From Protoeuglena noctilucae (taxonomy: Eukaryota): a DNA stretch of 64,000 bases. Numbering within the stretch: the first letter of the stretch is position 1; the number at the start of each line of letters is the position of its first letter. The position numbers and the translations under genes are program-made. Positions 1 to 64,000 of the stretch are shown one piece after another. The notes under the pieces are model-generated. The model made no database searches, was not told the DNA's origin, and saw only the letters and a program-made list of their open reading frames with translations. The stretch lies in contig OY253679.1 in NCBI GenBank assembly GCA_958009085.1, positions 496,001 to 560,000 on the forward strand, written 5' to 3'.

Positions 1-642
1 GCCGGGTGGGAGCGGGAGCGGGATCGGGATCGGGCGGGTCCAGGGGCGCGCGATCGCAGCCGCAGCCGGGAGCGCGACTGGGGACGGGACGGGGGAAGGG
101 AGGGACGGGGTCCCGGCGACGGCCACGACCGCGAGAGAGGCGGGGCGTGGGGCAGGGGTGGGGGCGGGGAGGGTGACCGGGCGAGGGCGGGGAGGGGCGG
201 GGGACCCAGGGACGGCCGCGACCGTGGCGACTGGCGGGGCGGGGGCCCGGGGCGGGACAGGGAGAGGGAGCGGGGGAGGGAGCGGGATGAAGACCGGGGC
301 GGGCGGAGTGCGGCAGACGCATTCCGCGCGGCGCCACACAGCAAGGCAAGCGATCGGGCGCGCGTAGCCGCTACCTGTCGTGCGGCATCGTATCCGTGGG
401 ATAGAGACGGTGGGATGGGACCCCTTCGTGGAGGACGCTGGTCCCACCCGCTGACTCCCGCTGACCTCCTCCCCTTGCAGTTCCGGGAGTCCGCCCCCGG
501 GAGTCTCGGGAACCGGACGCTCAGCGACACGTACGGGGACGCGTCGGGCAAGGTCGCCCTGGGGGTCGTCCGGGGGCGGGACGCCACGGCGGGGTCGGTG
601 GAGGCGTACCGCCTCGGGATGAAGAACCCGTACAAGCACTGA
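1..642 (+). CDS. 3' part of an RS/RD-rich splicing-factor-like gene, possibly PRP38B/SRL1-like; 5' end outside window
   Basis: Arg/Asp/Ser-rich low-complexity coding sequence to ~340, an intron ending ttgcag at 480, then last exon FRESAPGSLGNRTLSDTYGDASG...EAYRLGMKNPYKH*. The 'YGDAS...LG' tail resembles plant PRP38B/SRL1 C-termini from memory. Confidence 0.5.
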   Translation, partial: AGWERERDRDRAGPGARDRSRSRERDWGRDGGREGRGPGDGHDRERGGAWGRGGGGEGDRARAGRGGGPRDGRDRGDWRGGGPGRDRERERGRERDEDRGGRSAADAFRAAPHSKASDRARVAATCRAASYPWDRDGGMGPLRGGRWSHPLTPADLLPLQFRESAPGSLGNRTLSDTYGDASGKVALGVVRGRDATAGSVEAYRLGMKNPYKH

Positions 643-721
643 GTTGTCGCTGCTGCGAGGTTGAGGCCGTTTCAAGAGCGGGCGCGCGTCCGTTGCCAGC
701 ACGCCAGCACCTGTGCCGCTG

Positions 722-1327
722 CTACTCGTCCACTTGCACGTCCTGGATGACGACGAGGCTGAACTCCTGGTAAGGGGCGACCATGATCTCGTGCTGCTTG
801 GAGCGCACGCGGAGGAACTTGAGGTCGTTCTGCGGGAGACAGGGAGCAGGCAATTGAAGACGAGGAAGCACCCCTTGCGGCAGTCAGTCGGTGCGGGCAG
901 CTGTTTTGCCACACACCTGGGGGTCGAGGTCGCGAATGCAAGCCCGGGCCATGCGCACGATCGGCGGAATCAGTTCCGCGTACCTCTGGGCGATCTCAGG
1001 AGAAACGGACTTTTCCAAAATCTGCGAAGGCAAAGCGCAGGGGCACGTCCATGCGTCCATCCCCACAGTCCGGGTGCGGCCCATTCGGCGCCGACTGACG
1101 GTAGCCTCGTCACCTTCCCATCTTTGCTCACAACCACGAGCGCCTTGATGGTCACGTTGTTGTGGTAGAGGCGCTGAATGGCGTTCTTGATGTCCAGCGC
1201 ATTCTGCACGCAGAGACGCCTCGCGCGTCCTCCAAAGTCCATGCGCCGTTGAGATTCACATGCAGGTGTCCCAGTTGCGATAACGCCCGGAAGGGGCCAG
1301 CGGAGAACGCAAGCTACTCACCTCCAT
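722..1327 (-). CDS. Roadblock/LC7 dynein light chain (4 exons)
   Basis: Spliced product [102 protein letters not shown]; 'RDLDPQNDLxFLRxRSKxHEIMVAP' is the LC7 signature. Confidence 0.9.
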
Positions 1328-1923
1328 TACTTTCCACACGCCCCCCTGCCCGCCCGGCATCGTGCCCCCGACCCACACCACCGACGACAGCCGCTGTTGC
1401 CTTCCACGGACGCCTGAGCACGCGGCCTTGGCTGGAGACGATGGTTTCCTGCGGTCCATCGAGCGAGGGGCATGCCGTGCATGTCGCAGACACCGGGACC
1501 CCGCGGGGCAAAAGCTTGGCAGTCAGCCTGCTCGCACGCACACCAGAAGTCGCTTGTCACCACGCCAGGCCCGGGCAGCGACGTCGTCGCTTGGGGAAGA
1601 GAGCTGATTGATGCTGCCCTGCTGCAGGGAATGTTTTGGCCACGAGCTGTGATTCGACGGTTTTATTGGATTTACGGAAACGATGGGAGAGTTTTGCCTG
1701 TCTGTGCGCTGCGCAGCCGCTGAATGTTTACTGGCGGGTAGGGTCTTTCAAGTCTGAAGTCCCCTGCCCGGCCTCCCTTTCGATTCATCGCTTACACATG
1801 GGAAAGTAGCCGGCAATGGGAACGCTCGGTTTCGAGGGTGCGGCTCGCTGACCCGGGGCTGCGTCTTGCCGCCCCCCGCGGTCGGTGCGCGGTGAATTAC
1901 CGCCGAGTGGAGCGCGGGTCGGG

Positions 1924-4900
1924 ATGCGGGCTTTGCTGGTGGCGGGGCACCACCAGGGGGTGGGCAAGACGACGGTGTGCGTCGGCCTCATCGCGTGGAT
2001 GAGGTGGGTCGTTTTACTTTCCGTGTGGGAGGGACATCGGTGTTCCTGCAAGCCAGCCCGCGACGCCATGGGCGAGGATTTGAAACACCCGCGACGGGCG
2101 GGCTTTGTCGGCCTCGCATGGCCACACCAGAGCCATATGCGGCATGACGTTTGCATCCGCGCGTTGCCCGGCCTATACATTGCTTGGGAGTCGCGCCGGT
2201 GGGGCAGGCGGGAGCTTCGGCGCGCTGTGGCAGAGGCGGTCAGCTCCACACGGAGCAGAGCCCGGAGTGCGACGCGGTGCAGACCTGGAGCCCCTCCTCC
2301 CATCCCACTCCCGCCTACGGGTCCTGAACAACGTCGTGGGCCCGTTATTGCCTGCGCGAATGTCCCTCCCTTGCGTCCAGGGCCACTGACAACCTGCGTC
2401 CTTTCGGTGCTTTTCCCGCGCCTCTGTCGTCACCGGCCGCGTGACAGCGGCCTTTCCTGCATCACACATGCATATCGTTGCCTCCAAGCTCCCCGCTCGG
2501 GCACACGAGATGCGGCCCGCCGCCTCGCCAATGTGACACCCCCTTGCCGGCCCCCTGCAGGTCCCAGGGCCTTGTCGTCCAGCCGTTCAAAGTCGGGGTG
2601 GACTCCAAGGATCTCCTCGTGCTGTCGGAGGCCGCGGGGCGGGATGCGGTGTCGCTGGATGCGTGGGCGCTGGCCCCCGACCGGTTGACACAGACGTTTC
2701 ACCGGGCGTGCGAGGGCGCGGACGTGGCGGTCGTCGAGTCGCGTGCGGACCTCTTCGACGAGGTCGACGGCGCGCCGGGTGAGGGTTGGCGGACCCCCTC
2801 GCGGCATCGCAGGCCCACCAACGGCACCTGGCCGAATTGCGGATCGGTCATCCTGCCTGCAGAGTCCAGCAGCTCCGCCGCCGTCGCGCGCGTCCTGTCC
2901 CTGCCCGTGGTCCTCGTGGCCGCCTCGGCCTCCCGCTCCGCCGCCGCCACCCTCTGCGCCTTTGCGACCATGGACGCCGGGGTGCGCATCGCCGGCCTCG
3001 TCCTCACCAACGTGCCCCAGGGGCCCGTGGAGCCCCTGCGCGAACAGCTCACCGTCCTCGGGGTGCCGTTCCCGCTCCTGGGGACCATCCCCACGACGCC
3101 AGGCGCGGCGCTGCCCTCAGAGGCGGAGGTGGCGGGCCGGGCGGTTGGAGGGCCGTCAACAAGTGCTGGGACGGCGGGCAGGGGCGCAGAGAAGGGCAAA
3201 GCGTTCAGCATCGTCCATAGGGGGCTGCCCGTGGCGCCCCACGCCGAGTGCCTACGGCGAGTGCTTTTCTCCTGCAGCATGTGATGTGGCCCCTTTGTCC
3301 ACTCGCTCTGACGTCGCCCTCTCAGGCATCATCCCCGCGTCATGCCTCGCAGGGACCTCGTGCAGCAGCGCCTGGACGGCAAGCAGCTCATGTCCATCGC
3401 CTCCACCGCCTCCCCCCCACCGCCCCCACGGCCGGCGCGCCGCCGCCCCTCGCGCCCCGCGGCGCGCATTGCCGTCGCGTGCGACGCGGCCTTCTGGCGG
3501 TACCCGGGCGACAACCTGCGCATGTTGGAGCTGGCCGGGGCCGAGCTGGTGCCCTTTAGCCCCCTCTCGGCCGCGTCCCTGCCCCCGGGCGTCACGGGGC
3601 TGTACCTGGGGTCGGGGGCCGTGGAGGCGCACGCGGAGCGGCTGTCGCGGAACAAAGCGCTGCGGGCGGACGTGGCGGCGTTCGTGGAGGCCGGGGGCGT
3701 GGCGCTCGGGGAGAGCGGCGGGCTGGTCTTCCTGGCGCAGGCCCTGCTCCGGCGGGGGGGTGAATGGCTGCCCATGTGCGGCGTGTTGCCGGTGGAGGTG
3801 CGCGTGACGGGGACGCTCGTCTACGGGCACGTGGAGGTGCTGACACGGGGCAACCCCGTCATTCCGCCGGGGTGCACCCTGCGTGGGTCGGGTGAGCATG
3901 GCGAAGACGGTGGGGGAGGCGGATCTGCGGTCGGGACTCCCCCGGCTCGATTCCCTCGCTGTCTTCACCCGCAGTGAGCCACGACACGGACCTCCTGCTC
4001 GGGGGCGTGCCGCTGGGCCGTGCCGACTCCCGGGACGCCGACGTGGACCGCGCGGCCAAGGAGGGCATGGCCATGGCGTTCAAGGTGCAGGTCGTGCTGG
4101 GGGTCAACACGGGTGAGCGCGGACAGGGACCGGGACGCACCGCCGCCCCTGCCACCCCATCCCCTGCATGCGGTTGATGCGACCTGCCACCCCGGCCCCG
4201 CGCGCAGCAAAGGACCGGCACCTCGAGGAGGGTTTTTGCCGGGGATCGGCCCTTGCATCGCACGTCGCCCTCCTCCTCGCCTCCTGCCCCGAGGCCGCGG
4301 ACGCCGTGGTCGCCCGGTGCGCCCGCGTCCCTGCCGATGCCCTCGACGCGACCCTGGCCCCGGGCCGAGCCGTGCGCGCCCTCTCCGGGCAGGACGCAAG
4401 CGTCGAAGTCCTCTCCACGCCTCTCAGCCGAGCGTCGGGGACGCCCAGCACCCCGCTGCCCCCCACACCCCCCGACCACTCGCCCATGCGCGCCCTCGCC
4501 ACCTCCCACCTCGCCACCCCCACCGGCGGCTCCTCGCCGCCTCCGCCGTCCGTGAGCGCCACCCCCACGTCCGGCATCGCGCTCTCCTCCACCCCCGGCG
4601 GCCCCGGGTCCCCCGCCCTGGGCTCCACCGGGGCCTCCCCTCCCCACCTCGGCCCAGGCATGCTCCCACGGCGCGGCGCGGGGTCCGGTGAGATGGCGGC
4701 GGGGTCCAGGGGCGCGCGAGGGGCCGAGGACGGGGGCTCAGGGATGTCCTGGGTCGTGGGTCGCGGGGTGCGGGGGGGCACGGAGGAGGAGCGGGGGTCG
4801 CCGGTGTGGGTGGTGGGGCAGCCGGGGCGGTCCGGCTCGCGGCGCATCGGACGGCAGGCGTCCAGCACGACGGACCTGCAGGGCGTGGTGGCACAGGGGT

Positions 4901-7357
4901 GGGCAGAAGCGGTGAGCGTGTGATGCTTGGCTGCGGTGGGGGGCGGGGAGCGGGGGTTGGCATATGCCTCACTCACGCTGTCGCCTGTCGTTCCGTGCAG
5001 GCGGGTGCTGCGGGCCGCGAGGACCCCCCCGCCCGGGGCGCGTTGCAGCGGACGCACCCGCCCATGGGGGGGACACGGAGCTCGGCGGGGTCTGCGGCGA
5101 GCCGGGCGCTGGGCAGTGGGTTGTGGGGATGGCTGGCTGGAAACGGGGGACGGCCGAGCACATCGCGGGACGGCGGGGCTGGGCTGGGCCCCGGTTCGGG
5201 CGGCGGCATGGTGGGCCCCGAGAGCCTGGCGCGTGCGGGGGGGCATTCGCGGACGCTGAGCCGCGGGGAGCTGGAGGGGACGGGGGGGCGGGGGGGCGCG
5301 CCGGGCGACGTGTCGCCGATGGGCCTCAAGAGGGCGGGGATCGCGCATGTCAAGGTGGGACGTTGACTGACTAGGGCCGCGCTAACCTGCTCCGCGTTGT
5401 GTGCTTCTTTGGGGCCGACCAGCGATGCGCTGAGGTAGAATGCTATGCAAGAGAGCCAGCGGCGACCCGTCCCCCATGCCCCCCTGCGCAGCGCTCCACC
5501 AACAACCTCGCGTCGCTGGGGGCGACCGAGGCATCGGACGGAGCAGATATGGGAGGGGGGGCGGCAGTGCCAACCCGCGCGGAGGTGAGGAGAGGGGGTG
5601 CTGGATGGACGTGGCACGTCGCTCGGCGTGCGTCTGCGCGCGACTCGCCCAACCTAACCCCTTTATGTGTCCCTGCCTACCCGCAGTCGCGACTGGGCGG
5701 CGTGTTCCCGTCCTTCCCGCCCATGCCCCGTGATCACGGCTCTCCCGTCCATCACACGCACCCCTCTCACCACGCCCACCACCCCCACCACCACTCCACG
5801 GCGCGCGACTCTCACGGCCACGCACCCGCCCCGGGCCCGCGCGGGGACCCCAGCGGCAGCCCTTTCTTCTTCCCCCGCGACATCCCCGCCCCCGCGGTGC
5901 GCGCCCCGCCCGGCGAGGCCATCGTGAGCCTCTTCCCCGGCGGCACGGAGGTGCTCTTCAGCCTGGGCCTGGGCCCCCGCGTGGTGGGGGTGTCGGACCG
6001 GTGCGACTTCCCGGCCGAGTGCGCCAAGGGGCGGCACGTGGTCAGCGCGTTCCGAGAGCGCGCGGTGGGGTCCGTCGACGCCCTGGGCCTGTCCGACACG
6101 GCCAGCGTGTCGGGCGTGTCAGCCGGGCACAGCGCGGGGAGCGTGTCCGAGGGGCGGCGGGGGCGCGGGGCGCCGTCGGACTGGACGGGGACGGTGGGGT
6201 CGAGCCAGGGCGGCAAGGGGGCGCGCTGGGACGGCGTGGGGAGTGGCGCTGCCCCCGAGGACGAGATTGTGTGGGTGGACACGGGTGAGCGGGTGTACGC
6301 AAACCCAAGGGGCTCGCATGGTGGGGTCCTGCCATGCGCACGTGCGGATGCCTACCCCCAGCATCGCGTTGCCCCCAGACTGGATCCTCCGAGAGGGCCC
6401 CGCGCTGGTGGTGGCGCCCGTCCTGGCCATGCACCCCGAGGCGCTGGCGAGCCTCTGCCGCGCGGGGGTGGTCGACGCGACGGGCCATTCGGTCCTCCCC
6501 GGCACGTCCGTGCTGCAGCTGCCCATGGCCAGCGTGCACGACGCCCTCGAGGCGCTCTCGGTGGTGGGGCGCGCCACGGGGGTCGGCGAGCGCGCGGAGG
6601 ATTTGGAGGAGAAGCTGAGGGACAAGCTGGCGAGGGTGGCGCGGGAGGCGCGGCGGCGGCGCAAGGGTGAGGGGGGTGTGGAAGGCGGGGATGCGTGAGC
6701 GCTGAGCTGCTGCCTGTGTCCCGGCGGGGGGACTTACTGTGTCGTGAGTCGGTCCCGGCCCTGTCGCCCGCAGACCCTCCGCGGGTCCTGCTCCTGCGGG
6801 GAGGCTCGCCGCTTCTGGTGGGCGGCGAGTGGCGCAGCGAGCAGCTGATGCTCGCGGGAGGCACGGGCATGCTGCGGGTGAGGCACCGCGCTGGACCCTC
6901 CCCCGCCCGCGCTGCCCGCGGCTGGCAGCCCCCCCTCATGGCGGCGACCGTCGTGCGACTTCCGTGGCTGCAGCCCCTGGACGCCTCCGAGTACATTTCC
7001 TGGGACGCCGTGCGCGAGTTCGACCCGGAGGTGATCGTGCTGGCCGCCGACCGGGACGCGGCCCCTGGCGAGCCCCCGACGGCGCAGCTGGCGGACTTGG
7101 CGCACCACAAGGGGTGGTGGGGCATCAAGGCGGTCCACGAGGGCGAAGTCTACGTCCTGTGCATGGGCGCTGAAGACCTGGTCAACCGCCCCGGCCCACG
7201 CCTGGTGGACGGCGTGGAGGCGCTCGCCCACATCCTGTCGGCCGACACGGGGAAGAAGAAGGGGCCCCTGCCGCGGGGGTCGGTGCTCAAACTGGGGCTG
7301 CAGAAGGGCGGGCGCTGCCGGCCCAAGAACCTTGTCCACTTCTTCGCCAAAATCTAG
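1924..7357 (+). CDS. Fusion protein: CobB/CbiA-like (cobyrinate a,c-diamide synthase fold, degenerate) + low-complexity/His-rich linker + BtuF-like periplasmic-binding-protein domain (~11 exons)
   Basis: N-term LLVAGHHQGVGKTTV..VQPFKVGVD..SLDAW..DVAVVES..LPVVLV; GATase-like RIAVACDAAFWRYPGDNLRMLELAGAELVPFSPL..GLYLGSG..GESGG; C-term IVSLFPGGTEVLFSLGLGPRVVGVSDRCDFP..ISWDAVREFDPEVIVLA..AVHEGEVY..NRPGPRLVDGVEALAHIL. Splice phases checked across the linker are compatible with one ORF. Confidence 0.8.
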
Positions 7358-7663
7358 CAGGGACACGCTGCGATGTTTATTGCGCCGTTCCCCTCGATCT
7401 GTTCGTTGGGCGCTGTGACCGGAGCGGCGTTGCCCGCGCTGTGCCCGCTTGTTTTTCGTGACATCAGAAGCATTTGTGCCTGGACATGTTGGTTGGCCCC
7501 GCCTCGCGCGCTGCAGTGAACGCGCATGGTACAAACCAGTTTGCCCTCTCCTGCTGACACGGTGGCATGGCAAACGCACGATTGGTCACGAAACGGGACA
7601 GCGAGTGCGAGTGCGAACTCAGACGGGAAGTTCGTCGCCGGACGGCGGGATGCCCACCCGGCC

Positions 7664-10600
7664 ATGAGCGCCGGGGACGTCGAAAGCGTTCCGGCAATCG
7701 TGCCAGAGACGCCAAGCCTCCCGGACCTGCCCGCCACGAGGCAGGTGTACGTATGGGGCGCAGGAGACCTGGGGCAGCTTGGGACGGGAACGAGGTGACG
7801 CTCCGCCGTGCGCTATCCATTACTTGACTGAAAAATTGCTCCTGTCGAGTTGGAGCCTCGCGCGCAAGCTCTCTCGCGCTGCCCGGGACGCTTTTGAGTG
7901 TTTCTAATCGTGAAAGTCCCTCCGTGGCTCGCCTGCGACACATCTTTTGATCCCTGATGGTATCCTGAACAAGACAAATATGTTTGCGCTCCCCATAGTC
8001 AGCAAGTGAGGTCCTTCGACCTGCGCGAGTGACATTGGCTACCTGCTCACGGTGCTGCAGGTCCGCCCAGCTCCAGCCCGTGCCTGTGAAGGCTCTCGCT
8101 GGCGTTGACGTGGTTGAGGTCGCAGCAAGCATCTACAACACAGCGTTCCTGACGTCTCGGCAAGAGCTGTTCCTGGTGCGTGAAGGCCCACAAGGACCTG
8201 CACCTGCAAGCTTTGACTGCCCACGACACGCTACCAGGAACTGGCGGCAGGCCATAGCCTTTCCGGATTGCCCGGTTGTTGCAGGGCAGAGACGACGCAA
8301 TGTCACACCCCGTCCCACTTCTGTACGCAGTGCGGAGCCAATGAGTCGGGGCAGCTGGGTCGCCCAGCCCAGTCGGACGCAGAGCTGACGCCGGTGCGCT
8401 TGACGGCGCTGGACTCCTGCCGCGTCACGCATTGCGCATTGGGTCACTCGCACGTCCAGGCAGCGACAGGTGAGCGGGCACCTTGGTGCGTGCCCTGAGG
8501 GGGACGGACATATGATGTGGGCATTGCGATTCCTTGACATCGAAGGTGGACGGAGGCGGCGTCGCCAACTCGTGGTTTGTGCCATGCGTTCGGTGTGTGT
8601 TCACATGTACAGGTCACTTGTCCGTGCAGATGCTGGGGCCATCGCCACGTGGGGTGCGAGCGAGTTCGGGCAGCTTGGTCAAGGACGAGCGGGAGAAGAT
8701 CAGCCGACCCCGCGCGTCATCAAAGGAACACGGGAGGTGTTCTTCACACAGGCGAGGCTGGGCAGTGCACAGCTTGCGTCTTGGCAGGCCGCAACAGTGG
8801 TGGATTCTGCGACGATGTCCCCATCGGCTATGGTGCTTTGCATTGCCACTGAGCCGTGCTGTGTGCAGGGCACCCTCCAGGACGCCCTGCGCCGCCCTTG
8901 TGCTTTCAGGTTGCATGCGGGGCTGCGCACTCGCTTACGCTGACAGGCAGTGGCCACGTCTTCTCCTTTGGCTGCGGAGCTTTCGGAGCCCTGGGCCTCG
9001 GGGACGAAGACAACCAGGATCTCCCAGTGCTCGTCGAGGTGAGAATTTAGCTGTCGAAATAGGAAACCAGGAGCAGCATCAGAGGACAAGATAAGGCGTT
9101 GACTGCCATGGAGGCAACACTTCCAACCGTGGTTCGTTCTCTCCTGCGCAGCGCCTTTGGCCCGTGGCTGTGGTGCAAGTGTCGTGTGGGGACAACCACT
9201 CGGCGGCGCTGAGCATGCAAGGCGCCGTGTGGACATGGGGCCGCGGCAAGTTCGGGCAACTTGGGTTCGGGCACCTGCGCAACGTCAGGTGACACTTCTC
9301 GTGTGCATTCTTGTCGATTCCGCCGCGCAATGCATCCAGCCTGCAACGCATAAATGCGAGACTAGCCAAGTTGCTGCATTCATCCTTGGTCCGCTGTCCC
9401 TCCTAGTGACCCTGAACTCTTGCGGATTTCTGCACGCAGCGTGCCGGCTCGTGTGGACGCCATGTGGGAGGCTGGCGTGGAGGTCGCGCACATTGCATGT
9501 GGCGGCGACCACACCTGCGCCGTGTCACGCAACGGAGAGGTGTTCACATGGGGCCGTGGGTCTTGGGGGCAGCTCGGTCATGGAACCCTGGCGAACGAGG
9601 TTCTGCCGCGGCAAGTTGTGGCGTTGGCAGGCAAATTTGCGGTTCAGGCGAGTTCACAGAGTCCAAACGCGGAGGGTATTTACAACATGTGCTTACTGTG
9701 CCATGAGAGCAAGTTTGCTTCCCTACCTTCCGCGCAGGCGGCGGCAGGAAGCAGGCATACGCTGGTGCTGACCGTTTCGGGGCGGGTACATGCATTTGGA
9801 AGCGGGGAGAGCGGGCAGCTTGGAACCGGCACGGACGCCATGCATGCATTGCCCGTCCGCGTTCAGGGACTGCGGGGTCTGCATGTTACAAGGCTAGCTG
9901 CAGGAGGGTTGCACTCTTGTGCAGTGGGAGACTTGGGGGCGGGGTGGGGGCCAGCAGGTATTCGAACGGGGCAGGCATCGATGGATAAGGGACCACGGGT
10001 CCCCGGAGCTGGGATGGGATTCCACCGAAGGTGCGCACGCGCACAGCTGGAGGCATTGGTAGCTGAGACTGTGAACTGCCGACAACGTCGTGTCTTACTG
10101 CGTTACCAACGGTCTGTTTATCTTAACGCAGGGAGATGCCCCCTTTGCTGGAGCTTGCCCAAGTGGCGGCAAATCCCTTGGCTCCTCGCAAGGCAGGTGA
10201 CTCACCATCATTGTCAAGGGACGCCATGAAGCGCTCTTGACTTGCAGGCTATGTGTCTTTCTTTTCCTTCTTGCCCCTCACCCTCGCATGCACCCCACAG
10301 TGGCGGCAGCGGCGCGGGCGGTGGAGGATGTCTTCTCGTCCCCAGGAATGATCTTGGCTGGGTTCGCCGTAGAGACACCCACGCCTGTGGACGGGCGTCA
10401 CGGGCTTGGCGCAGGGCCGCGGGTCAGTTCGTGGGAAGACGAGGAAGGCCAGGAGACTCCGGATCTAGCATCGCCATCGGTCATGCGGGCTCGGAGCCGC
10501 ATTAACCCCCACTTCCATCCCCCCGCGACAGGGTACAGGTGAGATCTTCAGCGTTGCCCGGTGGATTCTGTTTTGGCAGGTTTTTTTCGGAGCCCGTTTA

Positions 10601-13600
10601 GTTTCCTGTGTTGGCGCAGCGGGAGCCCCGGAGCCCGAGATACGGCAGCGGGGGCAAGTCGGGGGCGACTCGAGAGCGGCGGGGAAAGTGACATCGACTT
10701 GTTTGGTGAGAGCTATGGTCGCTAGAAGTGGACTCGCGTAGCCTGTGTATCAATCCCCTGCGCTCCATTGTTCCTTACCCGAGGACCGGGGGGCTGGCTC
10801 GCAGGGGAAGCAATTCTATCAAGCGAGCGGTCTGACCTGAACGCTGCGGACGACAGCGCGTGGCATCAACGGCAGTGGGTGGAGACCATCGAAGCCGAGC
10901 CCCACGGCCTGGATATGAACGCTGTGCAGGTGCCTGCGGTGGAGCAGACCCCATGCCACGTACCAAATGGCGGCCTATTTTGCGATTATCTACCTTATCT
11001 ACCTTTTGCGGTCCTCGAGGTGCCATTGCCGAGGTGATATTGTCCTGTATAAGCGCAGGATGTCTTCCGTGCTCTGCTTCGCATCTACTCAGGCGCAGTG
11101 GTCACGGCACTTGGGTCAGCATGTGGGCGACTGCTGGAGGGGATGAAGCGTTCCCTGATTTCCGTGTCAGGAGCACCTGAGCGCGAATGGCTTCCTGCGC
11201 TGCTGGCCGCCTTGCAGAACCCGCTGCACTCTGCAATCGATTCTGGCCCGCGATCGGCCACGGGTGGCCCAGGGCTGTCGGGAGCCATTGGTGAGTGACG
11301 CCACAGAACTCTCCAAAAATCTGCGATGCAACACACCCGATGGATGATGTCACGACGACGCAACCTGCCTGTGCGGCTTCCCACAGCTGCCACGCTGCTG
11401 GAGGGCATCAGCCACGTCGTGTCGAAACTTTCGGTGGACTCCAAGGCAAGGCGTTGCGCATGTTCCTGCTGGTGGCTCACTCTTGCAATCCTTCCCTGAC
11501 AACAAGCGGCGCCACTCCGTGTTGCAGTCTTTACTCGCCGTGTGGATCTCCGAGCTACCTCCTGACGTCGTCGTCATCCGTGTGCTGCGGCCGTTGCACA
11601 CATACGTCACCGAGCTCGTCTTGCAAGCGCCTGTGCAGGCAAGTGCCCCTGCACTGAGCTCGGAAGCGTCAGCGCTCAGCCGCCGCACCGCTAAACCACA
11701 GCACCTGGTTGCGACTGCGATGCATGTGCTTCTGTGCGCAGGGCTGGGAGGCAGTCAGGGAACGCATCTTAATGGCGGCGCATGTCGTGGACACAGTGCA
11801 CCGGGCGTCTGCCCTGGCTGGCGGCCGAGCTCCGCAACCAGTGGGTGTCAGCAGCCCCACCCGCTCCGGCCTCGTCCTTGACAGAGATCCCCTTGACCCA
11901 TGGGCGGAGCAGCACGCCATTCCAGCACAGGAGTTTTACAACCGTGCACTTGGGTGCGGTGGTATTTGTTTCTGCATTTCGCACCGCAGACGGTTTTCGC
12001 TCTCTTGTGGGTTTCAGTGTGAGTGACCCTATAGGCATTTACACCGTCGTGTCACCACAGGACGCTGTCGGACGAGCTGCTTGATTTCGAGTACCGGCAG
12101 TGGGTGTCGTCATCGGCAGGGGAGGACGGCGCCTCTCCCTTGCTACTGAGCTTGTGCCAGGTTCCCTACATGCTCGACTCGGAAACCAAGTCCCGCATCC
12201 TGCTGCTCGAGGTATGGCACGGGAGGCACGTGAACTTAATGGCGGGTCTGCATGTGTGGCGTGCTCTCCTTTGACCGTGGCTCCACCTGCCTTGCGCAGG
12301 CCCTCTACCAGAAACAGCACGAGGTCCGCACGGCACACATCCAAGCGCTGGCGGAGGGCACGCCCCATGACCGGGCCCAGTGGTTGTACGTGCGCGTGCG
12401 CAGGTCACACCTGCTTGAGGACACCCTGCGGCAGGTCGTGCAGAAGAGCGCGGACTTGAAAAAGCCACTGAGGTGAGGCGCTTGATACTGGGTAAGGTTC
12501 TTACTCGAAGTCGGCGGCGCCTTTCTCAATCCCCCTTCGAAGGAACTTCTAGCTACGGGCGCTTTTCTCTGCAGGGTGACCTTCGTGTCAGCAGGGGTGC
12601 AGGAGGAGGGGCTGGACGAAGGCGGTGTGGCCAAGGAATTTTTCCAGCTCCTGGTCCGCGAGCTGGTGGATGCGAGCTACGGCATGTTTGCTCCCACCGA
12701 GGGGGGTCGGTACACCTGGTTCGACACGCGCTCAACGGAACCGCCCGTCAGCTTCCAGCTCGTGGGCATGCTCCTCGGCCTCGCCATCTACAACGGCCAC
12801 ATTCTCGACATCCATCTCCCTCCAGGTGGGTTGTCCTGTCTTCATGCAGCCTGTCACATGCCTCCTTGGCGCGTCATCCACCAACCTGTGCTTGTCGGTG
12901 GTCACAGTCGCGTACAAGAAGTTGCTTGGCGTGGAGCCGACGCTGGACGACTTGCGGGCCGCCTTCCCCACGTTGGCGCACGGCCTGCAGCAGCTCCTGG
13001 ACTACACGGGCGACGTGGAGGCGGATCTGTGCTACATGTTCCGTGCCGACATCGACGTCGGAGGACAGCGGTCAACGGGTGAGTTCAGAGAGCACAGGAC
13101 GGCGGTGACAGCGCAAAGTCCATAGATAGCTGCAAGCCAGCATGCCTTCTCTTGGTGTGTGCTCCGTGGCGCGACCCTTATTGGCCTTGGATGTTGCGTT
13201 GGGCCGAGCATCGCACATTCCCAACCGCTGCTTACAGTGGATCTGGTCCCTGGGGGCGAGCTTATCTCCGTCACGTCCGAGAATCGCGGGCAGTTCGTGG
13301 AGCTCTACGTCCGGCACGTGCTGAGCGCATCAGTGCAAGAGCAGTTTGACGCATTCGCGGCGGGCTTCATGCAAGTGTGTGGAGGGCCAGCTCTGAGCAT
13401 GTTTTCCCCTAGGGAGTTGGAGCTGCTGGTTTGTGGCCTGCCCCATCTGGACTTCGAGGCAAGGCGCCACTTGGAAGAGGTCGCGCCCTGGGCTGGCTTC
13501 CGCCAGTGTATCGACGATTTGATTTCACGTCTTCCTATCCTGGCCTCGCAGGCACTCCAGAAGGCCACGCAGTACGAGGGCGGTTACGGCCCCGAACACC

Positions 13601-14045
13601 CTGTCATCAAGTGGTTCTGGGAGATCGGTGAGGAAGTGCGTGCAAGGCCCTCCCTGGGATTCTCCAGCAGGCGCCACCGCCAAAACGTGCCCGCAACGCA
13701 CCTGATTCTCGCAGTCCACGGGATGTCCTTGGAAGATAAGAAGCGTTTTCTTTCCTTTACTACGGGATGCGACAGGTCCGTGCCTGACTGCTGCCTTGTC
13801 TGCTCCCGCGCCATTCCAGTGAGCCAGCCGCACCGTGCATCTACTCCGTCCACCGCAGAGCGCCCATTGGGGGCCTTGGGGCCCTCCAGCTCGTCCTCCA
13901 ACGTAATGGCGGGGACACAATGCGTCTGCCCACTGCTCACACGTGCTTCAATGTCCTCTTGCTGCCGGAGTATGCGAGCTTCGAGACGCTGCGGGATCGG
14001 CTCCTACTTGCCATCGGCAACGCCCGCGGCTTTGGCCTGCAGTGA
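7664..14045 (+). CDS. RCC1-repeat + HECT E3 ubiquitin ligase (HERC-like), ~20 introns
   Basis: RCC1 repeats ([54 protein letters not shown]) followed by HECT motifs [38 protein letters not shown] and catalytic [17 protein letters not shown]...GFGLQ*. Confidence 0.92.
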
Positions 14046-14297
14046 AGCTCGCCATGAGATCGCCGGGACGCACGACTGCTATTAGATTCTCGTTGCAAAT
14101 ATGCTGTACTTGCTCAGCGTCCCTTCGCTTCCCTCAGGCGCAAAGCAGAGCGGTTGTCTAATCTGCGGCGCCACTGTGACTGTCCAGGTCTTGCCCTTCC
14201 TCCTCAGCTCCCTCCATACGTCATGTGTGACAGCGCATTTTCTCCCGTCCTACCCACCGTCTACTTGTGTGAAGACTGGCTAGATCGACGCCAGCGC

Positions 14298-15389
14298 TCA
14301 TGTGCTCTTGCGCTTCTTGCCCGGCATAGCGGCCACGTCAATGTATCTCTGCACCACACGCTTGGCGAACGCGAGGTACGCCTCGGCCGCGCAGTCCCCC
14401 GACGCGTGGAAAAACTCTCCCACGCACGCCGACTCGGCGACCTTCTGCGACGAGTGTCCTGCCCCCCGCGGAACGGGCTGGAGTGTGAGCGTCCAGCGCC
14501 CTGTCGCATCGGCCTCCAGCACAGTTGCTGCCACGGTCGGTGGAACCCCCAGCGCCCTGTTCTCCCTTGTCCTGCGAGGGGGCGCGCACGCTCTCGTAGA
14601 CGGCAGCTAGCGCGGTAGAGTCCACCTTCCACACGGCTGGCAAACGGGCAGGTCACCGTATGGTCCCGTCCCGCTCCGCGAAGTGCGAAAGGGCATGAGC
14701 AGCCCCCGCACACAGCACCCACACGACCACGCATGCCGCAAGCATCGGCTTGCTCGCTGGGAACGGCATCGGCACCCCCATGTACTGGTGGTAGTGCGAG
14801 AAGACGCCTGCGGCGGTGGACACGGAGTCGGGCGGCGTTTGTTGCCGTGGCTCAGCTTGACTGACGCGGAGCCTCCACGATGCGACGCACCCACAATCGT
14901 GCACACGAAGTAGAGCGCAAGCTTCGCGTCCTGGATCCTGCAGTCCACCTCGAGGCCTGCGTCCCTCATGGCCTGCGCGCGCAAGACGGTGCCTGAGCCG
15001 TTTGGCGATGGCTAGATGGCGCGTGGAGCGCACCGCGCATCACTCGCGCAATCACAGATGCGGCACACGCGCGCGCGAAGCTGCTCCCGCCTTCATCGTG
15101 AGAGTGTCGAGCGTCTCCTTGAGACTTGCTGCATCGTACAAGTTCGACACCTGCGAGCAAATGCAGGGCCACATCGCGTCGCGGAAACCGTCCTTGCAGC
15201 GGCGTCTCGTAGGCGAGCGATGCACCGGGGACCGGGGAGCAACTCGTTCACGTTCGCCCGTGGCGCCCTCCGTACCCCGGCGCCAACAGGCCCGAAGCGC
15301 CCATCCCTCACCGAGTAGTCCTCCACTTTGCTGTCTTCCTGAGATCGCTGCGCAGGAACCGCGTCCTGGTGGCCGCCTGGCCCGCCCAT
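14298..15389 (-). CDS. SPCS2: Signal peptidase complex subunit 2 (SPC25 family)
   Basis: Spliced VSNLYDAASLKETLD..GLEVDCRIQDAKLALYFVCTIV.., two hydrophobic helices (..FPASKPMLAACVVVWVLC..), C-term WTLTL..SACVGEFFHASGDCAAEAYLAFAKRVV and a basic tail; layout matches plant SPC25. Confidence 0.75.
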
Positions 15390-15637
15390 GGCCGCGGATT
15401 CCCTCTCCTCCGTCGTCCGTCGCGGAACCGATCCCGATCCAAATCCAGGAGCAACACGGAGCTGCAGGCGTCACACCTGACCGCCTCGCGTGTCCGCGTG
15501 GTCTAACTCCCCCGAGCTGCTGTGACACTGCCCCACTGACCCCAGGCGTCTGACCGACGAGCCCGCGGCGGAAGCGAGCCCCCTGCGGGCCGTGCGTCGC
15601 AATCCGCTCACCGCCGTCGTCGCAAGATTCCGCCGGT

Positions 15638-17158
15638 ATGACCCAAGTTGAGGAGGTCTGCACACCAGGTGCGAAACCCGGGCGGAACTGCGCGCACAGG
15701 CGTCGGCGCTGCTCACCCCGCGCCTCCCGAGGTCAGGATGGGGCCTGGATGTCCCGTGCTCGCTCGGCAGCCGTTGCAACGCGGCATCGACGAGGGGCTG
15801 CGGGGACAGCCCCCGGGGCCGCCTCGCTCGTCGGCGTCGGCTGGCGCCCCTCCACTCTGGCGAATGAGGCCATCGCGGCATTCCCCAACTTTGATGCCGC
15901 AACGTCGCGCAGCGGCTGTCCTCCACCGCAGGATCGGCAAGCTCGGAAGGGGAGGGGAACGGGGCCGTGAAGCGCCCTATGGCTGATACATTGGGTTCGA
16001 AGAGCGTTTCTTCCGCCATGACGTCCTTCAGCACCACGCGGTTCCACCACGGGCACCCGTGGCACGACCTCCCCATCGGCTCGGACGCCCCCGATATCAG
16101 TTGGGTCCTGCCGCCCCGCGTGCAGCATCTGAGACACCGTTTGCAGAAATAGCCATGGCCCGATCCGGGTTATATGCCGCACGGGTGCCTGACTGCCCGC
16201 ACAAAGCATCATCGTCCACTTCCCGCGCCTCGCGCAGTCAACGCCGTCATCGAGATCCCCCGTGGATGCAAGGTCAAGTATGAGTTGGACAAGAAGACGG
16301 GCATGCTGATGGTGAGATGCTCTGCCAGGCTTTGACGCCGGAGCGTCGCGGGGAGGCACCAGCCTCCCTGCGACCTGCGCACTGCGCCCACCCCGTCGCA
16401 GGTGGACCGCGTTCTCTACTCGTCCGTCGTGTACCCTCACAACTACGGCTTCGTGCCACGCACGCTGTGCGAGGACCACGACCCGATCGACATCCTGGTC
16501 CTCATGCAGGAGCCGGTGGTGCCCATGGCCTTCCTCAGGTGCAGCCCCGGCACTGCCATCGGCGTCGCAGGGCAGGCTAGCTGCTTTAGGTCGTGGCAAT
16601 GACGGGGCCAGGACGCGGGCTGCCTTTCCTTCGCCGCAGGGCCAAGCCGGTGGGCGTGATGCACATGCTGGACCAGGGGGAGCGCGACGACAAGATTATT
16701 GCGGTGCACGCTGACGACCCCGCTTATGGCTTCTACAACGACATCTCGGAGCTGCCCAAGCACATGTGAGGGGGCACGCTGCGAGGGGATGCGGACTGCC
16801 GCGCGTGGCTGCATGACCCTGCAACAGCGTCCTCTGCTTCCGCCGACACGCAGTCTCCAGGAGGTGCGGCGGTTCTTCATGGACTACAAGGCGGCGGAGG
16901 GCAAGGAGGTGGTGGTGCAGGAGTTCGACACGGCGACAGGCAAGCGCCCCGCGACCCACGTGCAGCAGTGCCGCAGTGCAGGCACCGTGCGCGGCGTCGC
17001 CGTTGCTCAGCGCTGCCACGGGCGCGGGTGGCACGGCGCAGGGCGCCCGGCTGACGCCCGGCTGACCCTCCCTCGCAGTGGCGAAGCGTGTCCTCAAGGA
17101 CGCCATGGACATGTACGCGAGCGAGGTGACGAAGAGCATTCACGCTAAGGACATGTGA
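15638..17158 (+). CDS. PPA: Soluble inorganic pyrophosphatase, family I; start codon uncertain
   Basis: [85 protein letters not shown]. Confidence 0.95.
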
Positions 17159-17295
17159 GGGGCAGCCCCAGGCTAAGAGAGGCTTGCACAGACACAGCCG
17201 CCGCAGCCAGTGGCGCGGGACGGTCACAGGGCGCAGGCGTGGGGTGTCGACGCCCACGCCGGCAATTGAAGGAGCGCTGGCGACACTTTAGCAAA

Positions 17296-18688
17296 TCACA
17301 TGTGCCCGCCTCCCTCCCGTTCGGAGCCCACCGGAGCCCCCGTCGTGGAGCCCCCAAAGGGCTCCCTACCCACCAGCCTCGTCCCCAGCCCCGACAGCGC
17401 GTGAAACTCGGCCGGGCTGTCCGTCAGGACCCGAGCCGACTGCACGCTCAGCTCCCGCAGCACGAGGGCTGCCGCCATCAGGCTGCGGGTATCGCTGAGG
17501 GGCACGTCTTGCTCTGTGTACCAGTGGCCAGGGGCACAAGGAGCAGCAGTCCGCACGCAACGACCCCACCTCCCGTCGCTTTCTTCCGCCCCCTCGTGCC
17601 TCGCTGCGATGCTTCCGCTGCCGTTCATGCGCTGCGCTGCCCTCAGCTCCTCTCCCAGCCCTGCACTGTGACCACCCCGCACATACACCAACACCCCCCG
17701 CCCCTCCTGCGCAATGCGCCTCATTGCCCGGTGCACATCGTCCCCTGCGTCGGCCCCTCCCGCGGCGAACACGTCGCTCAAGACGCTCTCCCTGCAGAGG
17801 ATGGGCCTGGCCGCACTGAGCTGCCACCACCGCCGCACATCTCAATCAGGGAGGCGCGCAACGCACGCCCGCCAGCCTCGGCGAGCTCGCCGGTGAACGC
17901 GGACCAGCACGTCGCCAGCGCCCCGCACGTCTCCCTTGATAAACGCCAAGTGCTCCTTGCCATCGATCCTGGACCGGAACGCCGCCACCTGGAAGGTCCC
18001 AAACTTGGTGGGCAGGGGCGCCAGAGCGTCCAGGGACACCAACTGCTCGTGGCGCAGGCGGTATCGGACCAGGTCCCTGCAAACCACGAACGGGCCTCGC
18101 GTTCGCACGACGCCTGCCAGGCCAGGACAACACATGGGAGAGGGGTCTTGCAATGACCCGGATCCGGGTCTTGCAATGACCCGGATCTACCCCCACCTGA
18201 TGGTGATGCACTTCAGCCCGTGCTCTTTGGCAAAGGCCTTGAGCTGCGCGGTGCGCATCATGGCCCCGGTGGAGTGGTCGACCACCTCGCAGAGGACGCC
18301 GCAGGGGGCGCATCCCGCCAGCCGCGCCAGGTCGACCGACGCCTCGGTGTGCCCGGGTCGCTCGATGACGCCGAGGGGGCGGGCGCGCAGGGGGAAGATG
18401 TGGCCGGGGCGGTTGAAGTCTCCCGGATGCGAGGACGGGTCGGCCAGGGCGCGGACGGTGAGGGCGCGGTCGGCCGCCGAGATGCCCGTCGACGTGCCCG
18501 CCTTGGCGTCGACGGAGATGGTGAAGGCGGTGTACATGGCCTCCTCGTTGCGGCGGTCGGACACCATCAGGGGCAGGTCGAGCCGGGCCAGGTCCTCCGC
18601 TGTCATGCCCACGCACACCAGGCCGCTCGAGTGGCGCACCAGGAAGGCCATCTTCTCCTCCGTGACCTTCTCCGCCGCGATGATGAGG

Positions 18689-18719
<31 letters not shown>

Positions 18720-19035
18720 GCACCACCACGAACTCCCCCTCGCGCAGGGCCACCACGGCCGCCTCGATGGCGTCGAACCCTGGCAGCGGCTCGCCGTAGT
18801 CCGGCCCAGCGACGAACGCGGCCGAGGGAGGCGCTCCCTCGACGACCGAGAGCACGAACGTCGACACGTGCAGGCGACGGGGCCGCTCCTGCCCGGGGCG
18901 CCAGGCAGACGACCCCATCCGAGCGCAGGGGGCCGGCTGCGGCCCGAGACCGCTACGCCGTATCGCCGACTTAAATCGCTCGATGCAGGCCGCCCCGGAT
19001 GCCCCTCGGCCGCCGCAGCGCGCCGACAGGGACAT
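17296..19035 (-). CDS. RIBA-like riboflavin biosynthesis protein: DHBP synthase + degenerate GTP cyclohydrolase II; likely plastid transit peptide
   Basis: VVVLDDEDRENEGDLI..TAFTISVDA..TGISAADRALT..RPGHIFPL..RPGHTEASVDLARLAG..GVLCEV; then LPTKFGTF..EHLAFIKGD..VLVRVHRESVLSDVF lacking the Zn-binding cysteines. Confidence 0.92.
18143..18187. repeat. Short perfect tandem duplication (gggtcttgcaatgacccggatc x2) inside an intron
   Basis: Two adjacent identical 22-nt copies separated by 1 nt. Confidence 0.85.
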
Positions 19036-19312
19036 CCGTCTGTGGCGTCGCGACTGCGGGACGCGCGCGCTTGATACACGTCGGTAATCCAAGAAAAGGG
19101 TCTCAAATGCAACTCGCGACGTCTGGGGAGGCTGCGCGAGCGCTCCCCGCTGCAGGCAGGCCTCGCAGGGTCTGCCAGTCCATTTGCCCTAAAGCAGAGC
19201 CATGTGAGCCTTATGAGGCCCATTCACGTGCGACGAGGTTTGCTGCTCGATGCCCGTGCCGCGTGCGACGGCATGGTTCACACAAGGCTACATCTACATA
19301 GCTATCCCGTAC

Positions 19313-19391
19313 GCCACCGCGTGCGCATCAGGAGGCGCGGTCCTGCTCGAGGTTTCCCGCTCCTCCGTCATGACCCTCGGCACCACGGGGC
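19313..19391 (-). promoter_or_regulatory. Eukaryotic SECIS element (form 2) in the 3'UTR of the small selenoprotein gene
   Basis: Minus strand: gccccgtggtgc cgagggtc ATGAC GGAGGAGCGG g AAA CCTcgagcAGG a CCGCGCCTCC TGAT gc gcacgcggtggc. AUGAN/NGAN core, helix II with one mismatch, unpaired AAA, CCT/AGG mini-stem and a pairable helix I. Confidence 0.85.
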
Positions 19392-19551
19392 GCAGGGCAG
19401 GACATCCTCCACCAAAACGAAGCTCCTGGACCGGCAAGAGATGCAGCCGAGCAACACAACGCTCGGCAGCCCTGCGTGGCCAGAGCACGGGCCCTGCGGG
19501 AAGTCACAGGCCCACCGAGCTGCCATGCCCCATCCCATGCCACTCGAGAAG

Positions 19552-20079
19552 CTAACTGCTCGAAGACGACTCGACGTGGGCGTCCAGCACGATGTGTGAC
19601 GTGAGGGGCGCGTCGAGCTTCTTGGCCGACTTCAGGCCCATCGAGGTCATCATCTGCGCACATGTGCGGCCTCTGCATCCGGCAATGCGGTCGAAGTGCC
19701 AGGCTGGGACGGGGAGGTGCGGCCCCCGGGCTGGGGCAGGACCATGCTCACCTTGGTGAAGGTGTTCTTCAATCACTTCGCGTGCTCCTCCGGCGTCGCC
19801 TCGACAAACTGCAGCGTGGAGAGGAAATGTCGCGGTTTTTGGGACACACGAGACCACGCGGGCGTCCATCTCATGCCCAGCGAACCCTCACCTCCTTCAC
19901 ATGCTCCCGGAAGCGCTGGTACCGTCCCTTGGATGGTCCCTGCGTCGGCAAAGGATAGACCTCGGATACAGCTCTGACGTGGCCCCTTGCGCGGGCGTTG
20001 GCGCACAGGCACAGCGCTTCTCGCAGCCTACCTCCCCGGCTCCATCCTGGCCGCTGCGCTCGGACGACGAGCAGCTCAT
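19552..20079 (-). CDS. Small (84 aa) candidate selenoprotein; in-frame TGA at 19775-19773 read as Sec
   Basis: Exons 20079-20032, 19939-19892, 19808-19752, 19653-19552, all GT-AG phase 0: MSCSSSERSGQDGAGE|GPSKGRYQRFREHVKE|FVEATPEEHAK-U-LKNTFTK|MMTSMGLKSAKKLDAPLTSHIVLDAHVESSSSS*. SECIS ~160-240 nt downstream of the TAG. Confidence 0.85.
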
Positions 20080-20528
20080 CCTGCCCCTGTCGCCCGTTAC
20101 CAGCAAGCCTACCAAGCCGTCGAGATTGCGCGGATTGCGCGGCAGCACGTTGGGCACGCCGTCCGGGTTCCCCCGCGTGCTGTGTCGAGGAGAGTGGAAT
20201 GCACGGCTGATGTGGGGTGCGGACAGACGCAAACAGACGCGTTGGGGAATAATCGGACAATGCTGCCGGCATCTCTGCCATCTGGCGCATGGAGGGCCCG
20301 ACCGAGCTGCCAGGCCCCTGGTGTTCCTGACACATCAGTGGAACCGCGACCACCCTCTTCGGCCTCTGCGCCTCCTGCCGACGTGCATGTCCCATCCGCA
20401 GCGGCTCGTGGTGTTCCTCCGCGCCGTGGGCAGGAACGCCTTGCGGGTGCGTTGTTCCGGAAACAGGGCGTGGCAGCTGTGAACCTGCGCCGAGGGTGCT
20501 GGCACCGTCCACCATGCCGATGGTAGCC

Positions 20529-22059
20529 ATGTCGGGGTTTCTGGGGAAAGCCGTGGAGTTGGCCGCGCGGCGGGCTCCCTTGTGCCGGTGAGAGATCAGC
20601 GCGCCTTGCACGAGGGGAAGAGCGCGCGATTTCGCGCTGTTCACGAGATTGTCTGTCTCTCTGTACGTCGTCAAATCGCCATCGTCGTCTGGTGCTGCAG
20701 AAAGAGCTGCCGGGGCCCGCTGGTCACGCGGGCGCTGCTCACGGCGGCTGAGGGGGTTTCACCCAAGTGGAAGGACAGCGGGAGGGAGGTTTCCATTCAG
20801 GCGAGCCACTTCAGACCTGCGGGTAGGCAGTGAGAACGCAGGCGGCGCCCTGCGCGGGGAACAAGCTTAGACAGAGGCATGGCTTCCGCAGGTCCCGGTC
20901 TATGCGGGCGTGCGCCGGGAAGACATCAAGCTGGAGGCGCACCCAACACGGCTGAAGCTGACCGTCTCGGGCAAAGTTCTCGTGGAGGTGAGGAGGCAGG
21001 CGGAACAGCAGGCGCGCTGCGTGGCTTTGCTGGTGTGTCACGCCTTCCAGGGTCCCCGCGCTGCAGGGCGACCTCGCAGGCCGCATCGACCCCATCACGT
21101 CCGTCTTTGCGATTGAAGAGGACGGGGCGTCGGGGAGGATCGTGGAGGTCCTGTTCGACAAGGCGGACGCCATGCCGTGGACGCAGTGCTTCGAGGAGAG
21201 GTGAGGCACATGTCGAGCCACCACGGCAGCGTCTCCGCAACCCCTGCCAGTGGGGGCCGGGTACAATCTAGCCTCCAGCCCCGCCACACCCCCCTCAACA
21301 CCCCGTCTCCCACGCCGACCTGCCTTTGCAGGAAGGTGGACCCCAAGGTGACCAGCAGGGTCTTCTTCGACGTCTCCATCGACGGCCAGGACGCCCAGCG
21401 CGTCGAGCTGGGGCTGTGGGGCAACGTGGCCCCCAAGTGCGCGGAGAACTTCCGGGCGCTGTGCACGGGCGAGAAGGGCGTGGGCAAGGCGGGGGTCGCC
21501 CTGCACTTCAAGGGGAGCAAGTTCCACCGCGTGATCCCCAACTTCATGATCCAGGGCGGGGACTTCACCAAGGGCGACGGGACGGGCGGGGAGAGCATCT
21601 ACGGCGCCACGTTCGACGACGAGGAGTTCCTGGCCAAGCACTCGCGCCCGGGGCTCCTGTCGATGGCCAACAGGTGCCCTGAGCGCGCCCACTCGCTGTC
21701 GCTGGCTGGTCGTTGCGAGTAGTTTTCTCAAGCATCTCCCACGGGCCTGGCATGCAGGGGCCCTAACACGAACGGCTCTCAGTTCTTCGTCACGACTGTG
21801 CCGTGCCCGCACCTGGACGGCAAGCATGTCGTGTTTGGGGAGGTGCTGTCGGGGATGGACACGATCAAGGTCGTCGAGTCGAAGGGGTCCAGGAGTGGGA
21901 AGCCCGAGGTGGGGTGCCTGTGCTTGTCGAACCGCATTGAGCGAGCAGCCTCGTTGCCCGCCGTCCGAGGGATCCACGCATGCGGCTCAGGCGACGCGCA
22001 GTGCCCCGCGGTGCGCGCAGGTCGACATCGTCATTCAAGACTGTGGCGAGCTTGCGTGA
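20529..22059 (+). CDS. Cyclophilin PPIase with N-terminal organellar transit peptide and CS (p23-like) domain
   Basis: [28 protein letters not shown]-like [57 protein letters not shown]; cyclophilin [63 protein letters not shown]. Confidence 0.9.
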
Positions 22060-22377
22060 TGATCATATGTGCGCCACCGGCGAGCGCAGGAGTAAGTTGG
22101 CAGGGTGGCAATCCAGGACGGGTTGCGCCCACGCACGCCGCGCTCGCGCCACGGCCCGCCAATGGCTCGCCGCCCTCTCCTGGCTGGCGGTTTCGCAGCA
22201 GTGCGAGGATCGACCTGCAATCACGGCGCCTCTCTATGCGCAGCGCCGCGTGAAGTTGGTCATCTCACATGGTCGAATGGCGTCGCAGCGGGTCCCGTTA
22301 CTGGCAACAATCGCAATAGAGCACGCAAGGCTGCACACGAGCGCCGCTGAAGGCACGCCTTTTGGAGAAGTGGTGCG

Positions 22378-25300
22378 TCACTTCACGTCGCCATGCGCGA
22401 CGTCCCTCGCCCCCGTGTCTCCCTGTCCCTCCATCTCGTCGCCCTTCGCGTCCGCGCCTTCCACAGCCGATGCCCTCTCCCCGTCCTGCCCGTGCCACTC
22501 CCCATCATCCCCGGGCTGGATTTCCGCAGTGGTGTCGAGAGCCGCTGCGAAAGGGCCGGGAGCACAAGCCTCGTCATGGTGGCGCGACCCTGCATCCTAT
22601 CCCACACTGGCAGCCACGCTTCCAGGCCAAGCTGCATCTCACCTTGGCTGGCAGTGTCTGCGGGGCGGTCCAGGTCCTGCATGAGCCGCGACACCTCCAG
22701 CACGATGTCTGCGGGTCAACAAGTCACCAGCAGTGTTGACGGCAGAACGCTCGCTTCTGCGGCCTTCTGTCTGCGAGTCCTGCCAGTCCCACAAGCGGTG
22801 GCACATGCCTCCCGTCGACGTCGATCCAGCCATGCGCCCGCACCTGGCGCGCTGGGCCTGTACAGGGGGTTGGCGTGCATCATACGCTCCAGGAGCCTCC
22901 GCAGCTGCCGGGGGGTGTCGTCGGGGATGGGTGGGCGGGCGTGCTCCACGCAGACCTTGAAGACGACCTGGAAGGCGTCGCTGAGCTCGTGCCAGGGGCG
23001 GCACCCCGAGAAGCACTGCGGGGGCGGGAGCGGTGCCGCGCGTGACGCTGCGTGCCATCTGCGATGCGTGGCACTGGGTTGCGTAATGGGTGTCTTTGGG
23101 CCACCGCGGCCCTCTGTGCCGAACGCCATGCCACCGTGATATGGCTGGTCATCCTGACCGACTCGCTGCCGACCCCGCCGACAAGCGCTCGTCCCGCCGG
23201 CTGTGAGGAAGACGAAGCGTAGACTCACTCGCCTCCAACAGCACGATCCCCAAACTGCGGGCAGGGGAAGTGATTGGATCGTCACCATCAGGTCATTGCT
23301 AAGCAGGCACGGCCGTCAGCTGCAGACGGAACGCACACGCCGTCCCAACAGGTGTCCACCCCAAGAGAGGCTCGCCTGTAGATGTCGCACTTCTCCGTGA
23401 TGCGTTTGCTCTGCAAGACCTCGGGTGCCATGTAGAAGGGCGTGCCGTCGTTCTTGGTCAGCAGGAACTTGGTCATGGTGGCGTCCGGGTCCCGGATCTG
23501 CAGCAAGCACGGGGCGGCGTCCCTCACCCAGGCACGCACACGGGAGCAATGCAGGGCAGACATGTGCACAAGCAGCTGCATCCACCATCCGGGTCCCTGG
23601 CTCTGCATCCGCACCTTGGCGATCCCAAAGTCCGCCAGCTTGGCGTGGCCCTCGGCGTCGATGAGTATGTTGTGGGGCTTGAGGTCCCGGTGCACGATGC
23701 CCGAGGGGTGGAGGTAGGACAGGGCGGTGGCCACGTCGAGGCAGAGGGACAGGGTGGAGGCGTACGACAGACGCACACGCTCGTCTCCGGGGGGGTGAAT
23801 GAGCCTGCCGGCCACGAGAGAGAAGGGTTGCCATGCATGCGCATGCTGACGAGCTCACCAGGTGTAATGCATGGAGAGCATCGCCTTGGAGATGAGGGTA
23901 CGCGCGACTATCAGACGGTGCTCTTACCATGCCCCACACGGTGCAGGCCCCTGCCCCAGCATCCATGGACCAGCTCACCTGTCCAGGGATCCTCGGCCCA
24001 TGAGCTCCATGACGATAAAGGGCGTCGGTTCCAGGTTGCCACCAAAGCATTTGACGATGCGCGGGTGCGACAGGGTCGTGAGGAGCAGCAGCTCCTGCTC
24101 AATGCTCCGCACTAACTCGTCCGCCTGCATGGAAAGGCAAGAGTGGCCTTATTGCTAGGTAATCGCATGCAGCTGATGGTAGGATATGCCGCATCATGAG
24201 CAGTCCTGGCAGCTGCCCTTGGCCCAGCCTGCAAGCGGAACCCCTGGCCACCCTCATTGCCATACACAGCCGCACCTGCACTCCGGCATCCGGGCTGATC
24301 ATCTTGACGGCCACTGCCTGGTCCTCCCCCGTGGCCTCGTTGTGCCAGTACCCCTGCCACACCTCTCCATACGCCCCCTGTGCGCAACCGACGGTCGGCT
24401 CCACCGTGATCTGGCAGGCGCACGCAAGAAGCAACAGCGACCCACGAAGGAAGTCGTCGTGTAGCTTGACTACGACGAGCAATCTGCCTCGTCGTCAGTC
24501 CACATGTGTAGTACATGTGGAGGCAACGCCACAGGTCACTGGACCCATCCACGGCCTGTCTGTGAGTCACCTTCCCCAAGAGCTTCTCCCGCGTGATGTG
24601 CTCGAACGCCACCCGCTTGACCGAGGCCTGTAAGGCGAGGCCACGGTCGCCCGCCGTGGCGCGTGCCTGCCCGCCCACCAGCGCCGGCGGACGGAGGAAG
24701 AGGTCCCCGTGCGTCGGCGTCTCAGCCCCGGCGGGCCCGGGAGACTTGACGCCCGAGGCCTCCGCCGCGGGGGTCGGCATCCGCAGCTCCACGACAGACA
24801 CGTCCGCGCGCATGCCCGTGGAGCGAAGGCCCCCCGAGGCGCAGTGGGAGGTGGCCGATGAGGACGTGGCCCGGGTGCCGCCCATCCCGGTCGTAGCGGT
24901 GGTTGGCGTGTCGCTCTCTGAGGCCAGCGAAGCAGGGGTCGCAGTTGGGCACCCGCCGTGCCACGTCGACACCTTCACAGTGGGCAGTCATCGATGGCCC
25001 TGCGCCCTCCCTGCGGGCGCTCGCCTGGCTTGTAGGGCATCCCCGCGCTGCCGCCGGTTTCCGGAACCACAGCGAGCCTCAGCTTGGCGCGGTCGAAGTT
25101 GGGCAGGTCTTGCACGGTCGAGTGCGTGAGGCCGCTCTCCGTCATGGACGGCTGGAGGTGGGGCACAGGCCCTGCGTGTGCAATTCACGGACGTCAAGTG
25201 CGTGTCTCACGGTGGACAGCCCACCGTGCACCTGCGTCAGGCCCCCACAGTCCCGGCTCCTGCTCAAGGCGTGCACCCACCAAGCGCCCGTCTGCCGCCC

Positions 25301-28104
25301 GTGTTCAGCCCGAACGACTCCTGCGTGCCGTACCACGTGGCCCCGCCCGGGATGAAGAAGCCCGGGCCAGAGATCCCGGAGCTGCTGGCCTCCCACAGCC
25401 GCACCGCCTTGCTGTCGGGAGTGGGCGCCCCCGAGTGAGCCGACTCGTACCCCCCTCCGCAAAGGTCTGCATCGGAGCCCTTGCCCCGCACCTCCCGCCC
25501 GTTGCTGCCGAGAGTCAGGCCTGGGCGGCCCTGCGAGGAAGGCAGGGACTGGGCGGGCGTCCAGCGGGGCACCTCCCTTGCGCTTACAAACCAGCGACCC
25601 CACGCGAGAGACACTGCAAGCAGCGTCAGCACACGCCACCGCCGGTAAGCCCTCACCTTCCCCCCGGTCCCCCTCCTGGACGCCCCCGCGGTCCTGCGCC
25701 GGTGCCGCCAGCAGAAGAGGAGGACGCCCACCACCACGGCCGCCACCACGCTGCAGATGGCCGAGGCGCTGATGGCCGCGACTTTGCTCCTCCGGAGGTG
25801 CGACTGTTGCACGGCCGGGGCAGGGTGCCCCGGGGTGGGGGCGGGCACGCTGGCGGGCACCGGCAGGGGCTGGCTGACGGCCCGCGCCGCCTGCAGAGGC
25901 GCCCAGTCCGCGGGGACATCGACGCTGAGCGGCTGCGCGCCGCTGCAGCAGTTGTCGACCTGGATGAAGCACTGGGGCTTTTCCTCCGGGGACGGGTTGG
26001 GCCGGGGGCAGACGTACCCGGGGGGCACCTTGGAGCTGTCGCAGCTGCGGTGGCCCGGCGTCTGCCCCCACCCCAGCGTGGTCGCGTTGGCGCTGTTCTG
26101 GTAGTAGACGGGGATGTGGGAGTTCTTGGCCTGCACGCGGGCCACGATGCCCTGGGCGTCGAAGAGGGCCTTGGTCGCCGGGTCCGTGACGGTCGTGGTG
26201 TTGAGGAACGAGTAGTCCTCGGGGGTGTTCATGGGGTGATGGTCCTGCAGGATGGCGCGAGAGACAGCCTTCGCAGGATTGCAGGTCCTCTCACCAACCC
26301 AGGGGCATGCGTGTGTGTGTGCATATGTGAATGTGTCTGCGTGGCCTCGCCTTAGACTCAATGGAGAGGATGACGCGCATGTTGAGCACCCATGGCTTGC
26401 AGTCCGACTGCTTGATCCCCGCCGCCTTGCACAACGCCGTCAAGGCCGCCACCAGCGTCTGCTGACTGGGGTTCTGCAGGGGATGAGCCACAAGCCCTCG
26501 TCCTGCCTTCGCCCACACGTCGTCACAGTGGCACCCCGCACCCTCGCGCCGCTGCCCATGCCACCCCACCTTCATGTAGGCCTGGATGGCGTTCACTGCG
26601 TCCGGGCTGGCCTCGATCTTCTGCGTCTGGGACTGGGGCAGCAGCACGGGGTCCGGGAGCCCCTCCGCCTGAAAGATGTCGGTGCGGGTGAAGGAAGCGG
26701 AGAGCTTGAACCGCGCGCCGGGCCCGCTGCCGGGCGGCGCTGCCGTGACGTTGAAGCTGAAGCCACGGTCGCATCCGCCCAGGAAGGGCGAGGCCTGGAA
26801 GTCCATGCAGAAGACGTGGGAGCTGGCCGGGTCGGACTCGTCGCTGGCGCCCCCGAAGTAGTAGTCAAACTCGAGGCCGTTGATGTTGACGGGCTGCTCC
26901 CCCACGTTGCTGACCGACACAATCATCTGGGTGAAGCCGGGGCCCGGCTGGCTCGCGTAGGGCTGCTTGACCAGCTCTACGGGCATGTAGCTCGCCTCCA
27001 CCGCCCCCGTGGGGTACTCGCACGGCAGGCCCGTGCTCTGACCCCCGTCGTCCTCCGTGCCGGCGATCATGGGACGGCAGTAGAGGTTGTTGAAGACCAT
27101 ATCCTTCACCGGCTTGATCTTGAAGCCGAGGGCGTCCAGGGGGCCCTTGGTCGCGCTGAACTTGATCAGCTGCTGCCGCGCAGGGCTGTCCAGCGTCAGC
27201 GGCTGCTGCGTCGGGTCCGGCGATGGTGTCGGCGTGGTCCCCGGCCCGGCAGCCGTGGCGTTGCGGAGCTGGTTGAGCAGGATGACCGTCGAGTCGTTCT
27301 TGCCATCCACCGCCCGCGCATTGTCCAGCAGCGACCCCTGTGGCTTGAACGTCTCCCCGCCCTGCATCCGGGGGGTCCGTGGCGGTGTGGGTCAGGAGCT
27401 CTGCAGCGCATCCACCAAGGACAGCAACGACACCACACGAGCGTCGACCTCTACTGTCCAGACACTCGCCTGAAACACCCAGGACAGTCCCCAGCTGTGA
27501 AGCAGGGGCGTGTTCTTGGGCCGCTTGTCAAAGACTGCCAGCATGCCGAACTGCGGCAGGGGAGCCGAGCAATAGAAGGGTCACCTGCGACTCGCATCGC
27601 AGTGCGGCGCGAGTGACAACCAACCGCTCCCCTCCACGCCGTCACCATCTCGCTGTCGGGCAGGACGTTCTGGGTGCTGTCAATCTTGTCGAACGCCGTG
27701 TAGGCCACGACCATGGGACAGTCCGGAGGGGTGGTCGGGGTAGGTGACGCCGCGGACGGGAGCAGAGTTGGGCTCGGCGCCGGGGTGCTCGCGGCCGTGG
27801 GGCTCGGGACGGGGGCTGGGGAGGCGTCCACGAGCCGCCGGAACGGCACGACGTCTTCGGACGAGGAGGACGCGGGGTCACCCGACCCGCCCGATCGGAC
27901 GCGGCGAGACGCCCCGGCGGCGGCGCAGCTCTCGGCTCCCAGCCCGACGCGAGCCACGATCGGCACCCCCGGCAGTCGACACGCTTCCCCCGCGCAGGCC
28001 GCGGACGCGTAGCATGAAAGAATCGCGAAAGTGAGGAGCACGAGCGAGGTGGCGCAGCGCCGCGGGAGCCGCGGGGCTGGGCGTGGGCCCAGGAGCGGCG
28101 TCAT
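22378..28104 (-). CDS. Single-pass receptor-like TKL protein kinase (signal peptide, large ectodomain, TM helix, kinase)
   Basis: Signal [43 protein letters not shown] followed by RHRRR (~25700-25790); kinase [60 protein letters not shown]. Confidence 0.88.
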
Positions 28105-28874
28105 GGGCGGGCGGGAGCGCCCCTTGGCCGCCGGGGCCGCTGTCCAGCCCATCACGGGAGCGCCGCCCGCTGCGCAAAAGAGCGAAGGACGCATTTAGGC
28201 GATCGAACGGACCTGCGCGCCACGAGGGCGCTCGCTGCGCCCTCCTCATTCGCATCACCTGCAGCACCCTGCGCGGCGTCGGGCCCGTGGGAGCGGCAGG
28301 AGCTCCACGCGACCTTGTCGTCACCAACCAAGCGCAGGCGTGTGGGACCAAGACCAAAGGAACCCGGTCGCGGTCCCGGAAACTCTCGACGCGGGTCGCG
28401 CGAATGCCGCTGATCGCGGGCGCGCGCGCACGCGTTACACGGTGGAAGCGCGCCGGGTTCGACAATGAACGGCAGGGATTTGCCGACACCGGCCGTTGCC
28501 TGAGGCCTCAGAGGCCCTCCCGATCAGCAGGACTCGGTTGCTCCGACTGCGGGGTACACTACAGGATCCCATGCCAGGCGAGGTCCTCTCCGCGAAAGGG
28601 CGCGTCGGTGGGCTGCTGGCCGGCATCCCTCTGCCATCCCGGGAGTCGCGGAGCCTCCCTGCGTTTCGCGCGCAGCGACTGACGGGTGGGACGGCGCTGA
28701 GGGAGACGCGGGCGCCCCGCTGGCTGCATCCGGTGGATAAGGCTGTCTTCGCTTGCTCTGGTGCTTGACGAAACGGACGCGTTGGCTTCCTTGTGGCTTT
28801 CGTCAGCCAAGCGCCTGGGATCCGCTGCCCGCGCCCGCGCTCGCAAGGCCGGCTGTCGCTTCGCGTCTCTGCGG

Positions 28875-29702
28875 ATGCTTCGCGAGGCGAGCGGGATCGC
28901 CGCACGCCTTGCCAGCAGGCCGTGGGCCGCTGCGTCGACAAACGCTCTGCACGCGCGTCGTTGGAACTCGCAAGGGTCCGATATAGAGGTACGAGATGGT
29001 CACCTCCCGCTCATGTGAAGGCGCTGGCCATCCGAGCTCCACGTGCGTCGGGTTGGGCCTGCAACGACGGCGGTGCGACCCTCCCTTCCCGCAGGGCGGC
29101 GATCCGCTCCGGGCTGGCCAGTTCTCGGACGTCATAGCGCGAGAAAGCGGCGTGCAGTATGTCACGGCTCTGACGAACACGGCGTTCGCGCTGTCGGGGT
29201 GTGTGGGCGCGGCATGGACTCTCAGCATGGCTGTCGCACGCAGCTTGTGGCCGTCCACACCCAGAGATTGTACGCCCTCGTCCGCAGAGGGAGCGTCATC
29301 GAAGGCCCCGCGTTCGTCTCCGCGAATACCGGCCTCGCGATGCACTGCGATGCCCCAGGGAACCTCACTGTCGAGTCCCTTGCCCCCCTCACGCTCCTGC
29401 GCCCCGTCCCCGACATCGTCGTCTTCGGCGTCGGGTCCGGTGGCGCGCTGGAGACAGAACTGAGCAAGTAAGCGGCTGGGAGGTCTCACCACCACCGCGG
29501 GGGGCCACGGCCGCGAGCAGCCCAGCAGCATTGTGGCCATGCACGTGCGTGCAGGCCAGTCCGGGACTTCCTGCACGACCGTGGCGTGGCATACGAGGCC
29601 ATGGAGACGCGGCGAGCGGTGGGGGCGTACAACGTGTTGCTCCAGGAGGGGCGGCGGGTAGCGGCCTTCCTGTGGCCTCCAAGCCCCGGGAGGAGCACGT
29701 AG
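28875..29702 (+). CDS. NDUFAF3: Mth938/DUF498-family protein, mitochondrial complex I assembly factor NDUFAF3-like
   Basis: Arg/Ala presequence MLREASGIAARLASRPW..RRWNS; LTVESLAPLTLLRPVPDIVVFGVG..FLHDRGVAYEAMETRRAVGAYNVLLQEGRRVAAFL. Confidence 0.85.
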
Positions 29703-29742
29703 GGTGCGCTGCCGCGTTTGAACCACCGTGGTGCCGTCGAGT

Positions 29743-31378
29743 TCAACTTTGCAGCGCAAACTCCTGACGCATGTACTTCCCCTCGTCGAAGTAGCTCGCG
29801 CTGACCTCCCGGCCAGCGAAGAAGCGCCCGTCCAAGTCTCGCAGCGCCCTCTGCGGTCGCGCCGGGGAGCGGCCGCGTTCGAGCCCCTCCGCCATCCGGC
29901 GCCGCGATGCGCGCACGGCAGCACTCGCCTCTGCCGCCGCGGACCCCCGGAACTCCACGAAGATGCGGACCGACTGTTCGTCTGGGACGGCCTCGTCGGC
30001 GACCTCGAAGATGACCACCCGCACCACCGGGCCGTACTTGTCGCACTCATCCGCGACCTCGTCCTCCAGCTCGTCGTCCACCTCCCCGCGCCCCACTGCG
30101 GATGAGCGAGCACACCGACGTGAGTCCGTGCAATCCAGCCAGGCATGGATCCTGACTGCCCCGCCCACCAGCTCGGGCTCGAGTGACGCACCCATGTTCT
30201 GCAGGAGCACCACCCTCGTGGCGAGGGGGTCGGCCGAGCGTGCCGTCGGGTCGGCCTCCACCAGCCCGTCGTGTAAACCCCCCAGCCGGATCGTGGCGTG
30301 GCCTCCCCCCTCCCCCGTCTCCATGACGAGTGGCGTCGCCATCCCCTGTCGATTCTTGCCGAGCCCCTCCCCCGACTTCCATCCCATCCTGCACGAAATC
30401 AACACACGCAGGGGTATGGCCCCTGCACGTCGTGGCTACTGCATGCATGGCTTCCGCGCCCCGTCACCCACGCACTTCTGCATCATCTTCTGGGCCGCCG
30501 TCAGGCCTCCCTTGTTCACCGCCTTGACCATGCTGGTGGGCGCTGCGTCTGGCGCGCCACCTGCCTCCCCCGTCCCTGCGTCTCTGCCCGGCTCGCGCAT
30601 GGACGTCGCCTGCGGCAGCGGCACAGAAACGTGCGGTCACTCCCAGCACCCAAGGACCTTCACGGTCCTGCAGGCACTCCACCACCCATCACGCACCCCA
30701 TTCGCCTGGTCTCGTGGGGCGTCCGCGTCCTGTTTAGCCGCGCCCTGCTGAGCCATCATCTGCGACGATCAAAATCTCTGTGCATGGAACACCCTCAACA
30801 GGTCCATAAGGCAGGATGCAATCGCCCCGGCCCGCCCCACGCACCTCATCCTGGATCTTCCCGAGGGCCGCCTGGGCCGCCTCCAGCCGCTGCTTCCGCT
30901 CCCTGAGAATCGCGCTGAACTCGTTCGGCACCGCGGGGTCGTACTCGTCGCCCTCCCTGCGCCCGGAGAGCACGGCGCCTTGCAGCAGGGCAGTCCGGCG
31001 CCATAGCAGGGGGCCAGGAGCATGGAACCACGTGACGCATCCCATAACACGCTCCCCGCCATCCACGCGCGCACTCACGCGAGTTTGGTCACTGCCTGGC
31101 CACTTCTAGGCTCCCTGGCGGGCGCGGGCCCAGTAACCGGGTTCCCCACGGTCACCGCTGCCCGGCGCTTGGTCGCTTGCGAAGGGGCCATCGACGGAGG
31201 AGCCATGGGTATCGGCGTCGGCTTGGCAAAGGGAATTCTGCGCGCATCGGCTCGGGTGGGGCGCTCACAGCGCGTCTCCGGTCCCCGGGACCGCGAGCCT
31301 CGCATGTACTCACCGAGGCGGCGCTGGCATTGTCCCCTCAGACCCCTTGGCGGCCGGCAAGTCGCCGTACAAACTCAT
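29743..31378 (-). CDS. SPF45: Splicing factor SPF45/RBM17/DRT111 (G-patch + UHM)
   Basis: Start MSLYGDLP; DEYDPAVPNEF; AQKMMQKMGWKSGEGLGKNRQGMATPL; TRVVLLQNMVGRGEVDDELEDEVADECDKYG..VRIFVEF..DLDGRFFAGREV. Confidence 0.93.
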
Positions 31379-31881
31379 CTTGCCCAACCAGCACGCAGCG
31401 GGGTCCCCGATGGGGGGCCGGGAATTCTGAGACTCAAGGAGAGGTCATTTTCACGCAAAGAAAGCGGCGCTGGGGCGTTTGCCTCGGTCTGATCGCCAAA
31501 ACTTGCAGACCATGAAACGTCAGTCTCTCCAGAGCGCTCGCCACACGCACACCCGCCACGATTCAGCTCCTCGACTTGCCACCCCTGTCCTCACAGTTGC
31601 CATCATCTCCTTGTCCACATCTTCCTGAAACAAGCCTCCGCCTTGGCATAACGCCACCATAACCCACGCGGCACCCCTTGAAGTGCCGCCGGATCTCGCG
31701 GAGAGCCACCAGGTGACGCATGGGTCTTGTTAGTTAGCTAGTTACCCCATTACGGCATCGCTGGCCCCAATGGTGCCCGTGCGCGGGTGTGTGTCATGCA
31801 TGATGTGAGGTGTCCCAATGTGGATTTCGCGCGCCCTTAATGAATTATCCCAGCAGCTCTCGCGCTCACGCAGTCGTTATC

Positions 31882-33378
31882 ATGACGACGGTTCTCTCTG
31901 CTACGCATGGCGTGGCGCAAGGCGGCTCCATGGCGCGGCTCAGGCACCAGTCCCCGCCTTGCGCCGTCCTTCCGATGTACCTGCGCAGGCATCGACCCCG
32001 GCCGACGGATCGCGAGCGAAGGTCTGCCACCTGCCCCGCCCTCCCTGCTGGCTTGCCCACGGCAGCGGCAGCCGGGGCAAGCCTGGGCCTCGCGGCCGTC
32101 CTCAAACTCTGCGGCACGGGGCGTGTCCTGGGCATCTCGGGGACCATACGCGGGGCCGTCTTCTCGAAGCCCGAGCTCTGGCGCTTTGCCTTCCTGACCG
32201 GCATGGCTTCAGGCGCCCTATGGGCTCATAGGGCGCTGGGGGCAGCCGCGTTCCTGCCCCTGCCGGCGACGTACTCCTACGTGGTGAGGGCTGCGCCACT
32301 GCTCTGCATCGCGTGCGCCGGCTTCCTATCTGTTCCACCACACATGGACACCACGCACTTCACCCTCAGCGTGCGATTGCCGGTGGTCTCCTCGTGGGCT
32401 TCGGAGCGACGCTGGGGAATGGCTGCACGTCTGGGCACGGCATCTGTGGCAACTCGCGCCTGTCCCCGAGGAGCATGGCCCACACCGTCACCGCCATGGC
32501 CGCTGGGGGCCTCACAGCTGCTGCGGTGAGTTGGCATTCCGGGAGCGCAACGGGAGCGAGGCCAGGCTGCTCGGCGGCACCGTGTCACCCTCGACATACG
32601 CTCACGCAGACGGGGACGCTGACCGCGTTGGGTGGCCCAGCAACAACCGCGTCAGCGAGTCTCGGCATGGCGCTCAACCTGCTCGTCGCGTCCGCCGTCG
32701 TCCTCGGCATCTCGGGGTCCAAGTCCGTGCTATCGCGGGTGTGTGAGCTGACACAGGCCCCGGGCCCACCGGTACCGGTGGGAGCACAGCCGCGGACAGT
32801 CGGCCGACGAAAGTGCAAGGTGCCCCCCGCAGGCGGCCCGTGACGACGGGGCAGGCGAGGCCCTGACCGAAGTGACGTCCGGGTTCCTGTTCTCCCTGGG
32901 CCTTGCGCTGTCGGGGATGACGCTGGGCCCCAAGGTCGCCGCCTTCCTCTCCTTCGCAAATGCTGCCTGGGACCCGACCCTGGCGGCCGTCATGGCCGGC
33001 GCTCTGCTGGTCTCCACGCCACTCACACTCTCCTTCCTCAAGACCGGGTGCGGGCCGGCCTTCCGGTGCAGCATCGACATGCCGCGACGCAGGGACATCG
33101 ATGCCCGGCTCCTCGCGGGGGCGGCTCTGTTCGGGGCCGGGTGGGGCCTATCGGGGTTCTGCCCAGGCCCGGCGTTCGTCAACCTGGCTGCCGTGCCAGG
33201 GGGCTAGATAGCCGCGTACGTGGCGGCGATGCTGGCAGGCATGCGCGCCGCCTCCGGCATGGAGAAGGCCAAGGCTCCTGTGGCGCCCACGGAGACGGCC
33301 AAGACTGCGAGCCCCGTCCCCGCCGAGGGCTGCACTGCCGCAGCGAGTCCAGCAAGGGAGCACACCGTCTGCATGTAA
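31882..33378 (+). CDS. YeeE/YedE (sulfur-compound transporter) two-domain membrane protein with in-frame TAG at 33205-33207; start uncertain
   Basis: [90 protein letters not shown]; after the [15 protein letters not shown] continues to TAA at 33378. Confidence 0.85.
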
Positions 33379-33636
33379 TGCGCTGGCTTGAAGTTTACAG
33401 GCCGACTGGCGCTGAGGACGACATGCGGGTGTTAAAAATGCGACAGCATCATGCCGCCGAGTTGCTAAAGAGCGTGCAACCATCAGAACGTGTGCATGTC
33501 CTGGCCCATCCATTCAGCTCTAGGGCAATGGACGCGGTCATGCGCAGGTAGAGTCGGGGCCGTTGTCGAACGGGGAGAAAAGGAACGAGGTCAGGGAGAC
33601 AAAAGTGTTAGCGAACCCATCAGCAGAGCTCGTCGC

Positions 33637-36026
33637 TTAAAAGAGGCTCCCGATGTCGAGATGAAGTCCGGGCGACTCTAAGGGGCTCATCCCCGGCAAA
33701 AGGTCCAGTCCCTGCGTGCAAGGACATCTCGTATTCTGTAACACCAGCTTGGTGACCCAGTCGCGCGCATGCGGGCCTGTCCCTGCCCGCGTCCCCACCT
33801 CCGACAGGCGCGGAGGCCCCTGCCCCGCCAGCGCCGCCTCCAGGTCCGCGTCGTTCATCGCCATCACGTCCGCGTCCTCCATCATCTTCAGCACGGCCGG
33901 CGACCACGCGTCGTCCTCATCGGTGGGGTCCTCCCCCGACCCCTTGCCGCCCGCCCTCGCACCCCCCGGCAGCTGCGTGGCCGGCTGAGCATCGGCGCGG
34001 AGGACGGCCGAGCCCTGCTGGTGCGTCACGAGGCTGTCCTGCGCGTCCGTCGAGCCTCGGGGGCCGGGCGACATCGGAGCCGCCGCCGACCCCGCTGCCG
34101 CTCCTGCTACCGCTTGGGCCTGCGGTCCGGTCATGGCTGCTCCGCCGTCCGCCCACGACAGCTGGAGGTCCGTGGGAGACGTGCGGCCCGTGTTTGCGGC
34201 GAGGCACACGGGGGCGTCCTCCCATGCACCGACCTCTGGCCTCGGCAGCTCGATGCCACCCAAAGGCGGATGGTGGCTGCCGATCGTCAGTGGGGGAGGG
34301 CGCAGGCCGGAGATGGGGGACGCTCCGAGCATGGGCGGCACGGGGGCAGGCCAGTCGAGAGTGACGGGGGCGTACTTGCCCCTCCCAACGGGTGCCTTGG
34401 CAGGCGGAGATCCGGCAGCTTGGGTCTGGCGTAACTGCGCCTGGATGGAGCGGGAGAGGAAGCGCTTGCCGCCCGCGCAAATGATCGCATGCCCGTGCAT
34501 CGCCCCGCGCAACAGTTTCGGGGCTGAAAGGGAGGAGCCCCACTGCCGCTGCCGCTGCCCGCCCCTCGTCCGCTCACTTCTAGCGCGGCCGCCTGCCTCG
34601 GCGGCGCACCCCACATCGGGACTGCCTGCGGCACGCCACGGAGCTTGGACACGGGCGATCCGACCGTCAGGGCGCTGATGCGGGACAGCGCCGAGGTGTG
34701 CGCCTCGGCGTGGGGCCCGTCCACGTGCATGGCCGTCTGCGCCTCGGACGACGGGCCCAGCGTCGACCCGTTGCCGCTGTCGCCGCCCCGCTCGCCGCTA
34801 TGGTTCAGCGACCCCGACCCCTCCCCGCCCTGGCCCTCCTCTGGCGCCCGGGCCTGGATGCGCTGGCTGCGCCGTGTGGCCTGCGGCTCGCTCGACAGCT
34901 CCGCGCCCACCTCGGCCGAGATGCGCTGCGCGTCCCACTGCACAGCGAGGAGCGCGTCGTGTCAAGTCTCACGCGCAGCCGCAGCGCCCGCGGGGTAGCC
35001 TGGGCTAAAAACCGTGACTCCACGCCCGTGGCTTTCGCTCACCTCGCCGGGGAAGTTGAGCTTCGCCTCGCCGCCCTTGACGCGCACCGCCGCCTTGTCG
35101 TACGCGCGGGCCGCCTCCTCTGCCGTGTCAAAGGTGCCCAGCCACAGGCGCACGCCCTTGGTGGGGTCCCGGATCTCAGCTGCCCACTTGCCCTGCGGCA
35201 GAAGGATTAGAGCTCCACTCACGCGTAGGCGAGGCACACACACAAGTGATCTCACCCCGTGCACAACGACCGTGGCATGGCCCACAGAAGCGCCAGCACC
35301 CACCCACGGCCTCTGGCGCACGCCGCGGAACTGGGAGCCCCGCGCGGGGCGGTTCGGGTCGCGCGTCCCCCGGCTCTTCCCCTTGCCGCTCTTGCCGCCC
35401 TTGCCCTTCTTGCTGGGCGTCCCGGGGGACATGGCCATGGCGTCTGGCCACATCGCGTCCTGTAGCAGGGGAGGCCACCACGTCGTCACACGCGCAGCTG
35501 CGACATGCGGCTGGCAGCTGCAGCCTAGCTTCTCCTGAGCGGCAACTCACCTCCGGGAACCCGTACGGCAGGCCAGCCCACCCTGGCATGGGCATCATGG
35601 GCGGGGACCCGCCGGCAGGGAGCGTCGGCACATCTGGCCCCGCCACGTGCTCGAGGCGCGAGTCCCGCGACAGCATGGACGGGCGCGTCGTCAGGGGCCC
35701 CTCCTGAGCGGAGAAGCGCGACGCCTGGGGCGACCGGCCCTGCGAGCCCGGGCAAGGGGACCATCGCGCGACGGCCGGGATCACGTCGGCGCGTGCCACG
35801 CGACAGCGACGCGAGGCCTCGCCTGACCCCCATTGCCGGACAGCTGGCGTCGGAAGGGCTGGGGCGAAAACTCCGAGTCTGAGCATGCGCGCTTGGGGGA
35901 AGGCACGTCCACTTCTAAGTCGGCATGGCTGCGCTTGCCAGCCTGCTGCAGGGAGCGCGGAGATGTCAAGGTAGGCGAGGCTCGCGGAGGGAGGGGTCCG
36001 GGCGGCCATCCCGAGGCGAATGACAT
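33637..36026 (-). CDS. AP2/ERF-domain transcription factor (single AP2 domain)
   Basis: [59 protein letters not shown] (~35345-35045); flanks are low-complexity. Confidence 0.92.
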
Positions 36027-37172
36027 GCTCGCCCTACCTCCTTGGCCGGGCTTGGCTCGCCGCCGAGCCAGCGCCCGTCGCGGCGGGCGAATTCCTCCGC
36101 ATAAGAGAAATCGCTGTCACTGAAGTCAGAGTCGTCGTAGAAAGCGTCGCTTAGGAGCGACCTGCGGGCCGATAAATCGACGCACTGCGCGTTCTGGGAA
36201 GGCGTTGGCGACCGGCGCTACACCGGGCCGCGCGAGTGCGCAACAGCGTCGGCGTACTGCAAACAACTGCGCAGCGGCGTGCGGTGGCTCGAAACTCACG
36301 CGGCGACCGAGCTGGTTGGCGTCAAGTGCGCACCACTGCCGACCTCCAGCAGGCCCCGCTGGATCTCCCCCAGGGACGGGAGCACGCCGTCCGTCATGAG
36401 GGCCCTTACGTGCGCTTGACTCGCGACCCCAGCCCGTGATGGTGCGCGCAATGGAGCGGCGCACCGGCTGCAGGGGAAGGGGAGGCAGCCGCGACGTCGC
36501 GCGCGGCCCAATGGCGCGCACGACCCCCCCGACACGCAATTTCGTTTCCGAGGTACCAATCGAACGCAGCTCCGCCGGCAGGAAGCGACACCCGAGTCCC
36601 GGAACACTAGGGGCGTTGACCCCACCGCGTTCGCCGGCCCGGGGCCCCGGACCCCAGCTATGGATCCCGTAAAGCGCCGATTATATGCAATGCCGGTCCC
36701 TGGAAGCGGCGTGGAAGCCCCGAGAGGGCCATTCCGGGCAGACGCGCCCAGGCCCGCCACGCAAGCGACAAAGTCCCGCCTGTAGTTTCGCTTGCATTAC
36801 CATCGACCTATGGAAGCCGGCGATAGGCAACTTCGGCGCCCCACGGGTCCGCGGGGGCCAAGTCCGACGTGGTGAGCTGGTGGGCCGAGATAGCCGCCAT
36901 ACCTCGGCAGCAACGAACGCATTGAATCGAAACCGAAGTCACGACGGGCATGGCAGGCTCGCCTTGGTCCCTCAGGCGTGCGGTCTCGACCTTCCTTCCA
37001 CTCGACGCTCACAGTGAGGCTCTTCGACAGGCACGCGGCAGTAATCAAACTTAGCGACGCATTGGCCGAAGGAGGCGGTAAGAGTGCCCCGGGACGCGCT
37101 GACACATCTCTCTGGCGAGCCAGGTCAGCCCCCGAGGGCGACACTCGCGCAAGCTCAGCTTGCTCAGCCAGC

Positions 37173-38512
37173 TCATGGCTCCCCTCTCTCGTCTTCCCGC
37201 GGGTCCGGGTCCGCCTCCTCGCTCTCGGTGTTCACGAAGGGACACTCGCCCGTCTCGGCGTCGGCCGCGTACCCCTCCACGAACAGCTGGCCGAGACCAC
37301 CGATGGGGCCCGCCGTCCAATCTGCAGGGGCGTCCGCACGGCGACCTCGTGCCCTCAACCCTCTGCTGACACCCGCCCTGCTACGTGTTCCCCCCCCCCC
37401 CCCCCTCACCTCCATCCTCTGCCTCCCCTGCCCCCTCCTCCCCACCCAGCTCCGTGGCTGAGCCCACGCCGCCCCGGCGATGCCCCGCGAGGCCCGGCCC
37501 CGTCGAGAGGTCGCCCTCCCAAGACCGGTCCACGACGGCGCCCGTCAGCGGGCACACCTGCGGGGAGACGGAGGTCGCAGCCAATGTCGCCTGCGCCGCA
37601 GACGACTCGTCCCATAATGCGACACAGCCACCCGGCTCACCATCTCCCCCTGGTTGTTGTTTTCAGCCAAGGTGCAGTGCGCGCCGCAGCGGTGCACGCG
37701 ACCCGAGGACCGGCAGATGAAGACCGACACCGACAGCTGGTCCAGGCTGCACCGCGGCGTGCAGGTGTGGTCGGAGGGGGCCGCGTCCAGCATCCCGTGG
37801 CGCGCCCGCCACCGCCGCACTTCGTCCCGCACGGTGGCTCGCGTCCCAACCGCGCCGTCCCCGGCCGTCGCGCCCGGGCCCGGCGCCTGCCGCCGCTTGT
37901 CCAGCTCACGCTGGATGAGCGCCTCGCGGACGTCGGGGTTGTCCGGGAAGCTCGTCGCGAGCTCTCGCCGTATTTTGCCCACGGCCTCCCGGTCCAGGTG
38001 CCCGTACAGCTCGAACCAGCTCCCCTCCCACATGTGCCCTTCCAGGGCGGAACGGCCCCACCTGCGCGTGAGGCGCGCATAGGGAGTGTGAAGGGCGGGC
38101 CTTGCGCGCAGGCCAGCCAATTTGCCCCGTGCAGCGAGCTGTTTCACCTGCTCAGGGCGAGGCTGCGCCATATGAGGTCGTCTTTGCCGCACGCCTCCAG
38201 GCGCCGGCACACGCGCTGGCAGCAGGCCACGGTGAGGGCAGAGCAGAAGCTCAGGATGTGGCCCACGAGCTCGTCCGGCAGGTCGAGGAGCCCTACTTGG
38301 AGCCGGCGCAAGCCCGGGTCCTGGACCTCCTCGTCCCCGAGCTCGGCCAGGAGTTCTGCGCATGACACGCGGGCTTCGGGCCGTGAGATGGGCGCGTTCC
38401 GCAGCGGCAGGGCTCGGCGGCAGGCCTCACCCTTGTCTAGCGAGTCGGCGCTGAAGTCCCACGACTCCGCGGGGCTCGGGTCGCCGGTAATCGTGGCCGG
38501 ACTGTGGTCCAT
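37173..38512 (-). CDS. F-box protein with Cys/His-rich C-terminal domain (SKIP31-like)
   Basis: F-box LLDLPDELVGHILSFC..CQRVCRRL..DDLIWR; then HTCTPRC..VFICRSSGRVHRCGAHC..VCPLTG and GGLGQLFVEGY. Confidence 0.8.
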
Positions 38513-38869
38513 GCTTGCCCTGTCGCTCAAACTCAAGAGGTGCGAGCATGATGAGGCCGATTAAGATTTTTCCAATCCCCGTCAGACGGGCTTGACGTCA
38601 GGCAGCCATGTCTCGCGATCTCGAAGCGTGCAATGCGCTGCTTGTATCCTTGATAGATTACGCATGTGAACGTCGCGCCGAGCAACAAGTTTGGCCAATC
38701 TCCAGACTCCGGTGCTCCCTAGCACAGAGAGGGTCGCAAAGAGACTGTAGAGACCCTCCTCGCATCTGACTCGAGGCTTAGGGGGGTCCGCCGGGGCCTG
38801 CATGCCCGGTGTGGCTCCGGGCGTGGCAGGGCGTGGCAGGGCGGGGGTTCGACGCGCTGCCCTGCGACG

Positions 38870-41800
38870 ATGAAGGGCCGGGAGCACGCCAGGTTCACGC
38901 TGCAGGAGCTCCAGTGAGTGATGATGTTGACTGATACGTTCCGGAGCGCGCGGGACGCGCCGAACGCGAGCGCTGATCCCATGCGCACGGGACAGCGATG
39001 CCTGGGGGCGTGCGGGCACCGCGCCTGACCAACGCGAGCCCCGGCACGATCTGGACATGTCATCGGAGACGCTGGAGGGCGGACCTCGTGCGTATCGAGT
39101 GGACGGGGCTGCGACGGCACCCCTGTCGCATTCCACCGCAGGCGGCTGCACACGCTGCTGAAGCAGGCGGACCGGAACAAGGATGACGTGGTGGAGGCTC
39201 TCCGCGCCGTTGCGGAGCTGCTGATATGGGGCGACCAGAACAACCCACAGGTTCTTGCTCGCTTGCGTCCTCTGCCGGCCTCGCTCGCGGCCCTGCGTTC
39301 GCGACGGGCGGCCCGTCCTCGATGCCTGCAGTTCTTCGAGTTTTTTCTCGAGAACCGCATGATGGAGCACTTTCACAACATCCTCCAGCGGTCCCCCGGG
39401 AGCCGCTCGAACGAGCTCGTCAAGCAGACCCTCCAGACGCTCAGCATCCTCCTCCAGAACGTCAAGTCGGAGCAGGCGCTCTTCTTCCTGTTCTCGAACA
39501 ACCACATCAACGGTGCGGCACCCCCACGGTGCTGTCCATGCCCCGTCCATGCGGCACAGCCCTGCCCCCGACACGCAGCACGTCCCGGCTCGCAGAGATC
39601 ATCCGCGAGCAGTACGACTTCCAGGACGACGAGGTCCTCGGCTACTACATTACCTTCATCAAGGCCATTTCCCTGAAGCTCAACGATTCCACGGGTGCGT
39701 GGCCGACGCAGCCCCTCCTCTGCAGCCCCTGGCACGCCGCACGCCGCGCCCATCCATGCCCCGTCCCCGTCCCCGCGCATCCAGTGCAATTCTTCATCTC
39801 CGGGCCCACGCCCCGCGCCACGGCCGCCCAGGAATCCGCCCCCGCTCCCGCGTCCTTCCCCATCTTCTCGGAGGCGGTCAAGTTCGCCACCCACTCGGAG
39901 GTGAGGCGCGACCTCAGTTGCGGGACTGTCGGCGGGCAGGTGCCGCGCCCGCCCGACGCCTCTCTGGCGAGCCCGCCCCACCCGCCCCGCCCCGCCGCAG
40001 TCCATGGTCCGGGCGGCCGTGCGCACGCTGGCCCTCACCGTCTTCCGCCTGCGGGACCCCATCGTCGAGGCCTTCCTCCTCGGCCCCCACGGCCAGGCCT
40101 ACTACGCCCAGCTCGCGTCGGCGCTGCTGGACCAGGTGCAAGTGCTGGACCGGGCGCTCTGGCAAGCCTTCGCCAAAGGGAACCTCAGCGGTGAGCCGCG
40201 CGCCACGTCGCCGGCTGCGGATACCGGGCTGGCGTCGCGCATGCCCAAGTCGGCCCAAGCCATCCGCGTGCCTTGCGTCCCTGCAGACGCTGCCTCAGGG
40301 GAGTGCCTGGCTGAGGTGGAGGACCAGGTGTGCTTCATCAACGACGTCCTGGACCGCTCGTCTACGCCCGGTGAGGCTGCCTGCCCGGGGTGCCGCGCCG
40401 GACGCGCCTCCCTGCTGCCTTGCTGTGACGGCCCATGCTGACCCGTGGCCCCTTGCACGCAGTGGCGCGGACGGTGTGCGAGGTGCTGTGGGAGAACCTG
40501 GCGGGCCCGGTGATGCTGTGGCCCCTCATCAGCAACCTCCCGTCCCCGCCGTCCCTGGTCAAGGTCCCTAAGGGCCTCCCCTGCGTGCGCCCCGTGTGCG
40601 CCCTCTACATCCTCGAGCGCTTCTTCCACATCGTCACCCACGCCCGCCTCGTCAACGCCATGGCCGGCTCCCTCCTCCTCGGCAGCCACCCCGTCGTGAG
40701 CGCCCCTCACCGGCAGTGACGCCGCGGCCCAGAGCGCTGGTCACGGCGCACCCCCGCCGACCGCGCGACGCCGCCCCGCCTCCCGCAGACGTGGCTCATC
40801 CTGAAGCGCCACGACGCCGGGAAGATGATGCCGCCCCAGGCGCCGCGCAACGCCAACAAGCTCAAGATGAACTACACCCACTTCTCCAACATCCTTGAGG
40901 ACGAGGACGGGGCGGCCGTGCCCAGCCGGGAGTTCTTCCACGGCCTCGTCACGTACCTCCAGGACGGTAAGACTCTTGCCGGGCGCGGTCCGCGGCTCGC
41001 TGGCCTGTCTCGGGCGCGCCATGCCAGGTTCGACGGCCGCTCTCGCCCGCATGCTCCCAGACGCCAGCATGCAAGTGCGGTGCGGGGTGCTCCGATGCCT
41101 CGTGGCCCTCATACGGAACCCGGCTGTGGACGCCGACCTCCTGGACAGCTCCCGGATGCTCCCCCAGCGGTGAGCGGACTGCAGCTGTGCACGGTGCCTC
41201 TGGCGTGGCCACAATCGGCGATGTGTCACGCCGGCCATGTTGGCGTCGTCTCGGTCGCAGGCTGAAGATGACGAGGGAGATGATCGACCTCCTGTGCCAA
41301 TCGTCGGGGCGCGGCGGGGACGGCGCCACGCTACACTCGGGCACGCTGGGGTCGGACGTGCGGTCCATCGTGCAGCGCAACTCGAGCGCCACGAGCTTCG
41401 GGCGAGTGGCTGGTCTCGGAGGCGTCGAGGAGTCGCAACGCAGCCGACGCAGCCGCCACGGACGCGCCGTGTCTGCGTGGCCGCAGGTACTACTTAGCGG
41501 AGTCGACGAGGGACGTGGCGAGCGTGTCGAGCCGCATCGCGCCCATCCACGCGCGCGCCGAGAGCTCCGTGTCGATGGACGTGGACGCCCTTCTCGGGGC
41601 CATCGTCCACATGCACCTGGACGGCAGCCGCGGCACCGCCTCTGCCGCGCGGGGCAGCGCGTCGCGCAGCGTGCTGGAGGCGGAGCTGGAAGACGGGTCC
41701 GAGGTGGGGCGTGCTGCGCGCGAGGATCTGAGACGAGGGTGGCGTCGCGCCCCGCCTGCCGGCATCCCACGATGCCCCAAGTTCCCGCCTCCTCCTCCGC

Positions 41801-43444
41801 AGTCCATCAGCCTCCCCGACGAGCTCCTCCGCGTCATGGTCTCCATCGACGTGCCCTCCGTCATCCTCACTCTCCTCTCCTGGCTCCTCCGGCAGCTCCT
41901 GCCCGCCAGCAAGGGCGGCCGGGGCCCCTCGGTCCTCTCCACCACCCGCCGCGAGGCCTTGGAGCAGGCGCTGCGGGCGGCGCAGGAGGGAGTTCAGGGG
42001 GAGCTTAAGGGGGCGTTCGCGGACACGCTGCCCCTGCTGGTCCACATGTCCTGGATCCAGTGCCGGCAGCGCATCGTCAACCCCCACCTCCCCTCGACCT
42101 GCGAGTCCCTCTTGTGGCCGGCCATCTGCGGGCGACCGGGGAAGGGCGGGCCCTCCCCGGGCGCCTCGGGCCTCCAGGTGGGGCGCAAGAGGCCGCGCCC
42201 GCGAGGGTTGGGTCGAAATGCGCTGCGGAGGTGTCGTGGGCTGCATGCCGGGCTGCATGCGTGACCCCGCGCCTGCCGGCCGCCCTGCCCGCAGCTGGTG
42301 GCGGAGAGAGTCCAGCGCCTCGTGGTCATGGCCCAGGCCCACCAGCTCCTCTGCTTCGGCCGCGTGTCCCTCGACGCCCCCGTCCCTGGCGCCCCCTCGG
42401 TGCCCCGCCCGCTCCTCAAGGACGGCTCCCCCGTGCAGCCCCCCGCCAACGCCATCCCGGCCAAGGTGTCTTTCAAGGCCGCGGAAATCACCCCCGTCAT
42501 GTTCTTCACCGGCAAGTGGGCGCGCCGTCTTGACTCCTGCCCAGGCCGGCGCCCACCTCCTGCCGCTCGCGTGCGCATCCCCTTGTCATCGTCAGCGCCG
42601 CCAGCTTTCGTGTCCCGCAGCGGGGCAACACGTGGAGCCCGGGCCCTCTGCGACGGAGCCCCCCATGGTCGTGCTGTCGTCCCGCCCCGCGTCCGGGAAT
42701 GCGGGCGCGGAGGTGGTCTCCACGGCGCCCCTGCTGGGCTCCAAGGTCACGTCGGACGCCAGGCACCCGGTGTGGCTGCACGTGCACGTGCGCCCGCCCA
42801 TACGCAACGTGGCCCGCGCTGCCCAGGACGCGTTTGAGTCCCCGGTGGGGCGCGTGGTGCTGAAGAGCGAGTACCTCGTCGAGGGGCACTGGGTGCTCGC
42901 CATGACGGACCCGTCGGTGAGAGATGAGCCGCGAGTGCCCTGGCCAGCCACCGCGTCTGTCCACCTCCCCCTGCGACCCTGCGACCCTGCGCGCCGTTCC
43001 TGTGACCGCAGCACGTCACGGCCGCGGTCGAGATGGTGCAGCGCCACGCGGAAGAGGTCCTGGCGTCGTGCGCCAGCGCCCTGGCCCCTCTCACGTCCTT
43101 GTCCGAGTTCCAGCGATGGGGGCCAGGGTCGTCGGCCCAGGCGCAGGGGGAGGCGCGCGGAGACCACGACTCCTCACCGCAGGCGAGGGGCGAGGGAATG
43201 GGACTGTCGGCGCGCACAGCGGATGGCGCCGCGAGCGCTTGGCCCCTGGCCCTCGCCCACCGCTCGTGTGGCTACCCCGCCCCAGATCCGCCGCGAAGGG
43301 ACCGTGGTGCAGTTTTCCGAGCCTGCCGCGGGGGAGCGGGCCTTGCAAAACAGGAACCGCTCGGCACCCACGTCCCCGGCTACGCACCCGCAACTCGTCC
43401 GCGACACCACGGCACCGGCGGGCGACGCTGCGGCATCGCGGTAG
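38870..43444 (+). CDS. TT9: FPL-domain protein of the CLEC16A/GOP-1/TT9 (GFS9) family
   Basis: VVEALRAVAELLIWGDQNNPQFFEFFLENRMM..QTLQTLSILLQNVKSEQALFFLFSNNHIN..YDFQDDEVLGYYITFIKAISLKLN..SMVRAAVRTLAL; C-term HPVWLHVHVRP..GHWVLAM. Confidence 0.93.
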
Positions 43445-43611
43445 CACTGGAGATACCCTGGCACCGCCGCGCCCCTTTCGTTCTTCGCACGCGGCCCATG
43501 GTCAAGAAAATGCACGATTGTCGACGAGTTTAAAGGCAGAGGTGCTAGGGTATAGAAGGGGGCGCAGGAGAGGGGCGCAGGAGAGCAGCAGGGGGGGCAG
43601 CATAGGCAAGG

Positions 43612-44321
43612 TTACTTTTGCTTGCTTGGCCGCCGGCGAGTCATCACCGCTTTCTCCGCGAGGGGCTGGCTCACGTTCCAAGTGCGCTCAAAGGTGTCAA
43701 CCGTCCACTTGCCTTGAATGCTGCGGGAGGGAGCACGCGGGAGGGAGCACGCGGGAGGGAGCACGCCAGGCTTTGTGTGCCTGGAGCCAGCTGGAGCCGG
43801 TCGGAAAGAGCAGCGTCGGCCTGCAGCGCTCACCTGGGCCGGCTCGACACGACGCGCTTCGACACTTGCGCCTGGGATGACCGGCCCGTGTTGCACCTCA
43901 GCATGTGCGCCCACTTGGCGACAAAGGCCGCGTCCTCGTTCCGCGTGCCCACCGTGTGCGTGGTGCCGGAGAGGTACTGCGGGGCGGTGCGGGAGTCGAC
44001 TCGCTATCAGGAGGTGCCGACCGACAGCAGCCCCTTTCTGGATGCGCGCGGCCCTCGCCTTGGCCTGGATGACGGGCTCGCACCCGTGCCGCATCTCCAC
44101 GTGGACGTTCATCTGCGTGTTCGCCTCCGTGAACTGCTTCACGCCCTTCACGAGGAACTCCCTGAGCGAAGCAGCGGAACGCACGTCGTCGACGCGCGGC
44201 GAGCCGGCCGGAAGCCGCGCGCGACGGGCAAGGACACGCACCTCATCCCCCGGGAGCTCCCGCCCCAGTCGCAGTACCGGAACACCATCTCCTTGCACTG
44301 CCACACGCCATACCGGGCCAT
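43612..44321 (-). CDS. MRPL43: Mitochondrial ribosomal protein mL43
   Basis: MARYGVWQCKEMVFRYCDWGGSSRGMREF..RHGCEPVIQAKYLSG..SRPSIQGKWT. Confidence 0.93.
43723..43766. repeat. 14-nt tandem repeat (gcgggagggagcac x3) in an mL43 intron
   Basis: Three identical adjacent copies visible. Confidence 0.85.
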
Positions 44322-44635
44322 GGCGGGCGCCAGCCGATGGCGCGCGGCCCTGCCGGGCGCGGCCTCCCAGTCGAGGCCCCCTCCCCCCCTGACGCGCGAA
44401 AGGAGATCGGCCGGACTTCGCCGATGCGCAGGGACCACTTCGCTCTTCCGCTGGCCCCGGCAGTCTCCTCGAAAGGCCGCACCCAGCTCGACGACTGGCA
44501 TCTTTCTGTCAGAGAACTGAGCGCCGTCACTCTGGCCCGGGCGTCGCCGGACCCCCCTTTCCTGAATCGTTTCTTGTCGCGGGTGGGAGGACATCAATGG
44601 AGTTGTAGGCAGGGGGGGAAGCGTGAACGACCACG

Positions 44636-46062
44636 ATGAGCACGCTCGGGAAATTTGCGTTGCTCGACGAGGACCACGAGGATGTGGGGGCCCTCGCAGA
44701 GAAGCTCGCCAAGGAGAAGCAGGAGGCCGAGCGCAAAGCCGCTCAAGCCGCGAAGGCGGCGGCAGCTGCGGAGGGTGAGCCGTTTCCGCGAGGGGGCGTC
44801 GAGCAGCGGTGCCCCCCGGTGCCCCTCGTGTAGTTTGCCCCTGCCCCATCCGGGGTCGATCGGGCTCAGGGGGGCCGGCCGTCTCAGGGCCCGGGGGCCT
44901 TCGTCCGCATCCCCTGCGCCCGGGAAGGGGCGGCCCCCTTCCGCGGGGCCCTCCGACACGCCTCATCGCGCGATGATCGCGATTGGGTCCCGCCTGGGCC
45001 TGGTATCAGCGCGCGGATGCCCCGGGCTGCTGGCTCGAGTTGCTTTGGTACCAGCTGGCCGCTGGGCCCCGACCCGCGCCGTGGAGTCCCCCCTTGCTGT
45101 CCCGGAGCGCGCTACCTCGGCATCGCACATGTTTCCGTCCCCGGGGGGTCCTTTCGCCCTCTGGTCGCGGCCATCGACGCGGCTTTGCGCAGCCCGACGG
45201 CTCCCCGGGCCCCCGGCGCCCCCGGGGTCCCGGGACTTGCCCCGCAGCGCCCGTGCGCATTCTGGATTCTTTGCCCGCGGGCACGGGGACACGGGGGGCG
45301 CTTGGCGGCTCGCGGGAGGGGAGGGGGCGGTTTTCCCGGTCTCTCATCGCGCCGGGGCTTCCTCCGCCCGCAGCTCGCAACAAGACCGCAGCGTCGGGAG
45401 GACGTGGTGGCGGTCGGGGGGGCAGGGGGCCCTCGCGTAACGGCCCCGCGCCGGAGTCGGCCGATGACCTGGCCCGGCCTGAAGGCGAGAGCGCTGCGTC
45501 CCTGCGACCTCTTGCGTGTCGCCCCGTCGTCTCGGGACTTGCGTGTTACGTCGACGCATGCGGGTCGCCAAGGGGGGGCACGCGGACGCAGCCGCGTCGC
45601 CTAACGACCGGGTTTGACTGGGAGGGGTCCTTTTCCGGGACCCGCGGCCGCGACCCGGCGCCGACGTCCTGCCCTCGCTCTCCGTGACGCAGGCCGTGGT
45701 CGTGGTCGCGGCGAGCGCCGCGGGGGCCGCGGCGGCCGCTTCGGGGACCGCGCCCCGGGGGAGGGCTACGAGCGGCGCGAGCGTGTCGAGGGCGGCGAGC
45801 GGCCCGACAGGCCCGAGCGGTTCGAGCGCAGGGAGCGCCCCGAGCGCGCTGAGGGCGGCGAGCGCCCCGAGCGCGGCGACCGTCCGGAGCGTGGCGACCG
45901 CCCCGAGCGTGGCGACCGGTCGGAGCGCCGGGAGCGCCGCGAGTACGAGCGCCGCGACGGCACGGGCCGCGCCCACGAGGGCCACAAGCGGGGCGGCGCT
46001 GGCAAGGGCAACTGGGGCGTGACCACGGAGGAGGGCGCCCCGGAGGGCGCCAAGCCCGAGGA
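44636..46062 (+). CDS. Stm1/SERBP1/HABP4-family RGG RNA-binding protein; 3' end lost in the gap
   Basis: MSTLGKFALLDED N-terminus; RGG boxes; 18-nt ERGDRP repeats; RREYERRDGTGRAHEGHKRGGAGKGNWG signature. Confidence 0.9.
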
Positions 46063-46262
46063 NNNNNNNNNNNNNNNNNNNNNNNNNNNNNNNNNNNNNN
46101 NNNNNNNNNNNNNNNNNNNNNNNNNNNNNNNNNNNNNNNNNNNNNNNNNNNNNNNNNNNNNNNNNNNNNNNNNNNNNNNNNNNNNNNNNNNNNNNNNNNN
46201 NNNNNNNNNNNNNNNNNNNNNNNNNNNNNNNNNNNNNNNNNNNNNNNNNNNNNNNNNNNNNN
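46063..46262. other. Assembly gap (200 N) hiding the 3' ends of two convergent genes
   Basis: Run of N. Confidence 1.
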
Positions 46263-49200
46263 GCCCGGCGATCATGGCCCCCGTCCCGGGGAGCGGGGCG
46301 CCATCATCGTGCCCGCACCAGACGACACAGGTGGCCTTGGAGGTGTAGCCGGCGAACCACGCGTCCCTGCAGCACAGCGAAACCCACACCTTGCTCTTGT
46401 GCGTTGCTGAGCCACCATGCACGTGGGGGTCACTCCACACCGCCCTGCGCTAACCCCGCACCTGTAAGCATCGCTCGTGCCAGTCTTCCCCGCCACCTGC
46501 CCCGCACCCCACCCCCGGAGCAAGTCCCGCCCCAGGCTCCTCCCGGCCGCCTCCACCAGGCACGCATGGAGCTCCCGGCACGCGTGGGCCGACACGACAC
46601 GCTCGCGCGCGTGGGCCGCCCGCGCCATCACCTCCCCGCTGGCGTCCTCCACGCACACGACGCAGTGCAGGGGGCTCGCGAACCCACGCGCCCCCACCGC
46701 GTTGAACACGGCCGCCAGTTCCACCGGAGCCATCTCGCTCGCCCCCAGGCAGAGTGAGAGCGTGGCGCGCAGGGGGCTCCGAACACCCAGCCTCCTCGCC
46801 AGCCCCGCCACGGCGTCCACGCCCACGGCCGTGCCCACCTTGACGGTCGGGATGTTGAGCGACTCGGCCAGCGCCTGCCGCGCCGTCACCCGGCCCCGGA
46901 AGCCGCGGCTGTAGTTGGCCGGGGTGTAGTCCCCCTCGAGCAGCCCGGGCCCCTCGTCCCCGTCATCGCCACCCCCTGCCCTCACGCGCTGCCACGACAC
47001 GCCCGCGTTCCCCGCCCCCCGCCTTGCCGACAGCAGGCGCTGCACCGACCCCCGCGGAACCGCCCAGCCGACCTCGCCTGCCCCGCTGTCTCCTTCCTCC
47101 AGGGTCCCCGCCGGCTCCACCCCCGTCAGGTACCGCCGCCGTAGGGCGTCGTCGCGCTGGGCCAGTTCGGCATCCAGCTCTCCCCTCGGCATCACCCGCC
47201 AGGCCCCGGACGTCTCTTTGCGGAACAGCACGTCCTCGTCGACCAGCACGCTGTCGGCGCGCAGCAGGCCCCGGTCAAAGGCCGCCAGGTAGACGGCGGG
47301 CTTAAAGGCGCTCCCCGGGGCACGCCGGGCGTCCGTGGCGCGGTTGAAGGACGACGCGGCGAAGTCGCGAGAGCCGACGACCGCCCGCACTTCGCCGCCC
47401 CCGGGGGACACCACCACCGCAGCCGCCTGGCAGGGGGGCTGGCGGCGCCAGGGGGCGTGAGGCCCTACATCCTCCTTCACCAGCGCCTCCACGGCCTCCT
47501 GCGACCCGGGACCACCGTGCCATTGCACGCACAGCTCTGGCACACGCTCGCGGCGCTGGGCAGCGGACCAGGGCGCACCTGCAGGTCGAGGTGGACGGTG
47601 GTGCGGACACGCAGGCCGCTCGCCCGGGCCAGGCGCTCCTCGCCCAGCAGCGTGCGGAGCTCGAAGAGGGCCTCCTTGACGAAGAAGGGGGCGCGGTGGG
47701 GGCTGCCACGCCGGGGCATCCTCTGAGGCGGTACGCCTGCGGGGCCGAAGCAGAGCGCGCATGACTCAGCGCCTCTGCCGCACGGCAGAGGGTGCGGAGC
47801 GAAGTGTGCAGTATCTTGTCACCTTTGCGTGGGTACGGAGACCGCGTGGGAGGTGCGTCCGCGGACTTGTACAGGAGCGAGTGGGGCAGCCCCAGGGCCG
47901 CGATGCGCTTGGCTTCGTTGCGTGAGATGACCCGCATCTGGGCCATGCAGTCCAGCACCTGGAGCCGGCCTGCGAGCAAGGCAAGGGGCAGCACGACATG
48001 GAGACGCTGGTCAGATACAGCGAGCGCTGCAGGGCGCGCGAGCGGCGAAGTGGGACCAGGGAGGCTCAGCAGACGGCTACCCATCAGAGCAGCCCCGCAT
48101 GCCCGTCACCCCGGTTGCCGGCGGCAGGGGAGTGGAAGGGCGTGCGATGCTCGGGTCCCGGGAGCATGCCGGCGAGCGTGGCAGCCTCGTTCAAGTCCAG
48201 GTCCGCCGGGCTCTTGCCAAAGTAGGCGGCCGCCGCCCCTGCCACGCCGTAGATGCCGTGGCCCCAGTAGACCGCGTTGAGGTAGTGCTCTGCGCCCACA
48301 ACGTGGTCCCGCGTTCTCACGCGGCGCAGGGCAGCCGGCGGGCGCAAGCGTGCAACCCGCGCAGTCGCCAGCATGCGCACCCAGGATGTCGTGCTTGGCC
48401 ATGTGCTGCTCCAGGACCAGGGACAGGTAGAGCTCGGCGGCCTTGCGCGAGAGGGTGCGCGAGGGCGACAGCAGCGCGTTCTTCACCACCTGCTGCGTGA
48501 TGGTGGACCCGCCCCCCAGGCGCCCCAGGGACAGCACGGCCCGGGCCATCCCACGGGGGTCCACGCCCGCGTGCTGGAAAAAGCGGCGGTCCTCGCTCGC
48601 CAGGACTGCGGAGGGTCAAGCAGGCGTGCGCTGCTGGTCGGGCCCCTCCGCACACAACCACCAGCGCAACAATCTCGCAGCTGGGTCAGGTGCTAATGAG
48701 GGTCCCGGCTGGCAGGTCCCGTGCATCGTCCCAGTCCTTACCGGCGCTCTGCATCGCCCATGACACCCTGTTGAGGGGGACAGACTGCTGGGAGAAGGCA
48801 GCCACCAGGCGCCCGTGCATGTCCAGCAGCACGTTTGGCTGGCCCGAGGAGGCTCCCGCGGCTGAGCCCGGGTCGGGCCGGCCTCTGTCCAGCAGCGCCC
48901 GCCACCTGCAGCGGCCACGCAAAACGACGCTCGCGCTTAGGCCGCCCCGCAGCGTGGCAGCCACAGGCGAGACACTGTCTTCAGGTCACCGCACCTGCCC
49001 TCCCATCCGGGGCCCATGCTCCCCAGGAAACGAGCGCCGTCCCACGCGAAGAAGACGGCCATGAGGCCCATCAGCAGCGCGGCACTCCTCCGCAGAACGT
49101 GACTCGCGACGTGCTTCCCACCGCCCCCCCCTGAGCCACGGTTGCCCCCAAGTACGTAGTCCTCTCCAGCGTTAACTGCAAGACGCAGGACCCTCAGGGA

Positions 49201-49332
49201 CCGCCGGCTGCGACATGGCCGGCTCCGACACCTCCGCCACCCGGGGCGTATGCCTGGCCAAGCTGGTGGCGGGTGCAGGGACGCACACGCTGGGGGCAGG
49301 ATCTGGAACAACTTGTTGACCTTGCCCTCCAT
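46263..49332 (-). CDS. Class A bifunctional penicillin-binding protein (PBP1A-like); 3' end in gap, start uncertain
   Basis: Transglycosylase motifs EDRRFFQHAGVD, GGSTITQQVVKN, RKAAE, YLNAVYWG, GVAGAAAAYFGK; transpeptidase motifs GSAFKP (SxxK), SLN (SxN), GKTGTS (KTG), DAWFAGYT; N-terminal hydrophobic anchor; spliceosomal introns. Confidence 0.95.
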
Positions 49333-50216
49333 GCATTGCCCGGAAGTCCTCACGCGCAGTAGCATGTTACATTCTCACCGAAGAGCATGGAGAGGGCGCC
49401 CCACAGGGGAGGAGCCGGCTCCACTAAAGACTCTGGGACGCTCGCATCCCGATGCGCTCCGTGATCCGGCCATAATGCAGCTACTAAAGTCGATGTACTT
49501 GAATCGGAACACCGACTGGCACGAGCAGCCCATCTGAGGGGGCCAGGACCCGCCACGTGGAGCCCTCCCCGCGCGCTGGGACCGGTGCTGCGTCCGGCCG
49601 CATCGCGACGGCGCACCAGACCCTGGTTGACTTCGTCGTCAACAAAGGCGCAACTTGAGCCCGCAGGAGACTGCAAGTAGCCGGCGAGTTGCATGCGCAC
49701 TGCCGGCAACCACTGCCACCGCGTCCCCCTCCGAGCCGGATGGCTGAAATCCAGTGAGAATGTTGGTATGGCCTCTTGCGATAACCATGACTCCAAAGCA
49801 CAAGGTTTGGAGCGCGGTGCTGCATTCTCTAGAGGGTGGCTGACACCCCTCTGGCACCAACGAGCGCCCGTCTTGCATCCCGGGGCCATCTGAGCCTGTC
49901 AGCTGGCCAGCATTGTTATTTGTGTCGGTCTCTGCCGCGCATTGGTGCCCGCGTCTCTTTGGCAGCGCAGATTCGGCAGCGCCTTCCGGGCCTCGGAACT
50001 GCCGGTCGGGGACATGGCCTCGCGGCTGGTGGAGACCCTCGGTATGCTGGGGTTCGTGGCTGCCTGGGGCAGGGACGGCTCGCTGAGCCTGGTCCTGAGC
50101 GACCGGATCATGGCTGGCCTGGTCGGGGCGAGCCTGGTGACGACACGCTCGACGCAGGGCTCGCCGGCCTTGATCGCGCCGCGCTCGAGCTTGTGGGAGC
50201 TTTGGCAGCGCATCCG

Positions 50217-53097
50217 ATGGCCGAGATCCCGCCTCTGTCGCAGGCGCTCGCGTGTGCCGCGGTCGTGTATGTCGTCAGCCTCGCTCTCTCCTGGGAGGGC
50301 TTCACGCCCGACATCTCCGCCTCCGTGCCCATGGTGCGAGCAATTCGATCCCATCGCGCGCCAGCGGGAGTCACATTCGTGGCTTGCGGACCGTGTTCCT
50401 GTCTCTCTGACCTGGCCAGTGCATCTGGGACCATCTCGCTCCGACTGCCGAGCCATGCCATCGTCTTCGCGCACAGACGCTGGAAGAGAAGGAGGACGTG
50501 ATTGAGGTCGAGCGCTACGACCCGCAGAAGCACAACCGGCCTGGGAGCGTGCCGTGCTATGACCCCTCGACCATGGGCTTCCTCGGCTACGTGCCGGCTA
50601 TGACGCGCGAGGAGGTCGTCGCCGCTATCGACCGGGCCCGGGCCGCGCAGGAGGTCTGGCAGCACTCCACCTTCGCTGAGAGGTGAGGGGGCCATACGTC
50701 GTGCCAGGTACCCCCTCATGCATGCCGAAGTGGGGGGTGCCCAGCCGCGCCTGCCCCGCCGTGCCGCGCAGGAGGAAGTTCCTGAAGGTGCTCCAGAAGT
50801 ACATCCTCACGCACCAGGCCGACATTTGCCGTGTCGCGTCTCGGGACTCCGGCAAGGTGTGGGAAGCAGCAGCGACAGCATGGGGGGTCATGACCCTGGA
50901 GCGTCAAAGCATTCGCTTGCTTAATGCCCACGCTCGCTTGCCTGAGTGCCCGCAGCCGGCGGTGGACGCGGCCTTTGGCGAGATCCTGGTCACGTGTGAG
51001 AAGATCGCCTGGCTGCTGGGCGAGGGCGAGCGGTGGCTGCTGCCGGAGAAGCGGTCGGCTGGCAAAATGATGTTCTACAAGGTGAGAACTCCCTCGCTGC
51101 CTTGTTCTTGGAATCGTCACGTGGGGGCGGATACCATCACCGTCGCAGTCAGGCAATGCCGGGACCTGCTTTTGACTCTCGCAGTCGGCGCGTGTCGAGT
51201 ACCACCCCTACGGCGTCATCGGTGCCATCGTGCCCTTCAACTACCCCTTCCACAACGTCTTCAACCCCCTCACGGCCGCCGTGTTTGCCGGCAACGCCAT
51301 CGTCATCAAGGTCTCGGAGCACGCCTCGTGGAGCACCCAGTACTACATGCGCATCATCAGCGCCGCGCTGGAGGCGTGCGGCGCCCCCGAGGGCCTCGTG
51401 CAGATCGTCACGGGGTACGGGGACGCGGGGAACGCCCTGGTGACGGGCGGCGTGGACAAGGTCATCTTTGTCGGGTCCACCGTCGTGGGGAGGAAGGTCA
51501 TGGAGGCTGCCTCCGCCAACTTGGTGAGGCGCAGGCTGAGCTGCTTGACTGCTGTTGGAAGCCCAGCCCATGCGCAGCTGGGTATGAGGAGCTGTCATGT
51601 GCATGACCTGCCAGTGGAGACCCTTGGCTCGGTCTGTTGCCAATTTGTCCATGGGGTGATTATCGTCGGACGCCCTCTTTTGCAGACCCCCGTGGTGATG
51701 GAGCTGGGCGGGAAGGACCCCTTCATCGTCTGCGATGACGCCGACTACGACCAGGCCCTCTCGACCGGTCTGCGGGGCGCCTTCCAGTCGTGCGGCCAGA
51801 ACTGCACCGGGGCCGAGCGCTTCTTCATCCACAGCAAGCACTACGAGGCGAGGGCCGCTGCGACGTGTTGCGATGCCGAAGGCTTGGTGGGGCCAGCTGG
51901 GCCTGCGTGGGGCAGGGTAGGGACCCGATGCCACACAGTGGGCCTTTTGCTCATGTGCACACGGACCAGCCGCGATATCTCGACTTGGTCTCTGAGCCAC
52001 GTCGTCGACCCGTCACGCGACCTCAGCACCCTGAGCCCCTGCCGCAGAGGTGGCTGGCGGACGCAGGGAAGGTGGCCCGCGGCATGCGGCAGGGCTCGCC
52101 GCTGGGAGGCGGGACGGTGGATGCCGGCGCGATGTGTCTGCCGGGCCTGGCCCAGAAGATCCAGGGACTGGTGGACGACGCGGTGGCCAAGGGGGCGCGG
52201 GTGGTGGCGGGCGGGGTTCTCCCGCAGGGGACCACGGGCATGTTCTACCCGCCCACCGTCATCACGAACGTGGACCGCAGCATGATGATTTGGCACGAGG
52301 AGACGTTTGGCCCGGTCATGATTGTGGTGCGAGGCCGCCCGGGCATGGGCCACGCGCCTCGCCCCCACATGCACCCAGGCTCCATTACGAGGATGCTCGT
52401 GTGTGCTGTTCGGTTGATTGCTGGTTATTGTTGCTGGTGTCTGCCCCGCAGGTGTCGTGGGAGGACGACGACGAGGTGGTGCAGCTGGCCAACGACTGCC
52501 CCTTCGGCCTGGGCAGCAGCGTGTTCAGCAACAGCAAGCGCCGGGCCGTGGCCATCGCCGAGCGCTTGGAGGTGGGCATGAGCGCCATCAACGACTTCGC
52601 CACCACCTACATGTGCCAGTCGCTGCCGTTTGGCGGGGTCAAGCTCTCGGGCTTTGACCGCTTCGCCGGGGTCGAGGGCCTGCGCGGCATGTGCATCCCC
52701 AAGGCGAGCGGGATGCACACAATAAACACGCTTGCCACGGCTTGCGCATGTGGCGCGCAGAGACACCGAGAGTCCCATGCGTTATGGGTCAGTGTGCTTG
52801 GCCGCAGGCGGTGTGCGAGGACAAGTACCCGCTCATGAAGACCACCATCCCTCCGCCGCTTCGCTATCCCGTGGCCGACAACGCCTTCCATTTTGTCGAG
52901 GCCCTGGTGCGTCGCGGCGGTGCTGCTGGCGGCGCGTTCGTGCTGCGGCATGTCGTCGCGTTACAGCCATCACAGCCCCCCACATGCAGGTGCGCATGTT
53001 CTACGGACTCAACATGCTGCAGCAGGCTCAGGGCCTCTTCAGCCTCGCGGGTGTCTTTTTGCTGCCCAAGCCCAAGGCTGCGAAGAAGCACGAGTAG
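50217..53097 (+). CDS. ALDH22A1: Aldehyde dehydrogenase family 22 with N-terminal membrane anchor
   Basis: [98 protein letters not shown]. Confidence 0.93.
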
Positions 53098-53487
53098 CCC
53101 TCCCGTAGCTCGGATACTGCTTGAAGAAGTGCTACGCGACTGCATGATGGGCTCAGCGATGTCCAGCGGCTTCTGCCTCGACGCCGCGGGCCTTCCCGCC
53201 ACCTGACACAAACCTGTCTGTCACGCCGTATCGCGACGACGGGTACGTCTCCCTCCGCGACATCCTTCGTCCAAGACAACTGACATTGAAAACAACGTAA
53301 CTCGCTTGCGCTTAGAGGGCAAGCACGCTGCCCACACACATACCCTTCCACACGGACTCTCGCCGGCCTTTTATATCATTTCTTCCTCGCGCCGCTGCGT
53401 CCTTGCTGTCATCATTGCGCTGGGTCCGTGACGGGGGACCGCATGCGAAGGGCTGCGGTGGGATGATTGGCAGGACAATTTGCGAGG

Positions 53488-56400
53488 ATGGTCCGGATAG
53501 CGCTTGCGCTTGACAGGTAGCCCTTCACGCGCGTGGGCGAGTCACGGCGCACGTTCGTGTCATGCCTAGCTGGTCAAGGGACTCGCACCTGCCACCACGC
53601 GCTCCCCGTCGCCTTCCCGCTTGCAGCGCGTGCGCCTCCAGCCCCGAGTCGCATGCGGAGGCCATCCAGGCGGTATGCAAGCTCATCTCATTCGTGCGAC
53701 GGGAGTTTCCCTCCGCGCTAGGTAAGGCGCCATTCCGCCGCACGCACGGGCGGCGGAAGCCGCCCGAACAGAGGCCTTGCCATTCGCCCCTCGCGGCGCG
53801 CGAGCAGCCCGGTCCGCTCCTCCGTCGCAGTGTCCGTGCACACGAATGCAAGGTTGGTACACGGCGAGTGGCCCGCCGACCCCACGTTGCTGCGGGACTT
53901 TCAGGAGGTCACGACATGGACCACGCTGTCCGCGCTGCAGGCCCTGCAGTCCTGCTTTGCCGCCCACAACCACGCGGCTGGACCAGGTGCCGGTCGCTCT
54001 CGGTCTGCCATGCATGGCTTCGCTGACATGTTCAGGCCTCAACGCGCACATAGCCCCATGCCGTAGGGGCACGTGTGTGAACCACGCCACGCCATCGTAT
54101 CGCCCGCAGGGAGCCCGGGGTCCGCGGGCCGCTCCCTTCGCGCCACGCCTTCCCGTCTGGCAGCTTCAGGGGCATGGTCCCTGCTCAACACGGTGATGGA
54201 CAGGCTGCGTGAGAGCAACACCCAGGACGCTTGCCTGGTGGTGCTGTGCACAGCGCTGGCCTCATCAGCACCCGCGAGCAAGGAGGACTCGATCGCCAAG
54301 TGTGTCTCACGGGCAGCGACGAAGCTCAAGGCCACCGGGGGGGCGCTGCTGCTGGTGGACACCTCAGCGCCACGGTGAGCAGGGGTGGAGGCTCGCCTGC
54401 GCCTGCCTTGTCCGGCAGTTGAGCCCCAGTCGGGTTTTCAGCCCTCCCACTGACACGTACTTCTGCTGCAGGGTTCTCCCTGGAGTACGCTCCCCTGAGT
54501 CGCTGACCTTCCCCGAACCCCACGCGAGCTGGCTGGACCGCTACGCTGTGGTGGTGTCCTCAGGTGGGTGCGAGCCTTGTCGGTCAGCGTCACTTGCATT
54601 GTGACCAGCGTGTCTGTGATGCAGCCTGACTGAGTCCCTCAGCCATGCTGCCCTGTGCCTCGTCAGCAGACATGTTTGGATGGCTGATTGGGCCGCCGCT
54701 GGGTTTGCCCGCAGTCCGGCTGAACCAGAGCGACGCATGCCTGCCATGGATGCACATCGTCCGCGACATCCTCAAAGCCGCGCGCTCCGGGGCGCCGCTC
54801 CCGTCAGTGCCTGAAGAGCACGTGCATACGCGCCGAGTGGTGATGCACCTGGTGAGGCGCGCGAGGGCGGATGTCATGGATTGAGTCATGCATGACTCAC
54901 GGAGAGGGTGCCAGACACGCAGACCAATGGCTACCATCGCGTCACTGATGGGACATACTAGCTGTATATGCAGCCCCAGATGTCTAGCCCCACCCGCTGT
55001 GTGTCCTGCAGGGCTCAAAGGATGACTCGCGCCTGCTGGGGCTCCTCCACATACCACGTGAGGGCGCGGAAGCGACCCAAAGCGGCGCCCCCAAGAGCGG
55101 AGCGCGGACGGGTGCGTGGAGTGGCGGGCCTGGTTCTCAAGCCCTTGACGGTGGTGACGAGGCAGAGACGATGCCCCCCACATGCCCCGAGCAGCAGCAG
55201 CGGGGACCTTCCGACCCAGTTCGGCTGCCCGGCGATGCGCTGTGCGTCAGGGGCGTGGTTCCGCTTGCGTCCATGCGAGGGGCTTGCGATGCAGCTGCCC
55301 TGGACCCATCTGCCCAGTTCCCAGCCATTGCCACGGGGCCCATGGCCGCCCGCGAGGGGCACACGCAGCATGAAAGCGTGGTGCCGAGTTCCCGGGGCCT
55401 TCCGGAATTGCTGCGGCACCTGGTGGCTGCCAACTGTGGGGCGGTGGTCGCGTGCATGGACAGTGACACGCTGTGGCTGCTGGAGCCCCTGTCGCCCACG
55501 CACCCCACGGCTCTCCTCACGCGACTGTGGTACCTGCCGGACTCCCTGGAGCCGCTGCCCTCGATGGCGCCGGACCTCGCCCAGGGGCAGGCACGGTCTT
55601 TGGAGCACCGCGCGGTGCGCCAGGCCTGCCAGGCAACCCCAGGTGCGCCAGCGGCCAGCGGTGCGCAGGTGCAGGGGGCGCTGAGGGAGCTGGCCGCGCG
55701 GGTGCTGCAGGACGCGTCGGAGCACCCGGCGTGCCGGGTGGTCGACCCCCTCGGGGCGCACCCCTGGGCCCTGGGCGGGCAGGGCGCCACGGCGCGCCAA
55801 CGGTGCGTGGCGTTGGCGGGGGTCGGAGCGAGTGGCGGCGGAGCTGGAGTCGGGCGGACCCCCAGCGCGGGAGTGCGGGTGGCAGACCCCGTGACCCCCG
55901 CGACGGCGCTGCTCCCACCGACCCCGGGCGGAGAGGCGCTGCGTCCCACGGAGGTCGTCAAGGGCGTTACCGTCGCTCCGCCGGCGTTTCTAAATGACGA
56001 GGCAGTCGATGCGCTGGTGGAGGAACAGCGGGAGGCGTTGAGGGCCATGCGAGAGAGGTGAGGACAGAACGTGACATGGGTCAGTTGGGTGACACTGCAG
56101 ATGTAGACAGCAGAAGAAGAGTGCATCATAGCGCACATCGTCGTCCTGCCTCGCAGGCACAAGAAGGAGGCAGTGCTGGAGGCGGTGCTGGCGGAAGCGT
56201 CCCAACACGCACCCCCAGGCACGGACCGCAAGCGCCGGGCGGCTGGAGTGCTGCTGGCGCTGGCAACGTGCGTGTCCCGGCGCGCCAGGAACGCTTGCAA
56301 CGACATCCTGGCGGGGATGAGGTCGGCGGCGAGCTACGTGGTGCCCGGGGTGATGGAGCGCATCGCCGGCGAGGAGCGCGCCGGCAGCGAGGGGCGACGG

Positions 56401-59400
56401 GTGGCGGATGTGCTGGGGCAGGGCGCAGCGATGCAGGCGCTGACGAGGATCAAGACAGAGCTGGGCTCTCGGGGCGCGGGGGCCGTGCGGGATGCCTACC
56501 TTGCTCTGGCGGCCGCGTGCCTCGAGGCGGTGGCGTGGGCAGTGGCAGCCGAGGGCGCCGGTGGAGATGCGGCACGGAAAGGCCGGGGCAAGGGTCGCCG
56601 AGCGATGGCCCACCTTCAGCTCGTGGAGCTTGTGATGCAGAAGGTCCGCCTGTCGGTGCTCAGCGGAGGGGCCGGCAGCGGGCACGCGGTCAACGACTTT
56701 GCGTCTGCGTTTGAGGGCCTCTGCGGGGCGTACCGCGACCGGGGCTTGGCTCGCCTGGTGGAGCGGCTCCAGAAGGACATGGTGGGGACTGGGGAACGGG
56801 AGATGGAGCAGGATGGGCTGGCGGGGACGTTTGCAATCGCGGACGACGCGGGTGACCCGGGTTCCAGCGGAGAGAACGACCCGGATGTCACCAACGGGCC
56901 TGCTCCTGAGGGCCGGGTGAGCATGGGTGTCGGTTGCGCCCGTGGGCTGAGATGGGCAGCGTCTGCGTATTCGCATCGGTGCACTGCCTTTTGCACTGCC
57001 TTTTCTCAACTCCCCTGCCTGTGTCTCTGCTGCAGGGCGCCCCGGCCGCAGCCACGCTCAGCGACGGCGAATGCCACAGCGCCTGCAAAGGCAAGGGCGG
57101 CGCGCCTGCCGCCCCAGCCCCGGCCCAGCGCACCCGCCAACAGGGCAAGGGCGCGGCGAGGGCGGGTGGCGCGGCCGCGGAGCTGGAAGCGGCCAAGTTC
57201 AAGAAGCGGCGGGGGTTCCGAACGCGAATGGTGCTTCGGACGGTGCAAGCGGGCGCGGCGGGGGACAACGCGGCTGGCCCGCGCAGGGCCGGGCCGCGTG
57301 GAGAGGACGGGCAGGGGCAGGGGCAGGCGACGGGCGAGGGAGGGTCCGGGTCGTCATCAGAAGACGAGCCGGGTGGCTTCATGGACGCGGGGCGGGCGGC
57401 ACGGATGCGTGGCGCCGGTGCGGGTCCGGGCGCGGGTGCGGACGCAGGGGCCCCGCCGGCCGCAGGGCAGGTGCCCCGAACGCCCACTGGTGGGGCGCGT
57501 GCCAGGCGGGCCCGGGTGGCGTGGCTGAGGTCCGAGGACTCTGCATCGGATCTCGAGGGGTCCGGCACGGTGGTGGGGGCGACGCCGGAGATGCCCGGGC
57601 GGTGGGGTGCAGGCCGTGACTTGGCTGAAGGGTGGGGTGCTGCAGAAGGGCTCGGGGCTGGCGGTCACCGCCTGGACTTTGACGCTGTGGCTGGGATGGG
57701 GCCGGACGACGACGTCAGTCGGGGGTGGAGCGGGGGCGAGGCTGGGATGCGGGCAGAGGGTGGCGAGGAGCGTGGGGCGCGAGGCGGTGCGGTGGGTGCG
57801 CTCAGCGGGTCCGCTGAGGTCGGCGGTGACGAGGTGGCCAGCGACTGCGCCCAGAGATGTGGCGACGTGGGCGGCGGGGAGTCGTCTTCGGGCATCGATG
57901 CGCCGTGGGACGCGGCAGATTGTGGCTGGGAGCGGGGGGCTGACGGGGGTGTGCTGGGAGACGAGGCGCTGGGACATGGGGGTGTTGTGGGGTTCGACCT
58001 GGATGGGGAGGAGTCGCATGGGGCAGCCCCAGGGACGGGTGAAGCGGGACCGACGGGTTCCGACACGCCTTGTGAGGGTGCCCGAGATGCGGAGGCCGGT
58101 GGTGATGGGCAGACGGACGGCGGGGATGGGGCTGGGCAGGCGGCGCCGACGGCCCTTCCCGATCCACTGACAGAAGCTGAGACAAAGAGGCTCAGGAAAT
58201 GGGCTCTGTCTGTCGTGGCAGGCTTCCGCAGGCTACGTAACTCCAGCTACTTTAGTGCAGCTTTCCAGCTTTTCTTGAGCATCAAATTTGGATGCGAGCA
58301 GTGTGGGCATTCACCCCTGGGATGCCAGGCATGCCATGCCGCCTGCATGGGGTGCGGGAAGTGTCGATACATGGGCTGCCCGGGGTGCTTTTTGGGCGTC
58401 CTTCTGGCCCTGTACTACCGCGGCTTGGACGTGACGCCGGAAGTGGAGGCTTTTGGCAAGAGCCGGGGCTTTGAGCCATGGCCCCCCCGGCCAGCAGCTC
58501 CGGTGGAGCTGGGCCAGGCCGCAACTGGGGTGGCATTGGCAGAGGGGGCAAGGGCTGAGGCTGGCCGGGAGAGGAGTGGGGCTGTGGTGGCATCGGTGGA
58601 GGGGGCGAGGGCTGACCCTGACAGGGAGGGTCATGTGGGACTGACGGGGGCAGGAGAGGCAGTATCGGCGGGGGCAAACACTGGAGAGGGCGTGGTTGGC
58701 GATGAAGGGCCGGGTAGGGGCGCGGGCACAGTCGGCGGGGGAGTGATGGGGCAGGAGAGCGGGGCGGTGTGGGGAGGAGACATGGAGATGTATGGCGGGG
58801 CGTCTTTGGCAGAGGGGTGCGAGGGGCTGGAGTGGGGTGGAGGGGGCGAGGCCATGGCAGCCGGGGTGTCCCAGCCCGGGGCCTTAGTCGCATTCTCGGA
58901 GCATGCCGAGGGTGGCCCCTCTCGCGTGGTCCCTGGCCCTGCCTCGCCACTGCAGGGCGCCCCAGCAGGCGCACGCGAGAGCGTCTCCCTCAACGCCTCT
59001 GGTCCGGATGGAGAGGCCGGTGTCACGGGCAGGGCGACCACGGCCTGTGCGTCGGTGAACCTCCCTCCAACGGCGGACAGCGCAGGCGACGGGCGCGCAT
59101 CGCCGGGCACGCAAACCTCGACTGCGACCTCGCCCGCCAGCTCCGGCAGTCGGTCCGAGGCAGGAGAGGATGCCAGCGACGCGGAGGGGCCGGCCGCGAG
59201 TGAGGTGTCGCCCACTGTGTGGGGGTCGGTGCAGGCGCAGGCACCTGGGGCACAGGTGCCAGATGGGACCGTCGCCGAGACGCCTGGCGGGTGCCAGGAC
59301 CGGCGATGCGAGGCCCCTCATGTAGCTGGGGCCGCGGGCTGCTGTGGCGCATCCGATGCAGGGCACGCCCACCAGCAGGCACTGCCAGCACCGGCTGTCC

Positions 59401-60569
59401 CGGGCCCTGAGATCATCGCGGACCATAAGGCGCTGAAGGCGTGGGCCATGCACGTTACGAACGGTTACGAGGCCTTTTGCACACCAGGAACACTGATTCA
59501 GGCCATCGCGAACATCAAGCGCGTCAAGTTGGGGTGCAACCAATGCAATGGTTCGCGCCTCGGTTGCCCTGCATGCCGCAAGCTAAATTTCGGGCGCCCC
59601 ATGTGCCCGCGATGCCGCATAGGAGACAAGTGTTGCCGGTCGTGTTTCCTGGCGGTGCTGCTGTCCCTTTACCTCCGTGGCTCAGACGTGACACCGGATG
59701 TGGCAGAAGTGGGCAAGGGTCGCTATGAGCCGTGGCCGCCTCGGCCGGCAGCTGTCAGCGGGGTCAGCTGTGGCGCAGAGGTCGGGGGCACGGCGGTGAG
59801 GGCGGGGCGGCAGACGGGGGCAGGGGAGGGCCCCATGCAGGGTGGCGTGGCGGGGCCCACGGGGCTGGCGGACTCTGGCACGCCACAGAGGGCAAGCGGG
59901 CGTGGGGAGAAGCGAGAGGGGGCGGTGGCTGCGCGTGGGCGGGGGAAACGGGAGCGTGAGCAGGGGCATGACGCGGGGGCGGCCACGCGTGCACGGGTCA
60001 CGCGTGCAAAGGCCGGGCCTGAGGCAGGGCCCGCTCCCACGGGAGAGGAGGGGTCGGAGCCCCATGCCCGGGGGAAGCGGGGGACATCGTCTGCGCCGGG
60101 TGCCGGCCAGGTCAAACGCGCTCGCCTGGCGCCCCGGGATGGGTCAGAGGTCCACACCGGCGACGGTGCCACTCGACGGGCCCCGAAGCGCGCGGCTGGA
60201 GCCGTGGCTAACGCCGCTCTCGCCATGCACAGCGCGAGGGCCAATGGCGACATGCTGCGGGGTCTGGCAGAGAGCCTCGCCAGTGGCCACCCGCAGTTCC
60301 AGACCCCCAGCGTCATCAGCGACGCGTTGGCGCATTATCCCCGCGTCCAGCTGGGCTGCTTTAAGTGCCGGACGAACGATGGCTGCTCCAGCTGCCAGAT
60401 GGCCTCCCTCGGCTGCAGCAAGTGCCGGCACACGTCGTGCCGTTCGTGCCTCCTCGCCGTGCTGCTGACGCTGCTGGTGCGGGAGGGGACGCCCTCTGCA
60501 GCACTCGGCGAGCACGCTACGAAGACGTACGGCACGTGGCCGATGCAGGGCGCCGCTGGGCCCTCTTGA
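53488..60569 (+). CDS. Large protein, probably Treslin/TICRR-like at the N-terminus, with a disordered C-terminal half carrying three 8-Cys repeats
   Basis: Starts MVRIALALD (vWA-like first strand as in Treslin); helical block VRDAYLALAAACLE..QLVELVMQKVRL..GG..F..YRDRGLARLVERLQKDM resembles the Sld3/Treslin domain; phase-0 splice (~56914 to ~57035) joins it to the large terminal exon. Gene is well supported, family call is tentative. Confidence 0.55.
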
Positions 60570-60796
60570 GCGGTGTTTGTGGGCGCTCTTTAGTAGAGTG
60601 GCGTGTGGCAGCGAGCGGGCTGCCAGCAGATGTGTGACGTTCTTTGTCTTCGAAGTAGAGCGCGCGTCGCAAGGCACCTAGATAGCGAGAATTGCTCTCA
60701 ATAGCAAGTGATTGAAGCCAACGAACAGAACATGTCATCTCTGCCTTTGCTCAGCGGGCCTCCCACCGCTGCCCTACCACCTCCGCGCCCCTCACT

Positions 60797-62527
60797 TCAC
60801 TTCGCCTTCGGCGCCCAGTGCTTCTTGTCCACGTCCTCCAGCGACTTGCCCCGGATCAACCACAGCCGCTCCGCCCGCTGCTGCAACGTGCCCCCGCTCT
60901 TCAGCCCCCGCGTAGCCAACTCCCGCTTCAGCCTCTCCAAGCCCAGCGCCTCCAACTCCGCCGCAGTGCCATAGTCCTCCAATTTTGCCAGGGCTTCCTC
61001 CGCAGCGGAACCCTCGTGTGACCCACGCAGCGCATCGGCACCGCCCGCCGCCCCGCTGCCCTCCGGCCGGCCGGTCTCCCCCACACCCGCTTCGCTGCTC
61101 GCACCAGCACCGTCGGCTCCGCTCCGTGCAAAAGACGCACTGTCGCCCGACCCTGCTGCCGGCGACCCCTCCGATGGGCTCACGTGCGCCGCCCCCGCCG
61201 CCGGCCCCGCACCGCCCTCCTCGCTGCTCCCCCGGGCACCCTCGCCACCCTCCTCGCCGCTCCCCGCCGCGGCGCCAGATGACTCCGTGTCACTGCCCGA
61301 CCCGTCCTCGTCGGATGAGTCTGACAGCTCCTCTGGCAGCATGCGGAGGCGCTTGGCCGCCAACTTCTCCAGCTCGCGCGTGCGCTTGCGCTTCGCCTGC
61401 GAGCGTGCGCAGAAGACACAGGTTGCGGGCAGCTGCGCCACGCGGCTGGACCTTCCCTGGCACATGGCACGTCCGCGAGACCCAGCGTCGGCACCAGCCG
61501 CTCACCCGGGCCTCGGCATCCAGGACCTGGGCAGCCCGCAGTCCCTGCAGAAAGGGCGTAGCGCGCGGGATCTCAGGTATACGCCACGGGCAACATCGCA
61601 CGCCCTGTTCGCGCCATCGCGCCCCACTCACCTCCGTGACCTTCACTGGTAAGTCGCCAATGGCCTCCTCTGCTCGCTTACGGGCCAGCTCCCTCGCCTG
61701 CAGGCACCAAAGCGTCGATGTGAGCTCCGCCGCATGGCTGTGTGGGAAACCAGGGCCACAGCCATTGTGTGGGTGCAAGCAGGCCACCCGTCGCACCTCG
61801 TCCAGCTCCCTCTCCATCTCCCGCTGCCGCTCCTCCTTGCGGCGCTCCTTCTCCTGCAACAACTCCGCCTGTCGCTGCTGGTGCTCGTCCTTCCACTTCC
61901 TGCGGGGAAGAGATGCGAAACGACTTCGACGCATGGGAACCGAGACGCCTAGGTGCCTGAGCCCCGCACGCGAAACGGGCGCCGCTAAAAGCACGCACCT
62001 GACTTTCTCTTCCGCCTCTACCTCTCGAATTCGGCGGCCGGAGAGGTCGCGCATCGAGTCCTGGTTGGAGACGCGAGCTGCGACCTTGCCGCCCATACGC
62101 AGAAGGGTCCCGAACCCGCCCTTCCCGCCTTGCAGGGGAAGCAGGAAGTCCACCGCATACCTGCGCAGTTGCGTCACGACGATTGAGAGCGCGAAGGGCC
62201 TCCTCGCCGCGGCATTCGCCCCGCAGGCACCCTTTCTTCCTCACCCGTCACGAACGCCATGTGCGAGGAGCGTGGCGGAGCCCTCGAGCGTCCTGCCCCC
62301 CACCGTCAAGAACGATGAGCCATCGTGGATCCCAAGCGCATCCTGCGTGGGGCGGCGCGCGGGTTCTGTGCTTCTGCGGGCCCGCAACCCTCGGCACAAG
62401 CGTTGGCGCCCTGCGTTGCGTCCCCAACGTTGCGCACCTCCACAGCACGCTTGGCTTCCTCCACCGTGTACGTGAGGGGCACAGGGACGGCCCGGTGGCC
62501 CCCGAGCCGGACGAACGCGGCGGCCAT
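60797..62527 (-). CDS. SDE2: SDE2 (ubiquitin-like N-terminus, GGKGG cleavage motif, C-terminal SAP-like domain)
   Basis: LPLQGGKGGFGTLLR..NQDSMRDLSGRRIREV; C-term LEALGLERLKRELATRGLKSGGTLQQRAERLW. Confidence 0.93.
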
Positions 62528-62846
62528 GGCTCCGCGTGTCGCAAACCACAGCAGCGGCGAATACCCCGTGTCAATAGGGTGCAAGAGGGGGCTGGCGCAG
62601 TAACAGCAGTGCCCAAGCACCCCCCGCTTTGAACGGCACGCTGTCTGGGCACAGTCAGGAGGGCCTGGGTCAGGGGGCGGCGTCAGAGGCCATCCCAGGC
62701 CTCTGCCACGAACGGGGTCGGTCGACAGCATCCGTTTCCGATCCCACTTGCGACGTCATTGCCCACGGAGCTGCTGGTTACGCTGCTGATCCCTAGCTGC
62801 GTCTGTCGAGAGGTTTCAGCCCGTTCTCGCCCTCGCGCGCGACACG

Positions 62847-64000
62847 ATGGCGACGCTGGGGGGTGCGCTGCAAGCGAGCCTTCAGCCGCGGCTGGCAGCT
62901 GTGCACGCGGGGGCCATCCGGTCCGGGGCGAGGAGCGGCGCGGCGCTCAGGGTCTTCAGAAGCTTCCGGCAGCAAACCGTGGTGTGCAGGAGCACGGATG
63001 AGGTGCGCGTCCTGTGGCAACGATAGTTGTGCATCTGACGCGTGGGGTCTGGCGCCCGGCGGTGCGCGGACAGGGAGCCGCCGAGAGGAAGGATATCCAC
63101 GTCTGTGACGTGGGGCGGCCGCGCCGATCCCCGTCGCGGAGCCCCTATATTCGTAGCGCGCTCCCTAGCGACGTTTTGCAGCCGCGTCGCTCCGCGTCCC
63201 GCTGGCCCTTTGCAGCTGCCGATCCGGGCCAAGAGCCCCTGCCAAGTGCGAGCGTCATGCAAAGCTCCGACCCCGTATATGGCGGCGCGATGGCGCCCCA
63301 GTGTGCCTACAGTGAGCACGCCTCGCTTACCTTGGCCGCGCGATTTCCCGCAGGCTGCCCAGAACGTGGAGGAGGTGGTAGAGCCGGCCGGGCCGGAGGC
63401 ACCCCCGGAGGCTGGGCCCTCGGAGGACACCAAGACGGGGATGTCCGCGGTGATCGCGGCAGCAAAGAAGGCGATCGCGGATGGGTCGTTTGACGCGGAA
63501 GCCTTCGTGGGTGAGGTGGAGGCGCTGGGGGCGGACCTGGAGCGTGCACGCAGCGACGCAGAGCTGCGGGCGCAGGCGAAGGACGAACAGGTGCAGGCTC
63601 TGAAGGTGAGCGTCGCAGCCAGCCGCGCGATGCAACGCAGGGGCGTCGGGCTGGCTTGCACAGGCCCACGAACGCTTGTGATGGGCTCCGGTTGGCGCAG
63701 GACCAGTTCCTTCGCCTGCAAGCCGACTTCGAGAACTTCCGGAAGCGGCAGGCGGCCGAAAAGGAGCAGCTTTCGGAGAAGAACACCGCCAAGGTGGTCG
63801 AGGAGTTCATCCCTCTGGTGGACAACTTTGAGCTGGCCCGGCAGCAAGTCAAGGTGCGGCCAGGCCATGCCACAGGGCGAGGCGTCTGTCTCCCACTTGA
63901 CCGCACGGGCATGACGCGGCGCTGTTCTCGGCGTTTGCAGTGCGAGACGGAGGGGGAGGACAAGATTAACCAGGCGTACCAGGGGCTGTACCGGCAAATG
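62847..64000 (+). CDS. grpE: Plastid-type GrpE co-chaperone; runs off the window end
   Basis: Transit-peptide-like start; DQFLRLQADFENFRKRQ..VVEEFIPLVDNFELARQQVKCETEGEDKINQAYQGLYRQM. Confidence 0.93.

Follow-up and report, generated by a model that had tools for sequence, protein, structure and literature searches.

A twelve-exon eukaryotic gene joins a degenerate CobB/CbiA-like module to a BtuF-like binding domain: a probable cytosolic corrinoid-handling protein

The a,c-diamide synthases of the CobB/CbiA family amidate the a and c acetates using ATP and glutamine, as outlined in PMC7242693. Among algal proteins, cobalamin acquisition protein 1 (CBA1) is tied to B12; the account given in PMC10828217 describes it as an ER-targeted protein, bearing a signal peptide and needed for uptake, whose predicted structure resembles periplasmic binding proteins including BtuF. 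De Crecy-Lagard et al. 2012 (PMC3541065) predicted a role in B12 salvage for one subgroup of DUF71, "DUF71-B12". Here we describe a eukaryotic gene in which a CobB/CbiA-like module and a BtuF-like domain are joined in one frame.

On the + strand of the window (a 64,000-nucleotide stretch of contig OY253679.1 from Protoeuglena noctilucae), positions 1924-7357 are predicted to form a single gene of 12 exons and 1,294 codons in one open frame, with neither frameshift nor internal stop and with intact splice sites. All 11 introns are canonical GT..AG, ten of them 83-137 nt long and the first 557 nt. Because the DNA of this region is 73-77% GC, which keeps frames open, long open frames alone carry little weight, and the evidence for the gene rests on the codon-position signal and on homologues. 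GC3 in the modelled frame was 0.87-0.98 for 11 exons and 0.77 for the 93-nt exon, compared with an overall GC of 0.62-0.78 in the introns. Seven full-length fused homologues (P0025, P0024, P0034, P0021, P0022, P0002 and P0038) matched both halves in the same order over 2472-7345. With one frame, 11 GT-AG introns and collinear fused homologues, the original prediction of a single intron-containing eukaryotic gene is borne out, and all the parts that it named were confirmed at their positions on the + strand. Low-complexity inserts occur within both the CobB and the BtuF-like modules.

Two details of the model allow more than one solution. The junction of exons 3 and 4 is ambiguous between 3247/3353 and 3128/3366; we favour the former because the alignment of the closest relative, P0240, extends to window residues at about 3239. 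At the 5' end we see no sign of an N-terminal presequence: a stop at 1849-1851 closes the frame, and the ATG at 1924-1926 is the first. This ATG lies directly before the P-loop, in agreement with the predicted lack of a signal peptide. An additional exon upstream of 1924 may exist.

Table. Positions of the exons and of features within them, numbered along the window.
Feature	Positions	Strand	Content and evidence
Exon 1	1924..2003	+	ATG 1924-1926, then directly P-loop; CobB/CbiA-like module
Exon 1, P-loop	1945-1974	+	GHHQGVGKTT, aligned with the homologues' GxSGVGKT P-loop
Exon 2	2561..2778	+	CobB synthetase part; NF002204 43.9 bits, E 1.5e-11
Exon 3	2863..3247 (3' end uncertain, alternative 3128)	+	Remainder of ATP-binding domain; NF002204 38.5 bits
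Exon 4	3353..3891	+	GATase_3 glutamine-amidotransferase domain; NF002204 105.2 bits
Exon 5	3975..4112	+	End of GATase domain; family GH/QxxH reads GSVSH across the exon 4/5 junction
Exon 6	4208..4911	+	C-terminal helices of CobB module (EEGFCRGSALASHVALLL..., to about 4340), then P/S/G/A-rich linker
Exon 6, basis	4120-4770	+	tblastn matches of homologues; GC3 0.91 in 4340-4911
Exon 7	5001..5354	+	Low-complexity linker; phase-compatible GTGAGC/CAG splice sites; GC3 0.87
Exon 8	5492..5584	+	Low-complexity linker; GC3 0.77, the weakest coding signal
Exon 9	5687..6284	+	His-rich tract, start of BtuF-like N lobe, low-complexity insert, in that order; GC3 of linker part 5687-5900, 0.87
Exon 9, His-rich tract	5732-5821	+	13 His in 30 residues
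Exon 9, N-lobe start	about 5906	+	IVSLFPGGTEVLFSLGLG; invariant Cys of CDFP motif at 6002-6004
Exon 10	6379..6666	+	Remainder of N lobe and long backbone helix of BtuF-like domain; family CxxC absent
Exon 11	6774..6877	+	Start of C lobe (RVLLLRGGSPLLVGGEW); alignment and gene model
Exon 12	6974..7357	+	C lobe (NRPGPRLVDGVEALAHIL), C-terminal tail, stop codon TAG 7355-7357
Exon 12, tail	about 7268-7354	+	VLKLGLQKGGRCRPKNLVHFF; conserved, with invariant Cys

Proteins combining CobB/CbiA, GATase_3 and Peripla_BP_2 domains are present in green algae (chlorophytes), streptophyte algae and oomycetes. Both PF07685 and PF01497 were borne by 18 of the 78 matches to P0002, and among the 150 best representative clusters 25 reach 850 aa or more. 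The window protein has the domain order of this family (CobB, then GATase_3, then BtuF-like, on one polypeptide) and, judged by its sequence, belongs to a conserved eukaryotic family in which it evolves fast. The linker ranges from 0-3 residues in oomycete-type members to 483 in chlorophytes, and some members have His-rich linkers. Automated public annotation already assigns names to fusion-family members, and our literature search found no functional study of CobB-BtuF-like fusion proteins; the architecture thus appears functionally uncharacterised, but it is not special to the window. The AF2 model of P0038 (pTM 0.68) gave no confident domain-domain arrangement supporting substrate hand-over.

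The BtuF-like domain is spread over four exons, and its match to Pfam PF01497 is weak or absent because introns and inserts split it: raw ORF pieces of this half gave no Pfam match at E <= 0.01, and one exon matched PF01497 weakly (E 0.018, 14.9 bits). The relative P0038 scores 70.1 bits on the same model (cut-off 27.5). Using hhalign, we aligned three exons with A1, a profile of the prokaryotic family closest to this domain, and obtained collinear matches to profile positions 11-56 for exon 9 (E 2.5e-11), 120-173 for exon 10 (E 2.3e-6) and 216-306 for exon 12 (E 2.6e-19), so that both lobes and the backbone helix are present. Together with the Pfam GATase_3 match of the raw ORF 3312-3977 (E 3.7e-15), this upholds the claim that a CobB/CbiA-like ATPase and glutamine amidotransferase are joined to a complete BtuF-type domain. 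A homology search with exon 12 returned 18 matches, 3 of them fused proteins. The marks of the eukaryotic fusion family, namely the Cys of CD[FYW]P, RPGPRLVDGVE and a C-terminal tail of the form ..LKL.L..G.RC.P..L..[YF]F, are all found in the window (RCDFP, NRPGPRLVDGVEALA and VLKLGLQKGGRCRPKNLVHFF, respectively), and the tail is ordered in the predicted model of P0038. The domain retains 44 of 51 conserved columns (86%), both invariant Cys and RPGPRL included, and is better preserved than the CobB module. In the domain tree the window's copy groups with P0001 within the chlorophyte clade, in a lineage that is somewhat accelerated (roughly 1.8 times, from summed branch lengths).

A connection of the binding domain with corrinoids, as originally proposed, is supported by the gene context of its prokaryotic relatives. 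The riboswitch-controlled operons of the closest relatives hold BtuB-like receptors, BtuCD-type permeases, CobA/BtuR and DUF71-type genes; at L023, for example, the order is TonB-dependent receptor, DUF71, BtuF-like, CobA/BtuR, FecCD, ABC ATPase and periplasmic binding protein. Scanning 35 loci, we detected cobalamin riboswitches in 5 and none in the other 30, those at L013, L023, L066 and L040 lying upstream and on the same strand. In 13 of 80 prokaryotic loci the immediate neighbour, on the same strand, is a DUF71/PF01902 gene (67 have no DUF71 neighbour), and at L065 the DUF71 and BtuF-like genes are apparently fused in one ORF. Loci without a riboswitch or a DUF71 neighbour count against such a connection, as does the lack of a cobB beside the BtuF-like gene in every prokaryotic locus examined. 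These relatives lack a signal peptide and begin directly at the first strand; the argument that BtuF acts in a different compartment from CbiA is therefore inapplicable to them. Likewise, the secretion signal and ABC-importer partnership of BtuF are absent from the window protein, in which the domain is C-terminal in a chain that begins with a P-loop.

The ligand of a single fused protein could instead be sirohaem, a sirohydrochlorin-type molecule, haem, or another tetrapyrrole or metal chelate. Fold and sequence fail to separate B12 from haem binding: the fold is nearest to BtuF and to haem binders, which score almost equally and both rank above siderophore binders. No NCBIfam equivalog claims the BtuF-like domain. 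CfbB, a CobB homologue, amidates Ni-sirohydrochlorin in the description of PMC7242693, and relatives reach 359-408 bits against the CfbB model, which is under its cut-off of 560; metal chemistry could be indicated by the two invariant Cys, by the His-rich linkers found in part of the family and by a single NicO nickel/cobalt-transporter neighbour (L044). However, the relatives P0038, P0025 and P0045 reach 421-480 bits on NF002204, clearing the CobB equivalog cut-off of 254 bits, and the prokaryotic relatives lie in riboswitch, BtuB/BtuCD, CobA and DUF71 contexts that are specific to cobalamin. We therefore consider a non-corrinoid ligand unlikely.

We also weighed whether model and homologue annotation had wrongly merged two genes, of which the first, CobB-like, would end near 4923 and the second, BtuF-like, would begin with an ATG somewhere in 5060-5560. 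In DNA of this composition a low-complexity linker yields open frames cheaply; the CobB frame meets TGA 4921-4923 if the intron at 4912 is retained, in-frame ATGs are present in exons 7 and 8, and three pairs of split database entries (P0027/P0048, P0028/P0054 and P0031/P0053) each lie on one contig. Yet five successive canonical, phase-compatible introns span the linker, whose exons show coding-type GC3 (0.77-0.91) in the joining frame. Moreover, distant taxa have fused proteins with linkers of 0-29 residues, and the fused ORF P0046 bears a source label of transcript ORF, marked "complete". Two separate genes thus appear quite improbable.

In the CobB/CbiA-like half of the single gene, the P-loop (GxxGxGKT) is intact, and the NF002204 scores of exons 2 to 4, each exon taken singly, sum to about 188 bits. 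The conserved synthetase motifs GPD[YF]xDP..H, EGxMGLxDG, GSTA, N..GG..H and PERHLGL are not preserved: the family's GPDF[IL]DP..H reads GVDSKDLLVL and EGVMGLFDG reads ESRADLFDE in exon 2, GSTA reads SSSA and LNKVGG..H reads LTNVPQGP in exon 3, and no clear ERHLGL was found in the module alignment. Although the GATase_3 domain is present, its ECGG reads ESGG (codon AGC, 3714-3716), replacing the Cys that we take to be the nucleophile from class-I amidotransferases. The module retains 80 of 111 family-conserved columns, the lowest of 26 rows, bacterial CbiA rows retaining 86-89%, and the CobB-module tree gives it a terminal branch of 2.72, where the median is 0.53, making this branch about 4 times as long as usual; it is the most degenerate module among those sampled. 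P0240, the nearest relative (51% identity), also lacks the glutaminase Cys, so the Cys-less state is old and maintained.

Our data imply that the enzyme half of the window copy is probably non-catalytic now, and because the glutaminase nucleophile and many family-invariant positions are lost, the enzymatic remodelling envisaged in the original prediction is doubtful for this protein. Acidic residues inside the first two synthetase motifs are kept (GVDSKD, VES). The residues reportedly shown by Fresquet and Raushel to be essential for the synthetase half-reaction are both Asp in GPDYxD together with the Glu in EGxMG, and since these appear to be retained, the window copy may have residual ammonia-dependent activity. 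A functionless, decaying relic heading towards a pseudogene would fit the longest branch and lowest column retention of the CobB module and the inserts in both modules, but is very unlikely given 12 uninterrupted exons with intact splice sites and strong GC3 throughout, the well-kept BtuF-like domain, and the same, still open state of P0240 and P0001 (51-56% identity).

We propose, with a probability of roughly 55%, that the locus is one nuclear 12-exon gene for a cytosolic corrinoid-handling protein of ~1,294 residues, whose enzyme half is likely non-catalytic in the window copy. The predicted layout comprises an N-terminal CobB/CbiA-type module (a P-loop ATP-binding domain and a class-I glutamine-amidotransferase domain), some 400 residues of disordered G/S/P/A-rich linker that include the His-rich tract, and, at the C terminus, a BtuF-like class-III binding domain whose conserved tail contains a Cys. 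The fusion protein probably handles B12-like molecules inside the cell: the BtuF-like domain would capture a cytosolic corrinoid (B12 itself or an incomplete or damaged version of it) and, in canonical members, the CobB module would use ATP and glutamine to convert carboxylate side chains of this ligand to amides, a reaction that would amount to salvage or repair. The window copy would keep the fold, the P-loop and the binding domain, but with the nucleophile and many synthetase invariants gone, its most likely role would be to bind or escort corrinoids without catalysis, or with ammonia-dependent activity at most, perhaps under a nucleotide switch.

Compared with the CobB/CbiA a,c-diamide synthases (NF002204, TIGR00379; Pfam CbiA and GATase_3), the window protein has the same two-domain order, P-loop and fold, but it is eukaryotic, intron-bearing and joined to a binding domain, has Ser for the glutaminase Cys and is altered in GPDYxDP, EGxMGLxDG, GSTA and N..GG..H. 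CfbB, the Ni-sirohydrochlorin a,c-diamide synthase of coenzyme F430, belongs to a methanogen pathway and lacks the binding-domain fusion, and CBA1, as described, differs in having a signal peptide and no CobB module. BtuF (PDB 5ysc, 1n2z, 1n4a) has the class-III two-lobe fold and backbone helix in common with the BtuF-like domain; it is the best PDB sequence match of a prokaryotic relative (E 2.9e-11), with target-normalised TM-scores of 0.78-0.85. Identity to BtuF is about 15-23%, however, and the eukaryotic protein has neither signal peptide nor transporter partner and differs further by two invariant Cys, one in CDxP and one in a structured tail at the C terminus. By sequence, the window domain is most closely related to the prokaryotic signal-less BtuF-like proteins encoded next to genes of DUF71 type (PF01902; de Crecy-Lagard et al. 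2012). They are partnered by a PP-loop ATPase and not by CobB, their genes are mostly separate and in riboswitch-controlled operons, and their TQxLCxVC motif has been lost in the window's clade; yet they and the window domain have the motifs IVSLxPxxTE, CDxP and RPGPRLxDxxE in common, and they are likewise coupled to an ATP-dependent enzyme of an amide-forming family, apparently by fusion in L065.

The original prediction placed an intron-containing gene that fuses a CobB/CbiA module to a BtuF-like domain at 1924-7357, and this was confirmed by an open 12-exon frame, by the GC3 of the linker and by collinear fused homologues. The gene model, which was assembled by hand and by script, yields 1,294 codons in a single open frame, interrupted by 11 introns that are all bounded by GT..AG, the majority with a G/GTGAG donor and a pyrimidine run plus CAG at the acceptor; the first measures 557 nt and the remaining ten 83-137 nt, and the genes of the window have short, green-alga-like GT-AG introns. 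On the forward strand, the ATG at 1924 runs straight into the P-loop MRALLVAGHHQGVGKTT, and the frame read upstream of it contains a stop at 1849-1851 and no earlier ATG. The sole unsure junction is 3247/3353, with 3128/3366 as the alternative; because the alignment to the closest relative, the database protein P0240, extends to window residues ~3239, we favor the junction at 3247. The similarity of P0240 to the window ends right after ..LRG, at the intron donor 3891/3892, which points to an intron position that is conserved and to a gene prediction that read through it in the P0240 record. No TGTAA poly(A) signal was found on the forward strand between 1500 and 8200, which is uninformative.

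Exons of the fusion gene model and CobB motifs of the family with their counterparts in the window copy.
Feature	Window	Strand	Basis
Fusion gene, exons 1-4	1924-2003, 2561-2778, 2863-3247, 3353-3891	+	gene model
Fusion gene, exons 5-8	3975-4112, 4208-4911, 5001-5354, 5492-5584	+	gene model
Fusion gene, exons 9-12	5687-6284, 6379-6666, 6774-6877, 6974-7357	+	gene model
Family motif GPDF[IL]DP..H	GVDSKDLLVL		alignment
Family motif EGVMGLFDG	ESRADLFDE		alignment
Family motif GSTA	SSSA		alignment
Family motif LNKVGG..H	LTNVPQGP		alignment
Family motif ECGG	ESGG		alignment

GC content is 59-77% across the first 12 kb of the window, and since GC-rich DNA makes open frames cheap, we examined the codon-position signal. 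GC3 in the modelled frame ranged over 0.87-0.98 for 11 exons, with the 93-nt exon at 0.77, as compared with an overall GC of 0.62-0.78 in introns and 0.63-0.64 in the flanks. The linker gave GC3 values of 0.91 (4340-4911), 0.87 (5001-5354) and 0.87 (5687-5900) and is thus coding-like in precisely the frame that joins both halves. Independently of GC3, full-length proteins of other organisms match both halves in the same order within 2472-7345. The spacing between the two domains is 0-3 residues in oomycete-type members, 29 in Chlorokybus and 67-483 in chlorophytes; from the zero or short linkers elsewhere, we interpret the 400-residue G/S/P/A linker of the window protein as an expansion in chlorophyte style within a true fusion. 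Immediately before the BtuF-like domain lies a His-rich tract (5732-5821, forward strand; 13 His in 30 residues), and similar tracts, with at least 7 His per 30 residues, occur in the linkers of the related proteins P0002, P0019, P0024, P0025 and P0047; they may bind metal or be mere low complexity.

On either side of the fusion gene, we observed two further features on the forward strand. The next gene downstream (7740-10230) contains introns and encodes an RCC1-repeat protein (Pfam RCC1, E 4.6e-32 on the ORF 9366-10229), whose first RCC1-like exon starts only ~390 nt past the fusion gene stop codon. Positions 1-642 hold an open-ended ORF in 77% GC DNA, without a Pfam match. It is R-, D-, E- and G-rich, with RERDRDR... 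repeats, and may represent either the tail end of an RS/RD-rich protein or nothing more than an open frame.

The fusion is not a one-off but a conserved family that is already present in databases under automatic names; it is unstudied, and a literature search covering sources other than subscription journals found no paper describing or testing a CobB-BtuF-like fusion. Searching with the last exon returned three long proteins with GATase_3 and Peripla_BP_2, and the fused homologue P0002 gave 78 matches, 18 of them carrying PF07685 and PF01497 together. Named sources among these matches were Nannochloris, Micractinium tetrahymenae, Auxenochlorella protothecoides, Monoraphidium minutum, Aphanomyces astaci and A. 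invadans, and we take the source labels 'Chlat1' and 'Mesen1' to be Chlorokybus and Mesotaenium. No land plant was among the named matches to P0002, which is weak evidence for the absence of the family there. An exhaustive HMMER search with P0038, another fused homologue, found 25 representatives of at least 850 aa among the best 150, and the source label of family member P0046 describes a complete ORF from a transcript record. Oomycete-type members carry additional Kelch repeats and DUF5522, a domain of 48 residues that is rich in Cys (CCG..CRHCP[WY]G) and follows the Kelch repeats at the C terminus of P0044, P0045, P0046, P0050, P0055 and P0056; a literature search on the name DUF5522 found no paper. 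We also observed stand-alone CobB proteins (P0114, P0117 and P0118; 433-482 residues) with 53-58% identity to the Chlorokybus N-terminal module, whose lineage could be the source of the eukaryotic CobB module.

Against the NCBIfam CobB equivalog NF002204 (cut-off 254), relatives of the window protein reach 421-480 bits, and they fall below the cut-off for CfbB, the Ni-sirohydrochlorin a,c-diamide synthase. The window exons taken singly give 43.9, 38.5 and 105.2 bits on the CobB model. In a 33-row alignment, the window copy departs from the family at the motifs listed in the table. Over 112 columns with a conservation of 85% or more in the rows other than the window, the window retains 80/111, the lowest among 26 rows; bacterial CbiA rows retain 86-89%. 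Its terminal branch in the CobB-module tree is 2.72 versus a median of 0.53 (tree and counts omit P0036, P0003, P0022, P0055, P0047, P0026 and P0095, in which much of the module is missing). P0240, with 51% identity over this module, shares the FWRY motif and likewise lacks the Cys (EGAG), implying that the degenerate state is shared and old rather than a fresh lesion; P0004, P0003, P0040 and P0035 are also partly degenerate. In the CobB tree, the window clusters with P0004 (SH-aLRT 94), but the BtuF-like tree puts it elsewhere, and we therefore treat this grouping as possible long-branch attraction. Judged from these sequence changes, the enzyme half of the window copy is probably non-catalytic. 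Acidic residues are reportedly essential for the synthetase half-reaction (Fresquet and Raushel); these are still present in the window copy, so that ammonia-dependent activity remains conceivable.

The BtuF-like half was missed by Pfam on raw ORF pieces, which gave no match for this part, and was recovered by searching for homologues and comparing profiles; with the last exon alone as query, a sequence search of the PDB returned only chance-level matches. Three exons of the window align collinearly with the profile of A1, the closest prokaryotic family, and the window retains 44 of the 51 conserved BtuF-like columns, among them the two invariant Cys, RPGPRLVDGVE and the C-terminal tail. In the BtuF-like tree, it pairs with P0001 (56% identity) within the chlorophyte clade (P0073, P0075, P0080, P0095 and P0039 were omitted from tree and counts). 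By summed branch lengths, the lineage is accelerated ~1.8x in the BtuF-like domain and ~4x in the CobB module; the evolutionary point of the window copy is that its enzyme half degenerates while its binding half stays conserved. When P0005, a prokaryotic relative, was modelled with AF2 (pLDDT 89), the first Foldseek match was Vibrio BtuF, with haem binders close behind. The model of P0038 (pLDDT 91) gave target-normalised TM-scores of 0.83-0.85 for its best match, E. coli BtuF, and 0.81-0.82 for haem binders. Siderophore binders ranked lower in these comparisons. With BtuF and haem binders nearly equal, the models point to a tetrapyrrole-type binder of either kind, and the pTM of 0.68 for P0038 allows no conclusion on domain packing.

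Prokaryotic BtuF-like relatives start directly at the first strand, with no signal peptide. We compared 80 of their loci, 35 of which were scanned with Rfam. A gene in the DUF71 family (PF01902) of PP-loop ATPases directly adjoins the BtuF-like gene on the same strand in 13/80 loci, a TonB-dependent receptor related to that of locus L023 lies nearby in 6/80, and cobB was found beside the BtuF-like gene in 0/80. Rfam detected a cobalamin riboswitch in 5/35 loci (two batches of 11 gave 0/11 and 1/11): in L013, L023 and L066 it precedes operons of receptor, DUF71 and BtuF-like genes, in L040 it lies directly ahead of the BtuF-like gene and in L048 it is on the divergent receptor. The gene order in L023 is receptor, DUF71, BtuF-like, CobA/BtuR, FecCD, ABC ATPase and periplasmic binding protein. 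Both the DUF71 neighbor and the riboswitch are missing at most loci, and cobB is missing beside the gene at all of them, which counts against a corrinoid context. An Acidimicrobiaceae locus (L072) has a separate DUF5522 gene (5752-5979) immediately upstream of the BtuF-like gene. In the Chloroflexi locus L065, a 493-residue ORF (5368-6846, forward strand) appears to hold a DUF71-like region (own HMM match 5183-5998, E 5.4e-45) and a BtuF-like domain (Pfam Peripla_BP_2, residues 215-463), and judged by these matches it would constitute a bacterial counterpart to the enzyme-binder fusion of eukaryotes. The gammaproteobacterial locus L013 additionally contains a SAH riboswitch (34-112, reverse strand; 60 bits).

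To our knowledge, the way in which algal cells hold, move or repair B12 internally has not been described. The corrinoid interpretation of the original prediction is partly supported: the corrinoid link was strengthened, and this copy's enzyme half is probably non-catalytic. We tentatively propose, at a probability of roughly one in four, that the family is a cytosolic system, previously unrecognised, with which eukaryotes salvage or repair corrinoids. The BtuF-like domain would hold imported corrinoid in the cytosol, and the attached amidating enzyme, CobB in eukaryotes and the product of a DUF71-type gene in a share of prokaryotic loci, would restore or complete its side-chain amides. In the window lineage, the enzyme half would have become a pseudoenzyme, leaving an intracellular B12 chaperone or sensor. 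If true, this would be a first candidate for the machinery with which algae handle B12 inside the cell. The family is a concrete, testable candidate for this missing step because its proteins are cytosolic and its conservation extends from green algae to oomycetes, because they join a corrin-amidating enzyme to a binding domain of the B12/haem type, and because bacterial relatives of that domain occur in cobalamin-riboswitch operons.

According to the accessible parts of the papers on CBA1 and COBT, these two, an uptake protein and a remodelling enzyme, are the only ones for which a part in B12 uptake and remodelling by algae has experimental support. Term counts in the available text of the CBA1 paper (PMC10828217) and of a 2026 preprint on the same subject returned no 'CobB', 'CbiA' or 'diamide', and a 2014 transcriptome paper noted a CobB-like protein in a haptophyte (PMC4057078). 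For bacteria and archaea, De Crecy-Lagard et al. 2012 reported that 75/102 genes of a non-Dph6 DUF71 cluster adjoin B12 transporter genes and predicted a role in B12 salvage for this subgroup (PMC3541065); we found no experimental follow-up in the partly accessible literature. The fusion family ties in with this 2012 prediction of B12 salvage by a DUF71 subgroup.

Follow-up and report, generated by a model that had tools for sequence, protein, structure and literature searches.

A candidate, apparently lineage-restricted selenoprotein encoded by a spliced and expressed gene of Protoeuglena noctilucae

Introduction

New families of eukaryotic selenoproteins are rare, and most of those known are thioredoxin-fold oxidoreductases. 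The established machinery for selenocysteine insertion in eukaryotes comprises SBP2 and eEFSec with Sec-tRNA. Here we ask whether a short, spliced frame on the minus strand of Protoeuglena noctilucae DNA, broken once by an in-frame TGA, is a selenoprotein gene or simply ends at that codon, and whether its product belongs to any family already described. The frame lies in a 64,000-nucleotide stretch of contig OY253679.1, which was analysed as a whole and is referred to throughout as the window (its first base is position 1, and all coordinates are given on this scale). A preliminary description of this stretch, made from its letters, had proposed that the locus hides an 84-residue selenoprotein specified by a UGA and a SECIS element in the 3'UTR, and that the product might be related to small plant proteins having a cysteine at the position of the selenocysteine.

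Large selenoproteomes have been reported for marine picoplanktonic green algae (PMC7539508, PMC6627142, PMC7455551), and the Prasinoderma genome paper, in the portions of its text available to us, describes many selenoproteins alongside a complete peptidoglycan pathway and cites Liang et al. for the numbers of selenoproteins in Archaeplastida (PMC7455551). Jiang et al. 2020 list 42 algal selenoprotein families, among which three are new (PDI_e, AhpC_b, SymSEP), and, according to the available sections of that paper, require BLAST matches with conserved regions flanking the Sec-TGA (PMC7539508). The survey of Liang et al. 2019, as far as its available text describes it, relied on Selenoprofiles (PMC6627142).

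Gene structure and transcript evidence

The gene consists of four coding exons (Table 1) with lengths of 48, 48, 57 and 102 nt, each divisible by 3 and all in phase 0, and every coordinate that had been given for these exons from the letters alone proved correct. Joined together, the exons provide 84 sense codons and a TAG, the sole in-frame interruption being the TGA at 19775-19773 (codon 44), after which come 7 codons, intron 3 and an exon of 33 codons. No ATG precedes the start codon in the spliced mRNA, an A stands at -3, and no Met occurs in the in-frame stretch upstream of the start as far as position 20334. Numbered along the spliced mRNA, the ATG, UGA and TAG lie at positions 166, 295 and 418 respectively, and the SECIS match occupies positions 593-652.

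Eight public sequencing runs contain a 1-kb stretch of the locus: four are marine metatranscriptomes belonging to a single study, and the other four come from one organism; the fraction of its sampled words recovered was 0.53-0.56 in the former, while all were recovered in the latter. Contigs from three of the four RNA runs (a single study) and from one of the four other runs were compared with the locus. Each RNA run yielded one contig, of 703, 693 and 694 nt, extending from 20244 or 20241 to 19269 or 19276. These contigs skip exactly the three predicted introns, leaving gaps that read CT..AC on the plus strand and GT..AG in the direction of the gene; they show 0 base differences and 0 indels relative to the window, retain the TGA, and extend past the hairpin proposed as the SECIS element. 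Because the RNA contigs use the predicted junctions and keep the TGA, the introns are real and the TGA is part of the mature mRNA rather than being spliced out; neither of the two artefacts that the preliminary description had named as capable of overturning its reading, a base-call error at the TGA or its removal by splicing, was seen. The contig from the DNA run spans the locus unspliced and may be the assembly's own source; the TGA is base-for-base identical in the RNA study, which is separate from the DNA runs. The gene is spliced and expressed in natural seawater communities.

Table 1. Features of the locus, in window coordinates.
Feature	Position	Strand	Basis and remarks
Transcribed unit	19269..20244	-	span of spliced RNA contigs, ~703 nt spliced; contig ends, not mapped RNA ends
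5'UTR, 165 nt, without ATG	20080..20244	-	first ATG of spliced mRNA is the CDS start
Coding exon 1, 16 codons, ATG 20079-20077	20032..20079	-	gene model and RNA contigs (joint 19938/20031, cut +1)
Intron 1, 92 nt, GT..AG	19940..20031	-	gene model and RNA contigs
Coding exon 2, 16 codons	19892..19939	-	gene model and RNA contigs
Intron 2, 83 nt, GT..AG	19809..19891	-	gene model and RNA contigs
Coding exon 3, 19 codons, contains the UGA	19752..19808	-	gene model and RNA contigs
In-frame TGA at codon 44, putative Sec codon	19773..19775	-	unchanged in RNA contigs (3 runs) and DNA contig
Intron 3, 98 nt, GT..AG, downstream of the TGA	19654..19751	-	gene model and RNA contigs
Coding exon 4, 33 codons and TAG 19554-19552	19552..19653	-	gene model and RNA contigs; GC3 0.91, log-odds +0.46 per codon
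3'UTR, 283 nt in RNA contigs	19269..19551	-	no coding signal in any frame
Putative SECIS element, type II	19320..19379	-	full-length SECIS_1 match (model positions 1-64), 23.6 bits; hairpin of -41.7 kcal/mol

Coding signal downstream of the UGA

The open frame that follows the UGA is by itself unremarkable, given that at 67% G+C the chance of encountering no stop in 40 codons is about 40% (arithmetic from base composition), and we therefore built a codon table from 1145 codons of the window that are covered by Pfam matches. Scored in this way, the 40 codons after the UGA reach +0.54 log2-odds per codon in frame, compared with -1.68 and -0.61 in the other two frames, and 40-codon windows of the Pfam-supported training genes have a mean of +0.43 (sd 0.27). 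The 5'UTR, the 3'UTR and the three introns belonging to the same mRNA score -0.14 to -0.62 per codon (first frame). Among 20,000 random stop-free 40-codon windows, a set which includes real genes, 1.2% attained the observed score.

The base composition of this segment bears the same mark. Of the 120 nt after the TGA, 70 are G or C, and among the 40 codons 37 end in one of these bases (hypergeometric P = 1.8e-8; GC1/GC2/GC3 = 0.40/0.42/0.93), so that the bias toward G/C-ending codons previously remarked upon in the 7 codons and the exon that follow the TGA is upheld. The third-position signature preceding the UGA is weaker (P = 2.7e-3). The 7 codons that separate the UGA from intron 3 have G or C at 7/7 third positions and at 0/7 first positions (P = 3.1e-4), a periodicity that speaks for uninterrupted reading past the UGA over a new start at the ATG-ATG of exon 4. 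Judged by this statistical signature, which is distinct from conservation, protein-coding sequence appears to continue in frame beyond the UGA.

A SECIS-like hairpin in the 3'UTR

A canonical SECIS had been described in the 3'UTR, and the core motifs of such an element are present. The AUGA (19371-19368), unpaired AAA (19355-19353) and UGAU (19330-19327) motifs, all on the minus strand, fall on conserved columns of the SECIS_1 alignment; in the mRNA the SECIS core is located 306 nt past the UGA, with the element beginning 173 nt past the TAG and lying inside the transcript. The minimum free energy fold is a single long hairpin, in which we recognise by hand a lower stem, a non-Watson-Crick quartet (UGAC/UGAU), a helix II made up of 5 + 4 pairs round one A-G mismatch, the AAA, which is unpaired 11 nt above the quartet, and a 3-bp apical mini-stem that assigns the element to type II. 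Where the term canonical falls short is the profile score, since 23.6 bits is under the Rfam gathering score of 35. The corresponding E-value was 0.13 in a 2-kb search against all 4227 families and 0.7 in an 11-kb search, the lowest of any family there. An Rfam run over the whole window, for which stricter filters apply to long input, listed no SECIS, the 19379-19320 site included, and says little on other SECIS elements in the window.

How often such a hairpin might arise by chance depends on how much structure is demanded. Compared with shuffled sequences, the hairpin gains only modestly in stability (z = -1.84; 12 of 200 shuffles gave an equally stable fold or a better one), and for the motif pattern alone the window has 3 occurrences where 0.77 would be expected. 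A structural descriptor requiring 9/10 helix II pairs finds one site on both strands (128 kb), namely the 19379-19320 hairpin, and a mean of 0.07 per window in 100 dinucleotide shuffles, a figure that is optimistic because the descriptor was written after the match had been seen. Simple arithmetic from 0.07 per 64 kb gives a chance of ~1e-4 that such a hairpin would fall within the 283 nt of this 3'UTR and on the correct strand. Directly after the UGA there is no hairpin of the kind expected for a Sec redefinition element (z = -0.08).

A second contig from the DNA run contains an 18-nt exact match to the 5' arm of the SECIS lower stem (window 19377-19394) and also a 24-nt match, with 2 differences, at window 19134-19157. 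These matches probably reflect chance similarity of G+C-rich sequence, a related hairpin at another genomic site being the less likely source.

Predicted properties of the product

The predicted product has 84 residues, a mass of 9.2 kDa, a pI of ~7.8 and a GRAVY of -0.74. Its selenocysteine would be at position 44/84, in mid-chain rather than C-terminal, shortly after what reads as a T-P-E-E helix cap, and in the context E-E-H-A-K-U-L-K-N, three residues after His41 (H-x-x-U). The only cysteine is Cys3, 41 residues from Sec44, with no partner cysteine nearby, and the 84-residue product includes no CxxU or CxU redox motif, in agreement with the earlier statement that neither CxxU nor UxxC is present. 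Helix propensity is predicted for residues 25-43, 50-65 and 73-78, and no membrane segment is found in the product (maximum 19-residue hydropathy 0.35). The protein is probably soluble and helical, having two or three predicted helices, and its Ser/Gly-rich N-terminus would be disordered. As a guess, an exposed selenol and the neighbouring histidine might constitute a small redox-active or metal-binding site.

Searches for homologs

Homology queries were single exons, in which the exon-3 pieces contain 19 real residues and the exon-4 pieces 33; with queries of this length the negatives are weak, and we estimate that a 19-residue match would not be significant against 1.84 billion sequences unless nearly identical. 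No relative in either Sec or Cys form, and with it no case of conservation across the UGA, was returned by any single-exon search. The three exon pieces matched nothing in Pfam at E <= 10 other than CagY_M (exon-3 piece, E 0.22, below the cut-off of that family), which was taken as chance, and nothing in NCBIfam at E <= 10; a PDB sequence search gave no match. There was no domain match to glutathione peroxidase, MsrA, TXNRD or other enzyme selenoproteins among the exon pieces in Pfam and NCBIfam, and 84 residues is too short for enzymes of the glutathione peroxidase, MsrA and TXNRD types. Within the 64-kb window, none of tRNA-Sec, SBP2, eEFSec, SPS, SecS or PSTK was seen.

Larger sequence collections gave similar results. 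In a word-indexed search of 5.8 billion clusters, an exon-3 piece in which Cys replaced Sec had no candidate of 28-90 aa, and of 15 candidates at longer lengths none reached E <= 10. The corresponding exon-4 search returned only an identical 32-aa ORF, which clusters with a prokaryote-style ORF of 74 aa that runs across intron 3 of this DNA, and the ESM Atlas likewise contains the identical 32-aa exon-4 ORF and no look-alike. A phmmer search of 1.84 billion representatives, using a 30-aa exon-3 piece that carried the same Cys replacement, produced 3 matches comprising 22, 4 and 5 matched stretches; as repeated weak matches add up in tandem-repeat proteins, such as those of 793 aa and 722 aa, these were rejected along with the third, a protein of 7917 aa. 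Two metagenome-contig loci obtained with the exon-4 query were rejected because they matched its intron-coded filler rather than the exon. Viral contigs contained no instance of the degenerate pattern PEEHAK[U/C]LKN, and the main texts of papers gave no match to an 11-residue exon-3 peptide. The 19-residue Cys-form exon-3 queries accordingly turned up no counterpart, in either the 5.8 billion clusters or the 1.84 billion representatives, of the small Cys-bearing plant proteins envisaged in the preliminary description, although distant Cys homologues may have escaped queries of this length.

Comparison with known selenoproteins

Small selenoproteins that have neither a thioredoxin fold nor a CxxU motif are represented by SELENOK and SELENOS, which possess an N-terminal membrane helix and a Sec near the C-terminus. 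The product described here shares their small size and lack of CxxU, whereas it has no membrane segment and its Sec would be central. Rdx/thioredoxin-like selenoproteins (SELENOW, H, T, M and F) are defined by a CxxU or CxU motif. They too are small and carry one Sec for which a redox role is presumed, as we suppose here, but their defining motif is absent from the present protein.

A parallel in gene architecture is offered by the selenoprotein genes of Ostreococcus, which, as is proposed here, combine an in-frame UGA in a nuclear spliced gene with one 3'UTR SECIS having an AUGA/AA/GA core (PMC2375036). In the available text of that study, one ATGA-type SECIS is noted per species and most SECIS elements carry G before the UGA core, in contrast to the A found here, and none of the families it lists shows sequence similarity to the present product (PMC2375036). 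Lobanov et al. 2007 further report three Ostreococcus selenoproteins of unknown function (PMC2375036), and these hypothetical selenoproteins 1-3, found only in picoplanktonic green algae, share both of these traits with our candidate. Compared by eye with the portions of that paper available, hypothetical selenoproteins 1 and 2 have ~165-190 residues and a C-terminal CUG/CUGR, in contrast to 84 residues and a mid-chain HAKULK, and hypothetical selenoprotein 3 is hydrophobic with a GLUN motif, unlike the product predicted here, whose maximum hydropathy is 0.35. A precedent for an algal selenoprotein confined to one lineage is SymSEP, which is described as restricted to Symbiodinium and as having a Trx-like domain and widespread CxxC homologues (PMC7539508), whereas for the present protein the searches above found no domain or homologue. 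In line with the preliminary description, which had seen no resemblance to a known selenoprotein family, the exon pieces have no domain match and the product differs from all three Ostreococcus proteins.

Evaluation of alternative explanations

Taking these observations together, we consider it likely that the locus is a genuine nuclear selenoprotein gene whose 84-residue product contains Sec44. An mRNA of ~700 nt is spliced from four exons, its first AUG opening an 84-codon frame with a UGA at codon 44; the putative type II SECIS downstream would recruit SBP2 and eEFSec with Sec-tRNA, UGA-44 would be decoded as selenocysteine, and translation would continue for 40 codons to the TAG. If the UGA were instead an ordinary stop, the gene would specify a 43-aa micropeptide, the hairpin would be a chance SECIS look-alike, and the downstream codons would be the relic of a longer ORF truncated recently. 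This reading would account for a SECIS score under the curated threshold, for a stop-free run of a length that is common by chance in G+C-rich DNA, and for single-exon searches that found no homologue to show conservation past the UGA. We nevertheless regard it as distinctly improbable, as the coding signature is stronger after the UGA than before it, an intron downstream of the UGA is kept in phase, a hairpin of this kind would seldom arise by chance in so short a 3'UTR on the right strand, and environmental RNA of a separate study, distinct from the DNA runs, shows the same TGA. A bicistronic mRNA, in which a 43-aa ORF1 stops at the UGA and a 33-aa ORF2 starts at the two ATG codons that open exon 4, has a parallel in the polycistronic expression reported in green algae (PMC7896298, as represented by the part of its text available). 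It is, however, very improbable: ORF2 shares the frame of ORF1 and starts just 7 codons past the UGA, those 7 codons are themselves periodic, both products would be unusually small, and the SECIS would be left unexplained.

With a selenoprotein gene as the preferred reading, the remaining question is that of family. The protein could belong to an existing one, either a Cys-containing plant or algal family or a listed algal selenoprotein, the link having gone undetected by the exon searches, whose 19 and 33 real residues afford low power. We think this unlikely, given that no Pfam or NCBIfam match at E <= 10 was obtained bar the chance CagY_M, no PDB match, and no word-sharing candidate of 28-90 aa, and that Ostreococcus hypothetical selenoproteins 1-3 are clearly different in sequence. 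In addition, the pipelines of the Jiang and Liang surveys need similarity to known proteins or profiles, on the evidence of their available descriptions, so that an orphan selenoprotein would be missed by both (PMC7539508, PMC6627142). As no family is detectable for the product, it looks like a lineage-restricted (orphan) selenoprotein, and we give roughly even chances to the fuller proposal that it represents a previously undescribed lineage-restricted family, consisting of an 84-residue soluble helical protein in which a His-x-x-Sec pair on one helix would be the sole reactive centre. The protein is apparently novel, as judged from the single-exon and literature searches described.

The preliminary reading of the locus as a hidden 84-residue selenoprotein relying on a UGA and a 3'UTR SECIS stands in the tests made here, while the plant Cys homologues that it envisaged were not found by the single-exon searches. 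The gene is a candidate with good support for encoding a new selenoprotein, apparently restricted to its lineage, which would use the ordinary eukaryotic recoding mechanism. If confirmed, a small lone-Sec protein without a thioredoxin fold would widen the known chemistry of selenoproteins, and a marine picoalga would have recruited selenocysteine and a SECIS into a young orphan gene, one that is transcribed in the sea. Furthermore, similarity-based selenoproteome surveys would systematically miss such genes, and algal selenoproteomes would be under-counted, to the extent that the available descriptions represent these surveys (PMC7539508, PMC6627142).

Genomic context of the locus

The window has a mean G+C of ~67% and contains spliceosomal introns. 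Directly downstream of the candidate gene and on the same strand is a RibB/RibA gene (17299-19188, minus strand; DHBP synthase 1.3e-81, GTP cyclohydrolase II 1.9e-17), whose long ORF starts ~100 nt or less from the end of the selenoprotein transcript, a very tight spacing, while a cyclophilin gene is situated upstream on the opposite strand. An AP2 DNA-binding domain (1.1e-10, ORF 34965-35546, minus strand) and an SDE2 C-terminal domain (2.1e-25, ORF 60800-61501, minus strand) belong to ordinary nuclear genes and support a plant-lineage host. A penicillin-binding-protein transpeptidase domain (1.9e-20) in ORF 46275-47765 (minus strand), beside a 200-N gap at 46063-46262, fits the peptidoglycan pathway reported, in the part of the source available, for some green-lineage algae (PMC7455551). 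Together, the domains, introns, G+C content and marine metatranscriptome transcripts are consistent with a marine green-lineage picoalga.

Two further regions stand out by their composition. At 9366-14082 (plus strand), RCC1 repeats followed by pieces of a HECT domain mark a HERC-like ubiquitin ligase gene, over which G+C is 0.61 as against ~0.68 elsewhere in the window. Over 56-60 kb (window 56000-60600) the GC skew is strongly positive, at +0.21 to +0.25, in the same place as an open frame of 1219 codons (56910-60566, plus strand).
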